IMG/VR virus record: IMGVR_UViG_3300023210_000016
Length of the DNA: 64,000 nt
Direction: 5' to 3' (one strand)
Source of the DNA: a virus
Lineage: Duplodnaviria; Heunggongvirae; Uroviricota; Caudoviricetes
The position numbers and the translations under genes were made by a program. Of the stretch, positions 1-64,000 are shown one piece after another; positions within the stretch are counted from its first letter, which is position 1; the number at the start of each line of letters is the position of its first letter. The notes under the pieces are model-generated. The model made no database searches. It saw nothing but the letters and a program-made list of their open reading frames with translations, and was not told where the DNA came from.

Positions 1-292
1 CGTACGGTCTGCCACGATGCTAGTAGGGGAAGTTGCTCGAATTGCAAATTCAAAATCGACATCATCGCTGACTTCAGTTGGTTGGCCCTCAAGAATACCC
101 GTTGAACCCAGTCTCAAGCCACTAGGAAGCACCCCAGCAATTTGGGAATATGTGTTGGTGCCACCCGCCGAATCGGTAGAATTGAACTGCAATCTGTAAT
201 ATTCGCGTTCAGAAATTATTCCAAGTGAACCGGCTGTGGTTGTCCATGTCGGAGTGCCCATTTAGTTGTACCTCTTTTGACTATTTATCCGT

Positions 293-1195
293 TCATGGCC
301 GTTGTTTATACGCGGTCATATCGAACCAATTAGGACAACGGTCCTGCTCGCATAACATTGGCAATGCTGGTAACCGATTGGCTAGATTCTCTAATATGTT
401 GGGGTCGGAGATATTACATATTGGCTGTCCTTGGCCGCAATGTGATCTGCGAATGTGTCCAGCATAATCAATGACTAATGTGTCAAGACCAGCATAACAG
501 ATGTATCCCTTGTATGTATTTCTCTTCTCTGATCGAATCTTGTCTACGTGTTCATTTTCGTTGGTGTCCGACGTGGGTAGGTTATTTTCGGTGGTGCCAT
601 ACGCGATTTGTAATTGTTCAGGAGTATAATCCATTAAAACCTGATTGAATGGCATGTCTTTGTATAACAATTGATATGTTATTTGGATTTCGTGCTCTTG
701 AAATTCTTCGTCCCATCTGGTTTTTAACTCTGTCGCGGTTTCAAAATTTTCGGGGGTTGTGGCTATGGTAAGATGAAGATCGCGGTCTTTAAGAAGATCA
801 ATCTTCTCTTCGAGTTCCTCGATATCTACGAAATCCAAATGAACACTTATATTGACGGTGTTTAATGTGTTGGCGTTTTGCTCCCACCAGTCCAGATTTG
901 GTGATCCATTTGTGAGCAATGATGTTTTACAGTTCCTGTTATGAAGCATTCTCAATACCGACTGAAAGTTCGGGATCACCGTTGGTTCGCCGCCAGTGAA
1001 TTGTATCTCCACGGTTTTGCCCAGAGGTTCGTAATGATCAATGAATACTTCACAGATATCTTTGATGGTTTCTGCATCAGGTGGCATTTTTTTGTTCAGA
1101 TTTAGTCTACAATACGAACAACTGTAATTGCATACATCTCCAACTGTCCAAGCTATTCGAACGGTATCGGTTAGCTTAGTATTAATTTCATGCAT
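293..1195 (-). CDS. Radical SAM enzyme, 300 aa
   Basis: CxxxCxxC motif 'CNYSCSYC' followed by 'FTGGEPT' glycine-rich SAM-binding motif; typical radical-SAM core. Confidence 0.75.
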   Translation of the reverse strand: MHEINTKLTDTVRIAWTVGDVCNYSCSYCRLNLNKKMPPDAETIKDICEVFIDHYEPLGKTVEIQFTGGEPTVIPNFQSVLRMLHNRNCKTSLLTNGSPNLDWWEQNANTLNTVNISVHLDFVDIEELEEKIDLLKDRDLHLTIATTPENFETATELKTRWDEEFQEHEIQITYQLLYKDMPFNQVLMDYTPEQLQIAYGTTENNLPTSDTNENEHVDKIRSEKRNTYKGYICYAGLDTLVIDYAGHIRRSHCGQGQPICNISDPNILENLANRLPALPMLCEQDRCPNWFDMTAYKQRP

Positions 1196-1196
1196 A

Positions 1197-2606
1197 TTAG
1201 AACGAAGCCATTAGTGATCGTCGCCAAATAGCGGTTGAACCATCGTACACGCCTGTACAAATATAAATGTACGCGGAATCATATGCGAACATGCCCGGAA
1301 GATCACCAGAAACGCCAACACCTGCGGGCGTTTGAGGGGTTACCACGCGAAAATTATCACCGGCAACTTCGAAGTTCGAGCTTACACTTACTACTCCGGT
1401 TCCATTTGCATCTAATATCAAATTCTCATTGGTGATTGTCGCCCGAACTTGGTTATCAATAAGTTCGACACGTTGATTACTGATATTTCCTTCTACTTCC
1501 AGAACGTATGTATTGGATGGGCCGGTGCCGGAATTGCCTATGATAACATTTCCTAAACCATTAAGTCGAAATCCTTCAACAACATTTAATCCAGCATCTC
1601 GGTACGTTAAACGCAACAACATGGAATTGCCAGTTTCTCTCCACAGAGACATGCCAGAGCCAAGACCATTTTGATCGGCAGAGTAAAACGCACCAACGGT
1701 TTCATCGTTCGCAGCATCAGTGTGGGTGGTTTGTACCCACCCATTGTCGGCACCACCCACGTTCAATACTGGTCCAACAATACCCAATTGAGAATAATCA
1801 CCATTGGTATTACCAACGCTCATATCACCCGCAGCATTGAAACGCATAACTTCAGCAGTATTGGATGTAAAACTCAGAATATTACCATTATGGTCATATT
1901 TGATTTCACCCAAAGTAGCGGAGTTGGCGTCAGTCCATGCAATTGATCCAAATCCGGAGGTCGTATTCAAAAATGTTAATTGTGCCTGTAATGACCCTTC
2001 GATAATAATACCCTTGGCCTGTTGTGCGGTGACGGCGGTTACGGCAGAGCTTGCATTGGTTACGTGTAGATTTGCTAATGGTGTAGCTTGCGTGATACCG
2101 ACCTGTCCGGTCGCATCCATTTTCATGAATTCAGTAGCCACTGTACCAAATGCCAATGTGGAAGAAGCCCCCCGAACGATCAATGATGCTTTACCCGCAT
2201 CGTCAACCGCCACAGATAATCCATCGGTATCGGTTGTGCTGAAGGTATCATTGCCAATAATCAATCCCCAAGGGGTTTGGTCATCTGCAGTAATTTTAAC
2301 CAACATACTAGCGGTGCTGGCGTTATCTTCTACTTCTAATCTTGCCACGGGAGTTGAGGTGCTTATTCCGAGATTGCCACTGGTAATGATCACATCGCCT
2401 GTTCCATTTGGATCAAGAATGATCTGTCCATTGGTGTCATCACTTATTATACTGTTCCCGGTGAGGGATAAATTACTCAAAGAAGCACCACCTAATTCGG
2501 TGTATACTTCCGTGAAGTTATCATTGATTTTTATCATCGAAGTTCTTATAGGATCACCCGTCCCGTCATTGGCGCTACTGCCTACATCTACTACCTGCTG
2601 TGTCAT
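1197..2606 (-). CDS. Tail fibre protein, 469 aa, Gly/Thr/Ser-rich
   Basis: N-terminus 'DPIRTSMIKINDNFTEVY' resembles the conserved tail-fibre N-terminal motif; low-complexity G/T/S-rich beta-rich body. Confidence 0.6.
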   Translation of the reverse strand: MTQQVVDVGSSANDGTGDPIRTSMIKINDNFTEVYTELGGASLSNLSLTGNSIISDDTNGQIILDPNGTGDVIITSGNLGISTSTPVARLEVEDNASTASMLVKITADDQTPWGLIIGNDTFSTTDTDGLSVAVDDAGKASLIVRGASSTLAFGTVATEFMKMDATGQVGITQATPLANLHVTNASSAVTAVTAQQAKGIIIEGSLQAQLTFLNTTSGFGSIAWTDANSATLGEIKYDHNGNILSFTSNTAEVMRFNAAGDMSVGNTNGDYSQLGIVGPVLNVGGADNGWVQTTHTDAANDETVGAFYSADQNGLGSGMSLWRETGNSMLLRLTYRDAGLNVVEGFRLNGLGNVIIGNSGTGPSNTYVLEVEGNISNQRVELIDNQVRATITNENLILDANGTGVVSVSSNFEVAGDNFRVVTPQTPAGVGVSGDLPGMFAYDSAYIYICTGVYDGSTAIWRRSLMASF

Positions 2607-2690
2607 GTCATTTCCTATGTTGTTAGGTATTTATCTAATTTTATAAAACGCTACACCAAGCATAAATAACATATTACAATAGGAGATGTT

Positions 2691-3365
2691 ATGTATATAC
2701 GAGATGTACAAATCGAAAATACCGTTAAAGTGACTCGTGGTGACTGCACGTTCCACAGAAAAAACAAAGCGTATCATGCCCTTTACGAATGTGATGTATG
2801 TGGCATTGAGTTTACTAGAAAAGGGAAGTTCAGAAACAATATGGGATCATCGCACAATTATGAAGAAAGATGTAAAATGAATTCATATTGCAGTAAATGT
2901 TATCATCCGGCAATCACTCATGAGAATTCAGTTAAATCTCGACTTTCAAAACGCATCCTTGGGGAACAAAAAACTGACAAAGATGGCTATGTTCATAGAT
3001 TTGTTGGTCCGGATTGGCCCTATCAAAAAACATGGAATAAGCAAAATAGAAACTGGATACGTGAGCATATATATGTAATGTCCAATCATCTGGCGCGAAT
3101 GTTGTTATGCGGCGAACAGATACATCACATAGACGGTGATAAGAAAAACAACGATATCGATAATTTGGTATTATTATCGGCCAGCGAACATAAAATCGCA
3201 CACGATTCATATGAATTGGTTGGTCGCAATCTGTGTAAAATGGGTCATATTAGATTTGATCGAGGGGCAAACACCTATGTAATAAGCGAAGACCTGATGC
3301 GACAATTATCAGGAACAATAGACGCATCAAGTAATATGACCACAGACATGTCTATCACTATTTAA
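2691..3365 (+). CDS. HNH homing endonuclease, 224 aa
   Basis: Motif 'HHIDGDKKNNDIDNLVLLSASEHKIAH' (HNH); N-terminal CxxC zinc-finger-like pairs. Confidence 0.8.
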   Translation: MYIRDVQIENTVKVTRGDCTFHRKNKAYHALYECDVCGIEFTRKGKFRNNMGSSHNYEERCKMNSYCSKCYHPAITHENSVKSRLSKRILGEQKTDKDGYVHRFVGPDWPYQKTWNKQNRNWIREHIYVMSNHLARMLLCGEQIHHIDGDKKNNDIDNLVLLSASEHKIAHDSYELVGRNLCKMGHIRFDRGANTYVISEDLMRQLSGTIDASSNMTTDMSITI

Positions 3366-3409
3366 TACATAGGCGAACTTATGCTAAATACCATAACAGG
3401 AGTGAACAT

Positions 3410-4483
3410 ATGTCCTTTTTAAAGAGCGTTGCAGTTATCCTGATTAGTGTGTTTTTTGTTACCTCGACAGATGCCCACCATATCAATTTAGCTGATCTAG
3501 TGCAGACGGTGGAGAAGAGCATCGTAATTGTACAAGCTGTTCCGAACGAACAACCAAAACCAATAAAAAACAGCAACCCTTTTAGTCAATACGGACAACC
3601 CCCTGCCAAAAAACCCGATCCTGCACAAAAAGATCAACCAACTAAGTCCGGAACAGGGTTTGTGGTTGAAGGTGGAATCATTGTAACAAACGCTCATGTG
3701 GTTGAAGATTCCAAGTTTGCATACGTGTTATTCAAGAACCAAATGAAACGCCACAAAGTGATAATCAAACATCTCGATAGAAAAGCTGATATCGCCGTTC
3801 TCGTACCCGAAAATAATCAATTATTAGTCAGCATCGCCCCATTATCATTTAGTACTGACCTCTTACGATCAGGTCAGTCGGTGTTTGCTATCGGTCATCC
3901 ACTAGGATTCAAATACACGGTATCTACCGGCATTATCAGTAGCCCAAGTGTTCATTTGCCACAAGATACCAATCCGTTCCGCAGATTCGTACAAACCGAC
4001 ACAAGCATCAATCAAGGAAATTCTGGTGGCCCTTTGATGAACCATAGAGGCGAAGTTGTTGGCGTGAACACAATCATTATTTCACCCGGCAGAGTAGGAT
4101 CAATTGGATTGGGTTTCAGTCTAAGAGGTGATTATGTTCAGCGTGTGTTGAACCATTTTCGTAACTTTGGTGAGATCAAACGTCCGCGCATTGGCATTAA
4201 GTTAGGCTATAACCAAGAAAAAGAACGCCTATATGTTATGGAAATACAACCAAACTCACCTGCATCAAGTAGTGGGATATTGGTCGGAGACCTGATATTG
4301 AAGATCAATGCTGACGAGATAACCCTCATGGAACATATCTTCAATGCATTAGAACAACTGATGCCAAATGATGATATGAGAGTGCAAGTTAGCCGTGATG
4401 GTGTTATCACGACATATTCAGTGATCTTGGGTGATCTACGAGAATTTGAAAAGAAAGAAGCTCTAAAACTTAAAGTACGTTGA
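3410..4483 (+). CDS. HtrA/DegP-like trypsin-family serine protease with C-terminal PDZ domain, 357 aa; N-terminal signal peptide
   Basis: Catalytic motifs 'TNAHVV' (His), 'DIAVL' (Asp) and 'GNSGGPL' (Ser); hydrophobic N-terminus; RBS AGGAG 7 nt upstream. Confidence 0.85.
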   Translation: MSFLKSVAVILISVFFVTSTDAHHINLADLVQTVEKSIVIVQAVPNEQPKPIKNSNPFSQYGQPPAKKPDPAQKDQPTKSGTGFVVEGGIIVTNAHVVEDSKFAYVLFKNQMKRHKVIIKHLDRKADIAVLVPENNQLLVSIAPLSFSTDLLRSGQSVFAIGHPLGFKYTVSTGIISSPSVHLPQDTNPFRRFVQTDTSINQGNSGGPLMNHRGEVVGVNTIIISPGRVGSIGLGFSLRGDYVQRVLNHFRNFGEIKRPRIGIKLGYNQEKERLYVMEIQPNSPASSSGILVGDLILKINADEITLMEHIFNALEQLMPNDDMRVQVSRDGVITTYSVILGDLREFEKKEALKLKVR

Positions 4484-5063
4484 AGCTTTCTGCGAATTCA
4501 TAGAGATTGGTTTCGCGATTGAACGTTATCAATCCAGCCTTGACCATTTCGAATATAAGCTTTTCTGATTTCGCATGACAGTTGTTGTGTTCCTGTACTG
4601 TCATTGTTACTAAATTTTCTAGTTTGTTGTTTTTCTTGTCACCATCTATGTGATGAACAACTTCGCCTTTAGCCATGCTTCTGCCTAAATGTGATTCCAT
4701 GACATACGTATGCTGTCTAGCCCAATATCTGCCACCACCGTTACGAGTAATAAAGTTGTCGTCCAAACCTACGAATACAACATTATATTGGTCCCATGTT
4801 TCCCTCACTTCGCCAATTTCATATCTTTCTAGAATTTTCTTCGCACGATGCGCGGCCAACATCTTAGCTGCCGCCGATGCTCCGCAATCATTGCATACGT
4901 GATTATAATCGTCAGATAATCTGACCGGATCAACCGTGCCTTTTGCTCTGCAAAAAAATGCACTGCAACTATCACATGTGAAGTTGTGCCATGTTTTCTC
5001 TCGGAAATAGCTTCCGGATTTACGAGTAAATTCTGTCTTATTGAGGGTGTCGTTAATATACAT
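4470..5063 (-). CDS. HNH homing endonuclease, 197 aa; paralogue of 2691..3365
   Basis: Motif 'HHIDGDKKNNKLENLV...QEHNNCH'; N-terminal Cys pairs 'CDSCSAFFC', 'CNDC'. Confidence 0.8.
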   Translation of the reverse strand: MYINDTLNKTEFTRKSGSYFREKTWHNFTCDSCSAFFCRAKGTVDPVRLSDDYNHVCNDCGASAAAKMLAAHRAKKILERYEIGEVRETWDQYNVVFVGLDDNFITRNGGGRYWARQHTYVMESHLGRSMAKGEVVHHIDGDKKNNKLENLVTMTVQEHNNCHAKSEKLIFEMVKAGLITFNRETNLYEFAESFNVL

Positions 5064-5136
5064 TATTGTTCCTTTGTGTATTGGTATTTAGCAATACAAA
5101 GTCTCAATTATAACAGCATATTATTCTGTATTAGTA

Positions 5137-5466
5137 TTAGCCGAAAGCCACGCTCTCGCCACAACCACATGAGCTGGTGGAATTAGGATTCACCACCGTT
5201 AGCATTGAACCCATAATATCTGTTTTGTAATCAATTGTAGAACCGATTAAATACATGATTGCAATTACGTCAACTGCAAACACATAATCTGTGTCACGCA
5301 ATTCAATAATTTCCTCGTCTTTAAGTTCATCTTTCTTAATGACATCCCATTCGTATGAGAACCCAGCACAGCCACCACCACGAACACTTAATCTAACCGC
5401 ATCCATGTCATGGGTGCTGCATATTTCAATAAGATGATCTCTTGCGGAGTCTGTTAGTGTAATCAT
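5137..5466 (-). CDS. iscA: IscA/HesB-family Fe-S cluster insertion protein, 109 aa
   Basis: '[11 protein letters not shown]' and C-terminal '[12 protein letters not shown]' match the IscA/ErpA signature cysteines. Confidence 0.85.
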
Positions 5467-5684
5467 TTTTTATGACGGAATGTAATCCGACCTTTCGATA
5501 AATCGTATGGGGTCATTTCGACCGAGACGCTATCACCTACCACTACATTGATACGATGCATGCGCATCTTACCATTCAAGTGTGCTAGTATTTCGTGTTC
5601 GTTCTCTAACAACACGCGGAAGGTGGAATTCGGACATACCTCTAATATCTCACCTTCAAATTCAAGTAATTGCTCTTTCGCCAT
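5463..5684 (-). CDS. infA: Translation initiation factor IF-1, 73 aa
   Basis: Near full-length similarity to bacterial IF-1: 'MAKE...FRV.LEN.H...AH..GKMR......[17 protein letters not shown]'. Confidence 0.9.
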
Positions 5685-5735
5685 TATGGGGTGACGCCGC
5701 CCTGTAACTTAATCTTTTTCTTTAACATATATTAT

Positions 5736-6062
5736 TTAGGACGGTTTGGAGTATTTGACAACTTCTGTGTCAAGATAATCGGCTATTTCATGAAGACGAG
5801 CAACGATGTGACGGAATGTCTCCATATCAACGTCTAAAATCCATTCACCATCATCGGTCGGGGTCAAATACGACTCCACAACTTCATCAATAATCACTTT
5901 TAAAGGGACGATATCCTTGATTGATGGATCATCTTCATTGCCCACGTAAACATAATGGGTGATTGAGATTGGATCGGTTTCGATATCAAGTTCTAGATAT
6001 GAGTTGAATTGTACTGCACTTTTTGACATGTTATCCTGTCCATCCCTTGGCATCGATTTCAA
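5736..6062 (-). CDS. Hypothetical acidic protein, 108 aa
   Basis: ORF with coding-like composition, operonic with infA. Confidence 0.5.
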   Translation of the reverse strand: MKSMPRDGQDNMSKSAVQFNSYLELDIETDPISITHYVYVGNEDDPSIKDIVPLKVIIDEVVESYLTPTDDGEWILDVDMETFRHIVARLHEIADYLDTEVVKYSKPS

Positions 6063-6429
6063 TCGCTCGTTCTTTGCACTTGTTTGTGCCTTCGGTTATG
6101 CCTTTCAGGGCGTTCAAGGCATCTAGGGTTGATGTGTCGGAATTGAGCGGGTACACATAATCTGGTGCCGCTGCGAGTTTGCTGTACTTCAGTGCAAACA
6201 CAGTGAATGTTTGACTGTTCTCGAATCGGAATGTGGTAAATGGCACCCGAAAATCACTCACCTGATATATGATATATCCTTCTAACTGACGTGCGTATTG
6301 CGCCATTGCCAGTGCTTCCGCGTCTGCGAGTGAACGGAGAGTCAATAACGGAAGGCTCATATCCACGAAGAATTTCATCTCGTGATTATCAATCATGGAT
6401 GACGGTATAAAATTCGAATGTCCTAGCAT
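6031..6429 (-). CDS. Hypothetical protein, 132 aa
   Basis: ORF; no recognisable motif. Confidence 0.45.
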   Translation of the reverse strand: MLGHSNFIPSSMIDNHEMKFFVDMSLPLLTLRSLADAEALAMAQYARQLEGYIIYQVSDFRVPFTTFRFENSQTFTVFALKYSKLAAAPDYVYPLNSDTSTLDALNALKGITEGTNKCKERAIEIDAKGWTG

Positions 6430-6604
6430 TATTTGTCCCTTAACAGGAGCGATGATATTCGGTGCTCCAAGAATTCCTTTACGATTGTTCGTTTGTGGGG
6501 TTCATTCCACGGCATGCTCATAAGGTCTAATTCTTCAAGCATGTTTTTACACATTTGCATCTCGTTGTACGAACCGGTATCTAGTGTCACCCTGATCTCC
6601 TACG

Positions 6605-6633
6605 TTGACTTTATAACGACCATCATATATAAT
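6605..6633 (+). promoter_or_regulatory. sigma70 consensus promoter TTGACT-N17-TATAAT driving 6677..8218
   Basis: Read directly: ttgact(6605-6610)...tataat(6628-6633). Confidence 0.6.
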
Positions 6634-6676
6634 TAACAACATCGAGTCAAGCTAAATATCTCGTATAGGAGAGATA

Positions 6677-8218
6677 ATGTTAATAGATGCTACCGGTCAA
6701 AAAGTGATCAATTTACCAAGCATAATCATATCATTTTCGTCGTTTGAACAGAGCGGGGTTGACCTGATAATAATGCTCAATGGGGAAAAAATTATTGTCG
6801 AACAGTATTTTCTGCAAAACCCATTGCCTATCATTCAAGTCGATGGTGCAAATATATACCCCGTGGATACTATTGACAATCATGTCGGTACTGTGGTATA
6901 TGTTACAGGTGACGTAGTGGTAAAGACAGATGATATATCATGGCGTTTAGTGAAAGTAGGCGATAAGCTTTATCAGGATGAAGTGATTATCACCCCCGGC
7001 GATGGTATCGTGAAGATAGCGTTAGATCATGGTTCGTTTATCGAATTGAAACAAGGGCAAAGACTGGTACTGGATGAAGTTATCTTCGACCAAGAAATAC
7101 CACCGATGCCGGGAATGCAATTAGATGTGAGCCAATTCAGTATGCCAGATTTATACGGATTGCATGTATCGATTGATCCAATAATGAAATACATTGATCC
7201 AGATAACGACCATTATGATCCAGATAAGTATTATGAACTCAGACTACAAAGGGATGAAGAACGTGCATCAGATGGACCTGCCACTGAAGTGGTCGATGGC
7301 GAATTTCCACCAAAGTTTAGCTTCGTCTCTGAAGCCAGTGGAAATACCGGAATACTTACAACCAGAGATACCGCCACCGGACCTATTGGCAATTTCACAA
7401 GCATTGAGCTGGATTCGGGACAGGAATTGGCCACCCCAACTGGAGATGAAATTGGAACGACCGTTGGATCGGAGACAACGCAAACCGTCAACGATGTACC
7501 TGACACAAATCCAGTACCAATTCCAGAAGAGCCAGTAGATGATAGTACCGACACCGGATTGGCGGAACACACCGACGACGGATCAACTGGAACTGGAGTT
7601 TCCACGCCTGATCCAGATTGCAACGATGACGCTGGACCCGCAACTGATCCAACCCCTGACACAAGTCCAGTACCAGTTCCTACCCCCGAACCCACCGCAG
7701 TCGTAACTGTTTCAACTGTTACAGAAACATTTGTTACATCTTCTGAACCAACAATAACTACGGTTTGGATTCGTGACACAATCGCAGACGAACTGATCGA
7801 CAACAAACACCCCGATATTGACAACGGCGGCGAAGGTCACGATAAACATAGTGATCTTGTTCGGACAACGTTCAGTCATTTCGTGGATGAGTCAGTTATC
7901 GAAATCACCACGACGGTTGTAGAAACTACCACAACCACAACCGTGATAGGTGATCAGGCCCCGACTATTATTGTCGAGGGGCCAACGGTAATCAATGAGT
8001 CAGTGACTTCTGAAACTTCTGCCAGTTCTCGCACAGAGACAACAAATATCGAATTCATTGATGACCATGATAATGGCCACGGCAACGAAGATGATCATAA
8101 CGATAATTCTAATTCGGGCAAAGGCAAGGGTAAAAAAGATCATGACGAAGATGAGCAAGAAGGGTACACGTTGACGCCACCACATGATACTCCGCACGAT
8201 CCCGAGATCATTCAGTAA
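6677..8218 (+). CDS. Thr/Pro/Asp-rich low-complexity protein, 513 aa, with internal repeats (DTNPVPIPE/DTSPVPVPT); possible surface or structural protein
   Basis: Long ORF behind a consensus promoter; globular N-terminal ~140 aa then T/P/D/E-rich region. Confidence 0.55.
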   Translation: MLIDATGQKVINLPSIIISFSSFEQSGVDLIIMLNGEKIIVEQYFLQNPLPIIQVDGANIYPVDTIDNHVGTVVYVTGDVVVKTDDISWRLVKVGDKLYQDEVIITPGDGIVKIALDHGSFIELKQGQRLVLDEVIFDQEIPPMPGMQLDVSQFSMPDLYGLHVSIDPIMKYIDPDNDHYDPDKYYELRLQRDEERASDGPATEVVDGEFPPKFSFVSEASGNTGILTTRDTATGPIGNFTSIELDSGQELATPTGDEIGTTVGSETTQTVNDVPDTNPVPIPEEPVDDSTDTGLAEHTDDGSTGTGVSTPDPDCNDDAGPATDPTPDTSPVPVPTPEPTAVVTVSTVTETFVTSSEPTITTVWIRDTIADELIDNKHPDIDNGGEGHDKHSDLVRTTFSHFVDESVIEITTTVVETTTTTTVIGDQAPTIIVEGPTVINESVTSETSASSRTETTNIEFIDDHDNGHGNEDDHNDNSNSGKGKGKKDHDEDEQEGYTLTPPHDTPHDPEIIQ

Positions 8219-8219
8219 G

Positions 8220-8676
8220 TTATTGCGGCACGACCATCATGGTTAGTGTTCCAAAATATGAGCCAGCCGGTGCACTTGCGAGATCGCTCCCCTGTATGCG
8301 CACTTCTATTGTGGCCGTACCTGATCTGCAAAACGGCAATTTTCTACCCATCGCTTTTCCGGTAAGATTATGAATAGCAGTTCCTGTAGACAATTGCACT
8401 AAATTTCCTTGTCTGCTTTCTTTATACCAAACTTGAAAAGGTATATCGGCAGGTCCACTAGATACAACAAAGGCACCGGCAGCACCAGACCCTGTTACTG
8501 TTATACTATAAATTTTGTTGGTGGCGGCAACACAATGCACCGACTCACTGATTATTTCAGCAGCCCCCCAGCCATGTACCAAGATTGATATCGTCTATGT
8601 CTTGGATAATTGCATCTGCTGCGTATACAGGGAATGCATACAACATAAGAGCAAGTGCAAGAAATAGCTTTTTCAT
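8220..8676 (-). pseudogene. SCPU-domain (spore-coat-U/Csu-pilin-like) secreted protein split by a frameshift at a G6 (C6 on + strand) tract at 8564..8569
   Basis: 40-aa ORF from ATG 8676 encodes signal peptide 'MKKLFLALALMLYAFPVYAA' plus 'DIDDINLGTW' and stops just after the homopolymer. The TTG-start 120-aa ORF (8220..8582) continues in another frame with the SCPU C-terminus 'GSYFGTLTMMVVPQ'. Removing one G restores a ~152-aa protein collinear with the paralogue 8680..9213. Confidence 0.55.
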
Positions 8677-8679
8677 GGG

Positions 8680-9237
8680 TTATTCAGCGGCAACCAATAA
8701 TGTTAATGTTCCCGTAAAGGTGCCCACTGGTGCAGAGGCAAGGGAACTTTCGGTAACATCGATGCCAAGAGTAGCCGTTAATGCCGAACCACCATTACAG
8801 TTAGTGCTTGTAGCAGATGATGTTTGTCCCGCTAATGCTGAACCAGAAGTCAATGATGTTCCACTAGAAGAACCAGCAACATCATCCCACTTAACGGTGT
8901 AAGGAACCGTGTTAGTTCCGTCTGTCATTTCAAATGCACCGCCCGTTCCACTGCCACTAGCTGTGATAGAATAGCCGGTATTACTTGTCCAAATACAAAC
9001 ATCATCGGTTGATGATAGTGGGCCTGTTCCGGTCCATGTGCCGAAAGCAATATCGTCTATCGCTGTAATTCGAGCCAATGCTGGCACGGTAACGGAGATA
9101 GTACTAGTGCCTGATGATGTTGCGCCCACGTTTCCTTGGGATGCCGCAAATGCTTGAGCATTAATGATTGTTGCAATTGACCCTGCAACAAGGGCTGTTC
9201 TGATAAAAGTCATCGTAGTTCCTGTTATTCTTATCAT
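8680..9237 (-). CDS. SCPU-domain secreted protein, 185 aa in track; probable true start at Met9, 9213
   Basis: Signal peptide 'MTFIRTALVAGSIATIINAQAFAA'; N-terminal 'ITAIDDIAFGTW' and C-terminal 'PVGTFTGTLTLLVAAE' resemble the spore-coat-U/Csu pilin domain; RBS AGGAAC before the second Met. Confidence 0.6.
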   Translation of the reverse strand: MIRITGTTMTFIRTALVAGSIATIINAQAFAASQGNVGATSSGTSTISVTVPALARITAIDDIAFGTWTGTGPLSSTDDVCIWTSNTGYSITASGSGTGGAFEMTDGTNTVPYTVKWDDVAGSSSGTSLTSGSALAGQTSSATSTNCNGGSALTATLGIDVTESSLASAPVGTFTGTLTLLVAAE

Positions 9238-9245
9238 GAACTATT

Positions 9246-9263
9246 TATCTAAAATTTTAGATA
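9246..9263. promoter_or_regulatory. Perfect 18-bp palindrome TATCTAAAATTTTAGATA just upstream of the SCPU gene
   Basis: Read directly; sits ~-30 to -50 relative to the start codon. Confidence 0.5.
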
Positions 9264-9293
9264 AGATATAATAAGCTAGAACTACTCTAAAGG

Positions 9294-9372
9294 TACTAGG
9301 GGCCGGAATCGAACCGACTCGCCTTGCGGATGCCGTTATGAGCGGCAGGACTCCCCATTTGTCTTCCCTAGC
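9294..9372 (-). tRNA. tRNA, anticodon CAU (Met or Ile2-like), 79 nt, atypical 12-nt variable region and 3-bp D-stem; no encoded CCA
   Basis: Manual fold: acceptor GCTAGGG/CCCTAGT, anticodon stem TGCCG/CGGCA with loop CTCATAA, T-arm GTCGG-TTCGATT-CCGGC. Confidence 0.55.
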
Positions 9373-9543
9373 ATTAGTTAATCATCCTTCAATATGTACT
9401 TTTCAATACTCATGGCGAAGTATAACAAAGATGCGTATTGATCGTCTCTATACCGCTCACGTGGTCCGTCATCAGGCACATTATGCCCATAAAAAGTAAT
9501 GGCCTGTTCCATGATAGCAAGACGATCTGCTGGTGTTAAGTAC

Positions 9544-9972
9544 TTAGAATCTGCCACGTTTTTTCCAATACCTCAACCATTTAGGAAATGATTTCGCTGC
9601 CGGTGCCATATCTAGATTGTACTCGGCGCGTTTGATGCGTGTTTCTATTCGCTCCATAGCTTTTCCCAATGGTGATTTGTCGTACCGAAACTGTCGCGGT
9701 AGCTTGGGTACGGAAACAGTTTCTCCCGTGAATTCAGCCATGCTTTGATGACCTTTGGAAGAGTTACATGGAACACACGCGACAACAGTGTTGTCATCAC
9801 GATGGTAACGTCCAGTATCTTTCAATGGAATGATATGATCAACTGTTGCCGTTTTGTAATCAAGTTTGCACTCACAGTAGTAGCATTTAAACCTTTGCTC
9901 CCGAAGCTTCCGGTCCCGATTCAGGCGATAGAAAGCTTTTTCTGTGCGTGATCTGAGTTTAACGTGCCCCAT
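9544..9972 (-). CDS. HNH endonuclease, 142 aa
   Basis: 'CYYCECKLDYKTATVDHIIPLKDTGRYHRDDNTVVACVPCNSSKG' (C-x2-C...H...N...H/C-x2-C). Confidence 0.75.
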   Translation of the reverse strand: MGHVKLRSRTEKAFYRLNRDRKLREQRFKCYYCECKLDYKTATVDHIIPLKDTGRYHRDDNTVVACVPCNSSKGHQSMAEFTGETVSVPKLPRQFRYDKSPLGKAMERIETRIKRAEYNLDMAPAAKSFPKWLRYWKKRGRF

Positions 9973-10180
9973 AGACTTCTACCGCAGAATCCAACATAGT
10001 TGATGCCAGCATGCGGAATTGATCAGCAGCGTCCACTGTTGGGAAAAAGAAAACCTGTTTTAGTTTCCCGAAGCGATCCGTTCCAAGTTCCATGATGTCT
10101 GACGGTCCCATGCCAATTTCAAAATGATCAGTGAAATCGACATTTGTTGCGAACGTCACGATTTTGTTCAATTTATCCAT
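9959..10180 (-). CDS. Hypothetical protein, 73 aa
   Basis: ORF between the AP2 and HNH genes. Confidence 0.4.
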   Translation of the reverse strand: MDKLNKIVTFATNVDFTDHFEIGMGPSDIMELGTDRFGKLKQVFFFPTVDAADQFRMLASTMLDSAVEVYGAR

Positions 10181-10181
10181 C

Positions 10182-10442
10182 TTAGTACCTCATGAATTTC
10201 AAGCGTTCAGGCAAGTTCTTGCGATTTTGGTAGTTCAAGGTAGCAGAAGTGAAGAAACCTTCATCGTTCTTCACCTTCGTCACCAAACCGGCTGCATGCT
10301 TAACTGCAGCTTCTTCAGAACCGTATTTGTAGTTAGTGGTGTACACCAACCGGCGAGACTTGTCCTTGAACACTCGTACGCGCCACTTACCTTTGCGGTG
10401 CTCACGAAATGCTTTGATCTCATATGAATCAACTTTGGTCAT
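10182..10442 (-). CDS. AP2-domain DNA-binding protein, 86 aa
   Basis: 'GKWRVRVFKDKSRRLVYTTNYKYGSEEAAVKHAAGL' fits the AP2/ERF pattern (G.W.A.I.....LG.F.T.EEAA.AYD.AA); RBS AGGAGG. Confidence 0.55.
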   Translation of the reverse strand: MTKVDSYEIKAFREHRKGKWRVRVFKDKSRRLVYTTNYKYGSEEAAVKHAAGLVTKVKNDEGFFTSATLNYQNRKNLPERLKFMRY

Positions 10443-10465
10443 TTGCTTCCTCCTGATTAGTCTAT

Positions 10466-10493
10466 ACTATACCAGAATTTTGCATGGTGTCAA
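10466..10493 (-). promoter_or_regulatory. sigma70-like promoter TTGACA-N16-TATAGT (minus strand) driving the AP2/HNH operon
   Basis: Read directly: tgtcaa at 10488..10493 and actata at 10466..10471 on the + strand. Confidence 0.55.
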
Positions 10494-10774
10494 GTGTTTT
10501 CCTGTAGTGGGATATTAGTAAAGCATATCATCAACTCTGATGCGACAATCGTTCAAGTCTATCGTGCCATCGAGTATCATTTTTTCAACAGAGGCTACAA
10601 TGGCATCTTCTTTATCCCTGAGTCCCGCCAGCGCCACGTTCGGATTTTTGAAACCATGATCTTCGATATCAACGTAGCAGTTAACAATAACAAATCTGTC
10701 CATCGGAAGTCTCCCTAGTTGTTGGTGTTGAAGTATAAATTGAAGTATAACATGGAGTCTCGGGATGTCAACAA

Positions 10775-11899
10775 TTAATCCAATAGAATCTTCAATAATT
10801 CCTGATCTTCGCGCTGTATCTTTGATTTCGCTGGGCGATATGATACCTGTGTGGTGATTTGATCTTGCTCTTCATACAGTTTCAGGTCTAATACAAGTGC
10901 ATCATCTTTAACTCTTCGGTAATGTCCTTGGTCAAAGTATTCTACCTTTGCATGACCATCAATTCGTGCTGCCGATTTGTCACTAGGCGTGAACATATAG
11001 GTTCGTGGCTCAAACTGTAATGATTCACGCTCGGCCTCAATGGCTTGCATTTCCAACTCGAATGCGGTTTCACGTGATGGGGTGAACACAACTTCTGCTG
11101 CACGTGTACTGATTTCAGTTTCTGCTGGTACAAGATACGTATCCAATGGTTTTGTGTAAACTCGCGGAATAATGCCCTTGAACATTGTTTCCGCTGTACC
11201 ATCAAGTTGTAGCGTACGGCGTCTGGACCAACCTTTGTAAATGTAATGGTGTGCTGGCTCGAAGTATTCTGGACGTTTTCTTCTGGCTCGTGTGAACTGA
11301 ATGAAAGCACCTGCACCCCGACCCTGTTCTCCACTGAGTTCTGAAGCAAGTCCCTCGCCGCCTGTAACAAGTCCACCAGTGCCCGTGAATACATTGTGAA
11401 TGTTCTCATCAGCGTTTCCGCCCATAACAATACCACCAACACCAGTCCATTTGTAGACAACATATGCGCCAGCAGTGCCGCCCATCGTAATACCACCAAC
11501 ACCAGTGTAAGGAATGCCCGGTATCCACCCCGTTTGTGGTGAACCGAGAACCTGAATGTTTCCATCTGCATAGTAACGATAAATCGTGTTGGATGCATTT
11601 GTGAATGTCCAATTCGCTGAACCACGAACTTGAATGTTTCCATATGCTGGCCAGTGGTAATGGTACAGTCCATTAAGATATGAAATCCAAGGGGCACAGC
11701 CACCAGTGAAGATGTCACCGCCAACTCCTACTGCGATATATCCGCGAGTTACATCTGCGGCACCGCCGGTATTAATATCGGCAGTTAGATCAGTTACATG
11801 TGATAGTATACCTTGTGTGGCAACACTAAGGGTATCAATTGGTCCCTGTAAACCTTGGGAACCTGTTTGACTTGGATCGTTTTCAGTCGGACCAGCCAT
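10775..11899 (-). CDS. Gly-rich repeat tail fibre/baseplate protein, 374 aa
   Basis: Tandem 'TGVGGI(T/V)MGG' repeats; part of a contiguous minus-strand structural block. Confidence 0.55.
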   Translation of the reverse strand: MAGPTENDPSQTGSQGLQGPIDTLSVATQGILSHVTDLTADINTGGAADVTRGYIAVGVGGDIFTGGCAPWISYLNGLYHYHWPAYGNIQVRGSANWTFTNASNTIYRYYADGNIQVLGSPQTGWIPGIPYTGVGGITMGGTAGAYVVYKWTGVGGIVMGGNADENIHNVFTGTGGLVTGGEGLASELSGEQGRGAGAFIQFTRARRKRPEYFEPAHHYIYKGWSRRRTLQLDGTAETMFKGIIPRVYTKPLDTYLVPAETEISTRAAEVVFTPSRETAFELEMQAIEAERESLQFEPRTYMFTPSDKSAARIDGHAKVEYFDQGHYRRVKDDALVLDLKLYEEQDQITTQVSYRPAKSKIQREDQELLKILLD

Positions 11900-11903
11900 G
11901 CTG

Positions 11904-12530
11904 TTATCCGCTGTCGGTGCGCGTTACCGTTACCGTTGTATCGTCGCCAACAGTGACTTCACCAATAGTCTGTGTAATTGTTCCAGCCGTTCTGGAAGTA
12001 GGATCGACAACCAATGGATTGTCGCTATCCAAGCCGTGAAGTTTGTGGAGATCATCAAGTTCTTGAACAGAATTGATATCGAGAAGAGCACCGGTTTCAA
12101 CAATGTCAACCAAGTTCGACACGTTAAAGGTAATTTGAATGTTCCAATTCTCGATGGTATTTACGAACACGTCATCTCCCTCAACAGTATAAACGTTACC
12201 GTTGATGGCCAAGTTATGATCGCCTTCCCATGTTCTCATGCGCCATCCATTTTCCAAGAAGTACGTGATACCAAGGGTACGTGCTCCGGGGAGTGGGTTA
12301 CCACCAACGGCGGTCATCGCAAATAGGTATTGTGAATTCTGATAATGTGGGTCCATCTGCCACTCTTTCCAGTTCGAATACACATCTTCTTTGAAGTCAA
12401 GACTGGTAACGCCGGGGTTCACTAATATGAGTTTGTTCGGTCCATCAAACGTTACTGCTTGATTGCCAAATACATCATTGACTGCATATGTGTCCCAAAA
12501 TGTCCAATTACCGAAGCCGAGTGCTAGCAT
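11904..12530 (-). CDS. Structural (tail fibre/baseplate-associated) protein, 208 aa
   Basis: Contiguous with neighbouring fibre genes; no motif. Confidence 0.45.
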   Translation of the reverse strand: MLALGFGNWTFWDTYAVNDVFGNQAVTFDGPNKLILVNPGVTSLDFKEDVYSNWKEWQMDPHYQNSQYLFAMTAVGGNPLPGARTLGITYFLENGWRMRTWEGDHNLAINGNVYTVEGDDVFVNTIENWNIQITFNVSNLVDIVETGALLDINSVQELDDLHKLHGLDSDNPLVVDPTSRTAGTITQTIGEVTVGDDTTVTVTRTDSG

Positions 12531-12539
12531 TTAAGCTCC

Positions 12540-14171
12540 TTACAACTGAATTTCTGACCAGTCTACAGAATACAAGAACAGCCCTGTGCCTGTCTCAATA
12601 ACTTGAATACTTATCGACAAGGTTTGTTGTGTAGTGTTATCGCCTTCTAAAATGAACTGCGCAATGTTAAATAATTCGTTGCTGACGTTGTCGGTTAATA
12701 CGTTATAATCAGAGACAGCACTAGCCGAACCAATTCTCGACCAGATTATCTCACCACCACTTACTGCGGTCGCCGTAGTATCCACTTCCACCGCTGAGTT
12801 TGTGGTATCGTGTGGGGCAAAAACTGCGCCAGTCAATACGGATGGGTCTCTGCGAATTCTAATAACATATTGGAAAGCTGCATTGTTGCCGATGCTAAGT
12901 CCAACAAGATTGCTGATAACAGAGTTTCTAATGCCCTGATATGTCGTAGCCGCTCTCAGACTCATAATTGGCTTTTCGCCATCTGTATCCGCGATGCTTT
13001 TTCTTGCAGCGACCACTGCGGTGTGACGTGTTGTGTTTCTAGAAATATTACCCAGAGCTTTTACGGTAGCACAAGCAAAACGCATTTGGCTATTGCCCGA
13101 TGCAATGCCAGTGTTAGTTACTTCCAATCTGATTGGCAATGTGCCTGTGCGCATGTAAACTTGTGTCAGGTTGTTAGCATTTTCAAACGTGTGGCCAACT
13201 CTCTTCTCGCCCCATTCAGTAATCATGCCCATTCGTACCTTACCAGCACCTAACCATTGATAATCAAACCACATGAGATTCATGTTTAATGGGTTCCATG
13301 TAAATGGTCGCGTTGAAGAACCGTCTAATTTATTATCTGAGAAATCTGCTTGCGCAACTCTTGTATCTACTGCCGAAGAACCGTCTGCTGCACTACTACG
13401 AATTACTGCGTACAGTGTTGTTCCATCTAGTTCAAAGAATATTCCATTGTCATCATCGAAATAACCCCAACGACGACGAACGTTTGCTTTGCCGACATCA
13501 CCCATGACAATAGTCATTTCGATCAAGTTACCTGTTCCGGGTTGATACGGATGATACAAATGTGATTGTCTTACCGCACTAGCACCAGAGCCGGTGCCGC
13601 CGGTATCCAATAAAACAGAAGATTCGTTTTGAAGATATGTAATAGAACCTGTTCCTGCAGTGACATCGTACCATGCTTCTGGGTGTTCGGTGTATGTGTG
13701 GCTGTGATCGGAAATTGTGTTTTGTTCTGCAGAAAGCAAATCACCAAACGGACTGAACAATGGCGTACCGTCTTTGAATGTTATCTTCTGCGCACCATCA
13801 GCATCTAGTCGCTGTCTGAATTCTGGATTGTCTGGGTCAGTTAATACCATCAATTGGTATTCAGCATCGATCTGACTCGTGGACAGTGGAACGTTTGCTA
13901 CGCCCTTAGTGACAGCAGATACCTGCAGGTTTTCGTCGTTTGTGAAGGTTCCCGTGACTGTTTTCAGATACAATTCACCATCCGTTCCGGGTGTAAACCC
14001 AGTAACATTGATGGCAGTAACCGTACCTGTTGCAGAAGAGGAAACGCCCGTAACGACATCGCCAATTGCGAAACCGCCGTTTGTTTCGTTATCAAACGGT
14101 ACTAACGATCTGGCAACGGACCCGATTTTCTTACCAGTACTATCTGGTGGGACTCTCACGAATGATGGCAT
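12540..14171 (-). CDS. Large structural protein, 543 aa (tail/baseplate)
   Basis: Long ORF in the structural block; G/T/S-rich. Confidence 0.5.
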   Translation of the reverse strand: MPSFVRVPPDSTGKKIGSVARSLVPFDNETNGGFAIGDVVTGVSSSATGTVTAINVTGFTPGTDGELYLKTVTGTFTNDENLQVSAVTKGVANVPLSTSQIDAEYQLMVLTDPDNPEFRQRLDADGAQKITFKDGTPLFSPFGDLLSAEQNTISDHSHTYTEHPEAWYDVTAGTGSITYLQNESSVLLDTGGTGSGASAVRQSHLYHPYQPGTGNLIEMTIVMGDVGKANVRRRWGYFDDDNGIFFELDGTTLYAVIRSSAADGSSAVDTRVAQADFSDNKLDGSSTRPFTWNPLNMNLMWFDYQWLGAGKVRMGMITEWGEKRVGHTFENANNLTQVYMRTGTLPIRLEVTNTGIASGNSQMRFACATVKALGNISRNTTRHTAVVAARKSIADTDGEKPIMSLRAATTYQGIRNSVISNLVGLSIGNNAAFQYVIRIRRDPSVLTGAVFAPHDTTNSAVEVDTTATAVSGGEIIWSRIGSASAVSDYNVLTDNVSNELFNIAQFILEGDNTTQQTLSISIQVIETGTGLFLYSVDWSEIQL

Positions 14172-14240
14172 ATTTTAATCCTTGACGTATTTTATATATT
14201 TAGCTGTTTTGCACCGTATCTTGGATTTAGTAAATACAGA

Positions 14241-14888
14241 ATGCAAGTGAAAACCGTACTGTACTCCTACAAATACAAGATGTGCTACATTCCGATCTAC
14301 AAAAACGCATCTATAACGTTCACTGAGTTCTTCTTGGAGAATGGATGGTTCAGTATGAGCTTGGATGATGTTCGGGGTAAGGAAGTACAACTATATTTTG
14401 CCCATATACAACACCCATACGCCCGATTCCTGAAAGGTATCACCCAAATACTGTACAGTCGGAATAAACGTGCTGCATTACACGGACCTGAAGGTATTTT
14501 CGCACTTAAAACCTACCATGACCCCCATGTGATGGCGATATCAGACTGGATACCGAAAGACATCCTCAAGGACACACATTTCATACCGATGGATGCACCA
14601 AATGGTTGTAATTCGGCAACTAACAAGTTTTTCGATGATATGTGGATGAATCTGAGTATTCAGACAATCAAGCATCAATCGACCAATGCCCAAAAGAATG
14701 CATTAGAAGAAGTCAAGAAATCGTATGGGTTACATATTGATCCGAAGGGAAATCAGTTGTATCGTGATATCATTCAGGTGTACGCAACTGATCTCGCATT
14801 GCATCAGGAAGCCTTGGTAAGAGAAAATCCCGAACCATCAACTTTCAGGCGGCGAGTCTTGGAGTTTTTCGGCAAATTCGTTTCGTGA
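14241..14888 (+). CDS. Hypothetical protein, 215 aa, opposite strand inside the fibre module (moron-like)
   Basis: Only sizeable +-strand ORF in 10.7-26 kb that does not overlap a minus-strand gene. Confidence 0.45.
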   Translation: MQVKTVLYSYKYKMCYIPIYKNASITFTEFFLENGWFSMSLDDVRGKEVQLYFAHIQHPYARFLKGITQILYSRNKRAALHGPEGIFALKTYHDPHVMAISDWIPKDILKDTHFIPMDAPNGCNSATNKFFDDMWMNLSIQTIKHQSTNAQKNALEEVKKSYGLHIDPKGNQLYRDIIQVYATDLALHQEALVRENPEPSTFRRRVLEFFGKFVS

Positions 14889-15380
14889 GAACATCTGAAC
14901 ATTGCCCAAACCTTCGAGAACTCTAACAAGTTGTTCATTAGTTGGAATATACACAACACCTTGTGCTTTTACGTTCTCTTCCAAGATAGGCCAAACCTCA
15001 TTCCAGTTATAACCCATCAATGTCATAGCAAAACAATCTTGACCTAATGCTTCGATCTTTTGATCAATGCTTTGGAACATCTTGGGTAATCGACCGAAGT
15101 CCATTTTTCCATGAATATCATACATCATGCAATGCGCAATAACGCGATTGTTTCCGGGAGTATGTGTCCATAACACATCGCCTTGTTCTGGTGGATCGCC
15201 CGGAATGTCTGGATTAGCAATGGACCCGATAAGTCCTACAATACTCTCGGTAACACTGGGAAATGTTTCTTCGATCAATGTCTGGTTATCGTTTGGGTTT
15301 TGAAAATCATTCTGACAATCGTACATCACGATCTGTTCACCTGAGTTATTGATTGGCTGTTCTAAGTATAGTAACTTCAT
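14838..15380 (-). CDS. Hypothetical protein, 180 aa
   Basis: ORF. Confidence 0.45.
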   Translation of the reverse strand: MKLLYLEQPINNSGEQIVMYDCQNDFQNPNDNQTLIEETFPSVTESIVGLIGSIANPDIPGDPPEQGDVLWTHTPGNNRVIAHCMMYDIHGKMDFGRLPKMFQSIDQKIEALGQDCFAMTLMGYNWNEVWPILEENVKAQGVVYIPTNEQLVRVLEGLGNVQMFSRNEFAEKLQDSPPES

Positions 15381-15817
15381 ACTGGTCTCTTGTCGGTATA
15401 CATTTGCTCGGTAAATCCTGATGGATACATTGATCCGAATTCATCTACGCCACCACCTGTACTGAACCATTTGTCTTTACGGATCACTTGGAAAGGATTC
15501 TGAACTGATACGTCCCATATCCATGTGAAGGTTCCCCATCGCATGTTCAGGTTATGATCTAATTGGTCTTCGAAAATCTCTTTGAATACCTGTTCACGTA
15601 AACCGGCATCTTCGTATGTTCTGAGTTCGACCTGTTTGGCAATTTTCAATAACATTTTACGAACACGTCTTCTTTGGCGCGAAGCATCTTGGGGTGACTT
15701 CGGCGGTGCCAACCATTCTTGTCTTAGTTTGAGCTTTCGTGCAGCATCAGAAGTACCACCACCTTGTGCTAATTCGAGTAGTTCTTCGGGTGACATATTT
15801 GCTGGATCGACGGTCAT
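15377..15817 (-). CDS. Hypothetical protein, 146 aa
   Basis: ORF; overlaps the upstream stop (ATGA). Confidence 0.45.
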   Translation of the reverse strand: MTVDPANMSPEELLELAQGGGTSDAARKLKLRQEWLAPPKSPQDASRQRRRVRKMLLKIAKQVELRTYEDAGLREQVFKEIFEDQLDHNLNMRWGTFTWIWDVSVQNPFQVIRKDKWFSTGGGVDEFGSMYPSGFTEQMYTDKRPV

Positions 15818-15844
15818 ATTTGGTTCCTTTAATGTATTTATTCA

Positions 15845-15878
15845 TAAAAAATGGAGGGATATAAAATCCCCCCATTAG
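15845..15878 (-). terminator. Rho-independent terminator (GGGGGGAT-TTTAT-ATCCCTCC + T6) downstream of the 1272-aa fibre gene
   Basis: Hairpin plus U-tract read on the minus strand. Confidence 0.55.
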
Positions 15879-15890
15879 TTAACATTTATA

Positions 15891-15941
15891 TTCCTCTCTC
15901 ATGTTATGCTGTATTTATACAACAACGGCATGAGAGAGGAA
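15891..15941 (-). promoter_or_regulatory. 13-bp perfect inverted repeat (TTCCTCTCTCATG/CATGAGAGAGGAA) with a 25-nt loop containing TATAAATA (T4-type late-promoter motif, minus strand)
   Basis: Read directly; immediately 3' of the fibre gene stop (15959). Confidence 0.45.
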
Positions 15942-15958
15942 TTAATTAGATACAACTA

Positions 15959-18900
15959 TTAGGCGTTTGAATAGTTTCTTTCAAGCGCAGCGGTAGCTGA
16001 AATTGTGATACCGGTTGCCTCTGTGATTGTACCTGTTGATACAACGTACTGTGCCAAGGTAAGTCCGATAGCAACCAGCGTAACTGGAGCATCGACTGAC
16101 TTACTTGCGGTACCGCGTTGATCATTACCATCATAATCGTACGTGAACGGGATAAGAATGGTACCAGCGGAGTCAGCGGTTCTTGCTGTTCCTGTGTGGT
16201 TACCAGAACCGTTAACGTCACCTTGGATGGCAACAATCGGACTAGAAGCATCATTCACGATGATAGCATCTTTGGTTCCGTGATCTCGTCCGATGTTTTC
16301 GCCAGCATCGTCGTTCGCGAAGAACAACCAATATTTACTGGAGGCATCATCAGTCAAGTTTTTGTTGAATGCGAGGTTACCAGAACTGGTGAACGGGAAG
16401 TTACGGCCAGTACCGGTAGCATCGTTGAACGTCGCGTTGTTAATATCGCCTGATGCAAGATCATCGATAAACAAGTTCAAACCAGTACCTGTAGGTGTTG
16501 CGAAACTCATCAATAGATCGGTGATATCACCACGCTTGTTAGCGCCTGTGTTATCAATGTCGGTTGATTGACGCATCTGGTGCTGCACTTTCTCGAAGTG
16601 TTGTGTCAGTGTAGCATCGTTTCCTGAAAGTTTCCAGTTAAATCCGAATACAGCAGCGTTACCTTGGATATCCGTACCAATTGTTCGATTGAAACCATTG
16701 AACAGTGTAACGATAGCTGCGGTGTCCACGGTGTCGGTAATACCAAGTCTATCAGTTGCTTCGTTGGCAGTTGTTGACAACAATGTTACAATACCAGTGG
16801 TATTCGACTTAACAGTGTAGATACCATTGTTCGAAGTTTGGGTAGCATTGGTAACTGTTAGAATGGTACCAGCACCCATGCTTGTGGTATCCCATGTTCC
16901 ACCGTTATTATCGATGGTGTCAAGGTTTGTACCTGTGCCTTTGTTGAAGTCATAGCTTGTTGGTGTTGTGGTATCAATATCAAATTGCTTCCACTGTAGC
17001 CACATGCTTGGTTCAAATACTTGATAACCAATAGCTGCTTCGGTTGTTGCGGGGAAGTCACCCTCTACATCAGTTGTATCAAGATATAGGACAGTATCAG
17101 TTGGATTAGAGGCACCTGTTGTGGATGAATCTAGAACCTTGAAAATACCATTGTATTGACCAGAAACAGTTGAGTCGAATGTTGCACCCGTGCCTGTTGG
17201 GGCAGACCATGACGTAATTGTTGGTCCGGTGGCAGATTCTACACCGATACGTTCGATGATGGTCTTTGTGATAACACCACCTGTTACGCCCTTTACGCGA
17301 AGACGTGGAACAGTTGTCCAGTTTGCACCGACAGCAGTGATCAATTCATCAAGAACATAACCTGTTCCACCACCCGTAATCGTGTGATCGATAAGAACTT
17401 CTTTACTGTCCGTGATTTTAACCATGTCGCCCTGTTGTACACCCAAGAATGGCAGACTGTTGTTATTGCCAGCAGTCGTATCTGTGATTGTACCAACTGC
17501 GGTAGTACCAGTGTTTTTGATACCGGTGTTTGCAGTGTAATCCTGTGCAGCATTAGTCTGTGAAGACTTATCAGCAGCAAGGATGTATGAATCAACAGTG
17601 TATGTAATACCAGTTTCATCAAGTGCTGTTACAGAACTCCAATCAGTTGTGAAGTCAGCATCGTCAGCAATTGTCAATGTGGTATCACTAGTGATAGAAC
17701 CAACAGTCCATGAGTTAATCAAAGCTGTTCTTGTGTTGGTCGTTGCCGAAATTGTCACCGTGTCGCCGGGCTGAATTGTGTCAACACGGAAATCGAAGGT
17801 TGCACCTGAACCAGAACCAGAGAGGTTCAGAGCAACGTTTGCCTGAAATGACATTGTGCCAGTTGCGGACCATGCGCCCGGATTAGTGATTGTCACGGTA
17901 GAAATCGCAGAACCACTCAGTGTTGCCACTGTGATAACTGGTGCAATTGTTTCAGTCGCTGTGCCCGGAGTTGGCTCAAAAGTATCACCAACTGCATAAC
18001 CTGTTCCACCGGCAACGATATCGATAGTTACGATATGAAGATCAGTGAAGAATGCATTTGCATCTGTGAAGATGTTATCTGCAGTCGGTGTTGCGTTGAT
18101 GGAACCAGTTGCACTGGTTGCCAATTTGTATACGTTCTTCCAAGGAGCTTTACCAAGGATAGCACCATCGGTTTCAACGATAGCAGCATCAGTAGCGTGA
18201 GCAAGTGGGAAACGGTTAACAATGGTCTGAATGGTTGACACACCAATATCAGAGATTTGCGAACCAGCGTATGTTCTAGCTTTCTTACGTGCGAACAATT
18301 TCAAGAACGTTGTTTTATCTTCGTTTGTGTCGGCAGTACCGTTCTGATCAGTGTCAAGCCAAATACGAATAGGCTCATTCACAACACCAAGGAAGGTAAA
18401 GTCAACTGGCGTGTTAACCACGTGAAGCTGTTGGTAGTACACCTGAGTATCAGAGTCCACATTACCCAGTGTGATGATACCTGTATATCTTTCAAGATCG
18501 GCGGTGTTAACCACGTTCTTATCAGCCCAACCACCCGTACGAACCTTCTTACGAGAGTAATCATTAAACCATGTCCACGCATCGTGAGAAGCACCACCAC
18601 CGATTTCGAACTGCTCCGACGTAATAGCTTCAATTGGAAATTCGAAGCGGATCAAGTCGTTGACATATTGTTCGGTAGCCAAGTTACCTTCGTTAGATAT
18701 GTTATCACTTGGGATATATTCATCAGCAGCAATACTATCATCTTTCCACTCTTCTTTAGAGTATGAGTAAATAGCCTGCATTGTAACACCATCAGCGATA
18801 TCACCAAGGCCATCACCAGAGGTGGTGTTGCCGTTGATTGATTCGGAGGTGTTTGCGCCGTTTGTGTACATTGAGATCAATAGACGATCATGCAATGTGT

Positions 18901-19777
18901 GTACTTGGGATGCTGGTTTAGATGTCAGAGAAATCGGAACCGGCGTGGCTGCGATTGCGTTTGCATATGTAAGAGCAAGCTTGATGCTACCTATTGCATT
19001 ACGAATGACGTAGTATACGCCACCTGTTGCCAATCCGCCAATGTCTGTACCAACAGAACCATCGTAGACAACTTCATCACCATCGTTGTAACCGTGACCG
19101 ACCATTGTGATAACGTTGGTTGATGTATCAACGGCTGTGTTAGCGTTGAATGTTGTATCTGCGACTGTTAGTCCAGCAGAAACTGCACCAGAAGTACCAA
19201 GATCGATGTCTGTTACGATCAATTTTGTAGTATCAACGTTAGTCACATAGTAGTGGCCAGCACCTGCGGAGTTCTGTACGGAAACAACGTCGCCGACAAC
19301 TACGCCGGTTTTAACATAAGTTTCACCAGCTACCAAAGAAATCCAACCGGATGTCAGTGTTGATCCATCCATTGATTCTGCGTATGCATTGACAATGGTA
19401 GAAGTATGAACTGTGTGAGTTCCTGATCCGTCACCAGAAAGCGCGACAGGAGTTGTTCCTGCTACTGCGGCGTCAAATGATGCATACAATTTTGCAGTTG
19501 TTGTTGTGAGGGAACCGACATAATATTCGGTTCCAGCCACATAACCTACTGGAAGAGTACCGACTGTAGTAACATAAACGATGTCACCTGTGTCCCATTT
19601 GGTATCGACAGAACCGCCCGCTGGGGTGATCAAATCTGATGCAAAAGTTGACGTGAATGTTGCGTCTGCGGATACACGTTGTGTGTCTCCGATTGGGTAG
19701 ATACTTACTTGTTGTGACGATGTTCCGAAAATCACATCAAAGCGACTAAGGGTATCTGGATCGGTAATAACAGCCAT
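15959..19777 (-). CDS. Giant tail fibre protein, 1272 aa
   Basis: Very long T/G/S/A-rich ORF; RBS AGGAG; TATAAATA motif at 19816..19823 (minus strand) ~40 nt upstream. Confidence 0.65.
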   Translation of the reverse strand: MAVITDPDTLSRFDVIFGTSSQQVSIYPIGDTQRVSADATFTSTFASDLITPAGGSVDTKWDTGDIVYVTTVGTLPVGYVAGTEYYVGSLTTTTAKLYASFDAAVAGTTPVALSGDGSGTHTVHTSTIVNAYAESMDGSTLTSGWISLVAGETYVKTGVVVGDVVSVQNSAGAGHYYVTNVDTTKLIVTDIDLGTSGAVSAGLTVADTTFNANTAVDTSTNVITMVGHGYNDGDEVVYDGSVGTDIGGLATGGVYYVIRNAIGSIKLALTYANAIAATPVPISLTSKPASQVHTLHDRLLISMYTNGANTSESINGNTTSGDGLGDIADGVTMQAIYSYSKEEWKDDSIAADEYIPSDNISNEGNLATEQYVNDLIRFEFPIEAITSEQFEIGGGASHDAWTWFNDYSRKKVRTGGWADKNVVNTADLERYTGIITLGNVDSDTQVYYQQLHVVNTPVDFTFLGVVNEPIRIWLDTDQNGTADTNEDKTTFLKLFARKKARTYAGSQISDIGVSTIQTIVNRFPLAHATDAAIVETDGAILGKAPWKNVYKLATSATGSINATPTADNIFTDANAFFTDLHIVTIDIVAGGTGYAVGDTFEPTPGTATETIAPVITVATLSGSAISTVTITNPGAWSATGTMSFQANVALNLSGSGSGATFDFRVDTIQPGDTVTISATTNTRTALINSWTVGSITSDTTLTIADDADFTTDWSSVTALDETGITYTVDSYILAADKSSQTNAAQDYTANTGIKNTGTTAVGTITDTTAGNNNSLPFLGVQQGDMVKITDSKEVLIDHTITGGGTGYVLDELITAVGANWTTVPRLRVKGVTGGVITKTIIERIGVESATGPTITSWSAPTGTGATFDSTVSGQYNGIFKVLDSSTTGASNPTDTVLYLDTTDVEGDFPATTEAAIGYQVFEPSMWLQWKQFDIDTTTPTSYDFNKGTGTNLDTIDNNGGTWDTTSMGAGTILTVTNATQTSNNGIYTVKSNTTGIVTLLSTTANEATDRLGITDTVDTAAIVTLFNGFNRTIGTDIQGNAAVFGFNWKLSGNDATLTQHFEKVQHQMRQSTDIDNTGANKRGDITDLLMSFATPTGTGLNLFIDDLASGDINNATFNDATGTGRNFPFTSSGNLAFNKNLTDDASSKYWLFFANDDAGENIGRDHGTKDAIIVNDASSPIVAIQGDVNGSGNHTGTARTADSAGTILIPFTYDYDGNDQRGTASKSVDAPVTLVAIGLTLAQYVVSTGTITEATGITISATAALERNYSNA

Positions 19778-19818
19778 TTTTCTTAACTCCTAAAAGAATA
19801 CTATATATGTTATTGTAT

Positions 19819-21561
19819 TTATACAATCGGAGGAAAAGTGTCTGCTGGGCTATCCACATTCGGTGTTTTCAAAATATCCAATATTTTACGATTTAGAACA
19901 GGTTTTTCTTGCAATCCTTCTCTTAGTGGACCCAGATGTTTGTCGTATTTCTTCCAGAAATCCAATGCAGATCGATACAATGGCTTGCGGACTTGAAACA
20001 AACTGGCTGTCCAGACTGCTCGGTCGGTATTATAGTAGTTCTTTAACTCATCTTCCCAATCAAGGTCCAAGAAATCTAGAACCCGATGAACTTGGTTGTC
20101 AAAATCATCTACCATATCTTCATACTGCAATGACAGGATAGACTCGGGATATAATCGTTCCCAGTGTTCCATCAATGGCTCGTACACTTGGCGATAATAC
20201 TTCCCTACTTCATACAGATCGTATGTGTAATGCCATGTGTCTTCTGATGCCCAGACTTGTTGGAAATTAGAAAAACAACATGCCATTGGGTCACGCTTAC
20301 AATGAATGAATTTGGTGTTCGGCAACATCGACTTGATCAAACCAAGATAGTAATAATTGCTTGGTGTCTTGTCGATCATGTAAGTCTTTTCAGGCCACCG
20401 TTTGGCCAGCGAGTTATCGTATTGTTGTCCTAGTATTCTGAACCTATTTGGAGATACTTGGTTCATTGTATATGGGTGCGGCTGTGGGGGTTCAATGCCT
20501 TGCATGGCAATCTCGCCTTTTAGATCATTCAGAAAATCATTGATGTTGTTCAATTCTCCTTCAGAATGTACCTTTGTATGGGTTGCTAATGCCTGATCAA
20601 TCAGGGTTGTGCCTGATCGTGGCATGCCAATAATATACAACGGCATCGTTTGCTCGTCGCCATGAGGTGGTTGACGCTCTACGAATTCTGGGGTGAATAC
20701 TTCTTTGATGTTGAATTGATATTGCAGTACGTTCTCGAATTTATATCCGTTGTCTTTCATATCTTCGTGGATTTGCTTGTTACCAGCTTCCAGATATTCG
20801 AAGGCGTCATCGATCTCGTCAAACTGTTGATATATTTGTGATATAGCAATATTGATTCGCCCGAAATCGTAGTTCGATTGTGGTGGGCCAGACAACTTAC
20901 TCAACATATCATCAATGAATGCTTTTCCATCTTCTAGGGTATCAAACTTTTTGAATTGGATGAGTGATCGCCACGTTGGGATATGGTCCGGTCGAAATTC
21001 GAGACCTTTTTCCAGATCAAAGATTCCTTGCTCGACGTTACCTGCACTAACATGACAAATTCCTCTGTTGTGCCACGAAAAGAACAATTCGGGATCACGT
21101 TCTAGTGCGAAATCGAATGCTTTGATTGCCTGATCGAGTTGGTTCAATGCTTTGAATGCACCGCCAAGTTCATTGAAATACACAGCGTTGGTATCATCAA
21201 TACGAATTGCATTCAGGAATTGCTCAACCGCTAGGTCCATGTGTCCAGAACTAAAGAACATGAAACCAAGATCGTAATAATATTCGGGATTGTCGGGGTC
21301 GATCTCAACTGCGCCCTTCATTGCCAGTGCTGCGAGTTTGAACTCACCTGCGTGAAAGGCTATCTTGGAAATACCCTTGAATGCAAGAGGTTGTTGAAGG
21401 TCACGTTGTAATACCTCTTTGAGCAACTTCTCTGCTTCTTCGTATTCTTTGGTTTCTACTAGTTCTAACCCGTGTTTGAGTTTTCGTTCGGTTATTACTT
21501 TGTATTCTTTCTTGGCTTGGCGTTCTTGATCTTTCTCTTTAGATTTCTTTGATTTTGCCAT
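19819..21561 (-). CDS. TPR-repeat protein fused to a sulfotransferase domain, 580 aa
   Basis: N-terminal TPR-like repeats (YYYDLGFMFF...AIK); C-terminal 'GMPRSGTTL' 5'-PSB sulfotransferase motif. Confidence 0.6.
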   Translation of the reverse strand: MAKSKKSKEKDQERQAKKEYKVITERKLKHGLELVETKEYEEAEKLLKEVLQRDLQQPLAFKGISKIAFHAGEFKLAALAMKGAVEIDPDNPEYYYDLGFMFFSSGHMDLAVEQFLNAIRIDDTNAVYFNELGGAFKALNQLDQAIKAFDFALERDPELFFSWHNRGICHVSAGNVEQGIFDLEKGLEFRPDHIPTWRSLIQFKKFDTLEDGKAFIDDMLSKLSGPPQSNYDFGRINIAISQIYQQFDEIDDAFEYLEAGNKQIHEDMKDNGYKFENVLQYQFNIKEVFTPEFVERQPPHGDEQTMPLYIIGMPRSGTTLIDQALATHTKVHSEGELNNINDFLNDLKGEIAMQGIEPPQPHPYTMNQVSPNRFRILGQQYDNSLAKRWPEKTYMIDKTPSNYYYLGLIKSMLPNTKFIHCKRDPMACCFSNFQQVWASEDTWHYTYDLYEVGKYYRQVYEPLMEHWERLYPESILSLQYEDMVDDFDNQVHRVLDFLDLDWEDELKNYYNTDRAVWTASLFQVRKPLYRSALDFWKKYDKHLGPLREGLQEKPVLNRKILDILKTPNVDSPADTFPPIV

Positions 21562-23819
21562 TATGCGTTCAAGTAGTTCCTTTCTGTCTGCTGTTGGACG
21601 GGAATAGACTGATCGGATACCGTTAGTGTCAAATCAGCTAAGAAAATATAAGGGTGATTCAAGTGATGAACCACGGCGTAAGCGGCCACATCCGATCCTT
21701 CGAATGGGATATCGACTGCGTGATCGTATGAGAATGAGAATGGTGTTTGGTTCCAGCCAATCTTAACACTCAATAATGTTCCGGAACCGCCTGTCATGGC
21801 ATTAGTATCAACATTGTTGGGACGTAATGTATATGAACCCGCGTCTGTGATCGTGACAGAATCAACCACGCCAGTAGTTACGTTTACCGTACCGGTGGAT
21901 GCGGTACTTGCTGTTCCGCCATTTACCGTAACAGTTTCGCCCTGTACATAACCGCTTCCACCGTTAACAACTGTAAAAGTTGCAACTGTTTCAACACTAT
22001 CTTCGATACCTGTTCCGAGTTCGGTACGTAATCCGTCATCAGTGAACAGTCTAATTTCAGACCCAGCACGTGCACCAGTGATACTAAACGTTGTTTGAAC
22101 TGGTTCTGTTCTAACTGTTCCGCCATTATCCAATGCTTGGTAAAATGCTTTGTCATCGGTGTGAACATTTTTCAATGCAACGCCACGCGCACAGAAGAAG
22201 GTACCACCGGCAAAGGTTCCAAATGGCGCGGCCTTGATCGGAGTAATAGCTTCAATTGTTATACCAGATGACATAGTTATGTTGTCGGTGCCGTCAATTC
22301 CTAGGGTTGCTGCAGCACCATCAGTTTCGAATACGCCTCGGGTATCTCTCAGCATTAGGTATTTGTTGGTAATATCATGTGCGACTATTTCTGTCGTTAG
22401 GGTTGTTCCATCGGCCAATACTTGTGTGATCGTGCTGCCGTCGGCCATATTGGCGGGGGTTCCATTGATTGTTGTGTAATCAATTCGATTATCAATACCG
22501 ATATATTGTTGTCCTTCGATGCCATCCAATGACACAGCGGACCCACGTCGTGTTTGGTATTTCATGCGCTCATACAAATCAGTTAAGCGAATGGTACTGC
22601 TGAGATCAATAACAATACTGTAGTTTTCATTTACAACATCTTGATCAATATCAAGTGAGCTATCAAGCCCAAATGTTGGTGCTAGCGCATCTGCGGGGCC
22701 GGGGCTGGCATTAGCTGCCGCACCTGATGTGCCTATATCACCAGCGATTGATCCGAGAATATTCTCAGAGGCATTGAAATCGGTTAAATCTCCGACCAGA
22801 TAATACGTCAGCAATGTAGCGGAATATGCGGTCACGATAGCGACGGCGGTGGAGGTTTGGCCGGTCGCGATCTCACCTTCCACAAATGCAACAGTCGGTG
22901 TCGTGTGTGCTATTTCTCGGTAACCGGTTGTGTTGTTCAAATCATCACCAGTACCCAATGGAATAGCGGTTCGTCCACCCGTGGCTACGTTAGTTACGAA
23001 GTTATCGAACAGTTTACTGTATTGTCTTGCATAGATCGTCAACAATCCACGATCAGTTAATGTGTCTTGATCGGTGGTCAATACCAAAATATCAATATGA
23101 CCATCGCCCCACCATGCACCGGAGCCGGTGTCTTCTGTGTTGCTGATAGCTGCATTATCTTGAGCAACATAAACACGAGTGTTGGCTTCAATCGTACCAA
23201 TTGAGAAAATGTTGGACCAGATCATTTCACCAGTCGTTCGTGGCCCGCTTTGTGTTCCTGCGGTCGCGGTACCGCCCGTGACATTCATCACTCCGACTGA
23301 ACCAAGCCAATCATGTGCAGATGCCTCACTGGTAGGCCGTATCCATACATATCCTGCAGTGTTGTCATAATCCAATACACGACCGGTAGAGCCTGATGTA
23401 GCATTTGTAACCAATCGGCCACGATCAGTTGTGACGAATAAGCCAGATGTCATGGGCACCTTTACAATACCAGCGGACACCGTGTCTTCTCTTGTCCAAT
23501 TGACCGATGATAGCGCACCACCCGTCAGGTGTTTGATACTTTCTTCGTCAATAAACCACGGTTCACCATCACCCACATCGAATGATCCTATTTGGTACTC
23601 GGTCGGGGTGACGGCTCTCATGGGAGTTGTTAAGTTAGCGGTTGAAACCGGTGTTTGGTTTCCGGGATCATTGAACAAGTGCATTAGTTCTGAGTACAGT
23701 TCATTCACTGTGTTAGTTCCGACACCACCAACCCACACGAGTTGTTTATAACCAACGGTGGCGGCGGCGGTTTCGTCGTAAAACACATCCCAATTTGTGA
23801 GTATGGTTTGCTTAGTCAT
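21561..23819 (-). CDS. Large tail fibre/structural protein, 752 aa
   Basis: Long G/T/S-rich ORF; ATGA overlap with neighbours. Confidence 0.55.
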   Translation of the reverse strand: MTKQTILTNWDVFYDETAAATVGYKQLVWVGGVGTNTVNELYSELMHLFNDPGNQTPVSTANLTTPMRAVTPTEYQIGSFDVGDGEPWFIDEESIKHLTGGALSSVNWTREDTVSAGIVKVPMTSGLFVTTDRGRLVTNATSGSTGRVLDYDNTAGYVWIRPTSEASAHDWLGSVGVMNVTGGTATAGTQSGPRTTGEMIWSNIFSIGTIEANTRVYVAQDNAAISNTEDTGSGAWWGDGHIDILVLTTDQDTLTDRGLLTIYARQYSKLFDNFVTNVATGGRTAIPLGTGDDLNNTTGYREIAHTTPTVAFVEGEIATGQTSTAVAIVTAYSATLLTYYLVGDLTDFNASENILGSIAGDIGTSGAAANASPGPADALAPTFGLDSSLDIDQDVVNENYSIVIDLSSTIRLTDLYERMKYQTRRGSAVSLDGIEGQQYIGIDNRIDYTTINGTPANMADGSTITQVLADGTTLTTEIVAHDITNKYLMLRDTRGVFETDGAAATLGIDGTDNITMSSGITIEAITPIKAAPFGTFAGGTFFCARGVALKNVHTDDKAFYQALDNGGTVRTEPVQTTFSITGARAGSEIRLFTDDGLRTELGTGIEDSVETVATFTVVNGGSGYVQGETVTVNGGTASTASTGTVNVTTGVVDSVTITDAGSYTLRPNNVDTNAMTGGSGTLLSVKIGWNQTPFSFSYDHAVDIPFEGSDVAAYAVVHHLNHPYIFLADLTLTVSDQSIPVQQQTERNYLNA

Positions 23820-26131
23820 TAGATAGTGTCCTTGGCGATGCTATCTACAACAAGTGTAATTGTTGCTGCAAACGCTGTCGCGCCCACTGTTCCAGTTGCT
23901 GAGTTATTGATATAGCGAACAGGATTCAATTCTGGATTGGCAGTTATTGCGCCAAGGGTGATGCCACCACCTGCTGCAATTGCCAATGCTGCCGTAGTGT
24001 ACATTTCAACAACCGTTGTGTTGATAACTTCTACGTAATAGGTTGTGCCAGCCGTTAATTCTGTCATAGAACCATTTGTTTCATCCCACACCACAGCATC
24101 GCCCGTCTGAAATTTGTGTGTCGCAGTTGTGGTAAGTTGATCCACTGAGCGTGATGCTACTTGAGCAGTATTAGCTGATTGACGAACACGATACAGGATT
24201 GCGCCCAAACTTGCCGCCACCGTTGTGGATACTACGCCTAATTCATCAGTCGCTGTCCAATCTTGAATAAGAGTACCATCGCCTTGAGCAAGATAAACCT
24301 CCGCACCAGATAATAAATCACCAGCAGCATTCTGAACAGTAATATCAAGACCGACGTTATTATTAATTGTAAGCGTTGACGAATTTACATTGTCTTGATT
24401 GCCAGATATTAATGCAGTATCAGATGTACACCCTGTTAAATTAATAACTACCGTTGCACCAACCGGAAAATCAACTCTAAAGTCATTGGTATTACCAGAA
24501 AAAGCAAAATTTGTAATATTATAGGTTGTTGTTCCCGCAGAAGTACCTTTTAATAGTACACCCTTAGAACAGTTCTGAATGGTTAAATCTCTAACTGTAT
24601 CGCTTGCCGGATCAGCAGAACCCAAATCAACCGCCGCATGTTTTGCAGGCGTTGTGGATGCGCCGATAGTAGTTTTCTTTAAGAAGGCTCCGTTTCTCAC
24701 TCGTATACTACCCATATTAGCAAGAGTACAACCAACCATATCAACATTTGGATCTTCTAAACGGATATCACCAATCATTCCCACAGAACCTTCATCAATT
24801 AGAGGTACAGTACCAGTGCTGGTGAAAGCTGATATTCTCGCACGTATCCAGTAACGAGTTACGGAGTTAACAGCAACCGTTGCCCAATCATCAGGTATAG
24901 AATATGTAACGGTGTTTGGGCCTGTTGTGGTGAAACCATTAGTGCCATCTGTTAAATCGGTTAATGCAGAATAAGCGGCACCATCCCAATATTCCCATAC
25001 AATCGTATAGGTGCCTGTTTTAGCTGTACCTACGTCAATCGTGATGTTGTAAAATCTTTCATCGTGTCCTACATAGAAAGCATCATTTACCGCAGGAGAA
25101 GGAAAAGGTGATGCATCATTGACACCCGCATCATTAAAATCTCTTGTAATATCTGTGAAACCGGGTGCTGATCTAAACGCTGTTCTTGCTGCATCATTAT
25201 ATATTCCAGCAGATGGACCCAATAAAGTAACACCATAATAATTGACAGCATCCACATTAGCGTCTGTTGCTTCAATACGAAAAGGTACAACACCCGCAGA
25301 CTGGATAACGCCGCCTGATGCACCCGCTTGATCGACACCAGTACCAGATGTTGTTCCTAATTGAAAATGATTTGTGCCTGTTGAGTTACCAACGTGCCTT
25401 AATCTATATATTGAACCCGACATTGTTAAATCTTCAAATACAAGAACTTTATTTGATTCTTCAAAATACGTTGTTGTTGTGCTTACGCTATCGCCAAAAT
25501 CTAATCCTGCGTTAAGATAAAAAACTCCACCAACTGGTCTTAAGATTCCGTAGCCAGAAGCTTCATCGGCTGTACCTATTTCACTAAATAGTCCTCTTGC
25601 GCCAGTTGTGCCGCCTCGAACCACAGCAAAATTTCCCGAAAACAAAGCATCACCGACATCCAAATCTTTACCGTTACCGTTTAGCCACGCCAAGTGGATA
25701 ACCGATCCTGCACTTGTGATTGCCGGAGGTGTACCACCTGTAAAATCAAATGGTTGTAGCGGGTCAGCCGCAAGCATCATCCATCCATTGTAAACAACAA
25801 CTTGTCTTTCTGATCCGTATGTTGACCATCCACCATAGTTGGTGTTAGTTCCTATACCAACTGATGCACCCGGAGTTGCCACAGTGTTAATTGACTGTGC
25901 TAATTTAAGCCAGATTCTAATATGAGTGTCTGTCCAATTACGAGCCGTGCTGTTAGCAATAAATCCTGTGCCTGTGTTCACACGAGCTTGAATATTATTA
26001 GTTCCTTGAACACCGTTGTTTGCGATTGCAATCTTTGACATTGAACCACCTACAGACCAACCACCTATCACCTCTGCACCGTTTAATAGCACGAAATCAC
26101 CATCTGTTATAGGATCATATGTTACTGCCAT
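23819..26131 (-). CDS. Large tail fibre/structural protein, 770 aa
   Basis: Long G/T/S/N-rich ORF. Confidence 0.55.
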   Translation of the reverse strand: MAVTYDPITDGDFVLLNGAEVIGGWSVGGSMSKIAIANNGVQGTNNIQARVNTGTGFIANSTARNWTDTHIRIWLKLAQSINTVATPGASVGIGTNTNYGGWSTYGSERQVVVYNGWMMLAADPLQPFDFTGGTPPAITSAGSVIHLAWLNGNGKDLDVGDALFSGNFAVVRGGTTGARGLFSEIGTADEASGYGILRPVGGVFYLNAGLDFGDSVSTTTTYFEESNKVLVFEDLTMSGSIYRLRHVGNSTGTNHFQLGTTSGTGVDQAGASGGVIQSAGVVPFRIEATDANVDAVNYYGVTLLGPSAGIYNDAARTAFRSAPGFTDITRDFNDAGVNDASPFPSPAVNDAFYVGHDERFYNITIDVGTAKTGTYTIVWEYWDGAAYSALTDLTDGTNGFTTTGPNTVTYSIPDDWATVAVNSVTRYWIRARISAFTSTGTVPLIDEGSVGMIGDIRLEDPNVDMVGCTLANMGSIRVRNGAFLKKTTIGASTTPAKHAAVDLGSADPASDTVRDLTIQNCSKGVLLKGTSAGTTTYNITNFAFSGNTNDFRVDFPVGATVVINLTGCTSDTALISGNQDNVNSSTLTINNNVGLDITVQNAAGDLLSGAEVYLAQGDGTLIQDWTATDELGVVSTTVAASLGAILYRVRQSANTAQVASRSVDQLTTTATHKFQTGDAVVWDETNGSMTELTAGTTYYVEVINTTVVEMYTTAALAIAAGGGITLGAITANPELNPVRYINNSATGTVGATAFAATITLVVDSIAKDTI

Positions 26132-26562
26132 TTTTTACTCCAACGATCCTGAATTGCACTCGATAAGCAACTAAAAGCATGTGCTTCAAACGGCTCTGGA
26201 TGCAAAGTCCGTAATTTTATTTTCGTTCCGTTACTGATATCAGAATCACCAAAACCATAATTATCATGTCCAACTACATATACCACATTATCTTCAGGAT
26301 GATTAAATTCATCAAGGTATGTGGTTGCAGTTGGATCAAAATAGACAAAAGTATAATTAGGATAAGTTTCTTGAACAGCCTCTAATGTCGGAAACTGTGT
26401 CTTACACATAGAGTCATAGTCAGCATCTTCTGGATGAATACACGCCAATTCGCCACCATATAGATAGCAGAGTTGATCAGCAAAAGATGTACTAGCAGGA
26501 GTAGCCATTGACAACATGCCTCCGAACTCGTCACCTTCAGTATGAAATATGTATTTTATCAC
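26122..26562 (-). CDS. Hypothetical protein, 146 aa
   Basis: ORF. Confidence 0.4.
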   Translation of the reverse strand: MIKYIFHTEGDEFGGMLSMATPASTSFADQLCYLYGGELACIHPEDADYDSMCKTQFPTLEAVQETYPNYTFVYFDPTATTYLDEFNHPEDNVVYVVGHDNYGFGDSDISNGTKIKLRTLHPEPFEAHAFSCLSSAIQDRWSKKWQ

Positions 26563-26565
26563 AGG

Positions 26566-26964
26566 CTACTCCAGTGTGATTCTAGGAGTCACGCTAATCT
26601 GGTCACCGTTGTTCGCGATGTTAAAAGGACCGTTTGTGAAGCGTTCTGCCCACATCAACTCGCCACCGGTATCCCGAGTGATGTAATAGCCGTATACGTT
26701 GCCTACAGAGGCACTGAACGTCCATGTGATCACTGTGTGGTCCGCAGCACTTGGAGCGCCTGTGACCACTGTCCAGTTGCCCGGTGTCAATGATTGTGCA
26801 GCATATCCGCCACCAGTTACTTCAGTGTATGAGCCAACGGTGTCTGTTTCGATTGGGGAGTAATCATTTGAATACAATCTGATCGAAAGTTCTTCGGGTA
26901 CATCCTTGTTCAAGATGTAATCAAGCATGATCCCCTCGGCGGTGTTGTTTACTACTAGAGCCAT
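26566..26964 (-). CDS. Hypothetical small structural-like protein, 132 aa
   Basis: ORF; beta-rich composition. Confidence 0.4.
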   Translation of the reverse strand: MALVVNNTAEGIMLDYILNKDVPEELSIRLYSNDYSPIETDTVGSYTEVTGGGYAAQSLTPGNWTVVTGAPSAADHTVITWTFSASVGNVYGYYITRDTGGELMWAERFTNGPFNIANNGDQISVTPRITLE

Positions 26965-27461
26965 TATTCTTGTTCCTCAATTGATTCTTCTATGCGCTCA
27001 ATGTTACCCTGATCGTCGCGGATCACATTCTGTGTTTTCTTTTGGGTGGGCATCGTTACGTTAACGATTGGTGTAGGGATTTCGAACTTCAAGTTCTCGA
27101 TCCGCTTCACGCTCTCAGCTAACATTGATACGGTTTCCGCAAGCCCAGCAAGCATGTTTGACATGTCTTTGCGTTCTTCCAGTAGAAGATTGAGCATCTT
27201 TGCAGAAGCATCCTCGGTCACCGCCTTCTTAGCGCGTGGTTTGCGCTTTTTAGGGGCCGGTCCTGCTTTGACTTCTTCGATTGCTTCTTTGAGTGCGCCG
27301 ATCTCTATCAAAGAACTTTGATTGGCTACCTTCTCGGCTTCCGCTGCAGCCTCGGCCTGTTCGGCAACGACTTTATCCGCAGCCAGACGTGCTTTCTCAG
27401 CGTCTGCTTCGGCAGTTTCTTCAAAGATTTTGGTAAAGTTTGCTTTTGCTTGTGTCACCAT
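26964..27461 (-). CDS. Ala/Glu-rich coiled-coil protein, 165 aa (scaffold-like)
   Basis: AEA/KxE heptad-like composition; basic 'KKRKPRAKK' patch. Confidence 0.4.
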   Translation of the reverse strand: MVTQAKANFTKIFEETAEADAEKARLAADKVVAEQAEAAAEAEKVANQSSLIEIGALKEAIEEVKAGPAPKKRKPRAKKAVTEDASAKMLNLLLEERKDMSNMLAGLAETVSMLAESVKRIENLKFEIPTPIVNVTMPTQKKTQNVIRDDQGNIERIEESIEEQE

Positions 27462-27727
27462 TGATATTCCTGTTATATGTAGTATTTAGCTCAAACATAC
27501 AACAGGAACAGAATTTAACTATGTCCGGACAGCAAAAATCTGGACCTCGGCTTCGTATTTCTCGTCCTGAGAGTCAAATACGTATTCCACTCCCAAAATA
27601 ACATCGTCCACGCTGGCATCATATGTTCGAATTTCAAGGTAGTCATCTATAACTCGGACAACCTGCCCTACCACGATATAATTGATGTTATCCTTCAACA
27701 TCGTCGCCATGACATGCTTGTTTAACA

Positions 27728-28612
27728 TTACTTTTCCTTCTTTCTTGTACGAAAAGATTGCTTGTTGAATCCAGCTTTGTGTATCTTGGTTTCATTGGAA
27801 ACCTCAACCATGACCGGAGAATTCCCGCCAAGTATGCCAGAAATGAACATAGAAAGTTCTTGAAATGCCATGAAGGCATTGAATTTCTTGTAGAACTGGA
27901 TATCCTTCAAAACAGGGTTCTCGGTGACCTCGTGCATATCCGAAAACTGTCCATCAACAATCTTGAACACAGGGATTTTCTTGACGATATGCAGTTCCAA
28001 TAATGCCTTCTCGTTGTGTTGTGTGTCCGCGAACAGAGCATCAACGATGTTACGATGTAAATGTGGCCGCATGAAACTGTATTTGAATGACTCGGTTCCG
28101 TCATAATCGGCCAAATATTTCTTGGTTGAATGTTTCTCTATCAATGCATGAACGGTTTCGGCATCATAACAGTGCACAATTCGTGTGCCATCAACCATCC
28201 GACCAGAATGTTCTGATTGAACCTTGATTGGTTCATTGATCATTAATACAGGATACAATTTCCCGCAAAATAGCACAATAAATCCACCATGATACAATGC
28301 GTCATCGTTGTTCCATCCCCGTACTTGTGGGATGCGTTTGAATAGCCGCTTGATATCAGTGTTTTCCATAAAGGTATTGATGAACACACGAACAACATCA
28401 ATGCCTTTGCGATACCCACCAGCGGCATTAAAATTCTCAGGCGCACGGGTATACACCACGTTGGGGTCAATACCGTACCCCAACGCCGTGTCATAATAGT
28501 CCCGTGTTTTAGAGATTATTCGCATTTCTTCAGTTTCCCAACGACCGATCCAAATGAGTTGATTGAAAGCTGGATTTTGTACCCGCCACCGAATGCAGTA
28601 CAAACGTAGCAT
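27728..28612 (-). CDS. Hypothetical protein, 294 aa in track; likely true start at Met ~28525
   Basis: ORF; the upstream part overlaps the 3' end of 28516..29406. Confidence 0.4.
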   Translation of the reverse strand: MLRLYCIRWRVQNPAFNQLIWIGRWETEEMRIISKTRDYYDTALGYGIDPNVVYTRAPENFNAAGGYRKGIDVVRVFINTFMENTDIKRLFKRIPQVRGWNNDDALYHGGFIVLFCGKLYPVLMINEPIKVQSEHSGRMVDGTRIVHCYDAETVHALIEKHSTKKYLADYDGTESFKYSFMRPHLHRNIVDALFADTQHNEKALLELHIVKKIPVFKIVDGQFSDMHEVTENPVLKDIQFYKKFNAFMAFQELSMFISGILGGNSPVMVEVSNETKIHKAGFNKQSFRTRKKEK

Positions 28613-29406
28613 TCTTTGGTGGAGTTCACTTTCCAGTTCTCTTTGTCATACATCTTGGTCAGAGACGATTTGAATGCGTATTCCAGATCGGTGTCTTCGA
28701 TATCTAAATTACCAAACTTGTCATAAAACCTCTCGAACAATGCAGACTGAATGGCTTTCTGTTCAGCATATTGCTCAATGATATGCTCAAGGGCGTCATC
28801 GTAAGGGAAGTCTGTAAGCTCCGTGGCTTCGCCGAGAACGATGGTAGCTGGTTTCTTGGGGTTCACCCACGGAACACCTAACATTGGGTTCACAGTGCCG
28901 CCCTCGCGGTTACCCTGCCGTTCCATGATCTGTTCTTTCCAATCACTTGGTGGGCGGTGTACCGGCTTCATTACGACATCATCTTCGACATCACTGATCT
29001 GAAATCCACCGTTAATGTCGGTCAATTCGTAATCGTAGTTTTCTGCCGCTTTATTGGCATCCAATTCGGCCTGACGTTCAGGGGTGACTTCGGGTTCCGG
29101 CGCTGCATTGAAAGCATCGGCGGTATCCTTTTTCATTTGATCGAGAAACCCTTGATCCAGCGTGTCGCCATCTTCGTCGGCCAGCTTGCCAACCAGTTCA
29201 CCATCATCGCCTGTGTCAACGATCATCACGCCAGCAACACCGTCGCCAGTGCTCATTGCATCGTATTCCATCTTCATGGCATCCATGACAGTGGCCAATT
29301 CATCCGGGTAGTCAATAACCGCGCTCTGTACTGAATCGATACCGTAAACGGCAAGGCGTTTCGCCATTTCTGCTTTTACGATGGAGTCTTGAAAGTCGAG
29401 TGACAT
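28516..29406 (-). CDS. Hypothetical acidic protein, 296 aa
   Basis: ORF behind a strong promoter. Confidence 0.5.
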   Translation of the reverse strand: MSLDFQDSIVKAEMAKRLAVYGIDSVQSAVIDYPDELATVMDAMKMEYDAMSTGDGVAGVMIVDTGDDGELVGKLADEDGDTLDQGFLDQMKKDTADAFNAAPEPEVTPERQAELDANKAAENYDYELTDINGGFQISDVEDDVVMKPVHRPPSDWKEQIMERQGNREGGTVNPMLGVPWVNPKKPATIVLGEATELTDFPYDDALEHIIEQYAEQKAIQSALFERFYDKFGNLDIEDTDLEYAFKSSLTKMYDKENWKVNSTKECYVCTAFGGGYKIQLSINSFGSVVGKLKKCE

Positions 29407-29434
29407 TGTTCATTCCTTTATGTTTGATAACAAG

Positions 29435-29462
29435 AGTATACCAGAAATTGACGACCTGTCAA
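29435..29462 (-). promoter_or_regulatory. sigma70-like promoter TTGACA-N16-TATACT (minus strand)
   Basis: tgtcaa at 29457..29462 and agtata at 29435..29440 on the + strand. Confidence 0.55.
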
Positions 29463-29629
29463 TGATTATTTGTTAATCATTGCTCGGTTTGTACGAAAGT
29501 TGTTTGTATACGTTCTTCCAATACTGTTTCGCCCATTCCGATGTTGAAGCATACCATGCCATTTGAGCAGACGTGATACGATATTCACGAGCTACACCAG
29601 CATATGGCGGAACACTCGGCGGGTAACCT

Positions 29630-29875
29630 TTATTTGACGATGACATTTAATTCCTCTAGGTCTTCGATCAACACCATGTCGTAAGGCAATTCAACCCCTT
29701 CACCGGCCTTGATCTTGATTGCGGTTTCTCTTGCGGCAACGCTTTGAAGTTTCAAGTTCTTCATTAACGACGAAATGACTTTTTGAGTAGGGAATTCACC
29801 TACGTACCCTTGTACCAACATATTCGAACACCTTATTATATTCATTGATTTTACACCCTTTTGATGTAGCGTCAA
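29630..29875 (-). CDS. Hypothetical protein, 81 aa
   Basis: ORF. Confidence 0.35.
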   Translation of the reverse strand: MTLHQKGVKSMNIIRCSNMLVQGYVGEFPTQKVISSLMKNLKLQSVAARETAIKIKAGEGVELPYDMVLIEDLEELNVIVK

Positions 29876-29881
29876 TATTTA

Positions 29882-30229
29882 TCAGTAGAACCCGTGCTGC
29901 GCTAGTATTGCAACAAAAACAGCCATTTCTTCCTTGCACAATCCACCGGCACTTTTCGGATCGTATGTGTCTTTGCCTTCCACCACATGCGTAACCAATT
30001 GCTTCCATGCCCGTTCGGCAATATCTTCGTTGTCCATCATTACCCGCATCCAACTTCGTGCGACACGTTCTTTCCCAACGAAAAATGAGACAATTCGAAC
30101 AGGCCACGGAAAATACATCAATCCTTCTAATGTAGCCGTGACGATAATTGGGATTTTTACATGTTGTGGGGCACCGTACAATTCGAGGCCCAAGTTAACG
30201 ATCTCCAGTCGGTTTGTGTAGTCAACCAT
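29882..30229 (-). CDS. Hypothetical protein, 115 aa
   Basis: ORF. Confidence 0.4.
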   Translation of the reverse strand: MVDYTNRLEIVNLGLELYGAPQHVKIPIIVTATLEGLMYFPWPVRIVSFFVGKERVARSWMRVMMDNEDIAERAWKQLVTHVVEGKDTYDPKSAGGLCKEEMAVFVAILAQHGFY

Positions 30230-30551
30230 AATTTAACTCCTGTACATCAGCCATATACCAGCAAAGAAAAGTGCCAGTCCGAAATTACCAGACATCATCG
30301 ATATCAGTACTGCGATAGCCATTAAAAACGACATCAGGACCATACCCTCTTGAGTTCAATCCACATCGTGGCCCAAAATCCCTTCGGCTTGCCGTGGCAG
30401 CGTAAGTCAATTGGAATAGCATACTTCCCAGCCTTAACTAGAGCGTTATGATCTTGATGTCCAGTGTGCCTAAGCAGAAATCGCCAATGTGAGTTGGAGA
30501 TTACGACAACATCGTCGCCAAGTTTTTCTTTGATGTTTGAAAGAGTGTTCA

Positions 30552-30932
30552 TTAGCCTACCATTCCGTCAATGATTTCAATCAGGTCTTCGACAAACACG
30601 TTCTCGGAGTTCTTGCGAACTTTGTATTCATGCTTGTATGCTTGTCCGAATTCAACATCATACAGGTCCATGCTGTTCAGGGTAATGCTGACCCAGCCTT
30701 TTTTCTTGACCATGCCGGATGACTTGAAACGAAGGCCATTCTCAATGGCTGTCATGTCTTTGGCACCCCATGCCATCAATGCACAACGATCCATGGCGCG
30801 AATTTGATCTCTGATGATTGTTCCGGTGTTCATTTTGCCACCGTCAGGCCATATTTCTTGGCGTCTTCCAGTGCAGCTTTTTTGGTGTTGTAACGGTCGA
30901 ACTCGGACCCATCGCTGAACTTGGCAACCCAA
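30552..30932 (-). CDS. Hypothetical protein, 126 aa
   Basis: ORF. Confidence 0.35.
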   Translation of the reverse strand: MGCQVQRWVRVRPLQHQKSCTGRRQEIWPDGGKMNTGTIIRDQIRAMDRCALMAWGAKDMTAIENGLRFKSSGMVKKKGWVSITLNSMDLYDVEFGQAYKHEYKVRKNSENVFVEDLIEIIDGMVG

Positions 30933-31003
30933 AAGGTCGATTTGTTTTCGTTATAATCAAAAGTACGGTATCCGGTGCGTTTGCTGATTTCGACGGTGGA
31001 CAT
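30830..31003 (-). CDS. Small early protein, ~58 aa (ATG at 31001..31003; the track ORF extends into the 5'UTR)
   Basis: ATG preceded by RBS AGGAGA and the conserved 5'UTR/promoter module. Confidence 0.45.
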   Translation of the reverse strand: MSTVEISKRTGYRTFDYNENKSTFWVAKFSDGSEFDRYNTKKAALEDAKKYGLTVAK

Positions 31004-31033
31004 GTGATTTCTCCTGTTTGTTTCTACAATTGG

Positions 31034-31061
31034 ATAGTACCACATATTGGGCGCACGTCAA
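31034..31061 (-). promoter_or_regulatory. sigma70-like promoter TTGACG-N16-TACTAT with conserved 5'UTR (copy A)
   Basis: cgtcaa at 31056..31061 and atagta at 31034..31039; the UTR GTAGAAACAAACAGGAGA is shared with copies at 52917..52983 and 53303..53367. Confidence 0.6.
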
Positions 31062-31242
31062 GCTATTTTAGTGTTTTATATCTAACTTTTTGCCGGTGTG
31101 AGGACTTGTCATAGAAGGTGTTCGTGCAACACTGTTAACTTTCTGATCTGAATCAGGTTCGGTTCTGGTTGGTTTGATACGCTTGAAGCGTGTTATCACT
31201 GCTGTGAGTATTCTAATCTCTGGTATCATATAGTATTTACGT

Positions 31243-31267
31243 AAAAAAGGGGCCGAAGCCCCTTTTT
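31243..31267. terminator. Bidirectional rho-independent terminator A6-GGGGC-CGAA-GCCCC-T5
   Basis: Perfect GC hairpin flanked by an A-run and a T-run. Confidence 0.8.
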
Positions 31268-31286
31268 CACTACCACATGGTTAAAC

Positions 31287-32711
31287 TTACTGTTTGCGTG
31301 GTAAGGTTGCCGGTGCGGTAACTGGAGAACTTACCGTTTTGGCACCCATCTTGTCGAGCATACCCAATGTTGCTAGGATATCCATGGAGTTTGGCAGTGC
31401 ACTCTGCGATCCGCCGCCCATAACTACACTATCAGGCATTTCGATCTGGAAGCCGGGGAGTGCCCGATACATTGCGATGCTAACATCCTTCTGCAATTCA
31501 GCCATATAGATGTCACGTGCTGATTGCTTCGCTTGGAGTTTTGCTTTGTCAACTTGTGCTTCGGCAAGACCTTTAGCTAGGATAGCTTGTGCTTCGAACT
31601 TCGCAGCTTGAGCGTTGGCGTCTTGAATGCCAAGGTTAGCTTTTGAAACTGCCAGTACCTTCTCGCGTTCAACAACCGCTACATCTTTTTTACGGTTCTG
31701 GATAACCAGTTCACGCAATGCGATTTGTTGTTCAACTGCAACCAGCTTTTGATTATCGATAACAGCCAATTCTTTTTCGCGCAGTTTGATCTGAATCTGC
31801 TTGGCTTTTTCGATTTCTTGGCGTTGGGTTTCAGCTTTAGCTTCTGCCTTTGCCGTTTCAATCGTCTGGATGGCGTTGATCCGCTTTGCGACTAGTGCCC
31901 GTTTTGTATTCAAAAGATCGTTCAGGCGTTTGCCGGGATTTGGCTTATCAACTGTAACTTGTGACAACACGATGCCATACTGAGCTAGCGGATTATCTAA
32001 TCGTTTCGCTTGGCCCTTGTCATCCGTCAAAACAATATTCTTCCAGACCCGTTGTTGCTGCTGTTCAAGCTTGTTGCCATTTTGTTGTTCACTTGATACT
32101 GGCGCTAGACCGGTGGTTTCAACAACAACTTGGCGACGTTCGGTTTGATACAGACCATTAGCTAGCTGATCTTCAAGCTGAACTTTGAACTCATTCAATC
32201 CGCCTTGGTAGAACTCTTCACCAGTGTACTGTGTTGCAGTAACAACGGTAACGTTCTTCGCATTCTTCACCAACAACGCATCAACGAGGTTTTCGAAGCT
32301 ACGGAATTCTTTGTGAAGTGCGATGATTTCTTGTTCGCCGCGTGGTAATCGGAAACGGAATGTCGCCGGAATATCACCACCATAGGTGTCTGCGAAGGTC
32401 ACGGGCGTGTCTTCTAGTGTCCGTGTGAACTTGCCGCCATCAGGTGTACTGTCCAGCGAAATAGTTGCCACTTGCTTGTAAGGGTATACCTTCGTGAAAA
32501 ACGGTACCTTACCATGGATGCCAACGTCGGACACTCCACTTTCTGTGCCAAACAGACTGTCTTGCACAAAATAGCTATATCCGGAATCGGCTGTCCAGAA
32601 ACTGTTCAGGCCCACGATTAGTGCGGCACCGCCGATGACTACGTATTTGACTTTCGATTTTAGTCCATCGATTGCCTGTACGACTTTATCTTCTCTCGAT
32701 TGATTATCCAT
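31287..32711 (-). CDS. SPFH/band-7 (flotillin/HflK-like) membrane protein, 474 aa
   Basis: N-terminal TM helix, then a globular domain, then a long AEAKAE.../QxxLxxA coiled coil typical of the SPFH family. Confidence 0.45.
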   Translation of the reverse strand: MDNQSREDKVVQAIDGLKSKVKYVVIGGAALIVGLNSFWTADSGYSYFVQDSLFGTESGVSDVGIHGKVPFFTKVYPYKQVATISLDSTPDGGKFTRTLEDTPVTFADTYGGDIPATFRFRLPRGEQEIIALHKEFRSFENLVDALLVKNAKNVTVVTATQYTGEEFYQGGLNEFKVQLEDQLANGLYQTERRQVVVETTGLAPVSSEQQNGNKLEQQQQRVWKNIVLTDDKGQAKRLDNPLAQYGIVLSQVTVDKPNPGKRLNDLLNTKRALVAKRINAIQTIETAKAEAKAETQRQEIEKAKQIQIKLREKELAVIDNQKLVAVEQQIALRELVIQNRKKDVAVVEREKVLAVSKANLGIQDANAQAAKFEAQAILAKGLAEAQVDKAKLQAKQSARDIYMAELQKDVSIAMYRALPGFQIEMPDSVVMGGGSQSALPNSMDILATLGMLDKMGAKTVSSPVTAPATLPRKQ

Positions 32712-32973
32712 TTATGTATCCTTTCAGGATTGTTTTGGATCGTTCAGTTTAGTTACGCTCTTGATTAAACTTCATGCAGTATAGCAAAGGTGTATACCCG
32801 TGTCCACTGTTTATTTCGAGTTTTTTGATTTTCTTAGTTTTTGGAGAATGTCGGCATCAAGGTCATGACCAATCTCTTGGGCTAGCACATTCATGATCTC
32901 TTTTTCTACGTCAAGTCCTATGTAAGATGTACACTCACGGTCCATCCAACGTTTCTGACGTGCTTTGTCTTTT

Positions 32974-33366
32974 TTAGTTTTCATCCGCGCAAGCACACTT
33001 CACTTCATAATCATGAATAGCTGCTTTGATCGCATCTTCCGCTAACACCGAACAGTGAATTTTCACAGGTGGCAATGCCAACTCTTCTGCAATCTGTGTG
33101 TTTTTAATATCACCAGCTTCTGCAAGAGTTTTACCTTTTACCCATTCTGTGACCAAACTAGATGAAGCAATAGCTGACCCGCAACCAAATGTTTTGAACT
33201 TCGCATCTTGAATGATACCGTCCTGAACTTCGATTTGGAGTTTCATCACATCACCACAAGCCGGACTCCCCACTAATCCGGTTCCTACCGTAATTGAGTC
33301 TTTGTCCATAGCGCCAATGTTGCGCAGGTTCTCGTAATGATCTAATAGTTTGTCTGAGTATGCCAT
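32974..33366 (-). CDS. iscU: Fe-S cluster assembly scaffold IscU, 130 aa
   Basis: Near-identity to IscU signature segments: 'GSPACGDVMKLQI', 'FKTFGCGSAIASSSLVTEWVKGK', 'LPPVKIHCSVLAEDAIKAAI'. Confidence 0.95.
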   Translation of the reverse strand: MAYSDKLLDHYENLRNIGAMDKDSITVGTGLVGSPACGDVMKLQIEVQDGIIQDAKFKTFGCGSAIASSSLVTEWVKGKTLAEAGDIKNTQIAEELALPPVKIHCSVLAEDAIKAAIHDYEVKCACADEN

Positions 33367-33537
33367 GTTAATCCACCAATATGTCTTTTGCTTGTATTGC
33401 TGATCGTTTCAGCCATTGCTCAAGCTCTTCGATATCCTTCTTGCATTCGTCGCTAATAGCCCATCGAGCACTTTCCTCTGGAGTGAGCACTCGTTCTTTG
33501 GGGCTAATATTAGGAACCGGAGTTCCAAAAGTTGTCT

Positions 33538-33732
33538 TCATCCGTAATAATAGTGGAACTGTTCAATCTTTATCAAGTGTAGAAGAACTTTGTCCATTCC
33601 TTCCTGTGTTACGCATTTCTTGGATGGTGTTGTGCCAAGTGAATCACTTACCTTAACCATCCAGTCTTCCGCTCTATCTTTGTTACCAAATACCTCTTCC
33701 GCCCGATCTAATATAGTTTCATAATTCGACAT
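33538..33732 (-). CDS. Hypothetical protein, 64 aa
   Basis: ORF. Confidence 0.35.
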   Translation of the reverse strand: MSNYETILDRAEEVFGNKDRAEDWMVKVSDSLGTTPSKKCVTQEGMDKVLLHLIKIEQFHYYYG

Positions 33733-33928
33733 CAGTGTTCTCCAAGAGTCTAGTAACTTTACTTATCTGTTTAGCTACTCGTTTCATGGTTTGGACCGAT
33801 ATTTTGTCATGATTCTCTTGGCGTTCGATATCGTGTATCGCACCCTGAAGGTTCAAATACGCATCATGTTCGTTGCCGACACCCAATGCGTCTTTAATGT
33901 TGGCTCTGAGGTCACATAGCTCACACAC
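33719..33928 (-). CDS. Hypothetical protein, 69 aa
   Basis: ORF. Confidence 0.35.
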   Translation of the reverse strand: MCELCDLRANIKDALGVGNEHDAYLNLQGAIHDIERQENHDKISVQTMKRVAKQISKVTRLLENTDVEL

Positions 33929-34769
33929 GAGTAGCAGCCCTCATTCCTCGGGTTTGGCCACATGCAGCCCCGATATTGGAACCATCTGTCATGTGATATT
34001 CAACAGATACGCCACGCTCACGTAGATGCATTACGAATGCACCAATATCAGCATCTGATGCAGATTCGAGCTTACTGCGGATGATCGGATTGAACTGACT
34101 GATTTTGATATGCTCATTCGGGAATGTATCGGCTATTTCCTCGGCATCAGCAATACTATCATTGACGCCCTTGAGCAATGCGAAATTCAATTCAACTGGT
34201 CGATCTTCGAACTCGGTGATCATGTGATATTCATGAATAGCTTGTGCTATATCATCAATAGGTTTGGCGAGTGGGATCAACCATTCGCGTACATCGGGGT
34301 CCATCGAGTGGATCGATACCTGCAGCTTGAATGGTACTGAGAATTTCTCACGTGCCAAATCCACAATACGATCAGTTGCCACACCAGATGTTGAGACAGA
34401 AATCCGACAGTTCTCATGTTGCTCTAGATGGCGCATGGTGCCTAAAACATTTTTGTAATTCAGCAATGGTTCGCCTTCGCCCATAAAGCTGAACAATACG
34501 ACTTTTCCGTCTTCGGCATCGGTCGAATGTCTAGACATCATTGAATAGATTTGGTTCAGCATTTCGCCAGTGGTCAAGTTCACGGTTGTTTTCTCGGCAT
34601 CAGGAGATGCGCAAAAAGCACACCCAACGGCACAATTTAATTGTGTTGAGAAACATACAACTTGTTTTTCTGGTCGATTGAAATAGATTGCTTCGGCGTG
34701 GTTGCCGTTGAAAACCTCGATCAGGTCTTTTTGTACTTGGGCTTCGCCCATCGGTATTTGATCCATCAT
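33921..34769 (-). CDS. RlmN/Cfr-family radical SAM methyltransferase (N-terminally short), 282 aa
   Basis: 'LNCAVGCAFCAS' (Cx3Cx2C in the RlmN context), 'FMGEGEPLLN', 'VSTSGV' match RlmN blocks. Confidence 0.75.
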   Translation of the reverse strand: MMDQIPMGEAQVQKDLIEVFNGNHAEAIYFNRPEKQVVCFSTQLNCAVGCAFCASPDAEKTTVNLTTGEMLNQIYSMMSRHSTDAEDGKVVLFSFMGEGEPLLNYKNVLGTMRHLEQHENCRISVSTSGVATDRIVDLAREKFSVPFKLQVSIHSMDPDVREWLIPLAKPIDDIAQAIHEYHMITEFEDRPVELNFALLKGVNDSIADAEEIADTFPNEHIKISQFNPIIRSKLESASDADIGAFVMHLRERGVSVEYHMTDGSNIGAACGQTRGMRAATRV

Positions 34770-34775
34770 ATGTTC

Positions 34776-35879
34776 CTAATTCTTTTTCCATATCCAAGTT
34801 GGTTCAGCAAACGATCCAACTTTGTCTTTCAGCGCACCTGAATTCGGTCGTTTTCTCATTTCGTAACCAATACAACCAACGTATGTCGCCCCTGTTTTTT
34901 GTTGTATTTTGTCATTCATTCTATCACATATCTGATTGATAGTGTGATTCGAGTACACATCACTGATATTGAGAATCAAATGGCCGGAAGTTTCTAATCG
35001 ATCCCACATGTTATCAATGGTGGCAAACATGAATTTATTCATCCAGTCATCAAACTTTCTGAACTCTTTAAACGATTGATCCTCTTCTTGGGTATATCGT
35101 TCAATGTTGTAATACGGCGGCGATGTGAAAATGGTATCATACGTATTTCCAGTGTCGGGAAACTCTTGGGCTTTACCCACATTCATGTCGATAGTCTTGT
35201 TTCCGCCGTACATCTTAATTTGATCTTTGTATCCTTGTACTAAGGTTTGGTTTGGATCGATTCCGGTATATGATGTCGCATTAGATGCACAAAATCCCGC
35301 AAGTCGATCTCCCCATCCAGAACTGAAATCCAAAACATTAACTGATTCAAACTTATTATACACCGCCTTTGCAGCACTAGGTCTAAACTGACTCGCGATA
35401 TACTTTCTCAACGCAATACAAGACCTAAGTGTTTTTGTGTCAACTTTTGTAACCTTCAGCGACCAGAGAGCATTAAGCATCGTCATTCTAAATTTCTTGA
35501 TATACCAAGATCGGTATGGGCTAGGAGCATTGATGCTGTCACATTTCCATCTGTTCTCTTGGTGAAAATAATCTGATGCTTTGTTGCCAACACTGGACGA
35601 TTTAATGATGGTGTCTGTGCTGTCGTATTTGTAATCATACCTACTGAAAAATGGAGTATCTATGAACAGGCTTTGCTCGTCCAAATCTTTCAGACTTTGA
35701 AAAGCATCCATAGCTTCTTCTTTGGTAATGGTTCGCATGGGCATAGGCAATTGATCAATTGCGTCTGATATCATTTCCTTAATGTATTCTTTGTCGTGAT
35801 TTTGGTTAAGCTCCACCCACTGTTCGGGGGTTATGCTGATTTCGCTGTTTTGTATAATATTCATTCTTAAGTGTATCAC
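34776..35879 (-). CDS. SAM-dependent DNA methyltransferase (N4C/N6A type), 367 aa
   Basis: Motif I 'DFSSGWGDR' and motif IV 'FTSPPYYN'. Confidence 0.6.
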   Translation of the reverse strand: MIHLRMNIIQNSEISITPEQWVELNQNHDKEYIKEMISDAIDQLPMPMRTITKEEAMDAFQSLKDLDEQSLFIDTPFFSRYDYKYDSTDTIIKSSSVGNKASDYFHQENRWKCDSINAPSPYRSWYIKKFRMTMLNALWSLKVTKVDTKTLRSCIALRKYIASQFRPSAAKAVYNKFESVNVLDFSSGWGDRLAGFCASNATSYTGIDPNQTLVQGYKDQIKMYGGNKTIDMNVGKAQEFPDTGNTYDTIFTSPPYYNIERYTQEEDQSFKEFRKFDDWMNKFMFATIDNMWDRLETSGHLILNISDVYSNHTINQICDRMNDKIQQKTGATYVGCIGYEMRKRPNSGALKDKVGSFAEPTWIWKKN

Positions 35880-35934
35880 ATTGTCTATTCAGATCACAAT
35901 ACATATTTTTGATGATAATGCATTTTTGAACCTG

Positions 35935-36126
35935 TTAGGTTAAAGGATTTTCTGTTTCATCTAACGTATGACCATTTTGTGCGGCGTTGGATACTTTGAA
36001 GGCGATGATCTTAGCATAGTTCACCAAATCATCATGTGATAGCCTGTATTCTTTTGTGATGGTGTCATATGTTAAATCAGAAGATGATTCACCGGCCAGT
36101 GCCACCATATCAACTTTGCTTGTCAT
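35935..36126 (-). CDS. Hypothetical protein, 63 aa
   Basis: ORF downstream of a promoter. Confidence 0.35.
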   Translation of the reverse strand: MTSKVDMVALAGESSSDLTYDTITKEYRLSHDDLVNYAKIIAFKVSNAAQNGHTLDETENPLT

Positions 36127-36230
36127 GTCATTCCTCTTTGGTTGGAGCCTGTATTCGGTACCGCCCCGAATTCTTAACCTTGGAAGGGTTATACATCACT
36201 TTAATGCTTTACAGGCTTATATTAACGTAT

Positions 36231-36259
36231 ATAGTACATTGTTATTTATACCATGTCAA
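36231..36259 (-). promoter_or_regulatory. sigma70-like promoter TTGACA-N17-TACTAT (minus strand)
   Basis: tgtcaa at 36254..36259 and atagta at 36231..36236. Confidence 0.5.
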
Positions 36260-36276
36260 GTTTAATTATCAATTAG

Positions 36277-36348
36277 AGCGGCCAGTCGGGTTCGAACCGA
36301 CGACATTTTCGTTGGCAACGAAATATTCTACCACTGAATTATGGCCGC
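36277..36348 (-). tRNA. tRNA-Gly (anticodon GCC), 72 nt, no encoded CCA
   Basis: Canonical cloverleaf: acceptor GCGGCCA/TGGCCGC, D-arm ATTC-AGTGGTA-GAAT, anticodon loop TTGCCAA, T-arm GTCGG-TTCGAAC-CCGAC. Confidence 0.85.
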
Positions 36349-36632
36349 ATATCCTTTAAGGGGGTAACATCAAGTATCCTATATCCCTTGGTGCCTCGTT
36401 TCACGTAATTACGATTTAGGTTCCTTTCTTTGCAGTAGTCCGTTAGATTGGTGGTTATATCAATATTCCCATGCGGGGTTTGTATCGTATATTGATTTCT
36501 AGGGCGTGTCTTGTTCTTGTATTTACTATTGAATACCCCTTCGGATATTTTCTTTCGATATGATGCATCTTTTGGCAGGTTGCATGGATGATTTTCATAA
36601 TTCACTTTTTCATGTAAAGTGTTCCCCATCAT
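36339..36632 (-). CDS. Hypothetical basic protein, 97 aa (start uncertain; overlaps the 5' end of tRNA-Gly)
   Basis: ORF. Confidence 0.3.
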   Translation of the reverse strand: MMGNTLHEKVNYENHPCNLPKDASYRKKISEGVFNSKYKNKTRPRNQYTIQTPHGNIDITTNLTDYCKERNLNRNYVKRGTKGYRILDVTPLKDMRP

Positions 36633-36826
36633 TCGCTGTCTTTGTTGCCGTTGTTGACTTCACAAAATAATGTTCTGGTGATTTGGTATGGGTCTGTCAT
36701 GTAATGATTCGGGATCAACTTATTCGCAGCGATATAATACTCGGCGGTATTGCCGGTTTGGCTGAACAATAGCATCAGGCTGATCATCAACAGCATGCCT
36801 ACGAGTGATATTGCCTTTTCCATCAT
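36629..36826 (-). CDS. Small secreted/membrane protein, 65 aa
   Basis: Hydrophobic N-terminus 'MMEKAISLVGMLLMISLMLLF'. Confidence 0.4.
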   Translation of the reverse strand: MMEKAISLVGMLLMISLMLLFSQTGNTAEYYIAANKLIPNHYMTDPYQITRTLFCEVNNGNKDSE

Positions 36827-37341
36827 GATCTCCCTATGAAGATGGTTTCAGAGTTGTCGTTCTTATCAAATAAATGCCAGCAACAGTTATCTTTTCCTGA
36901 CATTTTCGAATCTGGAATCCACTTAATTCTACCGATACTTACGATTTTGGAACAGTACTGCATGTACGGAACCGATTGTTTTGTGTGACACCAGTCACTA
37001 TCGAAGAGTAACCATGTAGGAGCAATTCCCGCTAAAGTTTCTATTATGGGATGTAATAATTTTCTGTCCCATGGTGGGTTCGTAATGAAGTAATCTCCGC
37101 TACAGTGTTGAATGTCAAAGATATCGTATTGTTCGATATCGCCCCGTTGTGGTTCAATGTCAGACATCGAAGTACAAAGATGTCCATGAGTTATAAGATG
37201 TTCAACAAGTTGACCATCGCCAGCACAGGGTTCATCGAACTTAGTGCCGGGTAACAAATGTGGTAACAGTGGCTCCACTGCTTTCATCGGAGTGGGGTAC
37301 CAGTCCCTTTCTTTTCTAACAAAATCACTTCGTTTTCCCAT
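36823..37341 (-). CDS. N6-adenine (or N4-cytosine) DNA methyltransferase, 172 aa
   Basis: 'DWYPTP', motif I 'DEPCAGDGQ', motif IV 'ITNPPW'. Confidence 0.7.
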   Translation of the reverse strand: MGKRSDFVRKERDWYPTPMKAVEPLLPHLLPGTKFDEPCAGDGQLVEHLITHGHLCTSMSDIEPQRGDIEQYDIFDIQHCSGDYFITNPPWDRKLLHPIIETLAGIAPTWLLFDSDWCHTKQSVPYMQYCSKIVSIGRIKWIPDSKMSGKDNCCWHLFDKNDNSETIFIGRS

Positions 37342-37455
37342 TATTTCCTTTCGGTTCGTAGATGCTCTTCAATGTGTGTCAATGACGAGCAACTGTACAT
37401 GCTAGATACAGCGATAATCAGTAGGAGTATCACTATTGCTCTGCTAGGGTCGGTT

Positions 37456-37866
37456 TTACGTCTGTTGTTCATTTTGATCTTCTATAAACTGTTCATCTTT
37501 TTTGGTCTTCTCGCCTTGTATGAGTTTTTTCATTCGGCGTCTAGATTTCCCGGCCTCAAATTTGATCACCGGTCGCCATACCATCACATCTATATATACT
37601 CGTTCAAGTCTAGTGAAAAATTCTTGATAACCGCCTGTATTGGCACTGTACATGTCAGTGGATAGTCCATGGCAAGTTACCGATAGTTTAGTGATTACAA
37701 GCGTTCTTGACCATTTATCCAATGGGTTCACCACGACGAGGATCGAAGTTGTCTCGTTGTTGAACTTGATTGGACATTCTTTGCCAGCGAGATCATACAT
37801 CACTTTGTTTTTTCTGTGATCAGAAATCAGCTTCCCTAATTCTCGAACGAATGGTCGGATGAACAT
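37456..37866 (-). CDS. Hypothetical protein, 136 aa
   Basis: ORF. Confidence 0.4.
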   Translation of the reverse strand: MFIRPFVRELGKLISDHRKNKVMYDLAGKECPIKFNNETTSILVVVNPLDKWSRTLVITKLSVTCHGLSTDMYSANTGGYQEFFTRLERVYIDVMVWRPVIKFEAGKSRRRMKKLIQGEKTKKDEQFIEDQNEQQT

Positions 37867-38243
37867 TATTGATCCTGATTCTGTCTATTTTGCATTGCTT
37901 CGTATTGTTTTTTCGTATTGTTATTCCAGTTCAGTGCACCAGTGATAGCACTCGCAAACCCGCGCCAAATCCGTCCAATTAGCATTCCAATCAAAATTAC
38001 CAATACCACAATGAGTCCAGAGAAGATCGCCCCAAAGACCGGAGATAAAATGTTCTGCAGGATATTATCACTGGACATCAGGAATACAGTGGTTAAGAAC
38101 ATGAATATGATCGGTCCACCAATCCACATCCACGCCTTGGCCGGATTAGACAGAAACCATTCTACGGATTTCATTACTAGAAACATTGGATATGACATCT
38201 TGACTTCTTTCGGTGCTAAATCAAAGGATATATATCGTCCCAT
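37866..38243 (-). CDS. Integral membrane protein, 125 aa (3 predicted TM helices)
   Basis: Hydrophobic segments. Confidence 0.45.
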   Translation of the reverse strand: MGRYISFDLAPKEVKMSYPMFLVMKSVEWFLSNPAKAWMWIGGPIIFMFLTTVFLMSSDNILQNILSPVFGAIFSGLIVVLVILIGMLIGRIWRGFASAITGALNWNNNTKKQYEAMQNRQNQDQ

Positions 38244-38269
38244 GATAATTGATCTTTAGTTAATATTAG

Positions 38270-38361
38270 TACCCCCGCCGAGACTCGAACTCGGAACGCT
38301 CTCTAATCTGGAGACTGTGCTGATTATAAATCAGGGGTTTTACCAATTAAACTACGGGGGC
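38270..38361 (-). tRNA. Atypical tRNA, 92 nt: anticodon loop TTTATAA (UAU, Ile-AUA-like), long 24-nt variable arm with its own stem-loop; no CCA
   Basis: Acceptor GCCCCCG/CGGGGGT (G1-U72), D-arm GTTT-AATTGGTA-AAAC, anticodon stem CTGA/TCAG, T-arm CCGAG-TTCGAGT-CTCGG. Confidence 0.5.
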
Positions 38362-38368
38362 AAGGGTG

Positions 38369-38707
38369 TTAGCGCGATATCTTCTTGATGATATTATTGT
38401 ACTCTATCGCGGTCTTCTTGTCTATCTGATCCTTGCGAAACATGTCGAAAAACTTGCGCCACCACGATGATGGTTTTTGTGCTAATTTATCGGACATCGA
38501 CTGTAGTATCACCATTTCTGAATGGGTCAACACCGTTAACGTATCTTCTTCTTCTGGTATCACCGACTGTAGGATATTCTCTGATCCTTCTGGAACTTGC
38601 ACACCGTACTCACTCAATACGGCATGCGCAGTTGTGCGATTGCGAGTGAATGCTCTCTTTTTCTTTTTGCCGACTGTGTGGCCGGGAATGAAGCTGCGTG
38701 GGTCCAT
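38369..38707 (-). CDS. Hypothetical protein, 112 aa
   Basis: ORF. Confidence 0.4.
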   Translation of the reverse strand: MDPRSFIPGHTVGKKKKRAFTRNRTTAHAVLSEYGVQVPEGSENILQSVIPEEEDTLTVLTHSEMVILQSMSDKLAQKPSSWWRKFFDMFRKDQIDKKTAIEYNNIIKKISR

Positions 38708-39105
38708 AGTATTATTTAGCTTTCTGGTGGATCACCAGACGGTTCCTTACCCACACCAACATATCCCCATCGTTCTGGCTGAGATTCAAAAAACTCGATT
38801 GCCAGTGGAGAATACCCCTTCGACCGTCCGATCACCCATCCAAGGCAGTACCCAATAAGGGTACCGCCGATGGCAGATAGGATAATATTGGTCATAGTTC
38901 AGTCCTATCCACTGGCCACGCTTCTTCGTGCGTTTCCAAATTGTCGAGTGCTTCCCACAACGCCGCAATGTGCGGACAATACGGCTCTTCGCCGGGATAT
39001 TCGTTGTGCCACCACGTTTTGAATTTTATGGCACGATCAACGACCTGTTCATAATGACCCATGTGGTTATCCATCCCCTCTAGGTCTATCGTCACCGTTT
39101 CAAAT

Positions 39106-39714
39106 TCACCCATCGGTTTTTTCCAATTCTTTATCTAGTTCTTTGAACAGTTTTTCCTTGGTCGCATCTTTCATTTTCAGTTGCTTGTTCTTCAAGATAT
39201 TCTTCATTACCTCGTTGATTTCAGCATCAGGATACTCCAAGAGAACGTACACACGGAACCGATGTTGGACCTGTTGGACTTCCATTTCCTTGCGGTTGTA
39301 ACCATACACCGGAGTGTTTCGGATCACATTCGCAGTCACACGTTCAAAGTCCTGCATAACTTGAGCATCGTCGTCCAATCCTGCTTCGGTGGAGAACTCA
39401 CGAATTTTCTCGGTCAATCGTCCATTGACCCGATCAGCGAGTTTTCGCTTCGCAGTCAAGGTGGCCTTGGTTTCGGCCATTTCCAGATCGGTGCTGATGC
39501 CCGAACCGGCGCTGTATACAGCATGATCGGATGTAGGCAGTTCAATGTACCAGTCTGGAAGATCATCGATTTGATCATCAACGGCTTCGGCCTGTTGTTC
39601 GCGCTTCTCCTGCAGAATCTCATACTTTGCTTCTGGAGAACCCGGCTCGTTTGACCATGGGGTTGAGCAAGCGCCCAATGCCACGGTGATAGCAATCGCG
39701 ATAATTTTCTTCAT
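39106..39714 (-). CDS. Lipoprotein, 202 aa
   Basis: Signal peptide plus lipobox 'ITVALGAC'. Confidence 0.6.
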   Translation of the reverse strand: MKKIIAIAITVALGACSTPWSNEPGSPEAKYEILQEKREQQAEAVDDQIDDLPDWYIELPTSDHAVYSAGSGISTDLEMAETKATLTAKRKLADRVNGRLTEKIREFSTEAGLDDDAQVMQDFERVTANVIRNTPVYGYNRKEMEVQQVQHRFRVYVLLEYPDAEINEVMKNILKNKQLKMKDATKEKLFKELDKELEKTDG

Positions 39715-39715
39715 G

Positions 39716-39976
39716 TTATTTTCTTTCTACTTTGTTGCAGGACAACCCGCCCTTATTTTCACCGGCCACATAGAGGCAGTACAAGCCACTTGCTGGATCA
39801 ATCCAAGCGTATGCCCGAAGATTCCAGCCTTTGGCCTCGACCGTATATGTTTTGGTGTCAACGGTTTCATCAATTAATGAACCTAGTGATTCTAAAAACC
39901 CTGCCTGTGCTGAACCGAATGCGATGCCAGCGGTGATGATAACGGATGCGGCAATAACGCCAAGTGTCTGTCTCAT
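39716..39976 (-). CDS. Small secreted protein, 86 aa
   Basis: Signal peptide 'MRQTLGVIAASVIITAGIAFGSAQA'. Confidence 0.5.
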   Translation of the reverse strand: MRQTLGVIAASVIITAGIAFGSAQAGFLESLGSLIDETVDTKTYTVEAKGWNLRAYAWIDPASGLYCLYVAGENKGGLSCNKVERK

Positions 39977-40328
39977 TTGTTAACCTTTCAATAATTAACG
40001 GGTAGTGTATCACAAAGAATACGGGGTTGTCAAGTCACCATTACAACAACAGCGTTAAAAGTTTCAACTGCTGTTCTGGCAACGTACGGACCAAATGCCG
40101 GATTAACGTAAGCTACTGTCAATCCAGCGGCGAAACCAAGTACATATTTAAGCATGTTTCCTCCGGTAATAATGATTGATGATACGCATTGACGCCTTCT
40201 CGCGGTCGGGGTACACGGTATCCTCGGCTAAAATGTAGTCGTCCCTTTTGGAGACGCCATCCAGAACTTCCAAAATCTGAACGTTGTTCTCGTTGCCATT
40301 TGGATGGACTAGCAAAAATGTACTGACT

Positions 40329-40559
40329 TTACTCATTGCACAACTCCACTTTTGACTCTCTGTTTAATTTCACAGTGATTGCTCGACCATGCCGGTATGA
40401 AATATACATAACACCATCGATACAAACGTTTCGAGCATCCCCCACTGAGGTCTTGACGTAAGTAATGGGGTCTTGTTTATATGCCCACATATGTAGACCA
40501 CCAAGTGGTATCAACACTAGAAAAAACGACACAACAGATATGATAATTTTAGTTCTCAT
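40329..40559 (-). CDS. Small membrane-anchored protein, 76 aa
   Basis: N-terminal TM helix. Confidence 0.4.
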   Translation of the reverse strand: MRTKIIISVVSFFLVLIPLGGLHMWAYKQDPITYVKTSVGDARNVCIDGVMYISYRHGRAITVKLNRESKVELCNE

Positions 40560-40571
40560 GAGTTAATCCTT

Positions 40572-41264
40572 TTAGAACTTGTCAATAACTTCCCAAGAAA
40601 CTTCATCTTTTTGGTTTGGGATCACACAAGCGATGATGTTCCATTGATATAAGTCCGTGCCTTCTCTGACGGTATGGAAGAACCAACGACACCAGCGGCC
40701 TTTGTAATCGAACGCATTGGGTTTCTTTGGGTTCGCCTGTAACCCTTCGCCAGTGTTCCGCTTCGCCTTGTCCTGATCCCCGCAGACCATTACATGATCT
40801 GATTGAACTTCTTGTGGAAATAATTCTTGAAGCAAATCAACTTTACCGTTCTTCAATGCTCTGGTACATCCGGCGTCTTCGGTTTCATCTGATTTGAAGA
40901 TACTGTCACCATAACCAGTGTTCCAATTTCCCTCGACCAATGCATCAAACTCGACAACACATTTCCTGCCGTTCTTCCATGGGAACAACGTGCGCTCCAC
41001 GTTCTTGATCGACATGATCGATCCTTCGGTGTGGGATGCAGTTACCTCTTTCAGATAACATTTAGCTGATACCGATGTTGAAAACAACACAAGTACTGCT
41101 GTGGTGATCATGAATTTATTCATCGTCGTCATCCTGTTCGTCCAACTCGATATCTGCATGGTGTAACCAAGGCACCACTTTTGTGTTATACGTCTTGGAT
41201 GTTTTAGCATGCGACCATGCTTTATCATCATATGAAATATCGCATTTACGTTCGCCGTTGCCAT
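40572..41264 (-). CDS. Secreted protein (probable true start MNKFMI at ~41123, ~184 aa)
   Basis: Signal peptide 'MNKFMITTAVLVLFSTSVSA'; Cys-rich. Confidence 0.5.
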   Translation of the reverse strand: MATANVNAIFHMMIKHGRMLKHPRRITQKWCLGYTMQISSWTNRMTTMNKFMITTAVLVLFSTSVSAKCYLKEVTASHTEGSIMSIKNVERTLFPWKNGRKCVVEFDALVEGNWNTGYGDSIFKSDETEDAGCTRALKNGKVDLLQELFPQEVQSDHVMVCGDQDKAKRNTGEGLQANPKKPNAFDYKGRWCRWFFHTVREGTDLYQWNIIACVIPNQKDEVSWEVIDKF

Positions 41265-41420
41265 TTTCCATCAGCGTGTAATAAATGATAGACGATTCTC
41301 CCGTGGGTTTCATCTCACCATCCGTAGGATTGCACCAAGTGATTTTCTGCTGAAGCGTTCGCGCAAAGCGAAATATCTTGCGCTCTTTGCGCTGATACCA
41401 CCAGTGAATTATATCATTTA

Positions 41421-41810
41421 TCATCCGCAGTGTGTCCTTATTCCCCAAATCATGCCCTTGGCCGACGAATCATATTCGCGGTGATAGATGCGTTGATTAT
41501 TGTCGTAAGTGCCGTTGATTTTCTGACCTATGATGCCCAGCAATCCAGAAGAATTGAATGCCAGAAATGATCGCTCACCCGGCGTTGACATTTGGGTTTG
41601 AAGAAATCGAATTTGTGCATCTTTGTTCGAACAATCAATTTTCATTCGGATCAGATCATTGTATGCCATACGCTGTCGGGGTGCCCCGCACCCTGCCAAC
41701 AAACTAACGACTACAATCGCCATCAATAGTTTTGTCATTTTACTTCTCCAGTAAACGTTTGACTTCTTCACTGCAAGGAACGCTAGCAAGAAGTTTTGGG
41801 CCTTGGGCAA
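41421..41810 (-). CDS. Lipoprotein (probable true start MTKLLM at ~41738)
   Basis: Lipobox 'LLAGCGAP'. Confidence 0.5.
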   Translation of the reverse strand: MPKAQNFLLAFLAVKKSNVYWRSKMTKLLMAIVVVSLLAGCGAPRQRMAYNDLIRMKIDCSNKDAQIRFLQTQMSTPGERSFLAFNSSGLLGIIGQKINGTYDNNQRIYHREYDSSAKGMIWGIRTHCG

Positions 41811-41985
41811 AGCATAATCCCGTGCGCGGGTCTTGCTGATAAATCAATTGATCCGCAGTTACACGGAAAAGACTTGCGCCGACATTATTTCGGTTCGCGT
41901 ATATGGTAATGGAAACACCCACTATCATGAGAACGGCCACAAAACCGATAGATACTAAAGCTTTCATTTTTCTTTCTTTCCGCAA
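41740..41985 (-). CDS. Small membrane/secreted protein, 81 aa
   Basis: Hydrophobic N-terminus. Confidence 0.4.
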   Translation of the reverse strand: MRKERKMKALVSIGFVAVLMIVGVSITIYANRNNVGASLFRVTADQLIYQQDPRTGLCFAQGPKLLASVPCSEEVKRLLEK

Positions 41986-42043
41986 TAGTGATTAATCCAA
42001 AATGCTGAATAGGCCAGCACGATAACGATTAACAAAATACCAA

Positions 42044-42490
42044 TCATACACCTAGTGCTTTTTTCAATGCGTCCGACGAAGCTACGTACCGCTTCATGAG
42101 TGAATCTTTGATCTTGAATGACCGGCGAGGGTCCATGTTGTGCATGTTGTCAGCCAGTTTGATTTGCATCGCCCCGACATTTCCACCAGCGATCAATGCT
42201 TCGATCCGTTCCTGATACGTCATGCCATCAGCTTTATCTTTAGTGACCGCCATGACCATCTTGATAACGTTTCCGTTGTAGCCCATCTTCTGGAGATCAG
42301 CCGCTGTATAGTGCGTGTCTTCTACAACATCGTGCAACAGTGCAGCATGCCGAACATCATCCGATACATTGGCGGGAAGATTTCCCATAACCGCAACAGG
42401 GTGTTTCCAATATGGCGCACCGGATTTATCTGTTACCCCGGCGTGGGCATCGTTCTTAATGAAGGCAAGTGTTTCTTTTAAACTGTTCAC
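42044..42490 (-). CDS. HD-domain hydrolase, RelA/SpoT-type (p)ppGpp hydrolase-like, 148 aa
   Basis: 'HPVAVMGNL...ALLHDVVEDT' matches the SpoT/Mesh1 hydrolase HD motif. Confidence 0.65.
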   Translation of the reverse strand: MNSLKETLAFIKNDAHAGVTDKSGAPYWKHPVAVMGNLPANVSDDVRHAALLHDVVEDTHYTAADLQKMGYNGNVIKMVMAVTKDKADGMTYQERIEALIAGGNVGAMQIKLADNMHNMDPRRSFKIKDSLMKRYVASSDALKKALGV

Positions 42491-42628
42491 TGAATTTCCT
42501 TTTTGTGCTTGTTCTTACGAGAATACGCGGGTTTGGGTGAGTCGTCGTGAACCTTGCCCTTGTAAGGACAATCCTTCATGAACATAAACTTATGTAGACG
42601 AGGCTTTATGGGTTTACGCGCTTTCATC

Positions 42629-42976
42629 TTACTTTCCAATTAATTCCTTGATACGATCTTGACTGTCGTATCCGATACCTGCGAGATAGCAGAAGTATCC
42701 AATGTCGGTTTTCGCTTGTTCGTCTTCATATGAGTCCATCAACCAACGGAGATATGTGCCTTGATCAACCTCGAACTCGGCGGCTTTGTTGTTTACGTTC
42801 GTCCAGAATTCATTTACCGCCTGTTTTTCGGCATCAATGGCTTCCTCGACGCGCTCGTCATAACCTTCGAAATAATTCGCGATCTCAGCGTCAGACCAAT
42901 ACCCACGGGGCCGTACTCCGATTTCAGATTTGTAGCAATCCGAGAAGTGGTCATGATCGATCAGGTGCGTATTCAT
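42629..42976 (-). CDS. Hypothetical acidic protein, 115 aa
   Basis: ORF. Confidence 0.4.
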   Translation of the reverse strand: MNTHLIDHDHFSDCYKSEIGVRPRGYWSDAEIANYFEGYDERVEEAIDAEKQAVNEFWTNVNNKAAEFEVDQGTYLRWLMDSYEDEQAKTDIGYFCYLAGIGYDSQDRIKELIGK

Positions 42977-43053
42977 TGGTTGTTTCCCTGTTTTGTTGTT
43001 AACTTAATTACTAATATACAGTACTTATTGATATTGTCAAGCTTTTTGGACTG

Positions 43054-43446
43054 TTAATCAACATCCGCGCCCATGTTCCCTAGGTATTCCCGAAATGTTT
43101 CCAGACCTTCGCGGGTTTGATACTTATTAGATAGCATGGTAATGTCGATAGTGCAGGGGCCTTTGGCCAAGGCCATGGCATCCTTTAGTCCAAGGTTAGT
43201 GAACTGTCGAATGGTCTTTACAACAGAAACTTGTTTGCCTTCGCGCCATCCGTGATACTGAATACTGGACGAGTAATTTGCCATCGTGCCGAACAAGATA
43301 TCACCAGCAACATCGTCACCCATGGCTTCGCGCATGGAATCCCATACAGCCATACCTTTTTCTTTGCCGTAATGCTTCTGGAGTTCCTGCAAGAATCGCA
43401 TGCCCTGTATAACAATACCGGACGAAGTTACTGGTTTATAAGTCAT
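43054..43446 (-). CDS. Ribosomal protein L7/L12 C-terminal-domain-like protein, 130 aa
   Basis: 'QVSVVKTIRQFTNLGLKDAMALAKG...LGNMGADVD' parallels the L7/L12 CTD '[25 protein letters not shown]...LEEAGAEVEV'. Confidence 0.45.
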   Translation of the reverse strand: MTYKPVTSSGIVIQGMRFLQELQKHYGKEKGMAVWDSMREAMGDDVAGDILFGTMANYSSSIQYHGWREGKQVSVVKTIRQFTNLGLKDAMALAKGPCTIDITMLSNKYQTREGLETFREYLGNMGADVD

Positions 43447-43737
43447 TTTTGCCCCATCCTATTAATTTGGCCCATGTTAGTTCATTGACAATCAACCGAA
43501 ATACATTAGCCGATTCGTTCCGCACATATATATTGATTACCCACATGCCATTGTTTTCGGGCCTGTGGTCTGAATATCTAAGATTTTCAATGTGACAGTC
43601 CCATGCATCTTCGCCCATCAATTGGTCCAACTTCGCAGAAACCGCAGTCCAAAATTGGGTTTCGGCGGCGAAATGGAGCCGTGGCCATTGCAATTTGAAT
43701 GTCGTGTTGTTTTCACCAACGGTGGTGTTTAGTAATT

Positions 43738-44313
43738 TCATAACCATGCACTCACTGTTTCGCGAACTTCATCATCCGTCATATCCCCGAGATCAGTTTC
43801 CTCGGGCATAGTGATTACGTAATCCCCAAGCTTGGCAAGTTTCTTACCAGCTTTGTCACCATCACATACCGCGACCTTAGTCTGCAGTAACGTCCGGAGC
43901 CAACTGGACAACATCTTGGGATCATTGGATAAGGTTGCTATCGCCGGTAATCCGAGATTATGCAAGCGACAAGCATCAAACAATCCTTCGGTCAAGAACA
44001 CAACATCATCACGATACGACAATGTTTCCAAGCCGAATGAGACTAATGTATGTTTCGGTCGGTACGTGAAGTATCGACTTTCCTTGGGATCGTTGCTTTG
44101 TTGTTTGGGAGCACCACGGCGATAGTTCTGGAAGCCGCACAATTGCCCTGCAAGATTGAAGCATATAACGGACATGACCTCTTCATCCCAACTGCAATTA
44201 TACAGATCAGGATCGAAATATCGTCCGTCTAAATGTTCTTTCATTGTTTCCATGATTTGAATTATACATGAGTTTTCGATTCTGTCAAGAAGGATATCCA
44301 AAAGGGAGTTCAT
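43738..44313 (-). CDS. Toprim-domain protein (primase-like), 191 aa
   Basis: 'VVFLTEGLFDAC' (conserved Glu) and 'VAVCDGDKAGKK' (DxD) Toprim motifs. Confidence 0.5.
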   Translation of the reverse strand: MNSLLDILLDRIENSCIIQIMETMKEHLDGRYFDPDLYNCSWDEEVMSVICFNLAGQLCGFQNYRRGAPKQQSNDPKESRYFTYRPKHTLVSFGLETLSYRDDVVFLTEGLFDACRLHNLGLPAIATLSNDPKMLSSWLRTLLQTKVAVCDGDKAGKKLAKLGDYVITMPEETDLGDMTDDEVRETVSAWL

Positions 44314-44752
44314 CTATGTAATATCGAATCGCGTTGATTTCGTCACTAGTCATGTTTCGAATCAACTCTTCAAACAAGAACGCACGTTCTCGCCATTCAT
44401 CCATTTCTTCAAGATGGTATTTGTATGATTGGATATATTGATCTTCCCAATACTTCTTGAACTGCCATGAGTCGTTTGATTTTGTACATTTCGGGCAGTC
44501 GATCACACGCCGCATTTTGTTGCCTTCAATGACATCTGGCGGATCAGTGGGATCATAAATGAGTTGACTGCCATTGCACTCGGGACATGGATATGGGTTT
44601 AGTGACTGTGTTGTGGTATTTGATCTGCCGCAGTAGCCCCACCCGCCTTTGTAACCAATGAAGTCTTCAAGTTTATCCATTGACTCCGTTGGATTTTTGT
44701 CATATTTCCAGATAGGCTTATCGTCGTCTAATATCTGTTGTAGTTTGTTCAT
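44285..44752 (-). CDS. Zinc-finger protein, 155 aa
   Basis: 'CPECNGS...CPKC' Cys pairs. Confidence 0.4.
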   Translation of the reverse strand: MNKLQQILDDDKPIWKYDKNPTESMDKLEDFIGYKGGWGYCGRSNTTTQSLNPYPCPECNGSQLIYDPTDPPDVIEGNKMRRVIDCPKCTKSNDSWQFKKYWEDQYIQSYKYHLEEMDEWRERAFLFEELIRNMTSDEINAIRYYIDELPFGYPS

Positions 44753-44994
44753 GTCATTTCCACATTAATCTAAACATTGTTGCATGTTGTTCGTCTTTGA
44801 ATTTAACTCTCAATTCCAATATGCCATATCGTTGAGGCGTAAATCCTTGACTATCCTTGTACACATTTATACAAGAACGCTTGTAATCAGCCCCATACGT
44901 TTACACAGGGCATCTGCTTTGCCTCGTTCCACCATCATCAAGGCAACAATGTTTCCAGAAACTTCCTTGGTGTGTTTAATAACTGTGCGCATTC

Positions 44995-46482
44995 TCATGT
45001 CTTGAGGCATACTTTAACTCCGTATTCTACTTCGAATTCTTGAGCATCATGCTCATCGTTAACCATCGGCATGCCGCGAATGTTCAAGGATGTATTCAAC
45101 AACATCGGACATCCAGTCGCTTGATACCATTGTTCCAACAGTTTACGTAACCCCGAATTGTCATCTTTGCCAACAGTTTGAACTCTTGAGGTACCATCTT
45201 TGTGAATAATAGCAGGGAAATCCATTGGTCGTTTGCATGGCATTGTGTATTGCATCCATGTCGATTTATGAATACCAGACGGAACATAGAAATAATCCGT
45301 CAGATGCTCTTCCAAAATCACTGGCGCAAATGGTCGGAATTGTTGTCTACGTTTGATCTCGTTTACCTTGTCCTTGATCTCTGGACCTCGGGGATCAGCC
45401 AGCAATGAACGATTGCCCAAAGCACGTGGACCATATTCGGCTCGACCATTGGCGACACCAACAATCTTGTTCCTTAGTAGTTCATCCAACAACGCTTTAA
45501 CGGGATAATCTCCCTCGATATCAGTTCCAAGGAAGGTGCTAGGTACCGTTATTTTTCCACCATGTGCCAGTGCGGCGGCACCCAATGCAGACCCAGCATC
45601 ACCCGGATTAGGCATGATGTACATACGATCAAATATCTTGGCGTTGGCCAATCGGGTGTTCAATACACAATTCAATGCGACACCGCCCATGAATACAACG
45701 TTGGTGCATCCGGATAGCTTTTTAGCGAGTGCAAACACTTCCATCATTTCTGTTTCTAAGACATATTGCACACTTGCTGCTAAATCATTTATGTCAGCTT
45801 CAGGTTTCCAATCACCAATCCCACGATGTAGATTGGCACCGAGGAAGTCATCTCTAATATCTTGTGCATATTTTGGTCCACCATATGCAGCCATGCCCAT
45901 CAAGATGTATTCTTCATCCATTGGCTTCAAACCACATCGTTCAGTGAATGCGGAATACAACAGCCCGAGCGATTTAGGGTATTTGGCTGAATACAGTTTC
46001 TTGTACAATGCTCTGCCGTTATGATATCTTGCATGCCATATAGTTGTGCAATCAAATTCACCAATAGCATCAACCACAACGACACATGCTTCATTGAAGC
46101 CAGATGTTTGGAACCCTGCGGCAGCATGCGATTTGTGATGCGTGTAATAATAGATAGGTGGATTGCTGACAGTGTTATTGATTGCTTTGAATAAGCGAAT
46201 ATGTGAACTAGGCCATACCGTTGACATATGGTTATGGAATATCTCACCTGAGAGAAGCTGTCTTGCCTTCTTAAGCAACGGTCTCTCATAGTAAGCAATC
46301 TTGTCAAAGCCACTACCACTAACCCTTAAAGCTTCTTCAAGCATCCCATCGTTGAGATATTTGTCGAATTTCTTGCCACTGTACCGCTCTGCATGTGCTG
46401 CAAACGTAACCGTATCGTCTTGTATCAATGCACAAGCAGCATCGTGATGACCGAATGATAGTCCTAGAATGTTAGTAGACAT
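44995..46482 (-). CDS. NodU/CmcH-family carbamoyltransferase, 495 aa
   Basis: N-terminal 'ILGLSFGHHDAACALIQDD...AHAERYSGKK' and overall length fit the carbamoyltransferase family. Confidence 0.8.
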   Translation of the reverse strand: MSTNILGLSFGHHDAACALIQDDTVTFAAHAERYSGKKFDKYLNDGMLEEALRVSGSGFDKIAYYERPLLKKARQLLSGEIFHNHMSTVWPSSHIRLFKAINNTVSNPPIYYYTHHKSHAAAGFQTSGFNEACVVVVDAIGEFDCTTIWHARYHNGRALYKKLYSAKYPKSLGLLYSAFTERCGLKPMDEEYILMGMAAYGGPKYAQDIRDDFLGANLHRGIGDWKPEADINDLAASVQYVLETEMMEVFALAKKLSGCTNVVFMGGVALNCVLNTRLANAKIFDRMYIMPNPGDAGSALGAAALAHGGKITVPSTFLGTDIEGDYPVKALLDELLRNKIVGVANGRAEYGPRALGNRSLLADPRGPEIKDKVNEIKRRQQFRPFAPVILEEHLTDYFYVPSGIHKSTWMQYTMPCKRPMDFPAIIHKDGTSRVQTVGKDDNSGLRKLLEQWYQATGCPMLLNTSLNIRGMPMVNDEHDAQEFEVEYGVKVCLKT

Positions 46483-46600
46483 ATGGGTCTCTTTTCTTTA
46501 GGGCACGGATTTTCAATCGATACTTGATTTCTCGGTATGGCCACGTTAGTATTCTAATTAATTGTTTCATACTGTATTATAACAAATTCTCACACTGTTG

Positions 46601-47359
46601 TCAAAAACGTTTTGGCCGTGGTTCCAAATTGTTCATTCGGTCGTCTGATTGTTTACGTGCAATGCCATTTTCGAAACCATATGCCATCAGCCCCTTGAAT
46701 TCATCAAGCAAATCGTGACACCCTTTTATATCAAGATTGTAGTTCGGCAATTCGTCTTGCAGCCATTTCAGATGCATTTCTGGAGTTGGATGTGTGTCGG
46801 GTATTTCGGCGTCCCAGCGATGATACTCTTCGTCGGCGGTGGAGTCGTAACATCGTATTTGATTACACCAATTATCTGGATACCTGTCCAATACCTTTCC
46901 AAACACATGGAGATCGGTATTGGTTTGGTATGTGAAATCTAAAAGATCATCCATGGCGCACATGTGCCATGTTGTTTTATTGTTCAGCAATTCTTGTGAA
47001 GCATGAATGAAATTGAAAGTGTGCATCACTGCTGCGTCCATGGACCAGTACTTCGTAATCCATGGATGATCAACTTCGGGATTACTAAATATGCTTCCCC
47101 ATGTTTTCCATTCGCCCTCAATTTCGTGATAAAAATCGAACCTCTGATGGCTGGACCACTCAACGATCACAACATCATCTGGTGTGAAATTATGGCGAAG
47201 ATCGGCTTCCATCAGTGAGTCGAAAATGTATCTATTTCCGGCACCCGGTTTGCCCCAATTTTCATACAAATCGAAGTCGCCATACAGTCCCAAAAAAGTA
47301 GCCCATGTGGGCCATGTGTATTTGGTGTAACTGCATCCAAAGGTAAATAATCTCTTCAT
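46601..47359 (-). CDS. Hypothetical protein, 252 aa
   Basis: ORF; Trp-rich. Confidence 0.4.
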   Translation of the reverse strand: MKRLFTFGCSYTKYTWPTWATFLGLYGDFDLYENWGKPGAGNRYIFDSLMEADLRHNFTPDDVVIVEWSSHQRFDFYHEIEGEWKTWGSIFSNPEVDHPWITKYWSMDAAVMHTFNFIHASQELLNNKTTWHMCAMDDLLDFTYQTNTDLHVFGKVLDRYPDNWCNQIRCYDSTADEEYHRWDAEIPDTHPTPEMHLKWLQDELPNYNLDIKGCHDLLDEFKGLMAYGFENGIARKQSDDRMNNLEPRPKRF

Positions 47360-47366
47360 AATGTAT

Positions 47367-47672
47367 TTATTTGTTGAAGGTCAAGCAAAACCAATGGTAC
47401 ATATCCCGATCCTTGAAGTGTATTCTGTTATTGCTCAGATAAAATTCGACATTGTTCCGTTTAAAAAATGCATACTTCTTGGTTTGAATTGCGCATATCA
47501 AATCAATATTACCACAATCTCCCATGATCTTCCATGCAAAATATTCTGGCTCACCCAAAAGACCCGGTAGTTCTCGCATCCGATTCTTACAGGTAGTGGC
47601 ATCAACCTCATTCCAATCAGAGTAAAGGTGGATTTGAGTAATAACACCGGGTTGTCTAGGATTTCTTCCCAT
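47367..47672 (-). CDS. Hypothetical protein, 101 aa
   Basis: ORF. Confidence 0.35.
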   Translation of the reverse strand: MGRNPRQPGVITQIHLYSDWNEVDATTCKNRMRELPGLLGEPEYFAWKIMGDCGNIDLICAIQTKKYAFFKRNNVEFYLSNNRIHFKDRDMYHWFCLTFNK

Positions 47673-48201
47673 GATGATCTTTCGGCTTCCATGTCTTCTT
47701 GTTCATTGCCCGTTTGAGGTCTTCGAATGATACAGGATGATAATTCCATACATCTACCCCAACGTCTAAACTCAATGCTGTCGGATCATCTGATAATGAG
47801 CCGTGAGAGTGCCCGTAAAGCTGCCATGCGCCGTAGTGAGAGCGATTCCAGACCCTCATGGCGTAGTGGAACAGAACAATGCTTTGCTTCTCTATGGTGA
47901 CCTCAAGGTACGGGTTAACTGATTCCCAGCCCATACCGGAATGATACTGAATACGGCGATCATGATTGCCAGTGATCAAATGCTTTTTACCATTCAATCG
48001 AGCCGTGAACCAACTTGCTCTCGACTGATTCGAGAACGCAAAGTCACCACAATGATAAACCGTGTCATCTGGATCAACAACACTGTTCCAATTCGAGATC
48101 AATGCCTCATTCATATCATCACGGTCCTTGAACGGACGATCACAATATTCAATCACCTTACTATGATCGAAATGTGTGTCTGATGTGAAATGTACGGTCA
48201 T
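47656..48201 (-). CDS. Calcineurin-like metallophosphoesterase (Ser/Thr phosphatase-like), 181 aa
   Basis: 'DTHFDH', 'HCGDFAF', 'GNHD' metallophosphatase motifs. Confidence 0.8.
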   Translation of the reverse strand: MTVHFTSDTHFDHSKVIEYCDRPFKDRDDMNEALISNWNSVVDPDDTVYHCGDFAFSNQSRASWFTARLNGKKHLITGNHDRRIQYHSGMGWESVNPYLEVTIEKQSIVLFHYAMRVWNRSHYGAWQLYGHSHGSLSDDPTALSLDVGVDVWNYHPVSFEDLKRAMNKKTWKPKDHHGKKS

Positions 48202-48617
48202 TCGTAAACTCTATCCCTGACTAGATGTCCTGATAAATGCAATCGAAACACAGTCGCTTCTTCGCTGTTGGTGAAATGTATTTTGATAGTGTCTGCCTTT
48301 TGTGACACATAAAACGTATTGAAGATTGTTTGCTCGAAGAACTTAACCAATGCAGGATTCTTGAGTGCGATGTACTCAACTCCCAAATCCATAAGCCTTG
48401 CGCCGTTCTCATACGTGTTGCCGGGGTTGCGTGGATTATGCTTATGGGGATTAGTCCATATACTCGGTGATTTGAATTTAACCGTGTGGACCTTTCGGAG
48501 GAACATAACAAACGATAACACCTTCGTGCAACACGGATGATCTAGAATCGTCTTCATCCAAAGATGATCATGACTGCCGCGTATCCCGCAATGGGTAGCG
48601 CACATGCCCAAATCCAT
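48198..48617 (-). CDS. Hypothetical protein, 139 aa
   Basis: ORF. Confidence 0.35.
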   Translation of the reverse strand: MDLGMCATHCGIRGSHDHLWMKTILDHPCCTKVLSFVMFLRKVHTVKFKSPSIWTNPHKHNPRNPGNTYENGARLMDLGVEYIALKNPALVKFFEQTIFNTFYVSQKADTIKIHFTNSEEATVFRLHLSGHLVRDRVYE

Positions 48618-48946
48618 GACTTGTATTCATTGAGTGCTCGTTTAATCTTGTACATGTTCATGATATTTTCCTTCTTGTATATCACACCTGAAATCATCCA
48701 TCTTCTTCATTCGAGTCTGCATCGCGTTATCTATATTGTATTGAGGATCAGCGTTGTTCAACTCATGCATTGCGTCAAGTTGATCGAATGTAGATTGACA
48801 AATTTGATCATTGAAGGTAGACCATGCGAACCATATCGTCCCAAAGAAGATAACAGGCCAGACAATCATCATAGCCCATTCCAATCGACCGATAGGTCTC
48901 CGTATGGTACCTACCTCGGCAACAAGTTCCGGAGCGTCAAGCATAA

Positions 48947-49633
48947 TTATTTCCTCTTCAAGATAGCCATAGTTCCCAAACCATCGTTTATGCGAATGCA
49001 ATCTTTTGCATTAACAGTCATCGTTGCGCCCGAACCTTTGGCAGTTTTCTTTGCACCGGCTGTAACAACCTTAACCACAATCAATGTATCACGCATTTCG
49101 ACAACCAAACACAGTTTATGACCGACATCTTTCAGGTACACGTAATCACCTTTGCTGATCAAGTTGTCAACAAAATCTGGAAGTTGATTGCCAGACCGAT
49201 CCGGAACCGTGTCAACAATCACCGAATCCTCGTTCAGAACTAATGCAAGGCCAGCCTGATTTACGTTCAGGTTTTTACGAGTCATCTTTGCCGCACCGTC
49301 ATGCATCATTCGTTTGGTATCAGCAAGTTCAGTGGTTTTGATTTTATCATAAGTTTCGCCGTACTTCCCCGAACGCGGGATGTATACGAACTGATCCTTT
49401 TTAGCATCCAAGTTAGTTTGAATATCACGCATCCATTGTGGGAAGTTCCGCTTCAATGGAAGGCGTTGAACAGACTTTTTACGTGGCTTTGTCTTTGGTG
49501 GATCAAGTATGATTCTGCCGCCGTATTGAATGGATGCTCTCCACATGTATTCCCGTTCCGACCCGGCCTTGTTGTGGTTTACTCGGTCGATCTTTTTAAG
49601 TAGTTCGTCTATTTCGTTGCTGATAGTGGCCAT
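48947..49633 (-). CDS. Hypothetical protein, 228 aa, behind a consensus promoter
   Basis: ORF downstream of TTGACA-N16-TATAAT. Confidence 0.5.
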   Translation of the reverse strand: MATISNEIDELLKKIDRVNHNKAGSEREYMWRASIQYGGRIILDPPKTKPRKKSVQRLPLKRNFPQWMRDIQTNLDAKKDQFVYIPRSGKYGETYDKIKTTELADTKRMMHDGAAKMTRKNLNVNQAGLALVLNEDSVIVDTVPDRSGNQLPDFVDNLISKGDYVYLKDVGHKLCLVVEMRDTLIVVKVVTAGAKKTAKGSGATMTVNAKDCIRINDGLGTMAILKRK

Positions 49634-49662
49634 AGTTCTTCTTTCATAGTTACATTTCGACC

Positions 49663-49690
49663 ATTATACAGGAACCATCGATGATGTCAA
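49663..49690 (-). promoter_or_regulatory. sigma70 consensus promoter TTGACA-N16-TATAAT (minus strand)
   Basis: tgtcaa at 49685..49690 and attata at 49663..49668. Confidence 0.6.
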
Positions 49691-50607
49691 CAAAAAAATG
49701 CCGCCCACAAGGGACGACATTTAGTTTGATTGTAGTATGTTATTATTTTTCTTCGAAGACTTTGCGCATTCCCAAGTAATGCTCTTCGCCGATCTTTGCC
49801 ATCTTCTCGACAAATGCGATGTTGTTGCCGCGAATTTCCAAAAGCTTTGCCTTTGCATCTTCGTCGGTGACAAATGTTGCTACTGTCAAATCTGAAAGAT
49901 TCTTGTACGTGTCCAACATTGTCTTTACTGCTACTCGTGCTTGGTATGTTCCCATTATAGTAATCCTTTGTATGAGTCTAAAAAGTGTTCTGAACGGCGT
50001 CTTGCTTCCGCAGTTCTAGCTTTGATTATTGCGTTAAGCAGACGTTTGCATAGACGCTTAAACACAACCGTTACCCCTGTCGGATAACAATGAATACGGG
50101 TACCGATCAACGTGCGTAGGAGCACGAAGATGTGGCTCGTTCCTGAATTCAATTTCGAGATATCTTTGGTAACCAATGCGCTGCTGACGCTCACGCTGGT
50201 ATTTTGTTACCATGCACCATAGTTTCTTAAACATTACCAGCGAAACGCATTATGGTCATATGGCTGGCATCCGGGATTGGATTGGCAGCGTTGGTTGTAC
50301 ATCCATGGATATTCAGAATGGAGGTATGCCATATAGTCTTGATAGTTCTGTTTAGCGAGTTTACGTTCTTTCCACGCTTGTATTAGTTTCTTGATCATTG
50401 TATTTGCCCTTTCTTGCTTACATCATTTAAGTATTATACACAGTTATTTAGTATTTTACTACGGAAATGTTGCAGTGCTTCACGCTTTTGCTGCTGGCCG
50501 GATTTGCTATTAATTTGGCTAAATACATGAGTGGGGATGTTATAGCATCCCACGGTCACCGAAAGGAATGACCTCACTCATATTGTATTTACACGAAAGG
50601 AATCACA

Positions 50608-51129
50608 ATGAAGCAATACTACGTATACGAACTATATAATCCAAATTCCGCATCACCGTTCTATGTCGGCTGGGCAGATGCTGGAAGAACTCGCCACAAA
50701 CCAAGAGAAACAGAACATCTAACAGAAGCCAAGCGGTATGCTAGAAAACTGAAAAATAACGAAGTGATCAAGAATATCAATATCGACAAATGTTGTGAAA
50801 TATTGCGTATTCTCGATTATGATCAGATGTATAGGGTGGAGTATCCATTTTCCAGCGATGACCGCGATGAAGCTTTTGCTATGGAAAAACAACTGATTTC
50901 CAAATGGGGCAGATCATGTGATGGGGGATTGTTGACCAATGTTACGTGTGGTGGCACGGGTGCGAATGGTTCGGTATCAAAAAAACTAGAATCCAATGAG
51001 ATTAAAGCATTGCGGCAACAAGCACGTGAAGCACGGGAACTTATTGCCAAGATAGAATTTGACAGATATATTAAGCCTATGATGGTTGATCCCTTTGTTC
51101 TTTGGCGCGAAATGATGGGTCTCAGGTAA
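50608..51129 (+). CDS. GIY-YIG homing endonuclease, 173 aa
   Basis: N-terminal 'YYVYELYNP...PFYVGWA' GIY-YIG motif. Confidence 0.6.
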   Translation: MKQYYVYELYNPNSASPFYVGWADAGRTRHKPRETEHLTEAKRYARKLKNNEVIKNINIDKCCEILRILDYDQMYRVEYPFSSDDRDEAFAMEKQLISKWGRSCDGGLLTNVTCGGTGANGSVSKKLESNEIKALRQQAREARELIAKIEFDRYIKPMMVDPFVLWREMMGLR

Positions 51130-51411
51130 ACGTTTTACCGTACGCATTCGCGACCATAATCATTGAATTAGCATGTTCTTGGGATTTGGGAACTACAACA
51201 CTGTCGCCATCGTAAACTTCTTGATATTCTAGAAGAGTTTCGCCAACACCTATCAGTTCATAAGCGAATCCTCTGGTAACGGCGAGAACAGTTCTCATTT
51301 CCTCGGGATCGATTTCCCCAGCACGAAGTCTGATCTCTTCGGCATTGGTCCATCGTTCGATAACTTTTTCGAGTTCAGCATTGAAATCAGTCATCTTTAA
51401 TCTTCCATAAT

Positions 51412-51678
<267 letters not shown>

Positions 51679-52296
51679 GAAGATACATGCCGAGGCCGGT
51701 CAAGAACACAGCTATAATTGTTATGATTATGTTCTCAATCATCGGAGTATCCTAATTCGATCAGTTTAATCATTTCGTTTACACTTTGCTAATGTTACAT
51801 TTGCCAGTGCTGCAATAAACATACAACTACCAGCCACCCAATCAATATATAGTGCGGTCAACATTAAACTGATCGCTGCTAGATGTATTAGGTGACCCCA
51901 CCATGGAAATTTATTCATTATTTCGCCCTTTCCGTCAACAGATGAATACGTAGAGTGTCGGGGCACCCCATGTATTTGTTGACCATATGAACGATGCAAT
52001 GATCTGTTCCGATATCATATCGCTTGCCGTGTGGTGCGCTTTCTTCGATTTCCAGTGGAAGGTCTTTGTCGTAAATACTCAAGACTTCCACAAGATCACC
52101 AACTGTTTTGATAGATTTCATGAGAGTTCTCCCTTCAATGGAACCCATGCGTAAATGTTTGCAGCCAGAACCTGTTTATGTTGGTCTTCTGTCAGTTCAA
52201 TCGCGGCATGGAATTCACCTATTCCAAGAACCTTGATTGCACCAACAATATCGCACACTGGCACGATATTGTCAATAGTAATCATGTATGTGTTCA

Positions 52297-52917
52297 CTAT
52301 TCGATCCCTTCCAAGATTTTCAGAGCAGAGTGCAGACCATCCAGTTCACCAGCGAACTGGTCGTAGTTTTCGTTGGAAACACTCCAAGCACAATCATCCA
52401 TCCGGGCGATTTCGGCTTTGATGGCACCGATGGCGACTGCAAACTTTGAAACTTTCTTGACGATCTTTTTCTTGGCGACCTTCTTTTCGGTAACGACAAA
52501 AGGCTTGTCGTACTGACCGATGTTCACATTCAGGTACCACCCAACATCGAAGTAGTCCGACTGGATGTCGCTGTTGTTGTGATTTCCATCGTTGGCACCG
52601 TCGATGATGGCCGCTAACATCCGCTTGGCGGCACCAGTGAAATGATCTTGATACCAAAACTCGTTGACTTGAAGGTAGGTACGGGTGGCGAGATTGAAGG
52701 CATCGTATTCGGTGCCTTGATTGATGGCCTTGACGCCTTCACGTGCGTTGGCGTTGGCGATCAGGTCGATGTCGCTTGATTTGATGTTCACAACCAGTAC
52801 TGAACCGTGACGTACGCCCAAGGTATACTTGACGCGGCCAGTCATGCCAGCTTCTTCCAGATTTTTGTCGATCTCGATCTTGATCCGCTTCTTTTCGACT
52901 TGGGTCATGTAGGCCAT
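52297..52917 (-). CDS. Early protein, ~206 aa (ATG at 52915..52917, MAYMTQ...)
   Basis: Preceded by RBS AGGAGAG, the conserved 5'UTR and promoter copy C (TTGACG-N16-TATACT, 52956..52983). Confidence 0.5.
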   Translation of the reverse strand: MAYMTQVEKKRIKIEIDKNLEEAGMTGRVKYTLGVRHGSVLVVNIKSSDIDLIANANAREGVKAINQGTEYDAFNLATRTYLQVNEFWYQDHFTGAAKRMLAAIIDGANDGNHNNSDIQSDYFDVGWYLNVNIGQYDKPFVVTEKKVAKKKIVKKVSKFAVAIGAIKAEIARMDDCAWSVSNENYDQFAGELDGLHSALKILEGIE

Positions 52918-52984
52918 GTGGTCTCTCCTGTTTGTTTGTTTCTTTCTACTCTTTGAGTATACACCAAAAGTGAAATACGTCAAC

Positions 52985-53305
52985 CTATTTTAGCTGCTCA
53001 CTTAGGTATGCCGTATATTTTGCCAAGATTTTATATTTGAGTTTCAGTGTGGCCTTGCTATCAAACACTAGGCAAAAGCCCCACATTGTACGGCCAGTTT
53101 TCCTGATAGGCTGTTTGATGATAGTACTCGCATTGCCGTAGACATTGATATCGGCATTGACTGCCACGTACAGTTCAGTCGAATATTCACGGGAATTCTT
53201 TGAAATAGAACCTATTACTGTGCGCTCTTTGCCATTGGCCCAAACGACCTTCCCGATCTTGTTGCGACTGTCGGTCTTGTCCCATTTAAACATGATCTTG
53301 GCCAT
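52985..53305 (-). CDS. Early protein, 106 aa
   Basis: ATG with RBS AGGAGAG, conserved 5'UTR and promoter copy B. Confidence 0.5.
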   Translation of the reverse strand: MAKIMFKWDKTDSRNKIGKVVWANGKERTVIGSISKNSREYSTELYVAVNADINVYGNASTIIKQPIRKTGRTMWGFCLVFDSKATLKLKYKILAKYTAYLSEQLK

Positions 53306-53339
53306 GTGGTCTCTCCTGTTTGTTTCTTTCTACAATCAG

Positions 53340-53367
53340 ATAGTACCACATATCCCTAAGATGTCAA
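53340..53367 (-). promoter_or_regulatory. sigma70-like promoter TTGACA-N16-TACTAT with conserved 5'UTR (copy B)
   Basis: tgtcaa at 53362..53367 and atagta at 53340..53345. Confidence 0.6.
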
Positions 53368-53368
53368 T

Positions 53369-54019
53369 CTATTTGAACAGTTTAATGTTATCGAACTCTA
53401 TTTGTTTGAAGTTCGGGTATTGTTTCCATGTTTGTGGGGGTTTCCACGAGTCTGGTTGAACTTGCCAGAACGTTGTGTTAGGAAAATACGCAAAGATAAT
53501 CTCGGAATGCCTGATCCATAATCTTGGATCAACTGGTGGGTTTGGTTTGTACAACTGCACACCGTTGTGCTCGACATCTTGAAACATATTGTTCTTACAC
53601 TCGACGTGGGGCCAAAGATCGAACCCTACCATATAAATTTCCTCGATTTGCATAATTAATGCGGTATGAATCAAGGTAAGTTGACCGGTTCCCCAATTCC
53701 GTGGCTCAAGATCGCGTTCGTATTGGTCACAATGTTTTTCAATCCAGTCATAGGCGTAAATCGTATTGCTGTTGTCGAGCAGATGTTCTGGTCTGGTAAA
53801 CAGTTTATGGGGATCGAAATTCTCTCGAACCATTTTCGCTACTTGTAAATCTGCAGCGAACACATAATCGGCGGGGGAATTTTGATAACTTAAATTACAG
53901 CCATGAAAGCTGGGACGGTTGGCAATAGATGTTTGATCTCGGGGATGTGGTTGGACGTTTGACCAATTGTAATCTCTGCGACTTTCACCGTTTCCAATTA
54001 CAAATACCGGCTGTCCCAT
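53369..54019 (-). CDS. Hypothetical protein, 216 aa
   Basis: ORF. Confidence 0.4.
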   Translation of the reverse strand: MGQPVFVIGNGESRRDYNWSNVQPHPRDQTSIANRPSFHGCNLSYQNSPADYVFAADLQVAKMVRENFDPHKLFTRPEHLLDNSNTIYAYDWIEKHCDQYERDLEPRNWGTGQLTLIHTALIMQIEEIYMVGFDLWPHVECKNNMFQDVEHNGVQLYKPNPPVDPRLWIRHSEIIFAYFPNTTFWQVQPDSWKPPQTWKQYPNFKQIEFDNIKLFK

Positions 54020-55044
54020 TAAAACTTACCGAAGTCAGCCCATCGATTACCACCAAGGCAAATCCAGCCAACACAATGCTCGGCTTTCTTGTTGAACACG
54101 ATATCGCCCTTGGTTCCAGACGTTGATGGGACTTTGGTGTCAACACTAAGGCGAATTCCGCCCAAGATAATCGCATCCATGTTAACAGTGCCATCATCTT
54201 TGATCTCGATAGCGCGTTTATTGTTCACACCGATCACCAAACCAGATTTACGAATAGTTCCGATGTATCCAACTTGTTGTTTGAACTTTTTCATCACCAC
54301 TTCGGTCTCTTCATCCCAAACAGACAATGCCGCTGATGGTTCATCGGTGTTTACGCCAACTCTTCCTGATGGTGTGATATACAAGACATCACTTAATAAG
54401 GTTTCGCCTGATGTTTGGAGTTCATGTAGGTTACCAACTGATCTGATGTTGCTCTGTGTGATTCTTGGAGACAATGTGTTGTTGTCTACCACTAACGGAA
54501 CATCTCCGACTTTCACATCGCTTGATTGAACTCCGGTATCCGACAAGTACGCATCGATATCAGATTTCTGATCACCCAATAGTTCTTGAACTTGGGTCCG
54601 GACGTTTCCCTTGACTGATTGGTAGAACTTTGAATCGGTATTGATGTCGCCATGCAGGGCTAAGTCACCCTTCACGATTAAGTCTTGTTCATATCTGCCT
54701 TGTTGTGCTACCAGATTGTTTTCAAACACGGTAGCTTTGTCCATGATGGTTACAATAGTTCCAGATGCTTGATCATTGATACCGACTGAGCGGAAATCTG
54801 TGATATGATCTTTCTGAACGATTTTCGACATGAAGTGGTTGTCGAAATCGATGGCATTGAACGGGATACTGTGATCAGGGAAGCTGATCTTTGTCATCTT
54901 GTCTTTGAATGCGGCTTCGATCACAGGGCGAATAACCTCATGGAGATCGAGTTGATCGAGTTTACGTCTAATTGTAGTGCTAACGAGTTGTTCAACCTTC
55001 TCGTCAATCAGTCCTTCGACCATTGTTTGTACAGTGTCGGTCAT
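54019..55044 (-). CDS. Hypothetical (possibly structural) protein, 341 aa
   Basis: ORF. Confidence 0.45.
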   Translation of the reverse strand: MTDTVQTMVEGLIDEKVEQLVSTTIRRKLDQLDLHEVIRPVIEAAFKDKMTKISFPDHSIPFNAIDFDNHFMSKIVQKDHITDFRSVGINDQASGTIVTIMDKATVFENNLVAQQGRYEQDLIVKGDLALHGDINTDSKFYQSVKGNVRTQVQELLGDQKSDIDAYLSDTGVQSSDVKVGDVPLVVDNNTLSPRITQSNIRSVGNLHELQTSGETLLSDVLYITPSGRVGVNTDEPSAALSVWDEETEVVMKKFKQQVGYIGTIRKSGLVIGVNNKRAIEIKDDGTVNMDAIILGGIRLSVDTKVPSTSGTKGDIVFNKKAEHCVGWICLGGNRWADFGKF

Positions 55045-55243
55045 TAGTCGTCGGTAATATCTATATGAAGGCCATTCACTGGTTCATCCAAGATGCCTAA
55101 CTTTTCTTCTAACCGAATTTCTTCATCGATTGCTTTGGCCATCTCGCCTAAAACATTAATGCCTATCTTGTGCATTTCATTGTATGCTGTTCGAGTTACT
55201 TTAACCCGTGCGATACCATCTTTAACATTCATCGTTGAACTCC

Positions 55244-55981
55244 TTAAAATTGGACGCTGATCACGTGCTCGAACGTCTTCTTGAATACACTCTTATATAG
55301 CTGTTCTTTATGCACAGTGAAATTTTTCCCACCCATATCAGACGTGAACTTAGCCAACTGTTTGAAGTACATTGTACGTCTAGAGATTGGCCCAATTGTT
55401 TCCAAATTCGAATGATCTTTGATGGCATAGAAATGATGATCCCAATGCTGACGATCTTTACGATCCCACATATATTGATCCATGAACAACATACTTTCGT
55501 TATCATCGGTCAGAAACATAAATGGTTCCTCGAAATTACGTCGATGAGATGACATATTCTTGTAATCTTTCACTGTCGTGATCAATTGACGAGAAGACAT
55601 CCGGCACAACTGTTCAATTATTTCTAATTGATGTGCTTCGGTATCAGCATACGTGGTGAATTCATCTGCCGCAATAACGGTGTCGTATTTCAACGAGGGA
55701 GTTCCAATCGGATCATCCAGATATGTGATATTAACCCCGAGATCAGTGGATATTCTGGCAGATTCTGCCGTACCCTGACATACCGCGATGTCATAGCCCT
55801 TCAGGGCCAATCCTAACGCGACTACGCCCATACCCACGCTTAGAATGGGCGTTGAACGATCAATCAAAATATCTTCGAAGATTTCTGCTTTGCGTATTGC
55901 TACGTCTTTAAACTTACTACTCTGTGAGGCATATCCACAAACGAAATCAAAGTATTCCTGCCTCTTACCAACTGTACTCAT
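55244..55981 (-). CDS. Putative class-I SAM-dependent methyltransferase, 245 aa
   Basis: Rossmann-like 'ILSVGMGVVALGLALKGYDIAVCQG'. Confidence 0.35.
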   Translation of the reverse strand: MSTVGKRQEYFDFVCGYASQSSKFKDVAIRKAEIFEDILIDRSTPILSVGMGVVALGLALKGYDIAVCQGTAESARISTDLGVNITYLDDPIGTPSLKYDTVIAADEFTTYADTEAHQLEIIEQLCRMSSRQLITTVKDYKNMSSHRRNFEEPFMFLTDDNESMLFMDQYMWDRKDRQHWDHHFYAIKDHSNLETIGPISRRTMYFKQLAKFTSDMGGKNFTVHKEQLYKSVFKKTFEHVISVQF

Positions 55982-56189
55982 TAAAACTTCTCCATTACAG
56001 AGTATTTATCGAGAAAGCTGTGCGCATTTAGCGCCATACAAGTAGTATGCGTGATCTTTTTCATCCAGATCGAAATGAATACTCCATGTGAGCTTGAAAC
56101 GCCCACCCTGTACATAGTATCCGTCTGGAAATTCGTGTAGTTCTATTAGGTTTTTATTATACTCTTGTTGTTCTTTTATCATACAGTAT

Positions 56190-56789
56190 TTAGGTTATAC
56201 GGAATTTCTCATCATGGTTTTTCTTACCCAGCATTAACTTGATAGTGACTTCGCTATCCGGCAGAAACCCTTTTTTGATGTACTTTTTGATACGCCGCTC
56301 GACATTATCCCATCCATGATCGGCGATGGACTTATTCACGTCGATGAAATGTAATGTACCTGTTTCCAAATCGGCAATTGCTTCCGGAGTATGAATAACC
56401 TGCTTCCCATCGGTGGCGAATTGACATACCGTGATATCGAAACTATTGATACAATCAATTGCGGTTTCCTCTGAACGGAAGCCAACACAATTCAATACGT
56501 ATCCAATATAATTCAACCAGCACAGTGCGCCGTGGCCATAATCATTGCCTTGTCGTTGCTGATGGTTGTCGGTTGCGCCGCAATCATACAGGGTTTGCTT
56601 GAATTCTTGGTATTGCGCTTTGTTGGCGAAGTAGATGTCCACATCATTCGCATTCAAGAAGTTACCATCCTGATGGAAGTTCAATGCGGCACCGCCAGCG
56701 ATCCATGGCCCGTTGTTCAGGTCCATCAATGGGAGCAAGTTGGTGATGTTGTATGGCTTATGTGATAGATTCATCATCGTCTTCATCAT
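56190..56789 (-). CDS. Pol-beta-superfamily nucleotidyltransferase; head-domain motifs resemble tRNA CCA-adding/poly(A) polymerase, 199 aa
   Basis: 'IAGGAALNFHQDGNFLNANDVDIYF' (GG...DxD) and 'INSFDITVCQFA' (cf. RDFTINA). Confidence 0.4.
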   Translation of the reverse strand: MMKTMMNLSHKPYNITNLLPLMDLNNGPWIAGGAALNFHQDGNFLNANDVDIYFANKAQYQEFKQTLYDCGATDNHQQRQGNDYGHGALCWLNYIGYVLNCVGFRSEETAIDCINSFDITVCQFATDGKQVIHTPEAIADLETGTLHFIDVNKSIADHGWDNVERRIKKYIKKGFLPDSEVTIKLMLGKKNHDEKFRIT

Positions 56790-57792
56790 TCTCTACATCT
56801 GATAAAAAGTTGTTCTCGTATTTCCAATACACAAACGCTTTATGGAACTCTTTGTAAGCAGTTTTGAATGGTATCGTTTCGTCTGAATTGGAACCATAAA
56901 GTGCGCGTTCAATACGCAACAGCGAAGAATTTACTTCACTGATAACCTCACGCTGACGAACTCGCCTACGTTTCATTTCGGCGCTGGCGGCATGATCATA
57001 CTGATCATCATAATGCCCCATTATGTCATCACAACAAATAAGGTATACAGCACGACGCTGATAATAAGGATCGAAACAGCCCATGATGTTGTCATTGGCT
57101 TAACAGGTTCCTTTGGACCTTTGCCCCAAGATACCTCTTGCTCAAACCAATCTCTAGCCATAAGGTTGGGATAGTTCCATGCTCTGCGAACTGATGGATT
57201 TATTGGTGTGGGTGTGTTCGCAGGGTCTACCTGTACTTTATTCACGGTGTTCATAATACTCTCGCTCCAATTGTTTGATAAAGATCAGATAAAATCAAAA
57301 TGGCCTTCTGAGCCTGAACTTGCTCTTCGGGTGTGAATCCGCTATGACCTGTCAACATCACGTCCAGAATTGCAACAGCATTGGCGGTGCGGTCAAGCGC
57401 CTCATGCGAATGGAATGGATCAATACGAGACGACGCTTCCCGAATGATCTTCTGGTGGCGTTCGTCGGTTGACTGGAACATTTCACACCGTTCGGCATCT
57501 TCGAGATCGGTACATTCCGATTCAACATCACCGCAAAATTTGCATAAATCAACCATCACGTTTCAACTTTCTACTGGCGTAATTGTAAATTCGATAGCAT
57601 CGGTTTTTCGCATTCACGTATAATTGGTCCTGAATGCCCGAATTTGCATTCAATGTTGACTCGTGCGCATGAATAAGGCAATCGGTGCGCTCATTTATTA
57701 GGGCATTGTGGGCAGAATATCCGGAATATAGCACCATGCCGAATACCATGGCAACGCCGAATACCAGTGCCAGCCCCACCAATGAAGCTGTA

Positions 57793-58554
57793 TTATAGCT
57801 CAAAGGTCTGGCCTTTCACAACCCAACCACGGAACCCATCCTGAATACAATCAGCTTTGTCGCCGGGTTGATAATGATATAGCCACATTTTGGCTTTGGT
57901 TTCTTCGTCCAGTGTCACCAGTTCATTGTAGTGAGCATGTACGCCAGATGGGAACGGAGAGGTTTCACTGTCCTGAAAAATTATGTCAGACATGTTGTAG
58001 AAATCTCTGATCTGGTTCGGATTGAATTGGGTGTCGGTTGTAATGAAATACGAAACTTCATTCACGGTGAACATCAATCCATACGAAGGTACGATGTCAA
58101 ACCCATCCATATAATGAACAACTTGAACCAACGTAAATGACACGCCTTCCCACAGGAATGATCCGTTCTTCTCGATAGCTTCGACAACAAAGTAATCATC
58201 CAACGATGTGATTTTGGTTTGAATTGATCCTGCGCCACCAGACAAGGTATGAGTCCATAGATCGGGTGCAAGATTTTCATTCACAAACAACGTAGGGCGC
58301 TTTAGCGTAGGATTGAAATACGTACTGAACATCAAGTATTCCATTCCGCCAACATGATCGGCGTGTTGGTGACTGACGTACACAGCATCAATGGTATCCA
58401 GTTCGATCCCCTGATCTCGCAGTGAGAACCTGATATCAGTTCCACAATCAATCAACAGACGTTTGCCGTTGTCCGCTTCGATGATCATATTGGATTGATA
58501 GTTATTTGGCTCTAGCGTAAAGGCCGAACCTGCGCCTAAGAATATGAGTTTCAT
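57793..58554 (-). CDS. Metallo-beta-lactamase-fold hydrolase (RNase Z/BN-like), 253 aa
   Basis: 'LIFLGAGSAF...LLIDCGTDIRF...VYVSHQHADHVGG' (HxHxDH). Confidence 0.7.
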   Translation of the reverse strand: MKLIFLGAGSAFTLEPNNYQSNMIIEADNGKRLLIDCGTDIRFSLRDQGIELDTIDAVYVSHQHADHVGGMEYLMFSTYFNPTLKRPTLFVNENLAPDLWTHTLSGGAGSIQTKITSLDDYFVVEAIEKNGSFLWEGVSFTLVQVVHYMDGFDIVPSYGLMFTVNEVSYFITTDTQFNPNQIRDFYNMSDIIFQDSETSPFPSGVHAHYNELVTLDEETKAKMWLYHYQPGDKADCIQDGFRGWVVKGQTFEL

Positions 58555-59003
58555 TCTGTTTCTTCCTCGTAAATATAGTAGTGCTTTTGAATGTTCGCTG
58601 GCATTGCGTCATACCGCTTCGAGTGAATGGTCACGTTTCCATCATAGGAGCCGACAAGACAGGCGATGTGCTGCATCTCTTCTGAAAGATTAGTTGTGTC
58701 GAGTCTATAATATACCGGATTTTCTGGCTCACCTGCGTTAATTCGATCAATGCGACGTTGATGCTCTTCCTTGGTGTCTCTGAAAGCATCCCAACACGCA
58801 AATCCAAAGGCCGACACAAATAGTAAAATGCCGAACCCTGCCGCAATATTTCCGAATAGTTCTTTCCCAGCCATAGCATAAATGCCAAACCCGAATCCGA
58901 CAACCAAAGCTACCGCCAGAGCGACGACGACAGTGCCTACGATTAGGCCCTTCCACGTAGAACATGTGGCATTCATATAGCAACGCTCAAGCCATGCTTT
59001 CAT
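58551..59003 (-). CDS. Membrane protein, 150 aa
   Basis: Two long hydrophobic helices. Confidence 0.4.
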   Translation of the reverse strand: MKAWLERCYMNATCSTWKGLIVGTVVVALAVALVVGFGFGIYAMAGKELFGNIAAGFGILLFVSAFGFACWDAFRDTKEEHQRRIDRINAGEPENPVYYRLDTTNLSEEMQHIACLVGSYDGNVTIHSKRYDAMPANIQKHYYIYEEETE

Positions 59004-59174
59004 GATTCAAATCCTTTTGGTGCTAGGTTTTTGTAGTATTCTAACTCTTTTTCAAGTTCTTCGATAACATAGTACGCTTTATTGATGGTGTTATACATGA
59101 TGTAGATACAAATAAATTGGATCGACATTGCAATTATTAAAGCTATGAGTAACATATGATCGCTTTCTAAAGAG

Positions 59175-59332
59175 TGGTGGGTCTTGACGGGATCGAACCG
59201 CCGACATTCTCGGTGTCATTTGAACCTCAAAGATTTCCCTTCTTGGTTCCCCAATGCAGAGTTCGATGAACTCCGGAGACTTTATGGAAGTCTCACATAA
59301 ACGAGATGCTCTACCATCTGAGCTAAAGACCC
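59175..59332 (-). tRNA. tRNA-like gene, 158 nt with encoded CCA: canonical acceptor/D/T arms but an ~82-nt insertion (putative intron) in the anticodon loop; the spliced loop would be TTTATGC (UAU)
   Basis: 5' exon GGGTCTT-TA-GCTC-AGATGGTA-GAGC-A-TCTCG; 3' exon CGAGA-ATGTC-GGCGG-TTCGATC-CCGTC-AAGACCC-A-CCA; 89 nt lie between the paired anticodon-stem halves. Confidence 0.55.
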
Positions 59333-59385
59333 TTACTATATTTTGATCATTGTAATGTATTTAGCAAACACTGTCAAGTGATATT

Positions 59386-60285
59386 TTAATCATGTTCATT
59401 CTTCGGTATGTATTGCTTGACTACGCATGGTGTATTACCCCACCCCTTTTGCTCTGCTTCTTTTCTCGTTTTGAATAACAAGGGTGGTTCCTCCCAGCTA
59501 CCGCCGTGATTGAGCCAACCTTCCCAATACCGGCTGCGGCTGTCGGGGCCATGATTCAGTATTATCCAAACTCCGTACTTCACCATATCATTTCCATATC
59601 TTATACAGGTTCTTCTCAATATATTGTTCAACTCGATACATTGATTTACTCATTGTTGATCGCCAAAAACTTTTACCGCGCAAATGCTCTTCTGCTTGCT
59701 TGCGGGTATCAAATAACAACGGCGATGTGTTCTTGCCGTAATCATGTGTGTAACTGATACGTTTTGCAAACCATCCCTCACGTTGGCCAGTTGTGGTATA
59801 CGTGACGATATAATATCTAACGCACATACGTGCTGCGATCTTTGCTACGATACTGCCAATTATCAACCGATGTGACCGGAACAATTTTGATATGATGTGC
59901 CCATGTTGTCATTCGATCTTTCATGTATCGTTCTGCGTGAACCCGATTCTTGAACACATACAACTGATCATAACGATCATCTTTATCGTATGGTTTGGTC
60001 ACGTATTCCCATTTGCAATTCGGCTGCGTCTTTGGGTCAGTGGCGTATTTGATTACGAACTTTTGCATGTTTGTCTTTCTTCGGGATGTATTGCTTGACG
60101 CTGAATTGATGCACGAATTGTCTTCCAATTTCTCTGGCCACTACAGTTTCAATAAAACGTTCGCCTTCTTCTCTGGTGTTGAACAGTACTCGATTCAAGG
60201 GATTACGAAAAAATTGCCACCCGCCTTTTCTAAACCCAATAATAAGAGTGGTATGATGTCTTCGCCATAGTCCGTACTTTACCAC
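59386..60285 (-). repeat. Tandem array of four paralogous small genes (~75-85 aa each; track ORFs 59386..59631, 59588..59884, 59817..60128, 60037..60285)
   Basis: Shared motifs MVKYG.W ... LLF.TR.EAE ... VKQYIPK across all four translations. Confidence 0.6.
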
Positions 60286-60300
60286 CGAGAACTCCTGATG

Positions 60301-60669
60301 TCAAACGGTGGTTTGGGTAGCTGAAACGAAATAACCTTTCCAGTCATCCGGAACACCAGATGCCTGTAATTCTTCGGCGCGTGTTTTCATCACCTGATAG
60401 TATTCGCGCATGTCTTCCCCGAACCTGATCTCCAACTGTTCTGCCATCTGTGCAACAAACTCGAACTGTTTGTCCCGATAGTTCTCTAATAGTTTGTCAT
60501 GCATTTGCTTGTAGTGATCTAGATTGATCAGAGTTGGTGCTGGGATTTCTGACAACACACAGTATGCCGTGATGGTATCTTCGGTCTCTAACAAAAAGGT
60601 ATCGAGTTCAAGCACCGTGTATTTGTCTTCGATACTTGCTAATTCGTGGTTGCCCCAAATGATATTCAT
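60301..60669 (-). CDS. Hypothetical acidic protein, 122 aa
   Basis: ORF. Confidence 0.4.
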   Translation of the reverse strand: MNIIWGNHELASIEDKYTVLELDTFLLETEDTITAYCVLSEIPAPTLINLDHYKQMHDKLLENYRDKQFEFVAQMAEQLEIRFGEDMREYYQVMKTRAEELQASGVPDDWKGYFVSATQTTV

Positions 60670-60671
60670 GA

Positions 60672-60986
60672 TTACATTCCCGTAGGATAATAAGGTTGAA
60701 CGCCAGAGTCTTGATCTTCAATACTTTCCACAAGTTGAACTTCTGGAATGAAATGAGTCAACATGTTTTGGACGCCGTATTTGATTGTGGCGTTAGAACT
60801 AGCACACCCGGCACACGCGCCTGACATGAACATGGTAGCCACGCCATCTTTATATGATTCAAGGGTGACTGAGCCGCCGTGTTGGGCCACCATAGGTGCA
60901 ACGTGAATTTCTAATAGGTCATTAATCTCTTGTGTGATCTCTTCGTCGGTCTTATCGGTCATCTGTTTTTTCCGTTCGTTCTTCAA
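60672..60986 (-). CDS. Nfu/NifU-C-terminal-domain Fe-S cluster carrier, 104 aa
   Basis: 'MVAQHGGSVTLESYKDGVATMFMSGACAGCASS' matches the Nfu CxxC domain. Confidence 0.75.
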   Translation of the reverse strand: MKNERKKQMTDKTDEEITQEINDLLEIHVAPMVAQHGGSVTLESYKDGVATMFMSGACAGCASSNATIKYGVQNMLTHFIPEVQLVESIEDQDSGVQPYYPTGM

Positions 60987-61293
60987 GAATTGTTTCTGTT
61001 TTCACCACCCGTTTATCGATGGCGTGTACTTCTTCTGTCATTGTATCTACCCGTTGATACAGTCTCAAATTCGACGTTTTGCCACGTTCTGCCTGTTCAT
61101 CGATCAATGACACAAGCTGGTCATGCTTACTCGACACATGCCTAAGAATACCCACTACAACGGCTACTAGGGAGCCAATCCCTGTAAACATCAAACCGGC
61201 AAACGCCATTAACAACTCAAAAATACCAATACTATCCATGCAGTATTTAGATGTTTTGTAGTGGCAGCACCTGTACGTAATCAAGACCAACAT
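60952..61293 (-). CDS. Membrane-anchored coiled-coil protein, 113 aa
   Basis: TM helix then coiled coil. Confidence 0.4.
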   Translation of the reverse strand: MLVLITYRCCHYKTSKYCMDSIGIFELLMAFAGLMFTGIGSLVAVVVGILRHVSSKHDQLVSLIDEQAERGKTSNLRLYQRVDTMTEEVHAIDKRVVKTETILEERTEKTDDR

Positions 61294-62068
61294 TCAATGA
61301 TTTTTCATGTTCGGGCATTTCCCAAAGATAATGTTCCCCACCATCTTTACCACCGGCAAAAATAAAACCCGAATCGACCTCACTGAAGCCTTTATACAGA
61401 CACACCAGCTTATCTTTTGGACAATTCTTAGTGGGGTGCATCCTCATGTTAACGGGCCTTGAGAAAGAACCGAGTGTACCACCCTTAATCAAATCCTCGT
61501 TAGATGGATGATACACCAATACATTACCTGCGCCACGCCGGGTCTTTTGTGCAATTTTGTTACCCATACGAACGATCATTGGACCCAATCTTTTACCGCC
61601 GTGCAAATAACGCCCTTCGGTTAGTTTTATGTCTTCAATCACGGTAGGATCATAGATATCACGCGATGGCGCGTTCTTGCAAACATTATGCAGAAAATGA
61701 TATTCGGCATGGCCTAGCGATTTGACTGGAGTACAGTTTTTACCGTCCGGACCAACGATATCATTCAGAATAGAACTGTTCAATTGGCCGGGAGAAGTAG
61801 TAGCCCCTACGTTGTGTAGGGTGTCGAAATTCTCGTTGCGGATATATTGTGTTCGCAATGAAAATATCATATGATTATTAAAGGAAGTGCCATTTGGCCG
61901 GTTTGAGAAAAACGCCCCGTCATTGCGATCCGGTGTTTTCCATGATTGATTAGCAAAGAATGATTCTTCAACCTCATACCAATCTGGTTTAATCAACAGT
62001 GATACGCTGGGAATGGCTAATACAGTGGATGCTACAAGACCTTTTAAAAATCCCCTACGAGTAATCAT
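61247..62068 (-). CDS. Tat-signal secreted protein, 273 aa
   Basis: Twin-arginine motif 'TRRGFLKGLVASTVLA'. Confidence 0.5.
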   Translation of the reverse strand: MITRRGFLKGLVASTVLAIPSVSLLIKPDWYEVEESFFANQSWKTPDRNDGAFFSNRPNGTSFNNHMIFSLRTQYIRNENFDTLHNVGATTSPGQLNSSILNDIVGPDGKNCTPVKSLGHAEYHFLHNVCKNAPSRDIYDPTVIEDIKLTEGRYLHGGKRLGPMIVRMGNKIAQKTRRGAGNVLVYHPSNEDLIKGGTLGSFSRPVNMRMHPTKNCPKDKLVCLYKGFSEVDSGFIFAGGKDGGEHYLWEMPEHEKSLNVGLDYVQVLPLQNI

Positions 62069-62256
62069 TAACCTATCCGATCATTATTCTTGGACTCGCG
62101 GATTATCTTCAATGCCCACAAGATTCCTTGTAGCAGCAAATATGCAAAACCTGCGATGATAATCGGGATGATCATTACTCGCCAGATTGGTCCAAACGCT
62201 ACGGTAACTGCTGCGAGACACGCGAACAGAACCACCCATGCTATATATTTCTTCAT
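62068..62256 (-). CDS. Small 2-TM membrane protein, 62 aa (holin-like)
   Basis: Two hydrophobic helices, basic C-terminus. Confidence 0.4.
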   Translation of the reverse strand: MKKYIAWVVLFACLAAVTVAFGPIWRVMIIPIIIAGFAYLLLQGILWALKIIRESKNNDRIG

Positions 62257-62477
62257 TCTTGTTCTCCTTTTGTGTCGGGTTCTTGTATTTTGAAATCAAC
62301 CCTATTGAATGCCCACTTAATAGTTTCGGAAACAGCACCAATAGCCAGACATACGCCGAGAATTATCATTATTGGTTTCCACCAATAATACACCAAAGTT
62401 GCCACTGCAGCAATACAACATGCAATGGTTGCAATAGCGATCAACGTGGCTAGACCTTGTTTGAATTGTTCCATCAA
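62253..62477 (-). CDS. Small 2-TM membrane protein, 74 aa (holin/antiholin-like)
   Basis: Two hydrophobic helices, charged C-terminus. Confidence 0.4.
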   Translation of the reverse strand: MMEQFKQGLATLIAIATIACCIAAVATLVYYWWKPIMIILGVCLAIGAVSETIKWAFNRVDFKIQEPDTKGEQE

Positions 62478-62729
62478 TTTAGCTTCCCTATGATTTTGTC
62501 ACATTTCTGAACCATTTCTTGCAGGGAAGATACTTGGGCTTCGCCGATATTGGCGTCTTCCAGCAAGCGTTCGCCTTCACGCTTATACAGCATTGCCCGT
62601 GATTTTTTATCAAGGCTTGCGATACAAACTTCAATTACCGTAGGATCAGATTGCATGGTCATGATTGCAGCATCCGCGTCATTTGTTGCGAACTCGCACA
62701 TCTCCCGAAGCTCTGTTAAAAACTGAAAA

Positions 62730-63155
62730 CTATACATCTTCTTCCCTTTGCTTTACGCCTAAACGCGCATTCACCATTTGTTCAAACTCTTTGTCTAAAT
62801 CACTGTATTGGATTGTTTCACCACTTGCATGATCTTTGACAATGTTACGAGGCTCATGATAGGTTCGAATGGTTTCATCAGATTCGTAACGTTTACGCGA
62901 CTCTTTTTGATTATACAGGTTTACTACCCGATGTGCAAGTTTTGTGAACGCCTCTTTTTGATTACGGGATCGTTCACGGAAATTCTGACCGGTTTCCATC
63001 ATGCCAGATTCGATATGGGTGATCCTGCAACAGTTCTGATGTTTGTTGCGATGCTGCCCACCTGCGCCGGTACCACTGAACCAATCGATCTTGAAATCTT
63101 TCTTGGTGAACGATAGATGCGGTATTCGCTCTAAGTGCATGTTAGTTTTGACCAT
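62730..63155 (-). CDS. ArfB/class-I release-factor-like GGQ-domain peptidyl-tRNA hydrolase, 141 aa
   Basis: 'SGTGAGGQHRNKHQNCCRITHIESGMMETGQNFRERSRNQKEA' matches the RF GGQ domain (SG.GGQ.VNK....R..H.P.G..V.CQ..RSQ..N). Confidence 0.75.
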   Translation of the reverse strand: MVKTNMHLERIPHLSFTKKDFKIDWFSGTGAGGQHRNKHQNCCRITHIESGMMETGQNFRERSRNQKEAFTKLAHRVVNLYNQKESRKRYESDETIRTYHEPRNIVKDHASGETIQYSDLDKEFEQMVNARLGVKQREEDV

Positions 63156-63193
63156 AGGTCGTGCGCCTCTTGTTTGGCTTCGTCAAGTTGTTC

Positions 63194-63580
63194 TTATGAC
63201 CATGTTTGTTTGAACGTGATGAATTCGAGATCATTTGTGAAATAGAAAGTTCGGAGCCTAAAGTATGTTCCTTCGCGGCAGTTCCCATATTCTTCGATGG
63301 GAATTTGTGCGTCTTCTAAATACATCTCACGCATCTCGTACCATTCCGGATTCGCCAGCCCGAATGTTAGATCAGGTGATCCAACTAAAACAACGTCCGC
63401 ATACATGCCAAGGATTTCAAAATCTCCGGTATCGGGGTCTTCTTCGCCATACTCGATGTCCGTTATACATCCGTCATACTCATATACCATGTGCTCTTGC
63501 GATGGGGGTGGATACTCCCAATGTGGATTAGGTTCGTCTCCATAATTTGAAAGAAACACCTTTGTTTCGGTATCGGTCAT
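63194..63580 (-). CDS. Hypothetical acidic protein, 128 aa
   Basis: ORF. Confidence 0.4.
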   Translation of the reverse strand: MTDTETKVFLSNYGDEPNPHWEYPPPSQEHMVYEYDGCITDIEYGEEDPDTGDFEILGMYADVVLVGSPDLTFGLANPEWYEMREMYLEDAQIPIEEYGNCREGTYFRLRTFYFTNDLEFITFKQTWS

Positions 63581-63894
63581 TCTTCTTCGACTTTGACCTC
63601 AAGTGGAAATTCTGCCTGTCTGGCGGCGACCATGATCTCAGTACGCTTCTGTTCTGCGATCTCATACACAAAGGACGCAACAACGGCTGAACCATTTTCA
63701 TGGATTTCTACCGCTTTATCCTCGGCGCGATCATATGTGTAATTCAATACACCAACCAATGATTCAATGACGAACTCAAACGATGTTTGTTCATCGTTCA
63801 TGTAGATCACGCTGAACATACTTGGTAGCGCCACCTTGACTTTGGTGATTGTTTTGGTTTTTTCAATGGTATCTGTTGTCATTTTATCACTCAT
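63577..63894 (-). CDS. clpS: ClpS-like ATP-dependent Clp protease adaptor, 105 aa
   Basis: 'PSMFSVIYMNDEQTSFEFVIESLVGVLNY...AEDKAVEIHENGSAVVASFVYEIAEQK' matches the ClpS fold signature (P.MY.V.L.NDDYTPM.FV...L...F). Confidence 0.75.
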   Translation of the reverse strand: MSDKMTTDTIEKTKTITKVKVALPSMFSVIYMNDEQTSFEFVIESLVGVLNYTYDRAEDKAVEIHENGSAVVASFVYEIAEQKRTEIMVAARQAEFPLEVKVEEE

Positions 63895-64000
63895 TGTTAG
63901 TTCAAGGGTTCTTTCGGCATCAATTCTTGGAATGGAAAATCATACACTTGGAAATCTTTCCAAGGTGAGGTTGATATTTCCGCTGGTTTCTTATCGCCTT

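Follow-up and report, generated by a model that had tools for sequence, protein, structure and literature searches.

What is a gene for translation initiation factor IF-1 doing in the genome of a phage? Of the three initiation factors of bacteria, IF-1 is the one least well understood, and an ORF resembling its gene, infA, lies in a 64,000-nucleotide stretch of Caudoviricetes DNA (IMG/VR virus record IMGVR_UViG_3300023210_000016), the whole of which was analysed and is called here the window. We can ask: Is the product a true IF-1, does the gene belong to the phage, and how would it act during infection? With a probability of about 60% we consider that the gene codes for a working IF-1 homologue, long held in a T4-like phage, which would dock in the A site of the host 30S subunit. 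The features discussed below are collected in Table 1.

Table 1. Features of the window discussed in the text, in order of position.
Feature	Position	Strand	Evidence and remarks
Generic radical SAM protein	293-1195		Profile match
Baseplate-wedge-like protein	1197-2606		Profile match
HNH homing endonuclease	4470..5063	minus	PF13392, 44.3 bits; phrog_19902; 73 nt downstream of IscA
IscA/ErpA-like A-type Fe-S carrier, 109 aa	5137..5466	minus	PF01521 (49.8 bits); TIGR00049 (84.5 bits, cutoff 58.8)
infA-like gene, IF-1, 73 aa, Asn46 for the usual Arg	5463..5684	minus	ORF of 73 codons with ATG start and TGA stop, exactly at these positions; profile matches
ORF without family, 105-108 aa	5736..6062	minus	51 nt upstream of infA; no Pfam or NCBIfam family
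ORF without family, 132 aa	6031..6429	minus	Overlaps the start of the next ORF; no Pfam, NCBIfam or PHROG match
Small ORF, 53 aa	6429..6590	minus	Called as a gene on contig L004
Sigma-70-like promoter candidate, TTGACT-17-TATGAT	6622..6650	minus	Consensus match only, 10/12 positions
Virion structural protein	12540-14171		phrog_1645, E = 1.4e-74
Truncated RlmN/Cfr-like radical SAM RNA methyltransferase	33921..34769	minus	TIGR00048, 153.7 bits, cutoff 290
L7/L12 C-terminal domain-like gene	43054-43446		23.5 bits, gathering score 25.9
RF-1/GGQ-domain protein, 141 aa	62730..63155	minus	PF00472, 66.4 bits
ClpS	63577-63894		Profile match

The product of the ORF is a true IF-1. The preliminary description had called it almost collinear with bacterial IF-1, and this was borne out by the infA equivalog TIGR00008, which aligned without gaps over positions 1-69 of its 69 and gave 104.8 bits against a cutoff of 61.15. 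The Pfam profile PF01176 scored 80.4 bits, far above its gathering score of 30.2, and phrog_30201 covered residues 1-72 (98.3 bits, E = 3.5e-28). A phmmer search of the PDB returned IF-1 chains only (E from 5.6e-25 to 2.7e-15); residues 1-72 of the phage protein align gapless to these 72-aa chains, and it is a single domain without extensions. Matches of this strength are well outside what chance would give. In the AF2 model, made with a 32-sequence alignment (mean pLDDT 90.7), five strands (7-17, 21-26, 31-36, 52-58 and 61-71) form a predicted OB barrel with a short helix (38-42) between strands 3 and 4. Foldseek superposed this model on E. coli IF1 bound to the 30S subunit (9h9h_X, 9fco_I) with a TM score of 0.92-0.96 and an rmsd of 0.8 Å over 70 residues; eIF1A, aIF1A and RsgA came after it as distant matches. 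The first two share with phage IF-1 an OB core placed in the small-subunit A site (Foldseek TM about 0.8), but they are only 15-26% identical to it and have extra helical and tail segments which it lacks; TIGR00523, on the eIF1A/aIF1A side, gave only 16 bits. The identity of the protein thus follows from the equivalog score, the collinearity, the retention of 11 of the 12 residues that contact the 30S subunit, and a predicted fold within 0.8 Å of ribosome-bound IF1. A generic OB fold without IF-1-specific residues, which the preliminary description had named as the finding that would overturn its assignment, does not apply to this protein.

The gene is carried by a T4-like aquatic phage. The window is mostly one long array of minus-strand genes with a GC content of 40-47%; it includes three HNH endonuclease genes and three tRNAs called by ARAGORN, and Apyc1 (anti-Pycsar) and Gad2 are among the precomputed Pfam matches of this phage. 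Its virion structural protein shares 31-34% identity with T4-like cyanomyophage proteins and has further matches in Puniceispirillum and Sulfitobacter phages. When 25 kb were compared by megablast with 50,697 phage records, no close cultured relative emerged, the only match being one of 87% to a tRNA. A 'tRNA-Met' at 9292-9372 was considered as an initiator tRNA and rejected, since its anticodon stem is not of the GGG/CCC type, its variable arm is long and it does not reach the Rfam gathering threshold. A pattern search of IMG/VR and the JGI metagenome collection did not recover the phage itself, and its single viral match (L034) was due to chance.

ENA, JGI and Logan samples contributed 14 metagenome contigs with the same IF-1 protein and the same neighbours, 99.8-100% identical to the window DNA; these contigs were retrieved by exact-protein lookup, so that IF-1 is identical in them by construction, and more distant relatives were too saturated for dN/dS. 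The longest contig measures 103,015 bp, and the phage may therefore not be a 'huge' one (>200 kb). We have to ask here whether bacterial DNA could have been mis-assembled or mis-binned into a phage contig, as many 'viral' IF-1 matches do come from the ends of contigs or from unverified records and appear to derive from hosts (L012-L017, Acinetobacter phage MD-2021a). The present gene, by contrast, sits 5.4 kb into the window, is flanked by phage genes in DNA of uniform GC content, and a near-identical gene was found in no bacterium in the search of 6,101 homologues described below. The same junctions and neighbours in the independent ENA, JGI and Logan assemblies make mis-assembly or bacterial contamination very unlikely.

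If the gene belongs to the phage, how long has it been there? The closest homologues other than the protein itself, among 6,101 drawn from a database of 5.8 billion proteins, are 72-aa IF-1s of alphaproteobacteria with 68-76% identity, from Sneathiella, Rhodospirillales/Rhodospirillaceae, Rickettsiales and MarineAlpha3 MAGs. These bacterial proteins are far more alike among themselves than phage IF-1 is to any of them (76% at most), and this combination indicates, at the level of sequence comparison, long residence in phages rather than a recent capture. The C-terminus GRITFRHK is common to phage IF-1 and the alphaproteobacterial IF-1s; together with the nearest matches, it suggests that the host is probably an aquatic or marine alphaproteobacterium.

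Phage IF-1 carries the changes L17C, K25L, T36L, S37N, K42M, R46N, L48V and K52S, all in columns which hardly vary among 109 near relatives. One of these relatives, P0012, agrees with the window protein in L36, N37, V48 and V49 and is likewise 73 aa long; for this reason it is probably the sequence of a related phage. Phage IF-1 is also unusually acidic, with a net charge of -1 and a pI of 6.4 (IF-1 means +2 and 8.9). Low charge as a general trait of phage IF-1s was rejected, the viral mean being +1.9 and the bacterial mean +1.7 (p = 0.12). Compared with bacterial InfA, then, the window protein is alike in length, collinearity, OB fold and, for alphaproteobacteria, C-terminus, at no more than 75-76% identity; it differs in being encoded by a phage, in having Asn46, in its acidity and in the overlap of its gene with IscA in an operon.

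This overlap is of 4 nt: the TGA of infA and the ATG of the gene for the carrier, which belongs to the IscA/ErpA/SufA family, share ATGA at 5466-5463. Upstream of infA, on the same strand, three ORFs of no known families overlap or nearly abut. The farthest of them, coding for 53 aa, is the probable first gene of the infA unit, and the nearest is not conserved beside IF-1 in related loci. The promoter candidate (6650-6622) faces this unit and is paired with a divergent plus-strand site at 6605-6633, and no minus-strand terminator was found from 6650 down to 4300. The 4-nt overlap, the overlapping upstream ORFs, the promoter candidate and the missing terminator make co-transcription of infA with IscA and the upstream ORFs plausible; the preliminary description had stated it outright, and it does fit the geometry, the evidence being this geometry and the consensus matches. 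The unit would probably be transcribed early or in the middle of infection.

Several other signals were considered and rejected. A terminator-like hairpin at 5684-5707 exists on the plus strand only. The T4-type late promoter motif TATAAATA occurs three times in the window, as expected by chance, and never near infA. The folding of the 5′ region upstream of infA was not significant (z = -0.35), which argues against a leader structure or attenuator. Shine-Dalgarno-like motifs precede 61% of the phage genes versus 15% in controls; infA and IscA are without one. Ribosome-binding sites of an unusual kind were not found in this phage, which has a G-rich Shine-Dalgarno motif at -11 to -8 and ATG at 115 of 121 starts.

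Is the neighbourhood of IF-1 and IscA peculiar to this phage? Among the best 80 of at least 579 IMG/VR loci, 13 have an IscA homologue within 4 kb of IF-1, and in L157, L163, L182 and L204 it lies directly downstream. None of 80 bacterial loci had IscA within 3 kb of infA (13/80 versus 0/80, p = 1.4e-4), and on this ground inheritance of the pair from a bacterial operon was rejected. The whole order of the window, that is IF-1, IscA, the baseplate-wedge-like gene and a He_PIG-domain gene, recurs in L018, L047/L053, L163, L170, L175, L182 and L203/L204, whose IF-1s are 53-61% identical to the window protein. L182 even has a DegP-like protease on the opposite strand at the same place as in the window. 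In L186, L206 and L212 an IscU-like gene stands beside IscA, about 2 kb from IF-1, and it is 75% identical to that at 32974-33366 of the window. Conservation of the order at 53-61% IF-1 identity and its absence from the bacterial loci suggest that the cassette has long been passed on vertically as one block within a broad family of aquatic T4-like phages, rather than being a fragment of a bacterial operon. The literature that we searched contains no description of it. Peculiar to the window phage are insertions of the HNH genes and of one radical SAM gene. The HNH gene next to IscA is one of them: in the related L018 and L047, nothing of the kind separates IscA from the baseplate genes.

The same loci bear on the possibility that infA is a neutral passenger, captured recently from a host and without a role in infection. 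IF-1 is small and easily transferred, and the region is mosaic and flanked by HNH endonuclease genes. But the identity to any bacterial IF-1 does not exceed 76%, the ORF is unbroken on every contig, the contact residues are conserved, and the order of IF-1, IscA and baseplate genes has outlasted the divergence of IF-1 to 53-61%. We regard a recent passenger as quite improbable.

If phage IF-1 has the fold of its bacterial counterparts, then which of their ribosome contacts does it keep? In the Thermus IF1-30S structure, helix 44 is contacted by Pro18, Arg23, Arg41 and Arg46, four residues whose conservation is said to extend over the three domains of life; of these, Arg41 meets A1492 and Arg46 the flipped-out A1493. 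Lys2, Gly38 and Lys39 lie against the 530 loop, Tyr60 and Asp61 against uS12, and Arg64 and Arg69 are also among the contacts listed. Phage IF-1 has K3 (= Lys2), P18, R23, G38, K39, R41, M42 and Y60, as well as D61, K64 (= Arg64), R66 and R70 (= Arg69 in the numbering of the papers). The sole listed 30S contact lost is at position 46, where Asn stands in place of Arg, a residue described as among the most conserved of IF1.

The distribution of residues at this position differs between bacteria and viruses. In the 109 nearest clusters, which are dominated by bacteria, Arg was found 104 times, Lys four times and Asn once, in P0012; 150 representatives at 50% identity had 146 Arg, 4 Lys and no Asn, and 80 species genomes of bacteria had 77 Arg, 3 Lys and no Asn. 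Among the best 80 of at least 579 IMG/VR loci there were 26 Arg, 25 Lys, 14 Asn, 9 Gln, 5 Thr and 1 Ala. Removal of duplicates and of ten host-like loci (some at contig ends, L144 and L146-L148, the rest by the same host-type look of the sequence) left 60 non-redundant viral IF-1s with 22% Arg, 33% Lys, 22% Asn, 13% Gln and 8% Thr; Arg makes up 97% in 65 bacterial sequences. Comparison of these 60 and 65 by Fisher's test, which ignores shared ancestry, gave p = 7e-20 for Arg against other residues and p = 5e-11 for basic against non-basic ones. The other contacts are retained in the same 60 viral proteins: G38, Y60, D61, R66 and R70 in 100%, Lys or Arg at 39 and Arg or Lys at 41 in 100%, and P18 in 97%. 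In the literature searched we found this viral pattern of Arg46 replacement undescribed.

Asn46 is also present in the cultured Sinorhizobium phage Phosso and in the 484-kb phage LR756508; the IF-1s of Hyphomicrobiales and Rhizobiaceae MAGs have Arg. In a neighbour-joining tree the Asn46 sequences fall into at least three separate groups, and since the tree is built on only 72 columns it is weak evidence of convergence. Lys46 is only partly valid as a phage signature: IF-1 of the Bacteroidota type (P0137) has it too, and in Lak and DAC phages it may simply mirror the hosts. One genuine bacterial infA (L050) has Asn46; it lies in the operon map-infA-rpsM-rpsK-rpsD-rpoA and is the only infA visible there. 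Its place in a canonical operon shows that Asn46 is compatible with an essential IF-1 function, and so Asn46 does not bar the phage protein from membership in the IF-1 family.

Recurrent loss of Arg46 nevertheless suggests, from these comparisons, that A1493 and helix 44 may be gripped differently. As Arg46 is highly conserved and contacts A1493, its replacement by Asn could weaken or alter binding to the ribosome. On the reading that we prefer, that of a working IF-1, infA would be read from the host-type sigma-70-like promoter within its small operon and would be translationally coupled to the gene for the IscA-like Fe-S carrier. The protein would occupy the same place as host IF-1 in the A site of the host 30S subunit, bounded by helix 44, the 530 loop and uS12, and would keep or raise the capacity for initiation on phage mRNAs during infection. 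Asn46 would give a looser hold on helix 44 or a faster release, and subunit-joining kinetics or the stringency of initiation could be shifted in favour of the phage. Since the central intersubunit bridges B2a and B7a are known to form fully only after the departure of IF1, a weaker grip could speed 70S maturation or relax stringency. The 30S binding, the timing of expression, the kinetic effect of Asn46 and the benefit to the phage are steps which we infer. In support of a working IF-1, the gene is intact in the 14 contigs, and in divergent relatives IF-1 has likewise stayed intact, with IscA after it. On the other side of the account are Asn46 itself, the unusual acidity, an infA without a Shine-Dalgarno-like motif, and a promoter which is a consensus match.

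The contacts can also be read in another way. Phage IF-1 might dock in the 30S A site, be defective in the rearrangement of helix 44 and compete with host IF-1, serving host shut-off or selection of phage mRNAs rather than as a supplement. Arg46, the contact to A1493, is specifically lost while the contacts to uS12 and the 530 loop are kept, and an altered grip would change kinetics given that the exit of IF1 precedes completion of B2a and B7a. E. coli ribosomes that took up a viral bS21 became inactive (PMC6375957), so that a viral translation protein need not be a simple supplement. But the genes of this phage have ordinary ATG starts and Shine-Dalgarno motifs and thus offer no distinct feature to select, and in the bacterium of L050 the sole infA seen, which lies in a canonical operon, has Asn46. 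We consider such interference rather unlikely.

IF1 is known for activities of the RNA chaperone type, such as melting of structure and antitermination. The phage protein could have been repurposed in this direction, as an OB-fold chaperone working off the ribosome on phage RNA with Csp-like melting or antitermination. Its reduced positive charge and the loss of Arg46 agree with this proposal, and the samples may come from cold aquatic sites. What speaks against it is that residues with a role only at the ribosomal site (Y60, D61, G38, K39 and R70) are invariant both here and in the 60 viral homologues, and that the Pfam profile search gave no S1 or CSD match to phage IF-1, the only secondary match being RsgA_N with 21 bits, below its cutoff of 27. 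A role of the protein away from the ribosome appears improbable.

Does the rest of the genome also point to translation? The preliminary description had named ArfB-like, L7/L12-like and RlmN-like genes in the window, and they fared unequally. The RlmN-like gene is real; its product aligns to TIGR00048 positions 82-347 of 355, with the first approximately 80 positions missing, so that it is truncated and stays below the equivalog cutoff. Typically ArfB has a basic C-terminal tail. The ArfB-like product has the size of ArfB and a GGQ/RF-1 domain with the motif GAGGQ, but its C-terminus is acidic (...KQREEDV), and the ArfB equivalog gave 23 bits against a cutoff of 100. The L7/L12-like gene was not upheld: its match spans 30 of the 67 positions of the model, is sub-threshold, and amounts to a weak lead only. 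The longer contig continues past the right end of the window with bS21, at a distance of about 2.3 kb, and, also close by, with HSP20 and a weak MotA_ExbB match. The phage therefore holds a translation-related set, made up of the RlmN/Cfr-like gene, the GGQ-domain protein, the tRNAs and, outside the window, bS21. Clusters of translation-related genes have been reported in large phages (PMC7162821). Purposeful remodelling of host ribosomes and initiation, which the preliminary description read from such genes, may be one meaning of this set.

How common are phage IF-1s? By tblastn, 36 of 50,697 deposited phage records gave matches to IF-1, some of them dubious. Credible ones are those of the Lak megaphages, two uncultured phages of 484-595 kb, Sinorhizobium phage Phosso (469 kb), where IF-1 is annotated as such, and the Bacteroides DAC phages. 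Other deposited matches include several unverified fragments; some assemblies, e.g. that of Acinetobacter phage MD-2021a, contain erpA as well, a sign of bacterial DNA. In IMG/VR, an alignment-based scan turned up at least 579 stretches that code for relatives of IF-1. Al-Shayeb et al. (2020) described IF1 and IF3 in big phages and proposed interception of host translation (PMC7162821), and a soil study of 2025 repeated the finding of phage IF1. The view that phage-borne copies are very rare holds for deposited genomes; with a publication in 2020, a PHROG family of their own and the at least 579 IMG/VR stretches, they are a known kind, uncommon but not extraordinary. Our literature search found no experimental study of any phage IF-1.

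The known IF1s of huge and jumbo phages (Lak, Phosso, LR756508, LR756511, DAC, PHROG 30201) resemble the window protein in being single-domain and in having other translation genes alongside, and those of Phosso and LR756508 share its Asn46. They are only 44-55% identical to it, whereas the window gene belongs to a T4-like marine phage with cyanomyophage-type virion relatives and to a sub-lineage with IF-1 and IscA together. The bS21 of pelagimyophage HTVC008M and other phages offers a parallel, since it is likewise a small, initiation-related 30S component passed from an alphaproteobacterial host to a T4-like marine phage. It is a different protein at a different ribosomal site, and its incorporation into ribosomes has been shown experimentally.

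The pattern at position 46 and the cassette could have a common meaning. Tentatively, we suggest that phage IF-1s form a distinct, 'viral-mode' class in which lineages of different origin have given up Arg46 (for N, Q, T or A) and kept the other contacts, with helix 44 dynamics altered as a result; the Fe-S cassette would hint at a tie to the takeover of translation. This suggestion is possible, and we do not hold it to be probable. A target of Fe-S delivery in it could be, for example, the phage RlmN/Cfr-like rRNA/tRNA methyltransferase. If such a class is real, then subunit-joining kinetics or the stringency of start-site choice would be altered during infection.

What do these observations mean for the biology of IF-1 and of the phages that carry it? 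Viruses have in effect set up a natural experiment, in which dozens of viral IF-1s keep the docking surface and exchange Arg46, a residue which bacteria almost never change. Should neither the Arg46 pattern nor the cassette prove functional, the gene would be just another auxiliary translation gene in a large phage. If the Arg46 pattern is adaptive, it would give a single-residue handle on the grip of helix 44 and A1493, on the kinetics and fidelity of initiation, and on the bias of ribosomes toward the phage. The cassette of IF-1 and IscA is a second association that can be tested. Both are modest additions to what was known, and they make phage IF-1 approachable by experiment.

The 7 kb around the IF-1 cassette (infA with the IscA/ErpA-like gene) hold three HNH endonuclease genes (see the table). 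Since related phages have no HNH genes at the corresponding positions, we consider the cassette region a hotspot for homing-endonuclease insertion. The DegP/HtrA-like gene, which overlaps an HNH gene by 14 nt, lies on the strand opposite to the cassette and is convergent with it; a homologue with 35% identity was detected at the equivalent place in the viral contig L182. On the other side, the gene of the Thr/Pro/Asp-rich protein is divergent from the infA unit, and the two secreted-looking proteins that follow matched no family in the Pfam search.

The phage IF-1 carries Asn instead of the usual Arg at position 46. Asn46 was also found in a bacterial infA on a low-GC metagenome contig (L050), where the gene lies in the canonical operon secY-adk-map-infA-rpsM-rpsK-rpsD-rpoA-rplQ. 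This substitution is thus tolerated by a cellular IF-1.

In a further group of viral contigs (L019-L033) IF-1 is followed, 1-2 kb downstream, by the gene of a ClpA-like ATPase; this protein has about 740 aa and was assigned to phrog_4871 with E values down to 9e-260. In phage Phosso a Clp-family ATPase gene precedes IF-1 by two genes. The proximity of the two viral genes is reminiscent of the clpA-infA neighbourhood of E. coli. The window itself has a ClpS adaptor gene, and about 1.6-2.6 kb past its right end the longer contig of the same phage (L011) encodes bS21 and HSP20. Matches to Apyc1 and Gad2 suggest counter-defence genes. Further auxiliary genes encode the TPR plus sulfotransferase protein, the Nol-like carbamoyltransferase and the Band_7 protein (see the table).

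The tRNA gene annotated as tRNA-Met by ARAGORN has a long variable arm, was not reported by Rfam at the gathering score, and is 87% identical to a tRNA-Met of Ochrobactrum phage vB_OspM_OC; it was rejected as an initiator tRNA. The 155-nt tRNA match, found by Rfam and missed by ARAGORN, probably contains an insertion or intron.

Features of the window and of the compared contigs
Feature	Location	Strand	Details
Radical SAM enzyme	293-1195
HNH endonuclease	2691-3365	+
DegP/HtrA-like serine protease	3410-4483	+	PDZ domain
HNH endonuclease	4470-5063	-
IscA/ErpA-like carrier	5137-5466	-
Thr/Pro/Asp-rich protein	6677-8218	+	513 aa
Secreted-looking protein	8220-8582	-	120 aa
Secreted-looking protein	8680-9237	-	185 aa
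'tRNA-Met'	9292-9372	-	81 nt; ARAGORN
HNH endonuclease	9544-9972	-
TPR plus sulfotransferase protein	19819-21561
Band_7 protein	31287-32711
IscU-like NifU_N protein	32974-33366		164 bits
Radical SAM enzyme (RlmN/Cfr-like)	33921-34769
tRNA-Ile(TAT)	38270-38361	-	92 nt
Nol-like carbamoyltransferase	44995-46482		phrog_1601, E = 2.5e-95
Gad2 (PF26128)	56190-56789		precomputed Pfam match
Anti-Pycsar Apyc1	57793-58554		metallo-beta-lactamase fold; precomputed Pfam match
tRNA	59178-59332	-	155 nt; Rfam
NifU C-terminal domain protein	60672-60986
ClpS adaptor	63577-63894		75 bits
bS21	L011 5495-5734		outside the window
HSP20	L011 5993-6460		outside the window
Bacterial infA, Asn46	L050 2954-3193	-
IF-1/ClpA-like example	L022 10001-13796
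IF-1/ClpA-like example	L020 10001-13342
IF-1/ClpA-like example	L028 249-4242
IF-1/Clp-type neighbourhood	L057 2874-4219

The phage carries a small Fe-S toolkit, which comprises the IscA/ErpA-like, IscU-like and NifU C-terminal genes. In three viral contigs (L186, L206 and L212) IscU and IscA are adjacent and lie about 2 kb from IF-1. Fe-S clusters would be required by the two radical SAM enzymes of the phage.

Follow-up and report, generated by a model that had tools for sequence, protein, structure and literature searches.

Two genes for secreted pilin-like proteins, here called A and B, lie side by side on the minus strand of a large phage genome, within the 64,000-nucleotide stretch that was analysed (the window). 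They face a convergent gene for a 513-aa protein, whose stop codon lies 1 nt from that of gene B, and are preceded by a tRNA-Met gene. Among bacterial adhesins, chaperone-usher (CU) pili form a major class; the features of the locus, which include a pilin of the major type and one of the tip type, are listed in Table 1.

Table 1. Features of the pilin locus and its surroundings (positions in the window).
Feature	Position	Strand	Description
Convergent 513-aa gene	6677..8218	plus	Similar over the N-terminal ~150 aa to the BapA-prefix/LapA retention module; T/P-rich orphan sequence thereafter
Gene B	8220..8676	minus	Tip-type pilin paralogue of A, without donor strand, split by a +1 frameshift
Gene B, 3' piece	to stop at 8220	minus	+1 frame, 114 codons, ending in GTLTMMVVPQ and the stop
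G6 homopolymer (C6 on the plus strand)	8564..8569	minus	Frame of gene B breaks here; G5 would be in frame
Gene B, 5' piece	8557..8676	minus	39 aa, signal peptide plus 20 aa
A-B spacer	8677..8679	minus	3 nt separate the TAA stop of A from the B start codon (ATG)
Gene A	8680..9213	minus	177-aa CU major-type pilin; 185 aa if translation starts at the upstream ATG, 9237
Gene A donor-strand segment	about 9079..9144	minus	ASQGNVGATSSGTSTISVTVPA
Gene A signal peptide	about 9145..9213	minus	23 aa; by inspection and alignment
Predicted three-helix RNA hairpin	9215..9290	minus	Outer helix pairs GUAGUUCU with AGGAACUAC; the latter holds the ribosome-binding site of gene A
Perfect AT-rich palindrome, 20 bp	9245..9264		TTATCTAAAATTTTAGATAA; between tRNA-Met and gene A
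tRNA-Met (CAT)	9292..9372	minus	Directly upstream of gene A, same strand; ARAGORN
543-aa virion protein	12540..14171		In a block of structural-looking genes that lies about 1.5 kb from the pilin genes

The 185-aa open reading frame described in an earlier note on this DNA (8680..9237) is present in the sequence. The ATG at 9213 is favoured as the start of gene A, both by the gene callers and by a Shine-Dalgarno-like AGGA 7 nt upstream of it; the mature protein is unaffected by the choice between the two. The signal peptide is followed by ASQGNVGATSSGTSTISVTVP, which aligns with a segment of about 22 residues, ATQGxxGxTSxGSxxIxxxVP, that is conserved after the signal peptide in A-type homologues and missing from all B-type proteins. 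All 17 invariant columns of the family, including the cysteine pair, are kept in A. Its donor strand is complete, and it has the acceptor motifs that a normal polymerising subunit shows. The protein departs from the bacterial family at four positions that are 96–100% conserved among 51 bacterial homologues: T95E, L96M, Y166F, which lies in the last strand, and P176A, which affects the C-terminal proline. The substitutions could mean that polymerisation of A is altered or lost.

The signal peptides attributed to both proteins were recognised again, by eye and by alignment, as Sec-type N-termini with a basic n-region, a hydrophobic core and an AxA-type site. A and B are paralogous, and the motifs said to be shared between them are present, as AIDDIAFGTW and GTLTLLVAAE in A, and as DIDDINLGTW and GTLTMMVVPQ in B. 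The two genes are separated by 3 nt in the phage compared with about 130 nt in bacterial operons (L001, L088), a spacing that suggests translational coupling.

Gene B opens with a reading frame running from MKKLF to GTWLGGC, and meets a stop after 39 codons. As had been reported, the frame is broken exactly at the G6 run, and deletion of a single G yields one open reading frame of 151 aa, made up of a 19-aa signal peptide and a single 132-aa mature domain; the restored product equals the bacterial homologues in length across the junction. Just three G/C runs of six or more occur in the 64 kb (2168..2173, 8564..8569 and 15868..15873). The gene carries this one lesion, with no further stop across the 114 codons that follow, and the conserved family residues are all kept on both sides of the break. 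Nor is B more diverged relative to A than its bacterial counterparts are, the B/A bit-score ratio being 0.47 in the phage and 0.29–0.73 in bacteria. A long-standing pseudogene was considered as a description of B and rejected, given the single lesion and the normal divergence.

A sequencing indel or assembly error, one of the two origins put forward earlier for the frameshift, is rejected because the G6 run is identical in the window and in loci L004 to L007, which cover at least three genotypes and come from independent short-read assemblies made with different pipelines (ENA/MEGAHIT, JGI and Logan). A scan of JGI metagenomes for further copies of the tract found no relatives. In a collection of about 15 billion proteins no intact gene B protein is present, the products of G5 and of G8 being both missing, and the 39-aa and 120-aa fragments are found there. 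The simplest reading of the frameshift is a recently fixed inactivating insertion (G5 to G6).

That A and B are secreted proteins of the CU pilin type is borne out by their fold and by the operon context of their bacterial homologues. The monomer models are confident (pLDDT 84.8 for A and 89.1 for B), and structural alignments show a Csu/CupE-like pilin fold at 11–21% sequence identity. That fold is known from archaic (sigma) CU pilins that have an SCPU domain, namely Acinetobacter baumannii CsuA/B (PDB 7zl4; PMC9452303) and Pseudomonas aeruginosa CupE1 (PDB 8cio; PMC10104325). Although the fold is shared with Csu, membership of the Pfam SCPU family (PF05229), which the earlier note had proposed and for which it had suggested a profile search, did not hold: neither A nor the repaired B matches at E ≤ 1, none of 52 A-type homologues is matched, and the three weak matches among 37 B-type homologues reach an E of 7.3e-4 at best. 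Protein P0132 scored 12.2 bits with the profile (E 0.23; cut-off 22.4), and the positive control, CsuA/B, gave 3.8e-22. Comparison of the A family with CsuA/B by hhalign gave no relationship (probability 0.3%), a profile of the 52 homologues found chance matches alone among PDB sequences (E ≥ 0.17), and single-sequence scans of A and B against Pfam, NCBIfam and PHROG returned nothing. Fimbrial_CS1 (PF04449) likewise does not match A or B, and one B-type homologue reaches an E of 0.059.

The family to which the two proteins belong was found through 296 homologues, none of which is annotated. In 80 bacterial loci, the B-type gene is present in 78, an usher in 74 and a chaperone in 71, in the order A-B-usher-chaperone. 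Strains with the operon include Sphingomonas sediminicola DSM 18106 (L042) and Novosphingobium sp. B 225 (L017). The bacterial usher scores above the Pfam gathering thresholds with TcfC (57.1 bits), CooC_C (37.7 bits) and SPOR, as the chaperone does with PapD_N (32.4 bits). The analogy with Csu that had been drawn thus does not extend to the usher, which is of the TcfC/CooC (alternate) type and has SPOR domains; the operon has two subunit genes and not the Csu set A/B-A-B-C-D-E, and the family is without a two-domain, CsuE-like tip. The family also differs from the alternate (alpha, class 5) fimbriae, such as CS1 (CooA/CooC), CFA/I (CfaB/CfaE/CfaC), CS17 and Tcf, in that Fimbrial_CS1 is unmatched. 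The chaperone gene comes first in CFA/I, but here it stands at the end, in some cases inverted, and the tip consists of a single domain, in contrast with the two-domain adhesins CfaE and CooD of CFA/I and CS1.

A and B derive from an alphaproteobacterial CU pilus operon of this composition (A, B, usher and chaperone). The best matches of A (66% and 60%) and of B (39–41%) lie on the same bacterial contigs, which argues that the two genes were captured jointly. The GC content of A and B is 46–47%, compared with 43.5% for the phage and 63–65% for the closest bacterial genes. An orphan pilin cluster of Aliikangiella (L038) was also seen; it is located among housekeeping genes, and not in a prophage.

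The phage identity of the contig is supported by a virion-protein PHROG match of 1.4e-74 and by 33% identity with a T4-like cyanophage structural protein; tRNAs, including a tRNA-Gly(GCC), homing endonucleases and anti-Pycsar are among the products encoded. The view that pilins are not expected in such a genome was upheld. Neither A nor B had a tblastn match at E ≤ 1 in 50,697 phage genomes, scans of IMG/VR by alignment and by single protein gave no relative, and in a Foldseek search of BFVD no viral structure was credibly related (best E 4.6e-3, TM 0.42). No phage with a CU pilin of the A/B family was found in INPHARED, IMG/VR, PHROGs, BFVD or the literature, and no description of phage-encoded CU pilins or fimbriae in general was found in the literature. 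When 6 kb of the region was compared with phages by megablast, the tRNA was the sole match. Genes for assembly appear to be absent from the phage: tblastn with the bacterial usher and chaperone gave no match in the window or in the 10 kb that extends it on either side, and there are no Pfam matches to PapD or usher families among the genes called in about 84 kb of the 93.5-kb contig.

The 513-aa protein partly resembles adhesins of another kind. Its N-terminal part gives an E of 5.9e-10 with the NCBIfam model retention_LapA (39.5 bits, under the cut-off of 50, and covering the first half of the module only), and its match to BapA_N is likewise below cut-off. Just 28 relatives were found among 1.84 billion representatives; they are retention-module proteins, and all match residues ~2–176. 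The LapA/BapA retention module belongs to giant adhesins secreted by the type 1 pathway, which the phage protein resembles in its N-terminal ~150 aa; no RTX repeats are evident in its sequence. Frameshift polymorphisms were observed in this gene (A6/A7) and in a He_PIG gene, both adhesin-like accessory genes, and fit relaxed selection on adhesin-like cargo.

Upstream of gene A, the palindrome TATCTAAAATTTTAGATA reported at 9246..9263 is exact, and on extension it is 20 bp long rather than 18. Of all perfect palindromes in the window it is the longest; it is intergenic, 32 nt upstream of the likely start of gene A. In 300 simulated windows (first-order Markov), a palindrome of at least 20 bp occurred in 6.7% and one of at least 18 bp in 24%, so that its length is just mildly unexpected by chance. 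No second copy exists in the window at up to three mismatches. A promoter scan found no sigma-70-like promoter upstream of gene A or at the palindrome, and no terminator was found between the convergent genes. In the predicted fold of 9205..9295 the palindrome forms the apex of a nested stem-loop, inside two further helices, the outer of which pairs with the AGGA of gene A; the hairpin has a minimum free energy of −18.3 kcal/mol (z −2.56), and 3 of 200 shuffled sequences fold as well. The adjoining tRNA-Met shares 87% identity with the tRNA-Met annotated in Ochrobactrum phage vB_OspM_OC; Rfam gave nothing in 8000..9700, the tRNA-Met itself being without a match at E ≤ 1. The palindrome may be a repressor operator of gene A, as the earlier note had it, the tip of an RNA hairpin through which the tRNA-mRNA transcript is processed or ribosome binding to A is blocked, or a product of chance. 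The position, length and nested fold speak for a role, and the lack of a second copy, of an overlapping promoter and of an Rfam match, like the simulations, speaks against one; such a role is put forward with low confidence.

With modest confidence, A and B are best explained as host-surface remodelling genes, captured as a unit from an alphaproteobacterial CU operon and dependent on the pilus machinery of the host. A large phage would have captured both subunit genes together and kept them, and Sec would export both products into the periplasm. A, with its N-terminal donor strand, would be the polymerising (shaft) subunit, and B, because it has no donor strand, would by the logic of donor-strand exchange be restricted to the distal tip and be assembled before any other subunit. 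Since no chaperone or usher was found in the ~84 kb of the phage that were examined, its subunits would fold and assemble only if the PapD-like chaperone and the usher of the infected cell accept them. Phage pilin mixed into host fibres, or replacing them, may then change adhesion, aggregation or the exposure of receptors. In the sequenced population only A is predicted to be made in full length, B being off, barring rare +1 slippage on G-GGG-G.

Maintenance of the genes in the phage is consistent with this explanation: A keeps its invariant residues, the GC content is phage-like, the spacer is compacted and B shows normal divergence. Against it count the ~60% GC of the genomes in which the closest bacterial homologues reside (43.5% in the phage), the substitutions in A and the lack of a sigma-70-like promoter. 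The frameshift polymorphisms in the two other adhesin-like accessory genes count against it too. The tip subunit often initiates assembly in known CU systems, and B, the putative initiator here, is broken in every assembly.

Phage morons and other auxiliary genes are known to alter the host surface, for example through O-antigen-modifying or pilus-inhibiting proteins that bring about superinfection exclusion. The A-B pair is like them in being an accessory pair in a variable region, beside a tRNA gene and homing endonucleases, and in that its products are exported and stand outside the virion and replication modules. The products of known surface-altering morons are enzymes or inhibitors, and structural subunits of a host CU fibre are not known among them.

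It is possible, if unlikely, that the phage subunits block host pili instead, acting as dominant negatives (chain terminators, or proteins that jam the usher or chaperone) that shut down or cap the fibres; further phages might thereby be kept from adsorbing, or progeny from sticking to debris. The structural and context evidence would serve this reading equally, and it gains from the substitutions in A, P176A and Y166F among them, and from the supply of subunits without initiator or tip while B is off. However, the substitutions are conservative save for T95E and P176A, A keeps its donor strand and acceptor motifs in full, and literature searches turned up hardly any instance in which CU pili serve as phage receptors; they are not known to do so for this phage.

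No more probable is that the pair is decaying cargo: part of a host operon would have been acquired by accident and would have no function in the phage, with B a pseudogene already and A due to become one. The frameshift of B in every assembly, with no intact copy among the 15 billion proteins, the polymorphisms in the 513-aa and He_PIG genes, and the failure to find another phage with such genes all point this way. Yet A is intact with every invariant residue, the composition of both genes matches the phage and not the closest donors, the spacer has been reduced to 3 nt, and B has a single lesion in an otherwise stop-free, conserved and normally diverged sequence.

A more elaborate proposal, which we regard as improbable, is that a virulent large phage exports its own shaft pilin, together with a tip subunit gated by the G tract or by +1 slippage, and so exploits the CU pathway of the host. 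Infected cells would bear fibres specified by the phage, or their own fibres would be capped, with the attachment of particles changed or competitors excluded; along with the LapA-like retention-module protein and a periplasmic HtrA-like protease, the pilins would form a phage 'adhesion-control island'.

A slipped-strand phase-variation switch of the tip subunit (G5 on, G6 off), the second origin proposed earlier for the frameshift, is less probable still and is unsupported by the data. The locus is like the homopolymer contingency loci of fimbrial and adhesin genes in that the G run lies in the 5' part of the gene and a change of one base switches the frame; the break falls exactly in one of the three long G/C runs of the window, and loss of one G restores a protein of homologue length from a fully preserved downstream frame. 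Typical contingency tracts are longer than six bases, however, whereas that of gene B is six, the consensus sequences of all assemblies and of at least three genotypes show no variation in length, no ON allele is recorded, and the protein collection holds the fragments and not the G5 or G8 products.

Programmed +1 ribosomal frameshifting on CUG-GGG-GGC, in the candidate segment CUGGGGGGCUGCUGA, could give full-length B at some efficiency, but this is very unlikely. The tRNA-Gly on GGG would re-pair perfectly after the shift (G-GGG-G), a UGA stop in the 0 frame two codons later leaves a short overlap window, and gene B is otherwise intact. Against this, no hungry or stop codon occupies the A site adjoining the slippery codon; the next 0-frame codon is GGC, which is read by the phage's own tRNA-Gly(GCC), and the frameshift is not conserved, the bacterial B genes being uninterrupted. 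Least credible is the suggestion of the earlier note that A and B are virion adhesins together with the 513-aa protein: structural-looking genes form a block nearby and many virions are decorated with Ig-like domains, but a tRNA gene and a homing endonuclease gene intervene, no PHROG, BFVD or phage-genome relative exists, and such a role is unlikely because both proteins have Sec signals, an invariant cysteine pair that suggests a periplasmic disulfide, and the fold of an incomplete Ig domain needing a periplasmic chaperone or a donor strand.

The frameshift of gene B is the less remarkable part of the locus, being real and most simply an inactivating insertion that became fixed recently. The finding points to a widespread, uncharacterised family of alphaproteobacterial pili, with two subunits that have no Pfam model and an usher with SPOR domains; as a natural 'orphan subunit' pair, A and B of the phage could be used to probe this family. 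If the phage pilins truly enter the host pathway, they would represent a new means by which a virus alters the surface of the cell it infects, with consequences for attachment, biofilm formation and competition between phages in aquatic bacteria.

The identity of A and B is clear from structure and operon context. The AlphaFold2 model of A has a pLDDT of 84.8, with the signal peptide and adjoining N-terminal segment disordered, and that of B, repaired by deleting one G from its interrupting G6 run, reaches 89.1, with values of 93–95 over the frameshift junction; an invariant cysteine pair is kept in both. The homologues (n = 296), all annotated 'hypothetical', come mainly from Sphingomonadales and other Alphaproteobacteria. 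Downstream of the A-type gene (the homologue of A), 80 bacterial loci carry a B-type gene in 78 cases, an usher in 74 and a chaperone in 71. In the lineage nearest the phage, the usher is a single protein of ~1270 residues that scores above the Pfam cut-offs of TcfC, CooC_C and SPOR and belongs to the alternate (TcfC/CooC) type; the chaperone exceeds that of PapD_N.

Neither A nor repaired B matches any Pfam, NCBIfam or PHROG family, and PDB sequences searched with the A-family profile gave nothing. The SCPU (PF05229) homology suggested in the earlier note was not borne out: A, repaired B and the A-type homologues (0/52) lack PF05229 matches, the positive control CsuA/B scoring 3.8e-22, and hhalign of the A family against CsuA/B returned a probability of 0.3%. 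The sole sequence-level hint of SCPU kinship, a weak one, comes from 3 of 37 B-type homologues (best E 7.3e-4); Fimbrial_CS1 and DUF4402 are each touched weakly by single B-type members. SCPU pilins are at best remote relatives. Structure and the operon homologues show that the family is a genuine chaperone-usher (CU) pilus system, though an undescribed one.

Several features of the bacterial loci deserve mention. The usher (9296..13129 in locus L088, 9289..13032 in L001) has peptidoglycan-binding SPOR domains at its end (70 bits), an uncommon feature among ushers, and in L001 is split into ORFs of 258 and 983 aa. Upstream of the L001 operon (6510..7565) lies a 351-aa protein that repeats an LGEILVxxG-type motif in its N-terminal part and ends in a domain similar to an A-type pilin, matched to phage gene A by tblastn at 3e-6. 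In an Aliikangiella MAG of 37% GC (L038, 7986..9677), an orphan cluster of two A-type genes and one B-type gene is surrounded by housekeeping genes (metK, ahcY), and neither an usher nor a chaperone lies within 8 kb; subunit genes detached from assembly genes therefore occur in bacteria too.

The two subunits differ at the N-terminus. A-type proteins have a conserved segment of ~22 residues, ATQGxxGxTSxGSxxIxxxVP, after the signal peptide (ASQGNVGATSSGTSTISVTVP in phage A), while B-type proteins, phage and bacterial, begin straight at an (I/L)xxLDDxxLGTW strand. By the logic of donor-strand exchange, A would be the polymerising shaft subunit; B would accept a strand but be unable to donate one, which would leave only the distal, first-assembled place.

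Features of the pilin locus and other genes in the window
Feature	Position	Strand	Remarks
IscA-like Fe-S protein	5137..5466	-	translation/proteostasis gene
IF-1	5463..5684	-	translation/proteostasis gene
513-aa gene	6677..8218	+	convergent; stop 1 nt from stop of B
Gene B ORF	8676 down to 8220	-	first 0-frame piece reads MKKLFLALALMLYAFPVYAADAIIQDIDDINLGTWLGGC, then stop
Gene A ORF	8680..9237	-	185 aa
Palindrome	9245..9264		between tRNA-Met (9292..9372) and gene A
Gad2-like protein	56190..56789	-	Pfam match
Anti-Pycsar Apyc1 (metallo-beta-lactamase fold)	57793..58554	-	Pfam match

In other assemblies, gene callers choose the ATG at 9213 as the start of A, giving a 177-aa form; an AGGA lies 7 nt before this codon. 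The B ORF begins 3 nt past the stop of A, and its frame breaks within GGGGGG (C6 on the plus strand, 8564..8569), one of only three G/C runs of at least six in 64 kb; the +1 frame comprises 114 codons ending GTLTMMVVPQ and a stop at 8220. Deletion of one G yields a 151-aa protein, confirming the split paralogue beside an intact gene A. The lesion is single, and every conserved residue is kept on both sides of it.

The window shares its G6 with four other contigs, assembled by ENA (with MEGAHIT-style names), JGI and Logan. More than one genotype is represented: SNPs and an A6/A7 indel in the 513-aa gene set L004 and L091 apart from the window, two SNPs distinguish L007 from it, and clustered SNPs and a 1-bp indel in a He_PIG gene separate L091 from L092. 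The sole 100%-identity match to repaired B is a 120-aa fragment, and exact look-up among ~15 billion proteins found the 39-aa and 120-aa fragments (JGI, Logan, ENA) and neither the G5 nor the G8 product. Of the two origins proposed earlier for the run, a sequencing or assembly error is therefore rejected, and a phase switch is unsupported at the level of assembly consensus. The simplest reading is a recent G5 to G6 insertion, fixed in the phage population. This is much likelier than phase variation, which is improbable given no evidence of an ON allele. Next comes programmed +1 frameshifting that would make B: chemistry would allow the ribosome to slip on G-GGG-G, yet the usual stimulators are missing and bacterial B genes do not share the site; this reading is scarcely credible. 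An assembly artefact ranks last.

Other frame changes were seen nearby. In the ENA assembly (L004/L091), A6 at 8127..8132 becomes A7, truncating the 513-aa protein to 489 aa, and in the JGI assembly a 1-bp, non-homopolymer deletion splits the He_PIG gene, which lies immediately beyond the start of the window (697 aa versus 269+432 aa). Adhesin-like accessory genes of the phage seem to accumulate frameshifts.

The palindrome upstream of A is exact, as reported, and extends to 20 bp rather than 18. It is the longest perfect one in the window, the next being GCAATTGATCAATTGC (16 bp, 35747..35762), and when the window was simulated with a first-order Markov model, 6.7% of runs reached at least 20 bp. 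The palindrome overlaps no sigma-70-like promoter, the window holds no second copy, and Rfam found nothing there. In the predicted RNA fold of 9205..9295 (z -2.56) it forms the tip of three nested helices, the outer of which pairs with the ribosome-binding site of A. The palindrome may be an operator, an RNA element or chance. The neighbouring tRNA-Met(CAT) (minus strand, 81 nt by ARAGORN) is 87% identical to an annotated tRNA-Met of Ochrobactrum phage vB_OspM_OC; since 8000..9700 gives no Rfam match at E<=1, it is perhaps atypical, possibly with a long variable region.

Judged by its gene content, the window is phage. The 543-aa protein encoded at 12540..14171 has a match to a virion-structural PHROG (1.4e-74) and shares ~33% identity with T4-like cyanophage structural proteins; there are three tRNA genes and several homing endonucleases (HNH, GIY-YIG and NUMOD). 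The phage also encodes IF-1, S21, ClpS, MazG and the Apyc1 and Gad2-like proteins, the last two being counter-defence candidates by precomputed Pfam matches. Beyond the window, its contig (L093, L091) carries further genes related to translation and proteostasis: S21, a 141-aa RF-1-domain protein, ClpS, HSP20, NifU-like proteins and MazG. The sequence recurs on contigs up to ~103 kb and is absent from GenBank phages and IMG/VR. A 580-aa protein with precomputed TPR and sulfotransferase Pfam matches (19819..21561, minus strand) adjoins large structural-looking genes.

Over its N-terminal residues ~1–150, the 513-aa protein is similar to the prefix of BapA and to the first half of the retention module of LapA, as in type-1-secreted giant adhesins, with scores below curated cut-offs; the rest is T/P-rich orphan sequence. 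Only 28 relatives occur among 1.84 billion representatives. A near-consensus sigma-70 promoter, TTGACT-17-TATAAT, precedes the gene (promoter-like site 6605..6633), and no terminator lies between its stop and that of B. About 4 kb from the pilin genes, 3410..4483 (plus strand) encodes a 357-aa HtrA/DegP-like serine protease (Trypsin_2 and PDZ) with a signal-peptide-like N-terminus. Bacterial DegP degrades unchaperoned pilus subunits; a link of this protease to the pilins is speculative. Because the LapA/BapA-like gene and the protease accompany the pilins, the locus gives the impression of a small island of envelope- and adhesion-directed accessory genes.

Two contigs, L001 and L088, hold the top bacterial matches both of A (66% and 60%) and of B (39–41%), in the same gene order, which points to capture as a unit. 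The phage-like composition (GC 46–47%, GC3 0.35–0.45, against 63–65% GC in the L001/L088 bacteria), the A–B spacer of 3 nt versus ~130 nt in bacteria, the 17/17 invariant family columns in A and a B/A bit-score ratio of 0.47 (0.29–0.73 between bacteria), a ratio at which B has diverged, relative to A, no further than its bacterial counterparts, argue that the genes are kept rather than merely carried; that they are functionless, decaying cargo is unlikely. A has four phage-specific changes at positions 96–100% conserved in bacteria (T95E, L96M, Y166F and P176A).

Searched by tblastn with the bacterial usher and chaperone, the window and 10 kb beyond each of its ends gave no match, and among the Pfam matches precomputed for the genes called along ~84 kb of the 93.5-kb contig there is no PapD or usher family. 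With moderate confidence, we propose that A and B would be exported by Sec as pilin subunits, depend wholly on the chaperone and usher of the infected cell for folding and assembly, and remodel host surface fibres, with A active and B currently off. A dominant-negative, pilus-blocking role is a doubtful alternative, and the virion adhesins suggested earlier are very improbable. As anticipated, pilins are unexpected in phages: CU pilins were absent from 50,697 phage genomes, 2.9 million IMG/VR contigs, PHROGs and BFVD, and literature searches found no phage-borne example. CU pilins themselves are known; what is new is their setting, as orphan subunits on a virulent-looking large phage.

Follow-up and report, generated by a model that had tools for sequence, protein, structure and literature searches.

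What would a phage do with its own Fe-S cluster assembly proteins? The window analysed here (the whole 64,000-nt stretch, from IMG/VR virus record IMGVR_UViG_3300023210_000016) encodes an IscU-type scaffold, an A-type carrier and an Nfu-type carrier, along with two radical-SAM enzymes, one resembling RlmN and Cfr and the other, referred to as rSAM1, belonging to no named family. In the initial annotation of this DNA, the genes were read as a means for the phage to mature its own radical-SAM enzymes. All five ORFs are present where they had been placed, on the minus strand (Table 1), and their names, including "near-canonical IscU" and "RlmN/Cfr-like", were borne out by profile matches. The genes are indeed dispersed and on the same strand, but the shared strand is uninformative, since a greedy non-overlapping set of ORFs of at least 150 nt has 91 of its 110 members on the minus strand. 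On balance, we think it probable that the genes represent a partial, host-dependent Fe-S cluster supply kit in a marine T4-like phage.

Table 1. Positions of the features discussed, numbered from the first nucleotide of the window.
Feature	Length	Position	Strand	Basis or remark
Radical-SAM enzyme, no named family (rSAM1)	300 aa	293..1195	-	PF04055
A-type Fe-S carrier	109 aa	5137..5466	-	TIGR00049, PF01521, phrog_17776
Translation initiation factor IF-1 homologue	73 aa	5463..5684	-	TIGR00008, 104.8 bits vs 61.15
IscU-type Fe-S scaffold	130 aa	32974..33366	-	TIGR01999, 75% identity to E. coli IscU
Three small ORFs	57/64/69 aa	33368..33928	-	fill gap between RlmN-like and IscU genes
RlmN/Cfr-like radical-SAM methyl synthase core	282 aa	33921..34769	-	TIGR00048, fold match
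SAM-dependent methyltransferase-like, SPPY motif	367 aa	34776..35879	-	phrog_12517, E 3e-13
Sigma-70-like promoter match, TTGACA-17 nt-TACTAT		36231..36259	-	consensus match only
Single-domain Nfu-type Fe-S carrier	96 aa	60672..60962	-	PF01106

The phage and its three Fe-S assembly genes

The window comes from a marine T4-like phage that is uncultivated. It encodes baseplate and virion proteins of T4-like type, and independent contigs with the same gene order occur in JGI, ENA and Logan data. Contigs with exactly the same protein, from many samples and different projects, numbered 7 for IscU, 14 for rSAM1 and 17 for Nfu. INPHARED contains no near-identical phage (megablast, 10 kb), and the phage is thus without a sequenced close relative there. 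In GC, GC3 and synonymous codon use, the five genes deviate from the window mean by no more than 1.2 sd, and four of them are far from the cellular homologues compared, which does not fit recent host-derived passengers, the outcome named beforehand as telling against the phage-maturation reading. Among 50,697 deposited phage records, IscU matches were found in 16 (mostly mislabelled host fragments), A-type carrier matches in 6 and Nfu matches in none. Given this rarity, the occurrence of three Fe-S genes in 64 kb is no chance coincidence. They are spread across 55 kb, with 27 kb between IscU and the A-type carrier. Proteostasis genes, encoding HSP20, ClpS and an HtrA-like protease, are also located in or near the window.

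The IscU protein scored 211.8 bits against NCBIfam TIGR01999, above the curated equivalog cut-off of 192.4, and matched Pfam NifU_N with an E-value of 1.7e-48. Alignment of the translation with E. coli IscU showed that the cluster-site ligands are intact (Cys37, Asp39, Cys62, His104 and Cys105) and that the LPPVK motif, to which the chaperone HscA binds, is kept at residues 98-102. The phage protein also has an extra C-terminal tail, K-C124-A-C126. With the same query and method, a K-C-x-C tail was found in 22 of 81 viral IscUs (the best 80 IMG/VR loci and phage C48C1) vs none of the best 80 cellular matches (p 9e-8). It was present in 119 of the 120 nearest protein clusters as well, a count that is partly circular because the tail of the query adds to the search score. 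The tailed IscUs could not be recovered as one clade: a neighbour-joining tree on the tail-less core gave no resolution (best split only 36/130). There are no diagnostic core columns distinguishing tailed from other IscUs, the core being 83-87% identical across all groups. The tail shows that the viral IscU is no plain copy of the host scaffold, and the tailed form may work differently. We found no report of a virus-restricted Cys-x-Cys tail on IscU in the literature, and it may be unreported. The Cys pair of the tail is similar to the pair of ligands in the C-G-C of A-type carriers.

The gene initially annotated as IscA/HesB encodes an A-type carrier with three cysteines, scoring 84.5 bits against TIGR00049 (cut-off 58.8; PF01521, E 4.7e-13). 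In an alignment to H. influenzae HI1723, Cys33 and Cys100-Gly-Cys102 make up the ligand triad C-x(60-66)-C-G-C. Assignment within the A-type carriers is less specific, as the protein is below the equivalog cut-offs for ErpA (78.3 vs 117 bits), SufA (81.4 vs 136.2) and IscA (50.4 vs 150.6), and its identity to E. coli IscA is 31%. Its best solved relative is HI1723 (E 1e-17; PDB entry name "Protein HI1723"), which we take to be an ErpA-type carrier. The start of the carrier gene overlaps the stop of the IF-1 homologue by 4 nt, an arrangement that points to translational coupling.

The third protein was correctly identified as an Nfu-type carrier, with 68 bits against PF01106 (gathering cut-off 27), but its start had been set at 60986, an upstream TTG, whereas the databases use the ATG at 60962. 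In the resulting 96-aa form, the CXXC motif consists of Cys50 and Cys53 and aligns with those of human NFU1 and E. coli NfuA, to which the protein is 37% and 32% identical, respectively (E 6e-17 against the NFU1 C-terminal domain). Against the NfuA equivalog TIGR03341 it reached 55.4 bits vs 269.35, matching profile positions 101-190 only; the phage Nfu is the C-terminal Nfu domain alone, without the fused N-terminal A-type-like domain.

The radical-SAM enzymes and the gene string at IscU

rSAM1 was rightly called a radical-SAM protein, with 46.3 bits against PF04055 (cut-off 29.5) and the cluster motif C22-x3-C26-x2-C29. Four more cysteines towards the C-terminus (233, 253, 282 and 287) are invariant in 36 family members, which suggests a second, auxiliary cluster. 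A twitch model was matched by 14 of these 36 members at E<1e-5, a threshold set by E-value and not by per-member cut-offs. The AlphaFold2 model of rSAM1 (pLDDT 90.8) gave generic twitch, SPASM and viperin-like fold matches at a TM of about 0.5, among them BlsE, CteB, SuiB, EpeE and SpeY. No named family could be assigned: no NCBIfam model was matched at its cut-off, the best being viperin-like (58.2 bits vs 180, over the N-terminal 105 residues only), the PDB profile and fold searches were generic, and identity to any compared protein was 40% or less. The gene is flanked by a baseplate-wedge/tail-fibre-like gene and an Ig-like (He_PIG) gene. We considered a module of rSAM1 with tail genes and rejected it, as only 2 of 64 rSAM1 loci had a baseplate-like neighbour.

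The second radical-SAM protein matched TIGR00048 with an E-value of 6e-45 over profile positions 82-347 of 355, at 153.7 bits, below the cut-off of 290; against the Cfr equivalogs it was likewise below cut-off (96-102 bits vs 468-550). Its AlphaFold2 model (pLDDT 93.6) has RlmN structures 6fz6 and 5hr7 as best PDB matches (TM 0.84). RlmN or Cfr structures occupy the first 11 places among the PDB matches, and the next family falls to a TM of 0.56. The cysteines Cys39 (E. coli C118), C46-x3-C50-x2-C53 and Cys270 (C355) are kept in the alignment of the phage protein to 6fz6, and all five are invariant in 24 sequences, including full-length RlmN-type proteins. The core fold and the mechanistic cysteines thus fit the RlmN/Cfr-like designation.

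This enzyme is, however, without the N-terminal HhH2 domain (PF21016, ~70-90 residues), its alignment beginning at residue 91 of 6fz6. PF21016 is absent from its short relatives and present in the full-length ones; identity to full-length RlmN-type proteins is about 33-36%. The short family comprises ~70 protein clusters of 254-300 aa, and nine of the nine contexts examined were phage-like contigs. The possibility that the missing domain is encoded as a separate upstream ORF was rejected, as five upstream ORFs from related phage contigs had neither PF21016 nor any other convincing domain, and the gene upstream in the window encodes an unrelated methyltransferase-like protein. The HhH2 domain anchors Cfr to H91/H92 of rRNA, and a positively charged RNA-binding region is found in RlmN too (PMC13001441). 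Since this RNA-anchoring domain is missing, the substrate of the phage enzyme is uncertain, and the rRNA or tRNA methylation proposed for it, while plausible, is less certain than the initial annotation assumed. We found no report of a phage-associated RlmN family without the N-domain in the literature, and the family may be unreported. Searching IMG/VR by exact peptide words, for which an alignment-based scan is a needed complement, returned no close relatives of either the RlmN-like protein or Nfu. A match to the RlmN-like protein in Xanthomonas phage JGB6 is labelled "prohibitin", which we took as a mis-assigned product name.

The RlmN-like and IscU genes are 555 nt apart in a tightly packed string running from 35879 to 32811, in which starts and stops overlap or abut and there is no intergenic terminator. 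The three small ORFs between them follow this pattern. They have no PHROG match and no homologue in any retrieved locus; the 64-aa ORF has a weak match to Xre_MbcA_ParS_C (E 1e-4, below cut-off). The methyltransferase-like gene is directly upstream of the RlmN-like gene, with a 6-nt gap, and its Pfam matches are weak and mostly sub-threshold (N6_N4_Mtase, Methyltransf_25 and UPF0020). It is no conserved partner of the RlmN-like gene, as no homologue was found in any other retrieved locus. A sigma-70-like promoter match is located just after a tRNA-Gly gene, upstream of the string that ends with IscU, although the region has no excess of promoter-like sites (11 found vs 9.5 expected). The T4-type late promoter TATAAATA was uninformative, with 3 matches vs 3.1 expected. 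Judging from this gene layout, a shared transcript for IscU and the RlmN-like gene is probable.

Source and recipients of the clusters

Radical-SAM enzymes need [4Fe-4S] clusters, and the logic of the initial reading is sound to this extent. The remaining parts of an ISC system are a different matter. By tblastn, no homologue of E. coli IscS, HscA, HscB, Fdx, IscR or IscX was found in the window (best IscS match, E 2.4), and the Pfam tables of the ~20 kb flanks contained none of the six either, with no cysteine desulfurase, HscA, HscB or ferredoxin. The desulfurase and chaperone result covers ~84 kb, out of a probable genome size of at least 150 kb. A candidate HscB-like co-chaperone at 52297-52983 (tblastn E 0.007, match 52807-53031) was discarded, having no J-domain by Pfam. 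With no desulfurase or helpers seen, the Fe-S set would be host-dependent and would have to plug into the host ISC machinery.

A partial kit without a desulfurase is the viral norm. None of the 81 viral IscU loci (best 80 from IMG/VR, plus C48C1) had iscS, hscB, fdx or iscR within 10 kb, whereas for 72 of the best 80 cellular IscU matches iscS was no more than 4 kb away, mostly as part of a complete isc operon (Fisher p 4e-37). An A-type carrier gene adjoins IscU in 67 of the same 81 viral loci. For example, in LR796861, a representative T4-like genome of 161 kb, IscU is followed by an A-type carrier and then a PD-(D/E)XK nuclease, beside gp32 and gp59.

In the supply kit that we favour, IscU would serve as the scaffold for cluster building, and the A-type carrier and single-domain Nfu would pass [2Fe-2S] and [4Fe-4S] clusters to apo-proteins. 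A passage in PMC7261492 describes ISCU passing [4Fe-4S] clusters to NFU1. Sulfur for the phage IscU would be taken from host IscS, on which it would have to draw because no desulfurase, chaperone pair or ferredoxin is encoded in the region searched. As LPPVK is kept, IscU is probably still able to use host HscA/HscB. The extra scaffold and carriers could raise or protect the capacity for Fe-S delivery in infection, to the benefit of both the host Fe-S enzymes on which the phage depends and its own Fe-S clients, of which the visible ones would be the RlmN-like enzyme (one cluster) and rSAM1 (probably two). We infer that the kit depends on host IscS, and likewise when it would be expressed and which proteins receive the clusters. 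If the host were SUF-only, an ISC-type scaffold would be without its normal partner.

A narrower possibility, that of the initial annotation, is a kit dedicated to the phage radical-SAM enzymes, in which clusters assembled on IscU go specifically to the RlmN-like protein and rSAM1, by way of Nfu or the A-type carrier. This is consistent with IscU and the RlmN-like gene sharing one translationally coupled string, with the auxiliary cluster suggested by the invariant cysteines of rSAM1, and with the presence of three Fe-S genes in one phage, far above base rates. In addition, Nfu-type carriers service radical-SAM enzymes with auxiliary clusters, as when NfuA rebuilds the sacrificial cluster of LipA (PMC13066941). 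Nevertheless, in loci spanning 6-10 kb on each side, no conserved linkage was seen in either direction. IscU, A-type carrier or Nfu genes were found within 10 kb of none of 36 viral RlmN-like loci and within 6 kb of none of 64 viral rSAM1 loci; conversely, neither radical-SAM gene was near any of the 81 viral IscU loci, and none of 22 viral Nfu loci had IscU, the carrier or either radical-SAM gene nearby. A conserved IscU/RlmN-like neighbourhood was rejected on these counts (0/36 and 0/81). The two radical-SAM families occur without a nearby Fe-S assembly gene in every locus examined, and the viral IscU-carrier cassette occurs without these families nearby. What stands of the proposal that the phage matures its own radical-SAM enzymes is the genes and their need for clusters, but not a specific self-sufficiency, with no desulfurase or helpers seen and no linkage elsewhere. 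We regard a dedicated kit as rather unlikely.

The kit could also serve as a buffer against stress or iron limitation, independent of any phage Fe-S enzyme. It would then repair or re-synthesise oxidatively damaged host clusters or save scarce surface-water iron, keeping host respiration and nucleotide synthesis running until lysis, which we consider unlikely. The A-type carrier is nearer to ErpA and SufA (78.3 and 81.4 bits) than to IscA (50.4), all below cut-off, and ErpA and SufA are carriers used under aerobic or stress conditions. The proteostasis theme of HSP20, ClpS and the HtrA-like protease in or near the window, and the enrichment of Fe-S AMGs in photic-zone viromes, reported in earlier work as cited in PMC5332604, point in the same direction. 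However, we saw no oxidative-stress regulator or iron-uptake gene in the window or its flanks, and no sequence feature separates such a buffer from the host-dependent supply kit.

Another potential role for IscU is that of a takeover device, which would compete for host IscS and redirect sulfur and Fe-S flux, with the tail Cys pair possibly altering the chemistry. IscS also feeds tRNA thiolation and the synthesis of thiamine and Moco. A passage in PMC11446229 describes it as a hub with competing partners, and the phage IscU has a core 75% identical to that of E. coli, with its ligands kept; the tail, at 22/81 viral vs 0/80 cellular, points to virus-specific selection. This role is nonetheless purely inferential. 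Two downstream carriers fit productive delivery better than blocking, and the cluster site has no visible inhibitor-like change, so that we find a takeover device very unlikely. Finally, host DNA, whether introduced by chimeric assembly or captured recently as a passenger without function, might be suspected from the 73-86% identity of IscU to the cellular and viral IscUs compared and from the many "phage" database matches for IscU that are really host fragments, but it is barely credible given the same arrangement on 7-17 independent contigs from different projects, the embedding of the genes between phage genes with phage-like composition, the lack of iscS beside IscU vs its presence at 72/80 cellular loci, the intact catalytic residues, and the distance of the other four genes from any cellular homologue compared.

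Apart from the question of recipients, there is a tentative possibility that two virus-restricted variants of housekeeping proteins, the tailed IscU and the N-domain-less RlmN-type enzyme, have come together in one operon-like string and that each may work differently. If so, the K-C-x-C tail could hold or hand over clusters without HscA/HscB or ferredoxin, and the RlmN-like enzyme could have a substrate other than A2503, such as a tRNA of the phage or its host, or a different nucleic acid. Both would bear on the rewiring of Fe-S trafficking and RNA modification in infection, and they are cheap to test. As the present genes show, one phage can combine a scaffold with carriers of both types. 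The comparison of loci also sharpens a rule, that viral kits always omit the desulfurase in the loci compared, which would imply host ISC dependence and offer a possible clue to host type. The trio and two candidate clients in one genome would be a convenient system for reconstitution.

Comparison with known systems

According to citations in PMC5332604, Fe-S genes had earlier been reported from viromes (Sharon 2011; Hurwitz 2015). Marine viral genomes of T4-like type that encode IscU or A-type carriers have 2-12 radical-SAM and other Fe-S genes as well, and the authors of that study proposed that host as well as viral proteins are served (PMC5332604). The subject is therefore little-explored, as initially claimed, in terms of experiments, but the pattern and the hypothesis have been published (Nishimura et al. 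2017, PMC5332604). Elsewhere, iscU and erpA are found in HMO-2011-type phages (PMC9038755), and in viral-fraction metatranscriptomes from Lake Baikal, HesB/IscA/SufA-family and IF-1 transcripts were among the most numerous in their own categories (PMC9611531). Like the 2017 genomes, the present one is T4-like and has a gammaproteobacterial-type IscU, an A-type carrier and radical-SAM genes, with no desulfurase in the region searched; unlike them, it has Nfu as a third component, which is unmentioned in PMC5332604. In contrast to the usual viral kits, its carrier is coupled to IF-1 and its IscU to the RlmN-like gene, 27 kb apart.

Compared with the E. coli ISC system (iscRSUA-hscBA-fdx-iscX), the phage has an IscU with every ligand and LPPVK and an A-type carrier with three cysteines, but its genes are dispersed, are without IscS, HscB, HscA, Fdx, IscX and IscR in the window, and include an IscU with a K-C-x-C tail. 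RlmN and Cfr are radical-SAM methyl synthases for A2503 of 23S rRNA, and RlmN also acts on A37 of tRNA. The phage enzyme shares with them the radical-SAM core, the beta-extension, CX3CX2C, both mechanistic cysteines and the overall fold, and differs in having no HhH2 domain and in its low identity to full-length RlmN-type proteins.

NifU has an IscU-like domain at its N-terminus, then a ferredoxin-like centre, with an Nfu domain at its C-terminus, and E. coli NfuA consists of a degenerate A-type domain, which has lost its Cys ligands, and an Nfu domain. Similar IscU-like, A-type and CXXC-bearing Nfu modules are found in the phage (PMC13066941), but each is a separate small gene, and the A-type protein keeps its Cys ligands. 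Viral sets of Fe-S helper genes have been known since 2011-2017, and this phage is one more example; what it adds is an Nfu carrier, an IscU set apart from the A-type carrier, a tailed IscU and a member of an RlmN-like family without the N-domain.

Fe-S assembly genes and their missing partners

All five ORFs named in the initial annotation are present on the minus strand at the coordinates listed in the table. The IscU is 75% identical to that of E. coli, and its translation carries Cys37, Asp39, Cys62, His104 and Cys105 together with LPPVK, the HscA-binding motif; judged by sequence, it is a bona fide IscU. The A-type carrier matches neither the ErpA nor the IscA nor the SufA equivalog, its best solved relative being H. 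influenzae HI1723. The CXXC of the single-domain Nfu lines up with those of human NFU1 and E. coli NfuA, and public gene calls start this gene at an ATG at 60962, giving 96 aa.

Features of the window and of two further contigs (L120, L127), with profile matches and amino acid identities
Feature	Position	Strand	Match or residues	Identity
IscU	32974-33366	-	NifU_N (Pfam), E 1.7e-48; TIGR01999 (NCBIfam), 211.8 bits, curated cut-off 192.4
A-type carrier	5137-5466	-	TIGR00049, 84.5 bits against 58.8; Cys33, Cys100-Gly-Cys102	31% to E. coli IscA
Nfu, single domain	60672-60986	-	PF01106, 68 bits; CXXC	32% to E. coli NfuA, 37% to human NFU1
rSAM1, radical-SAM enzyme	293-1195	-	C22-x3-C26-x2-C29	no more than 40% to anything
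rSAM1 neighbours: baseplate-wedge/tail-fibre-like gene on one side, Ig-domain gene on the other	1197-2606; L127 10935-13028	- (1197-2606)
RlmN-like enzyme	33921-34769	-	RlmN/Cfr, 153.7 bits against family cut-off of 290; aligned from profile position 82 onward only	33-36% to full-length RlmN-type proteins
Tiny ORF	32811-32984	-	57 aa from ATG
IF-1	5463-5684	-	translationally coupled to A-type carrier
RF-1-domain protein, ArfB-like	62730-63155	-	141 aa
Ribosomal protein S21	L120 4389-4628		just past right end of window
HSP20	L120 4887-5354		just past right end of window
ClpS	L120 7081-7386		just past right end of window
Apyc1-type anti-Pycsar protein, candidate anti-defence	57793-58554	-	metallo-beta-lactamase fold; 94 bits against 50
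Gad2 (anti-Gabija), candidate anti-defence	56190-56726	-	precomputed match on record; not recovered by our Pfam scan
tRNA-Ile(TAT)	38269-38361	-	ARAGORN; 93 nt, long variable region
tRNA-Met(CAT)	9292-9372	-	ARAGORN; no Rfam match at gathering score
tRNA candidate	59178-59332	-	Rfam tRNA model end to end, 51.8 bits
HNH_3 endonuclease	2691-3365	+
HtrA-like trypsin/PDZ protease	3410-4483
HNH_3 endonuclease	4470-5063	-
NodU/CmcH-type carbamoyltransferase	44995-46482	-

A tblastn search of the window with E. coli queries gave nothing credible for IscS, HscA, HscB, Fdx, IscX or IscR, and the same components are absent from the Pfam tables of about 20 kb of flanking contig. Since these partners are missing, we infer that the phage proteins, IscU among them, must take their sulfur from host IscS. 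Host chaperones would probably still be usable by the phage IscU, given that LPPVK is retained. A kit without a desulfurase is the viral norm and no peculiarity of this phage. Among 81 viral IscU loci (the 80 best of at least 598 in IMG/VR, plus phage C48C1), none had iscS within 10 kb, and hscB, fdx and iscR were likewise lacking, whereas iscS lay no more than 4 kb away in 72 of the 80 best cellular hits, in most cases as part of a complete isc operon (Fisher p 4e-37). An A-type carrier was adjacent in 67 of the 81 viral loci. One representative is the T4-like genome LR796861 (161 kb), where IscU, an A-type carrier and a PD-(D/E)XK nuclease lie next to gp32 and gp59.

The phage IscU ends in DYEVK-C124-A-C126-ADEN, the last residues being encoded at 32977-32997 on the minus strand. 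Such a C-terminal C-x-C or CC tail was found in 22 of the 81 viral loci and in none of the 80 best cellular hits obtained with the same query and method (Fisher p 9e-8). It is also present in 119 of the 120 nearest protein clusters, a count that is partly circular because the tail raises the search score. The conserved core did not resolve the tailed sequences as one clade. The cysteine pair is reminiscent of the C-G-C ligands found in A-type carriers; it may bind metal, relay sulfur or assist in transfer. Our literature searches found no report of the tail, and PMC5332604 mentions neither cysteines nor any C-terminal feature.

The two radical-SAM enzymes

The RlmN-like enzyme belongs to a family of about 70 protein clusters, 254-300 residues long and without PF21016; next in similarity are the full-length RlmN-type proteins of 335-440 aa, which have that domain. 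In the short family, the cluster motif is retained along with the two mechanistic cysteines (equivalent to E. coli C118 and C355), and an AlphaFold2 model of the phage enzyme (pLDDT 93.6) matched RlmN structures at TM 0.84, well above other radical-SAM enzymes. Because motif, cysteines and fold are all kept, methyl-synthase chemistry is the likely prediction. The part absent from the enzyme is the HhH2 domain, and none of the upstream ORFs encodes it. In the Cfr-rRNA structure, this domain anchors the enzyme at H91/H92, and in RlmN too it has a positively charged RNA-binding region (PMC13001441). Viral members of the Cfr/RlmN family have been on record since 2009 (PMC2836569).

On phage-like contigs, the neighbours of the short family include class II aminoacyl-tRNA synthetase, ClpP, ClpB, peptide deformylase, DnaJ or QueC. 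From these neighbourhoods, RNA of the translation apparatus would be a reasonable candidate target. On a related phage contig (L086, 8470-9654), only one small ORF stands between the short RlmN-like gene and a class II aminoacyl-tRNA synthetase (tRNA-synt_2b and HGTP_anticodon), an arrangement that hints at a tRNA-centred role.

The other enzyme, rSAM1, falls in a large unnamed family of 654 clusters (E<1e-10), with relatives on at least 64 IMG/VR contigs; members are frequent on large viral contigs, including one with the label of a giant-virus MAG. It reached the cut-off of no curated family, and its fold matches are generic (twitch/SPASM and viperin-like enzymes, TM ~0.5). Four cysteines in its C-terminal part are invariant and suggest a possible second cluster. 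In this phage, rSAM1 sits inside a baseplate/tail-fibre-like module, a placement not kept among the loci of its relatives.

Origin and setting of the genes

Among the products of the window are baseplate and virion proteins of T4 type, most closely related, at about 33% identity, to proteins of cyanomyophages; no deposited phage is near-identical to the window. A chimeric assembly is ruled out: the gene order recurs on independent contigs (JGI, ENA, Logan) of up to 103 kb, the exact Nfu protein on 17 contigs and the exact rSAM1 on 14, and the source is a real, recurrent environmental phage. Another possibility is that the five genes are recent host-derived passengers. IscU is highly conserved everywhere, but the other four proteins are distant from every cellular homologue with which they were compared, and in GC, GC3 and synonymous codon use none of the five genes departs from the window mean by more than 1.2 sd. 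By composition and distance, then, these are not recent passengers.

Two themes run through the wider gene content, translation/proteostasis and anti-defence. The former includes, inside the window, IF-1, the RF-1-domain protein and several tRNAs, and, past its right end, ribosomal protein S21, HSP20 and ClpS. In viral-fraction metatranscriptomes from Lake Baikal, IF-1 and HesB/IscA-family transcripts were among the most numerous in their own categories (PMC9611531). The tRNA candidate has about 82 extra nt in the anticodon loop and may be an intron-containing tRNA; ARAGORN called no tRNA there. The HtrA-like protease, flanked by the two HNH_3 genes, lies in a plus-strand island (2691-5063) within an otherwise minus-strand region, and this island may be a mobile insertion. 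A homologue of the carbamoyltransferase occurs within 10 kb of the Nfu-type gene in 7 of 22 IMG/VR contigs with such a gene.

Proposed clients of the kit and comparison with known systems

The initial annotation proposed that the kit matures the phage's own radical-SAM enzymes. The local arrangement favours such a link. From 35879 to 32811 the genes form an unbroken string: first a methyltransferase-like gene, then the RlmN-like gene, three tiny ORFs, IscU and a further tiny ORF. Start and stop codons of neighbours in the string abut or overlap, no terminator lies between its genes, and a TTGACA-17-TACTAT match lies upstream. The shared strand mentioned in the initial annotation is uninformative, since 91 of 110 ORFs (non-overlapping set, window) are on the minus strand. 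The last tiny ORF, which overlaps the end of IscU, matches in Pfam a 33-residue stretch of the T4 major capsid protein, Gp23 (25.9 bits against a cut-off of 24.4, E 8e-6), and has the appearance of a fragment or mimic of a capsid gene.

The comparative evidence, from loci covering 6-10 kb on each side, does not favour the link. No Fe-S assembly gene lay within 10 kb in 36 RlmN-like viral loci or within 6 kb in 64 loci of rSAM1 relatives; neither radical-SAM gene occurred in the 81 viral IscU loci, and none of the 22 viral Nfu loci had IscU, carrier or radical-SAM genes. The best-supported reading is that the kit is a general, host-dependent booster of Fe-S supply that would serve host and phage clients, among them, plausibly but with no special standing, the two radical-SAM enzymes.

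The observation behind the original proposal holds; its interpretation does so in part, and the idea was already published. Nishimura et al. 2017 reported A-type carriers in 14 and IscU in 6 marine viral genomes from four groups of viruses, of which several are T4-like, cited earlier virome reports, noted that the T4-like genomes among these also encode radical-SAM and other Fe-S proteins, and proposed both host and viral proteins as beneficiaries of the viral assembly proteins (PMC5332604). Genes for iscU and erpA have been reported in HMO-2011-type phages (PMC9038755). Given this 2017 report, existing PHROGs families for all three Fe-S proteins and single-domain Nfu-type proteins on 22 or more further contigs in IMG/VR, the kind is already known. 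These two papers and the others found hold no experiment on viral Fe-S helper genes, for which this phage offers a compact candidate system for a first biochemical test; two side leads merit a cheap experiment. The helper idea is not new, but three features distinguish this phage from the marine viral genomes and loci: all three components occur in one genome, IscU lies apart from the carrier, and IscU stands beside the RlmN-like gene.
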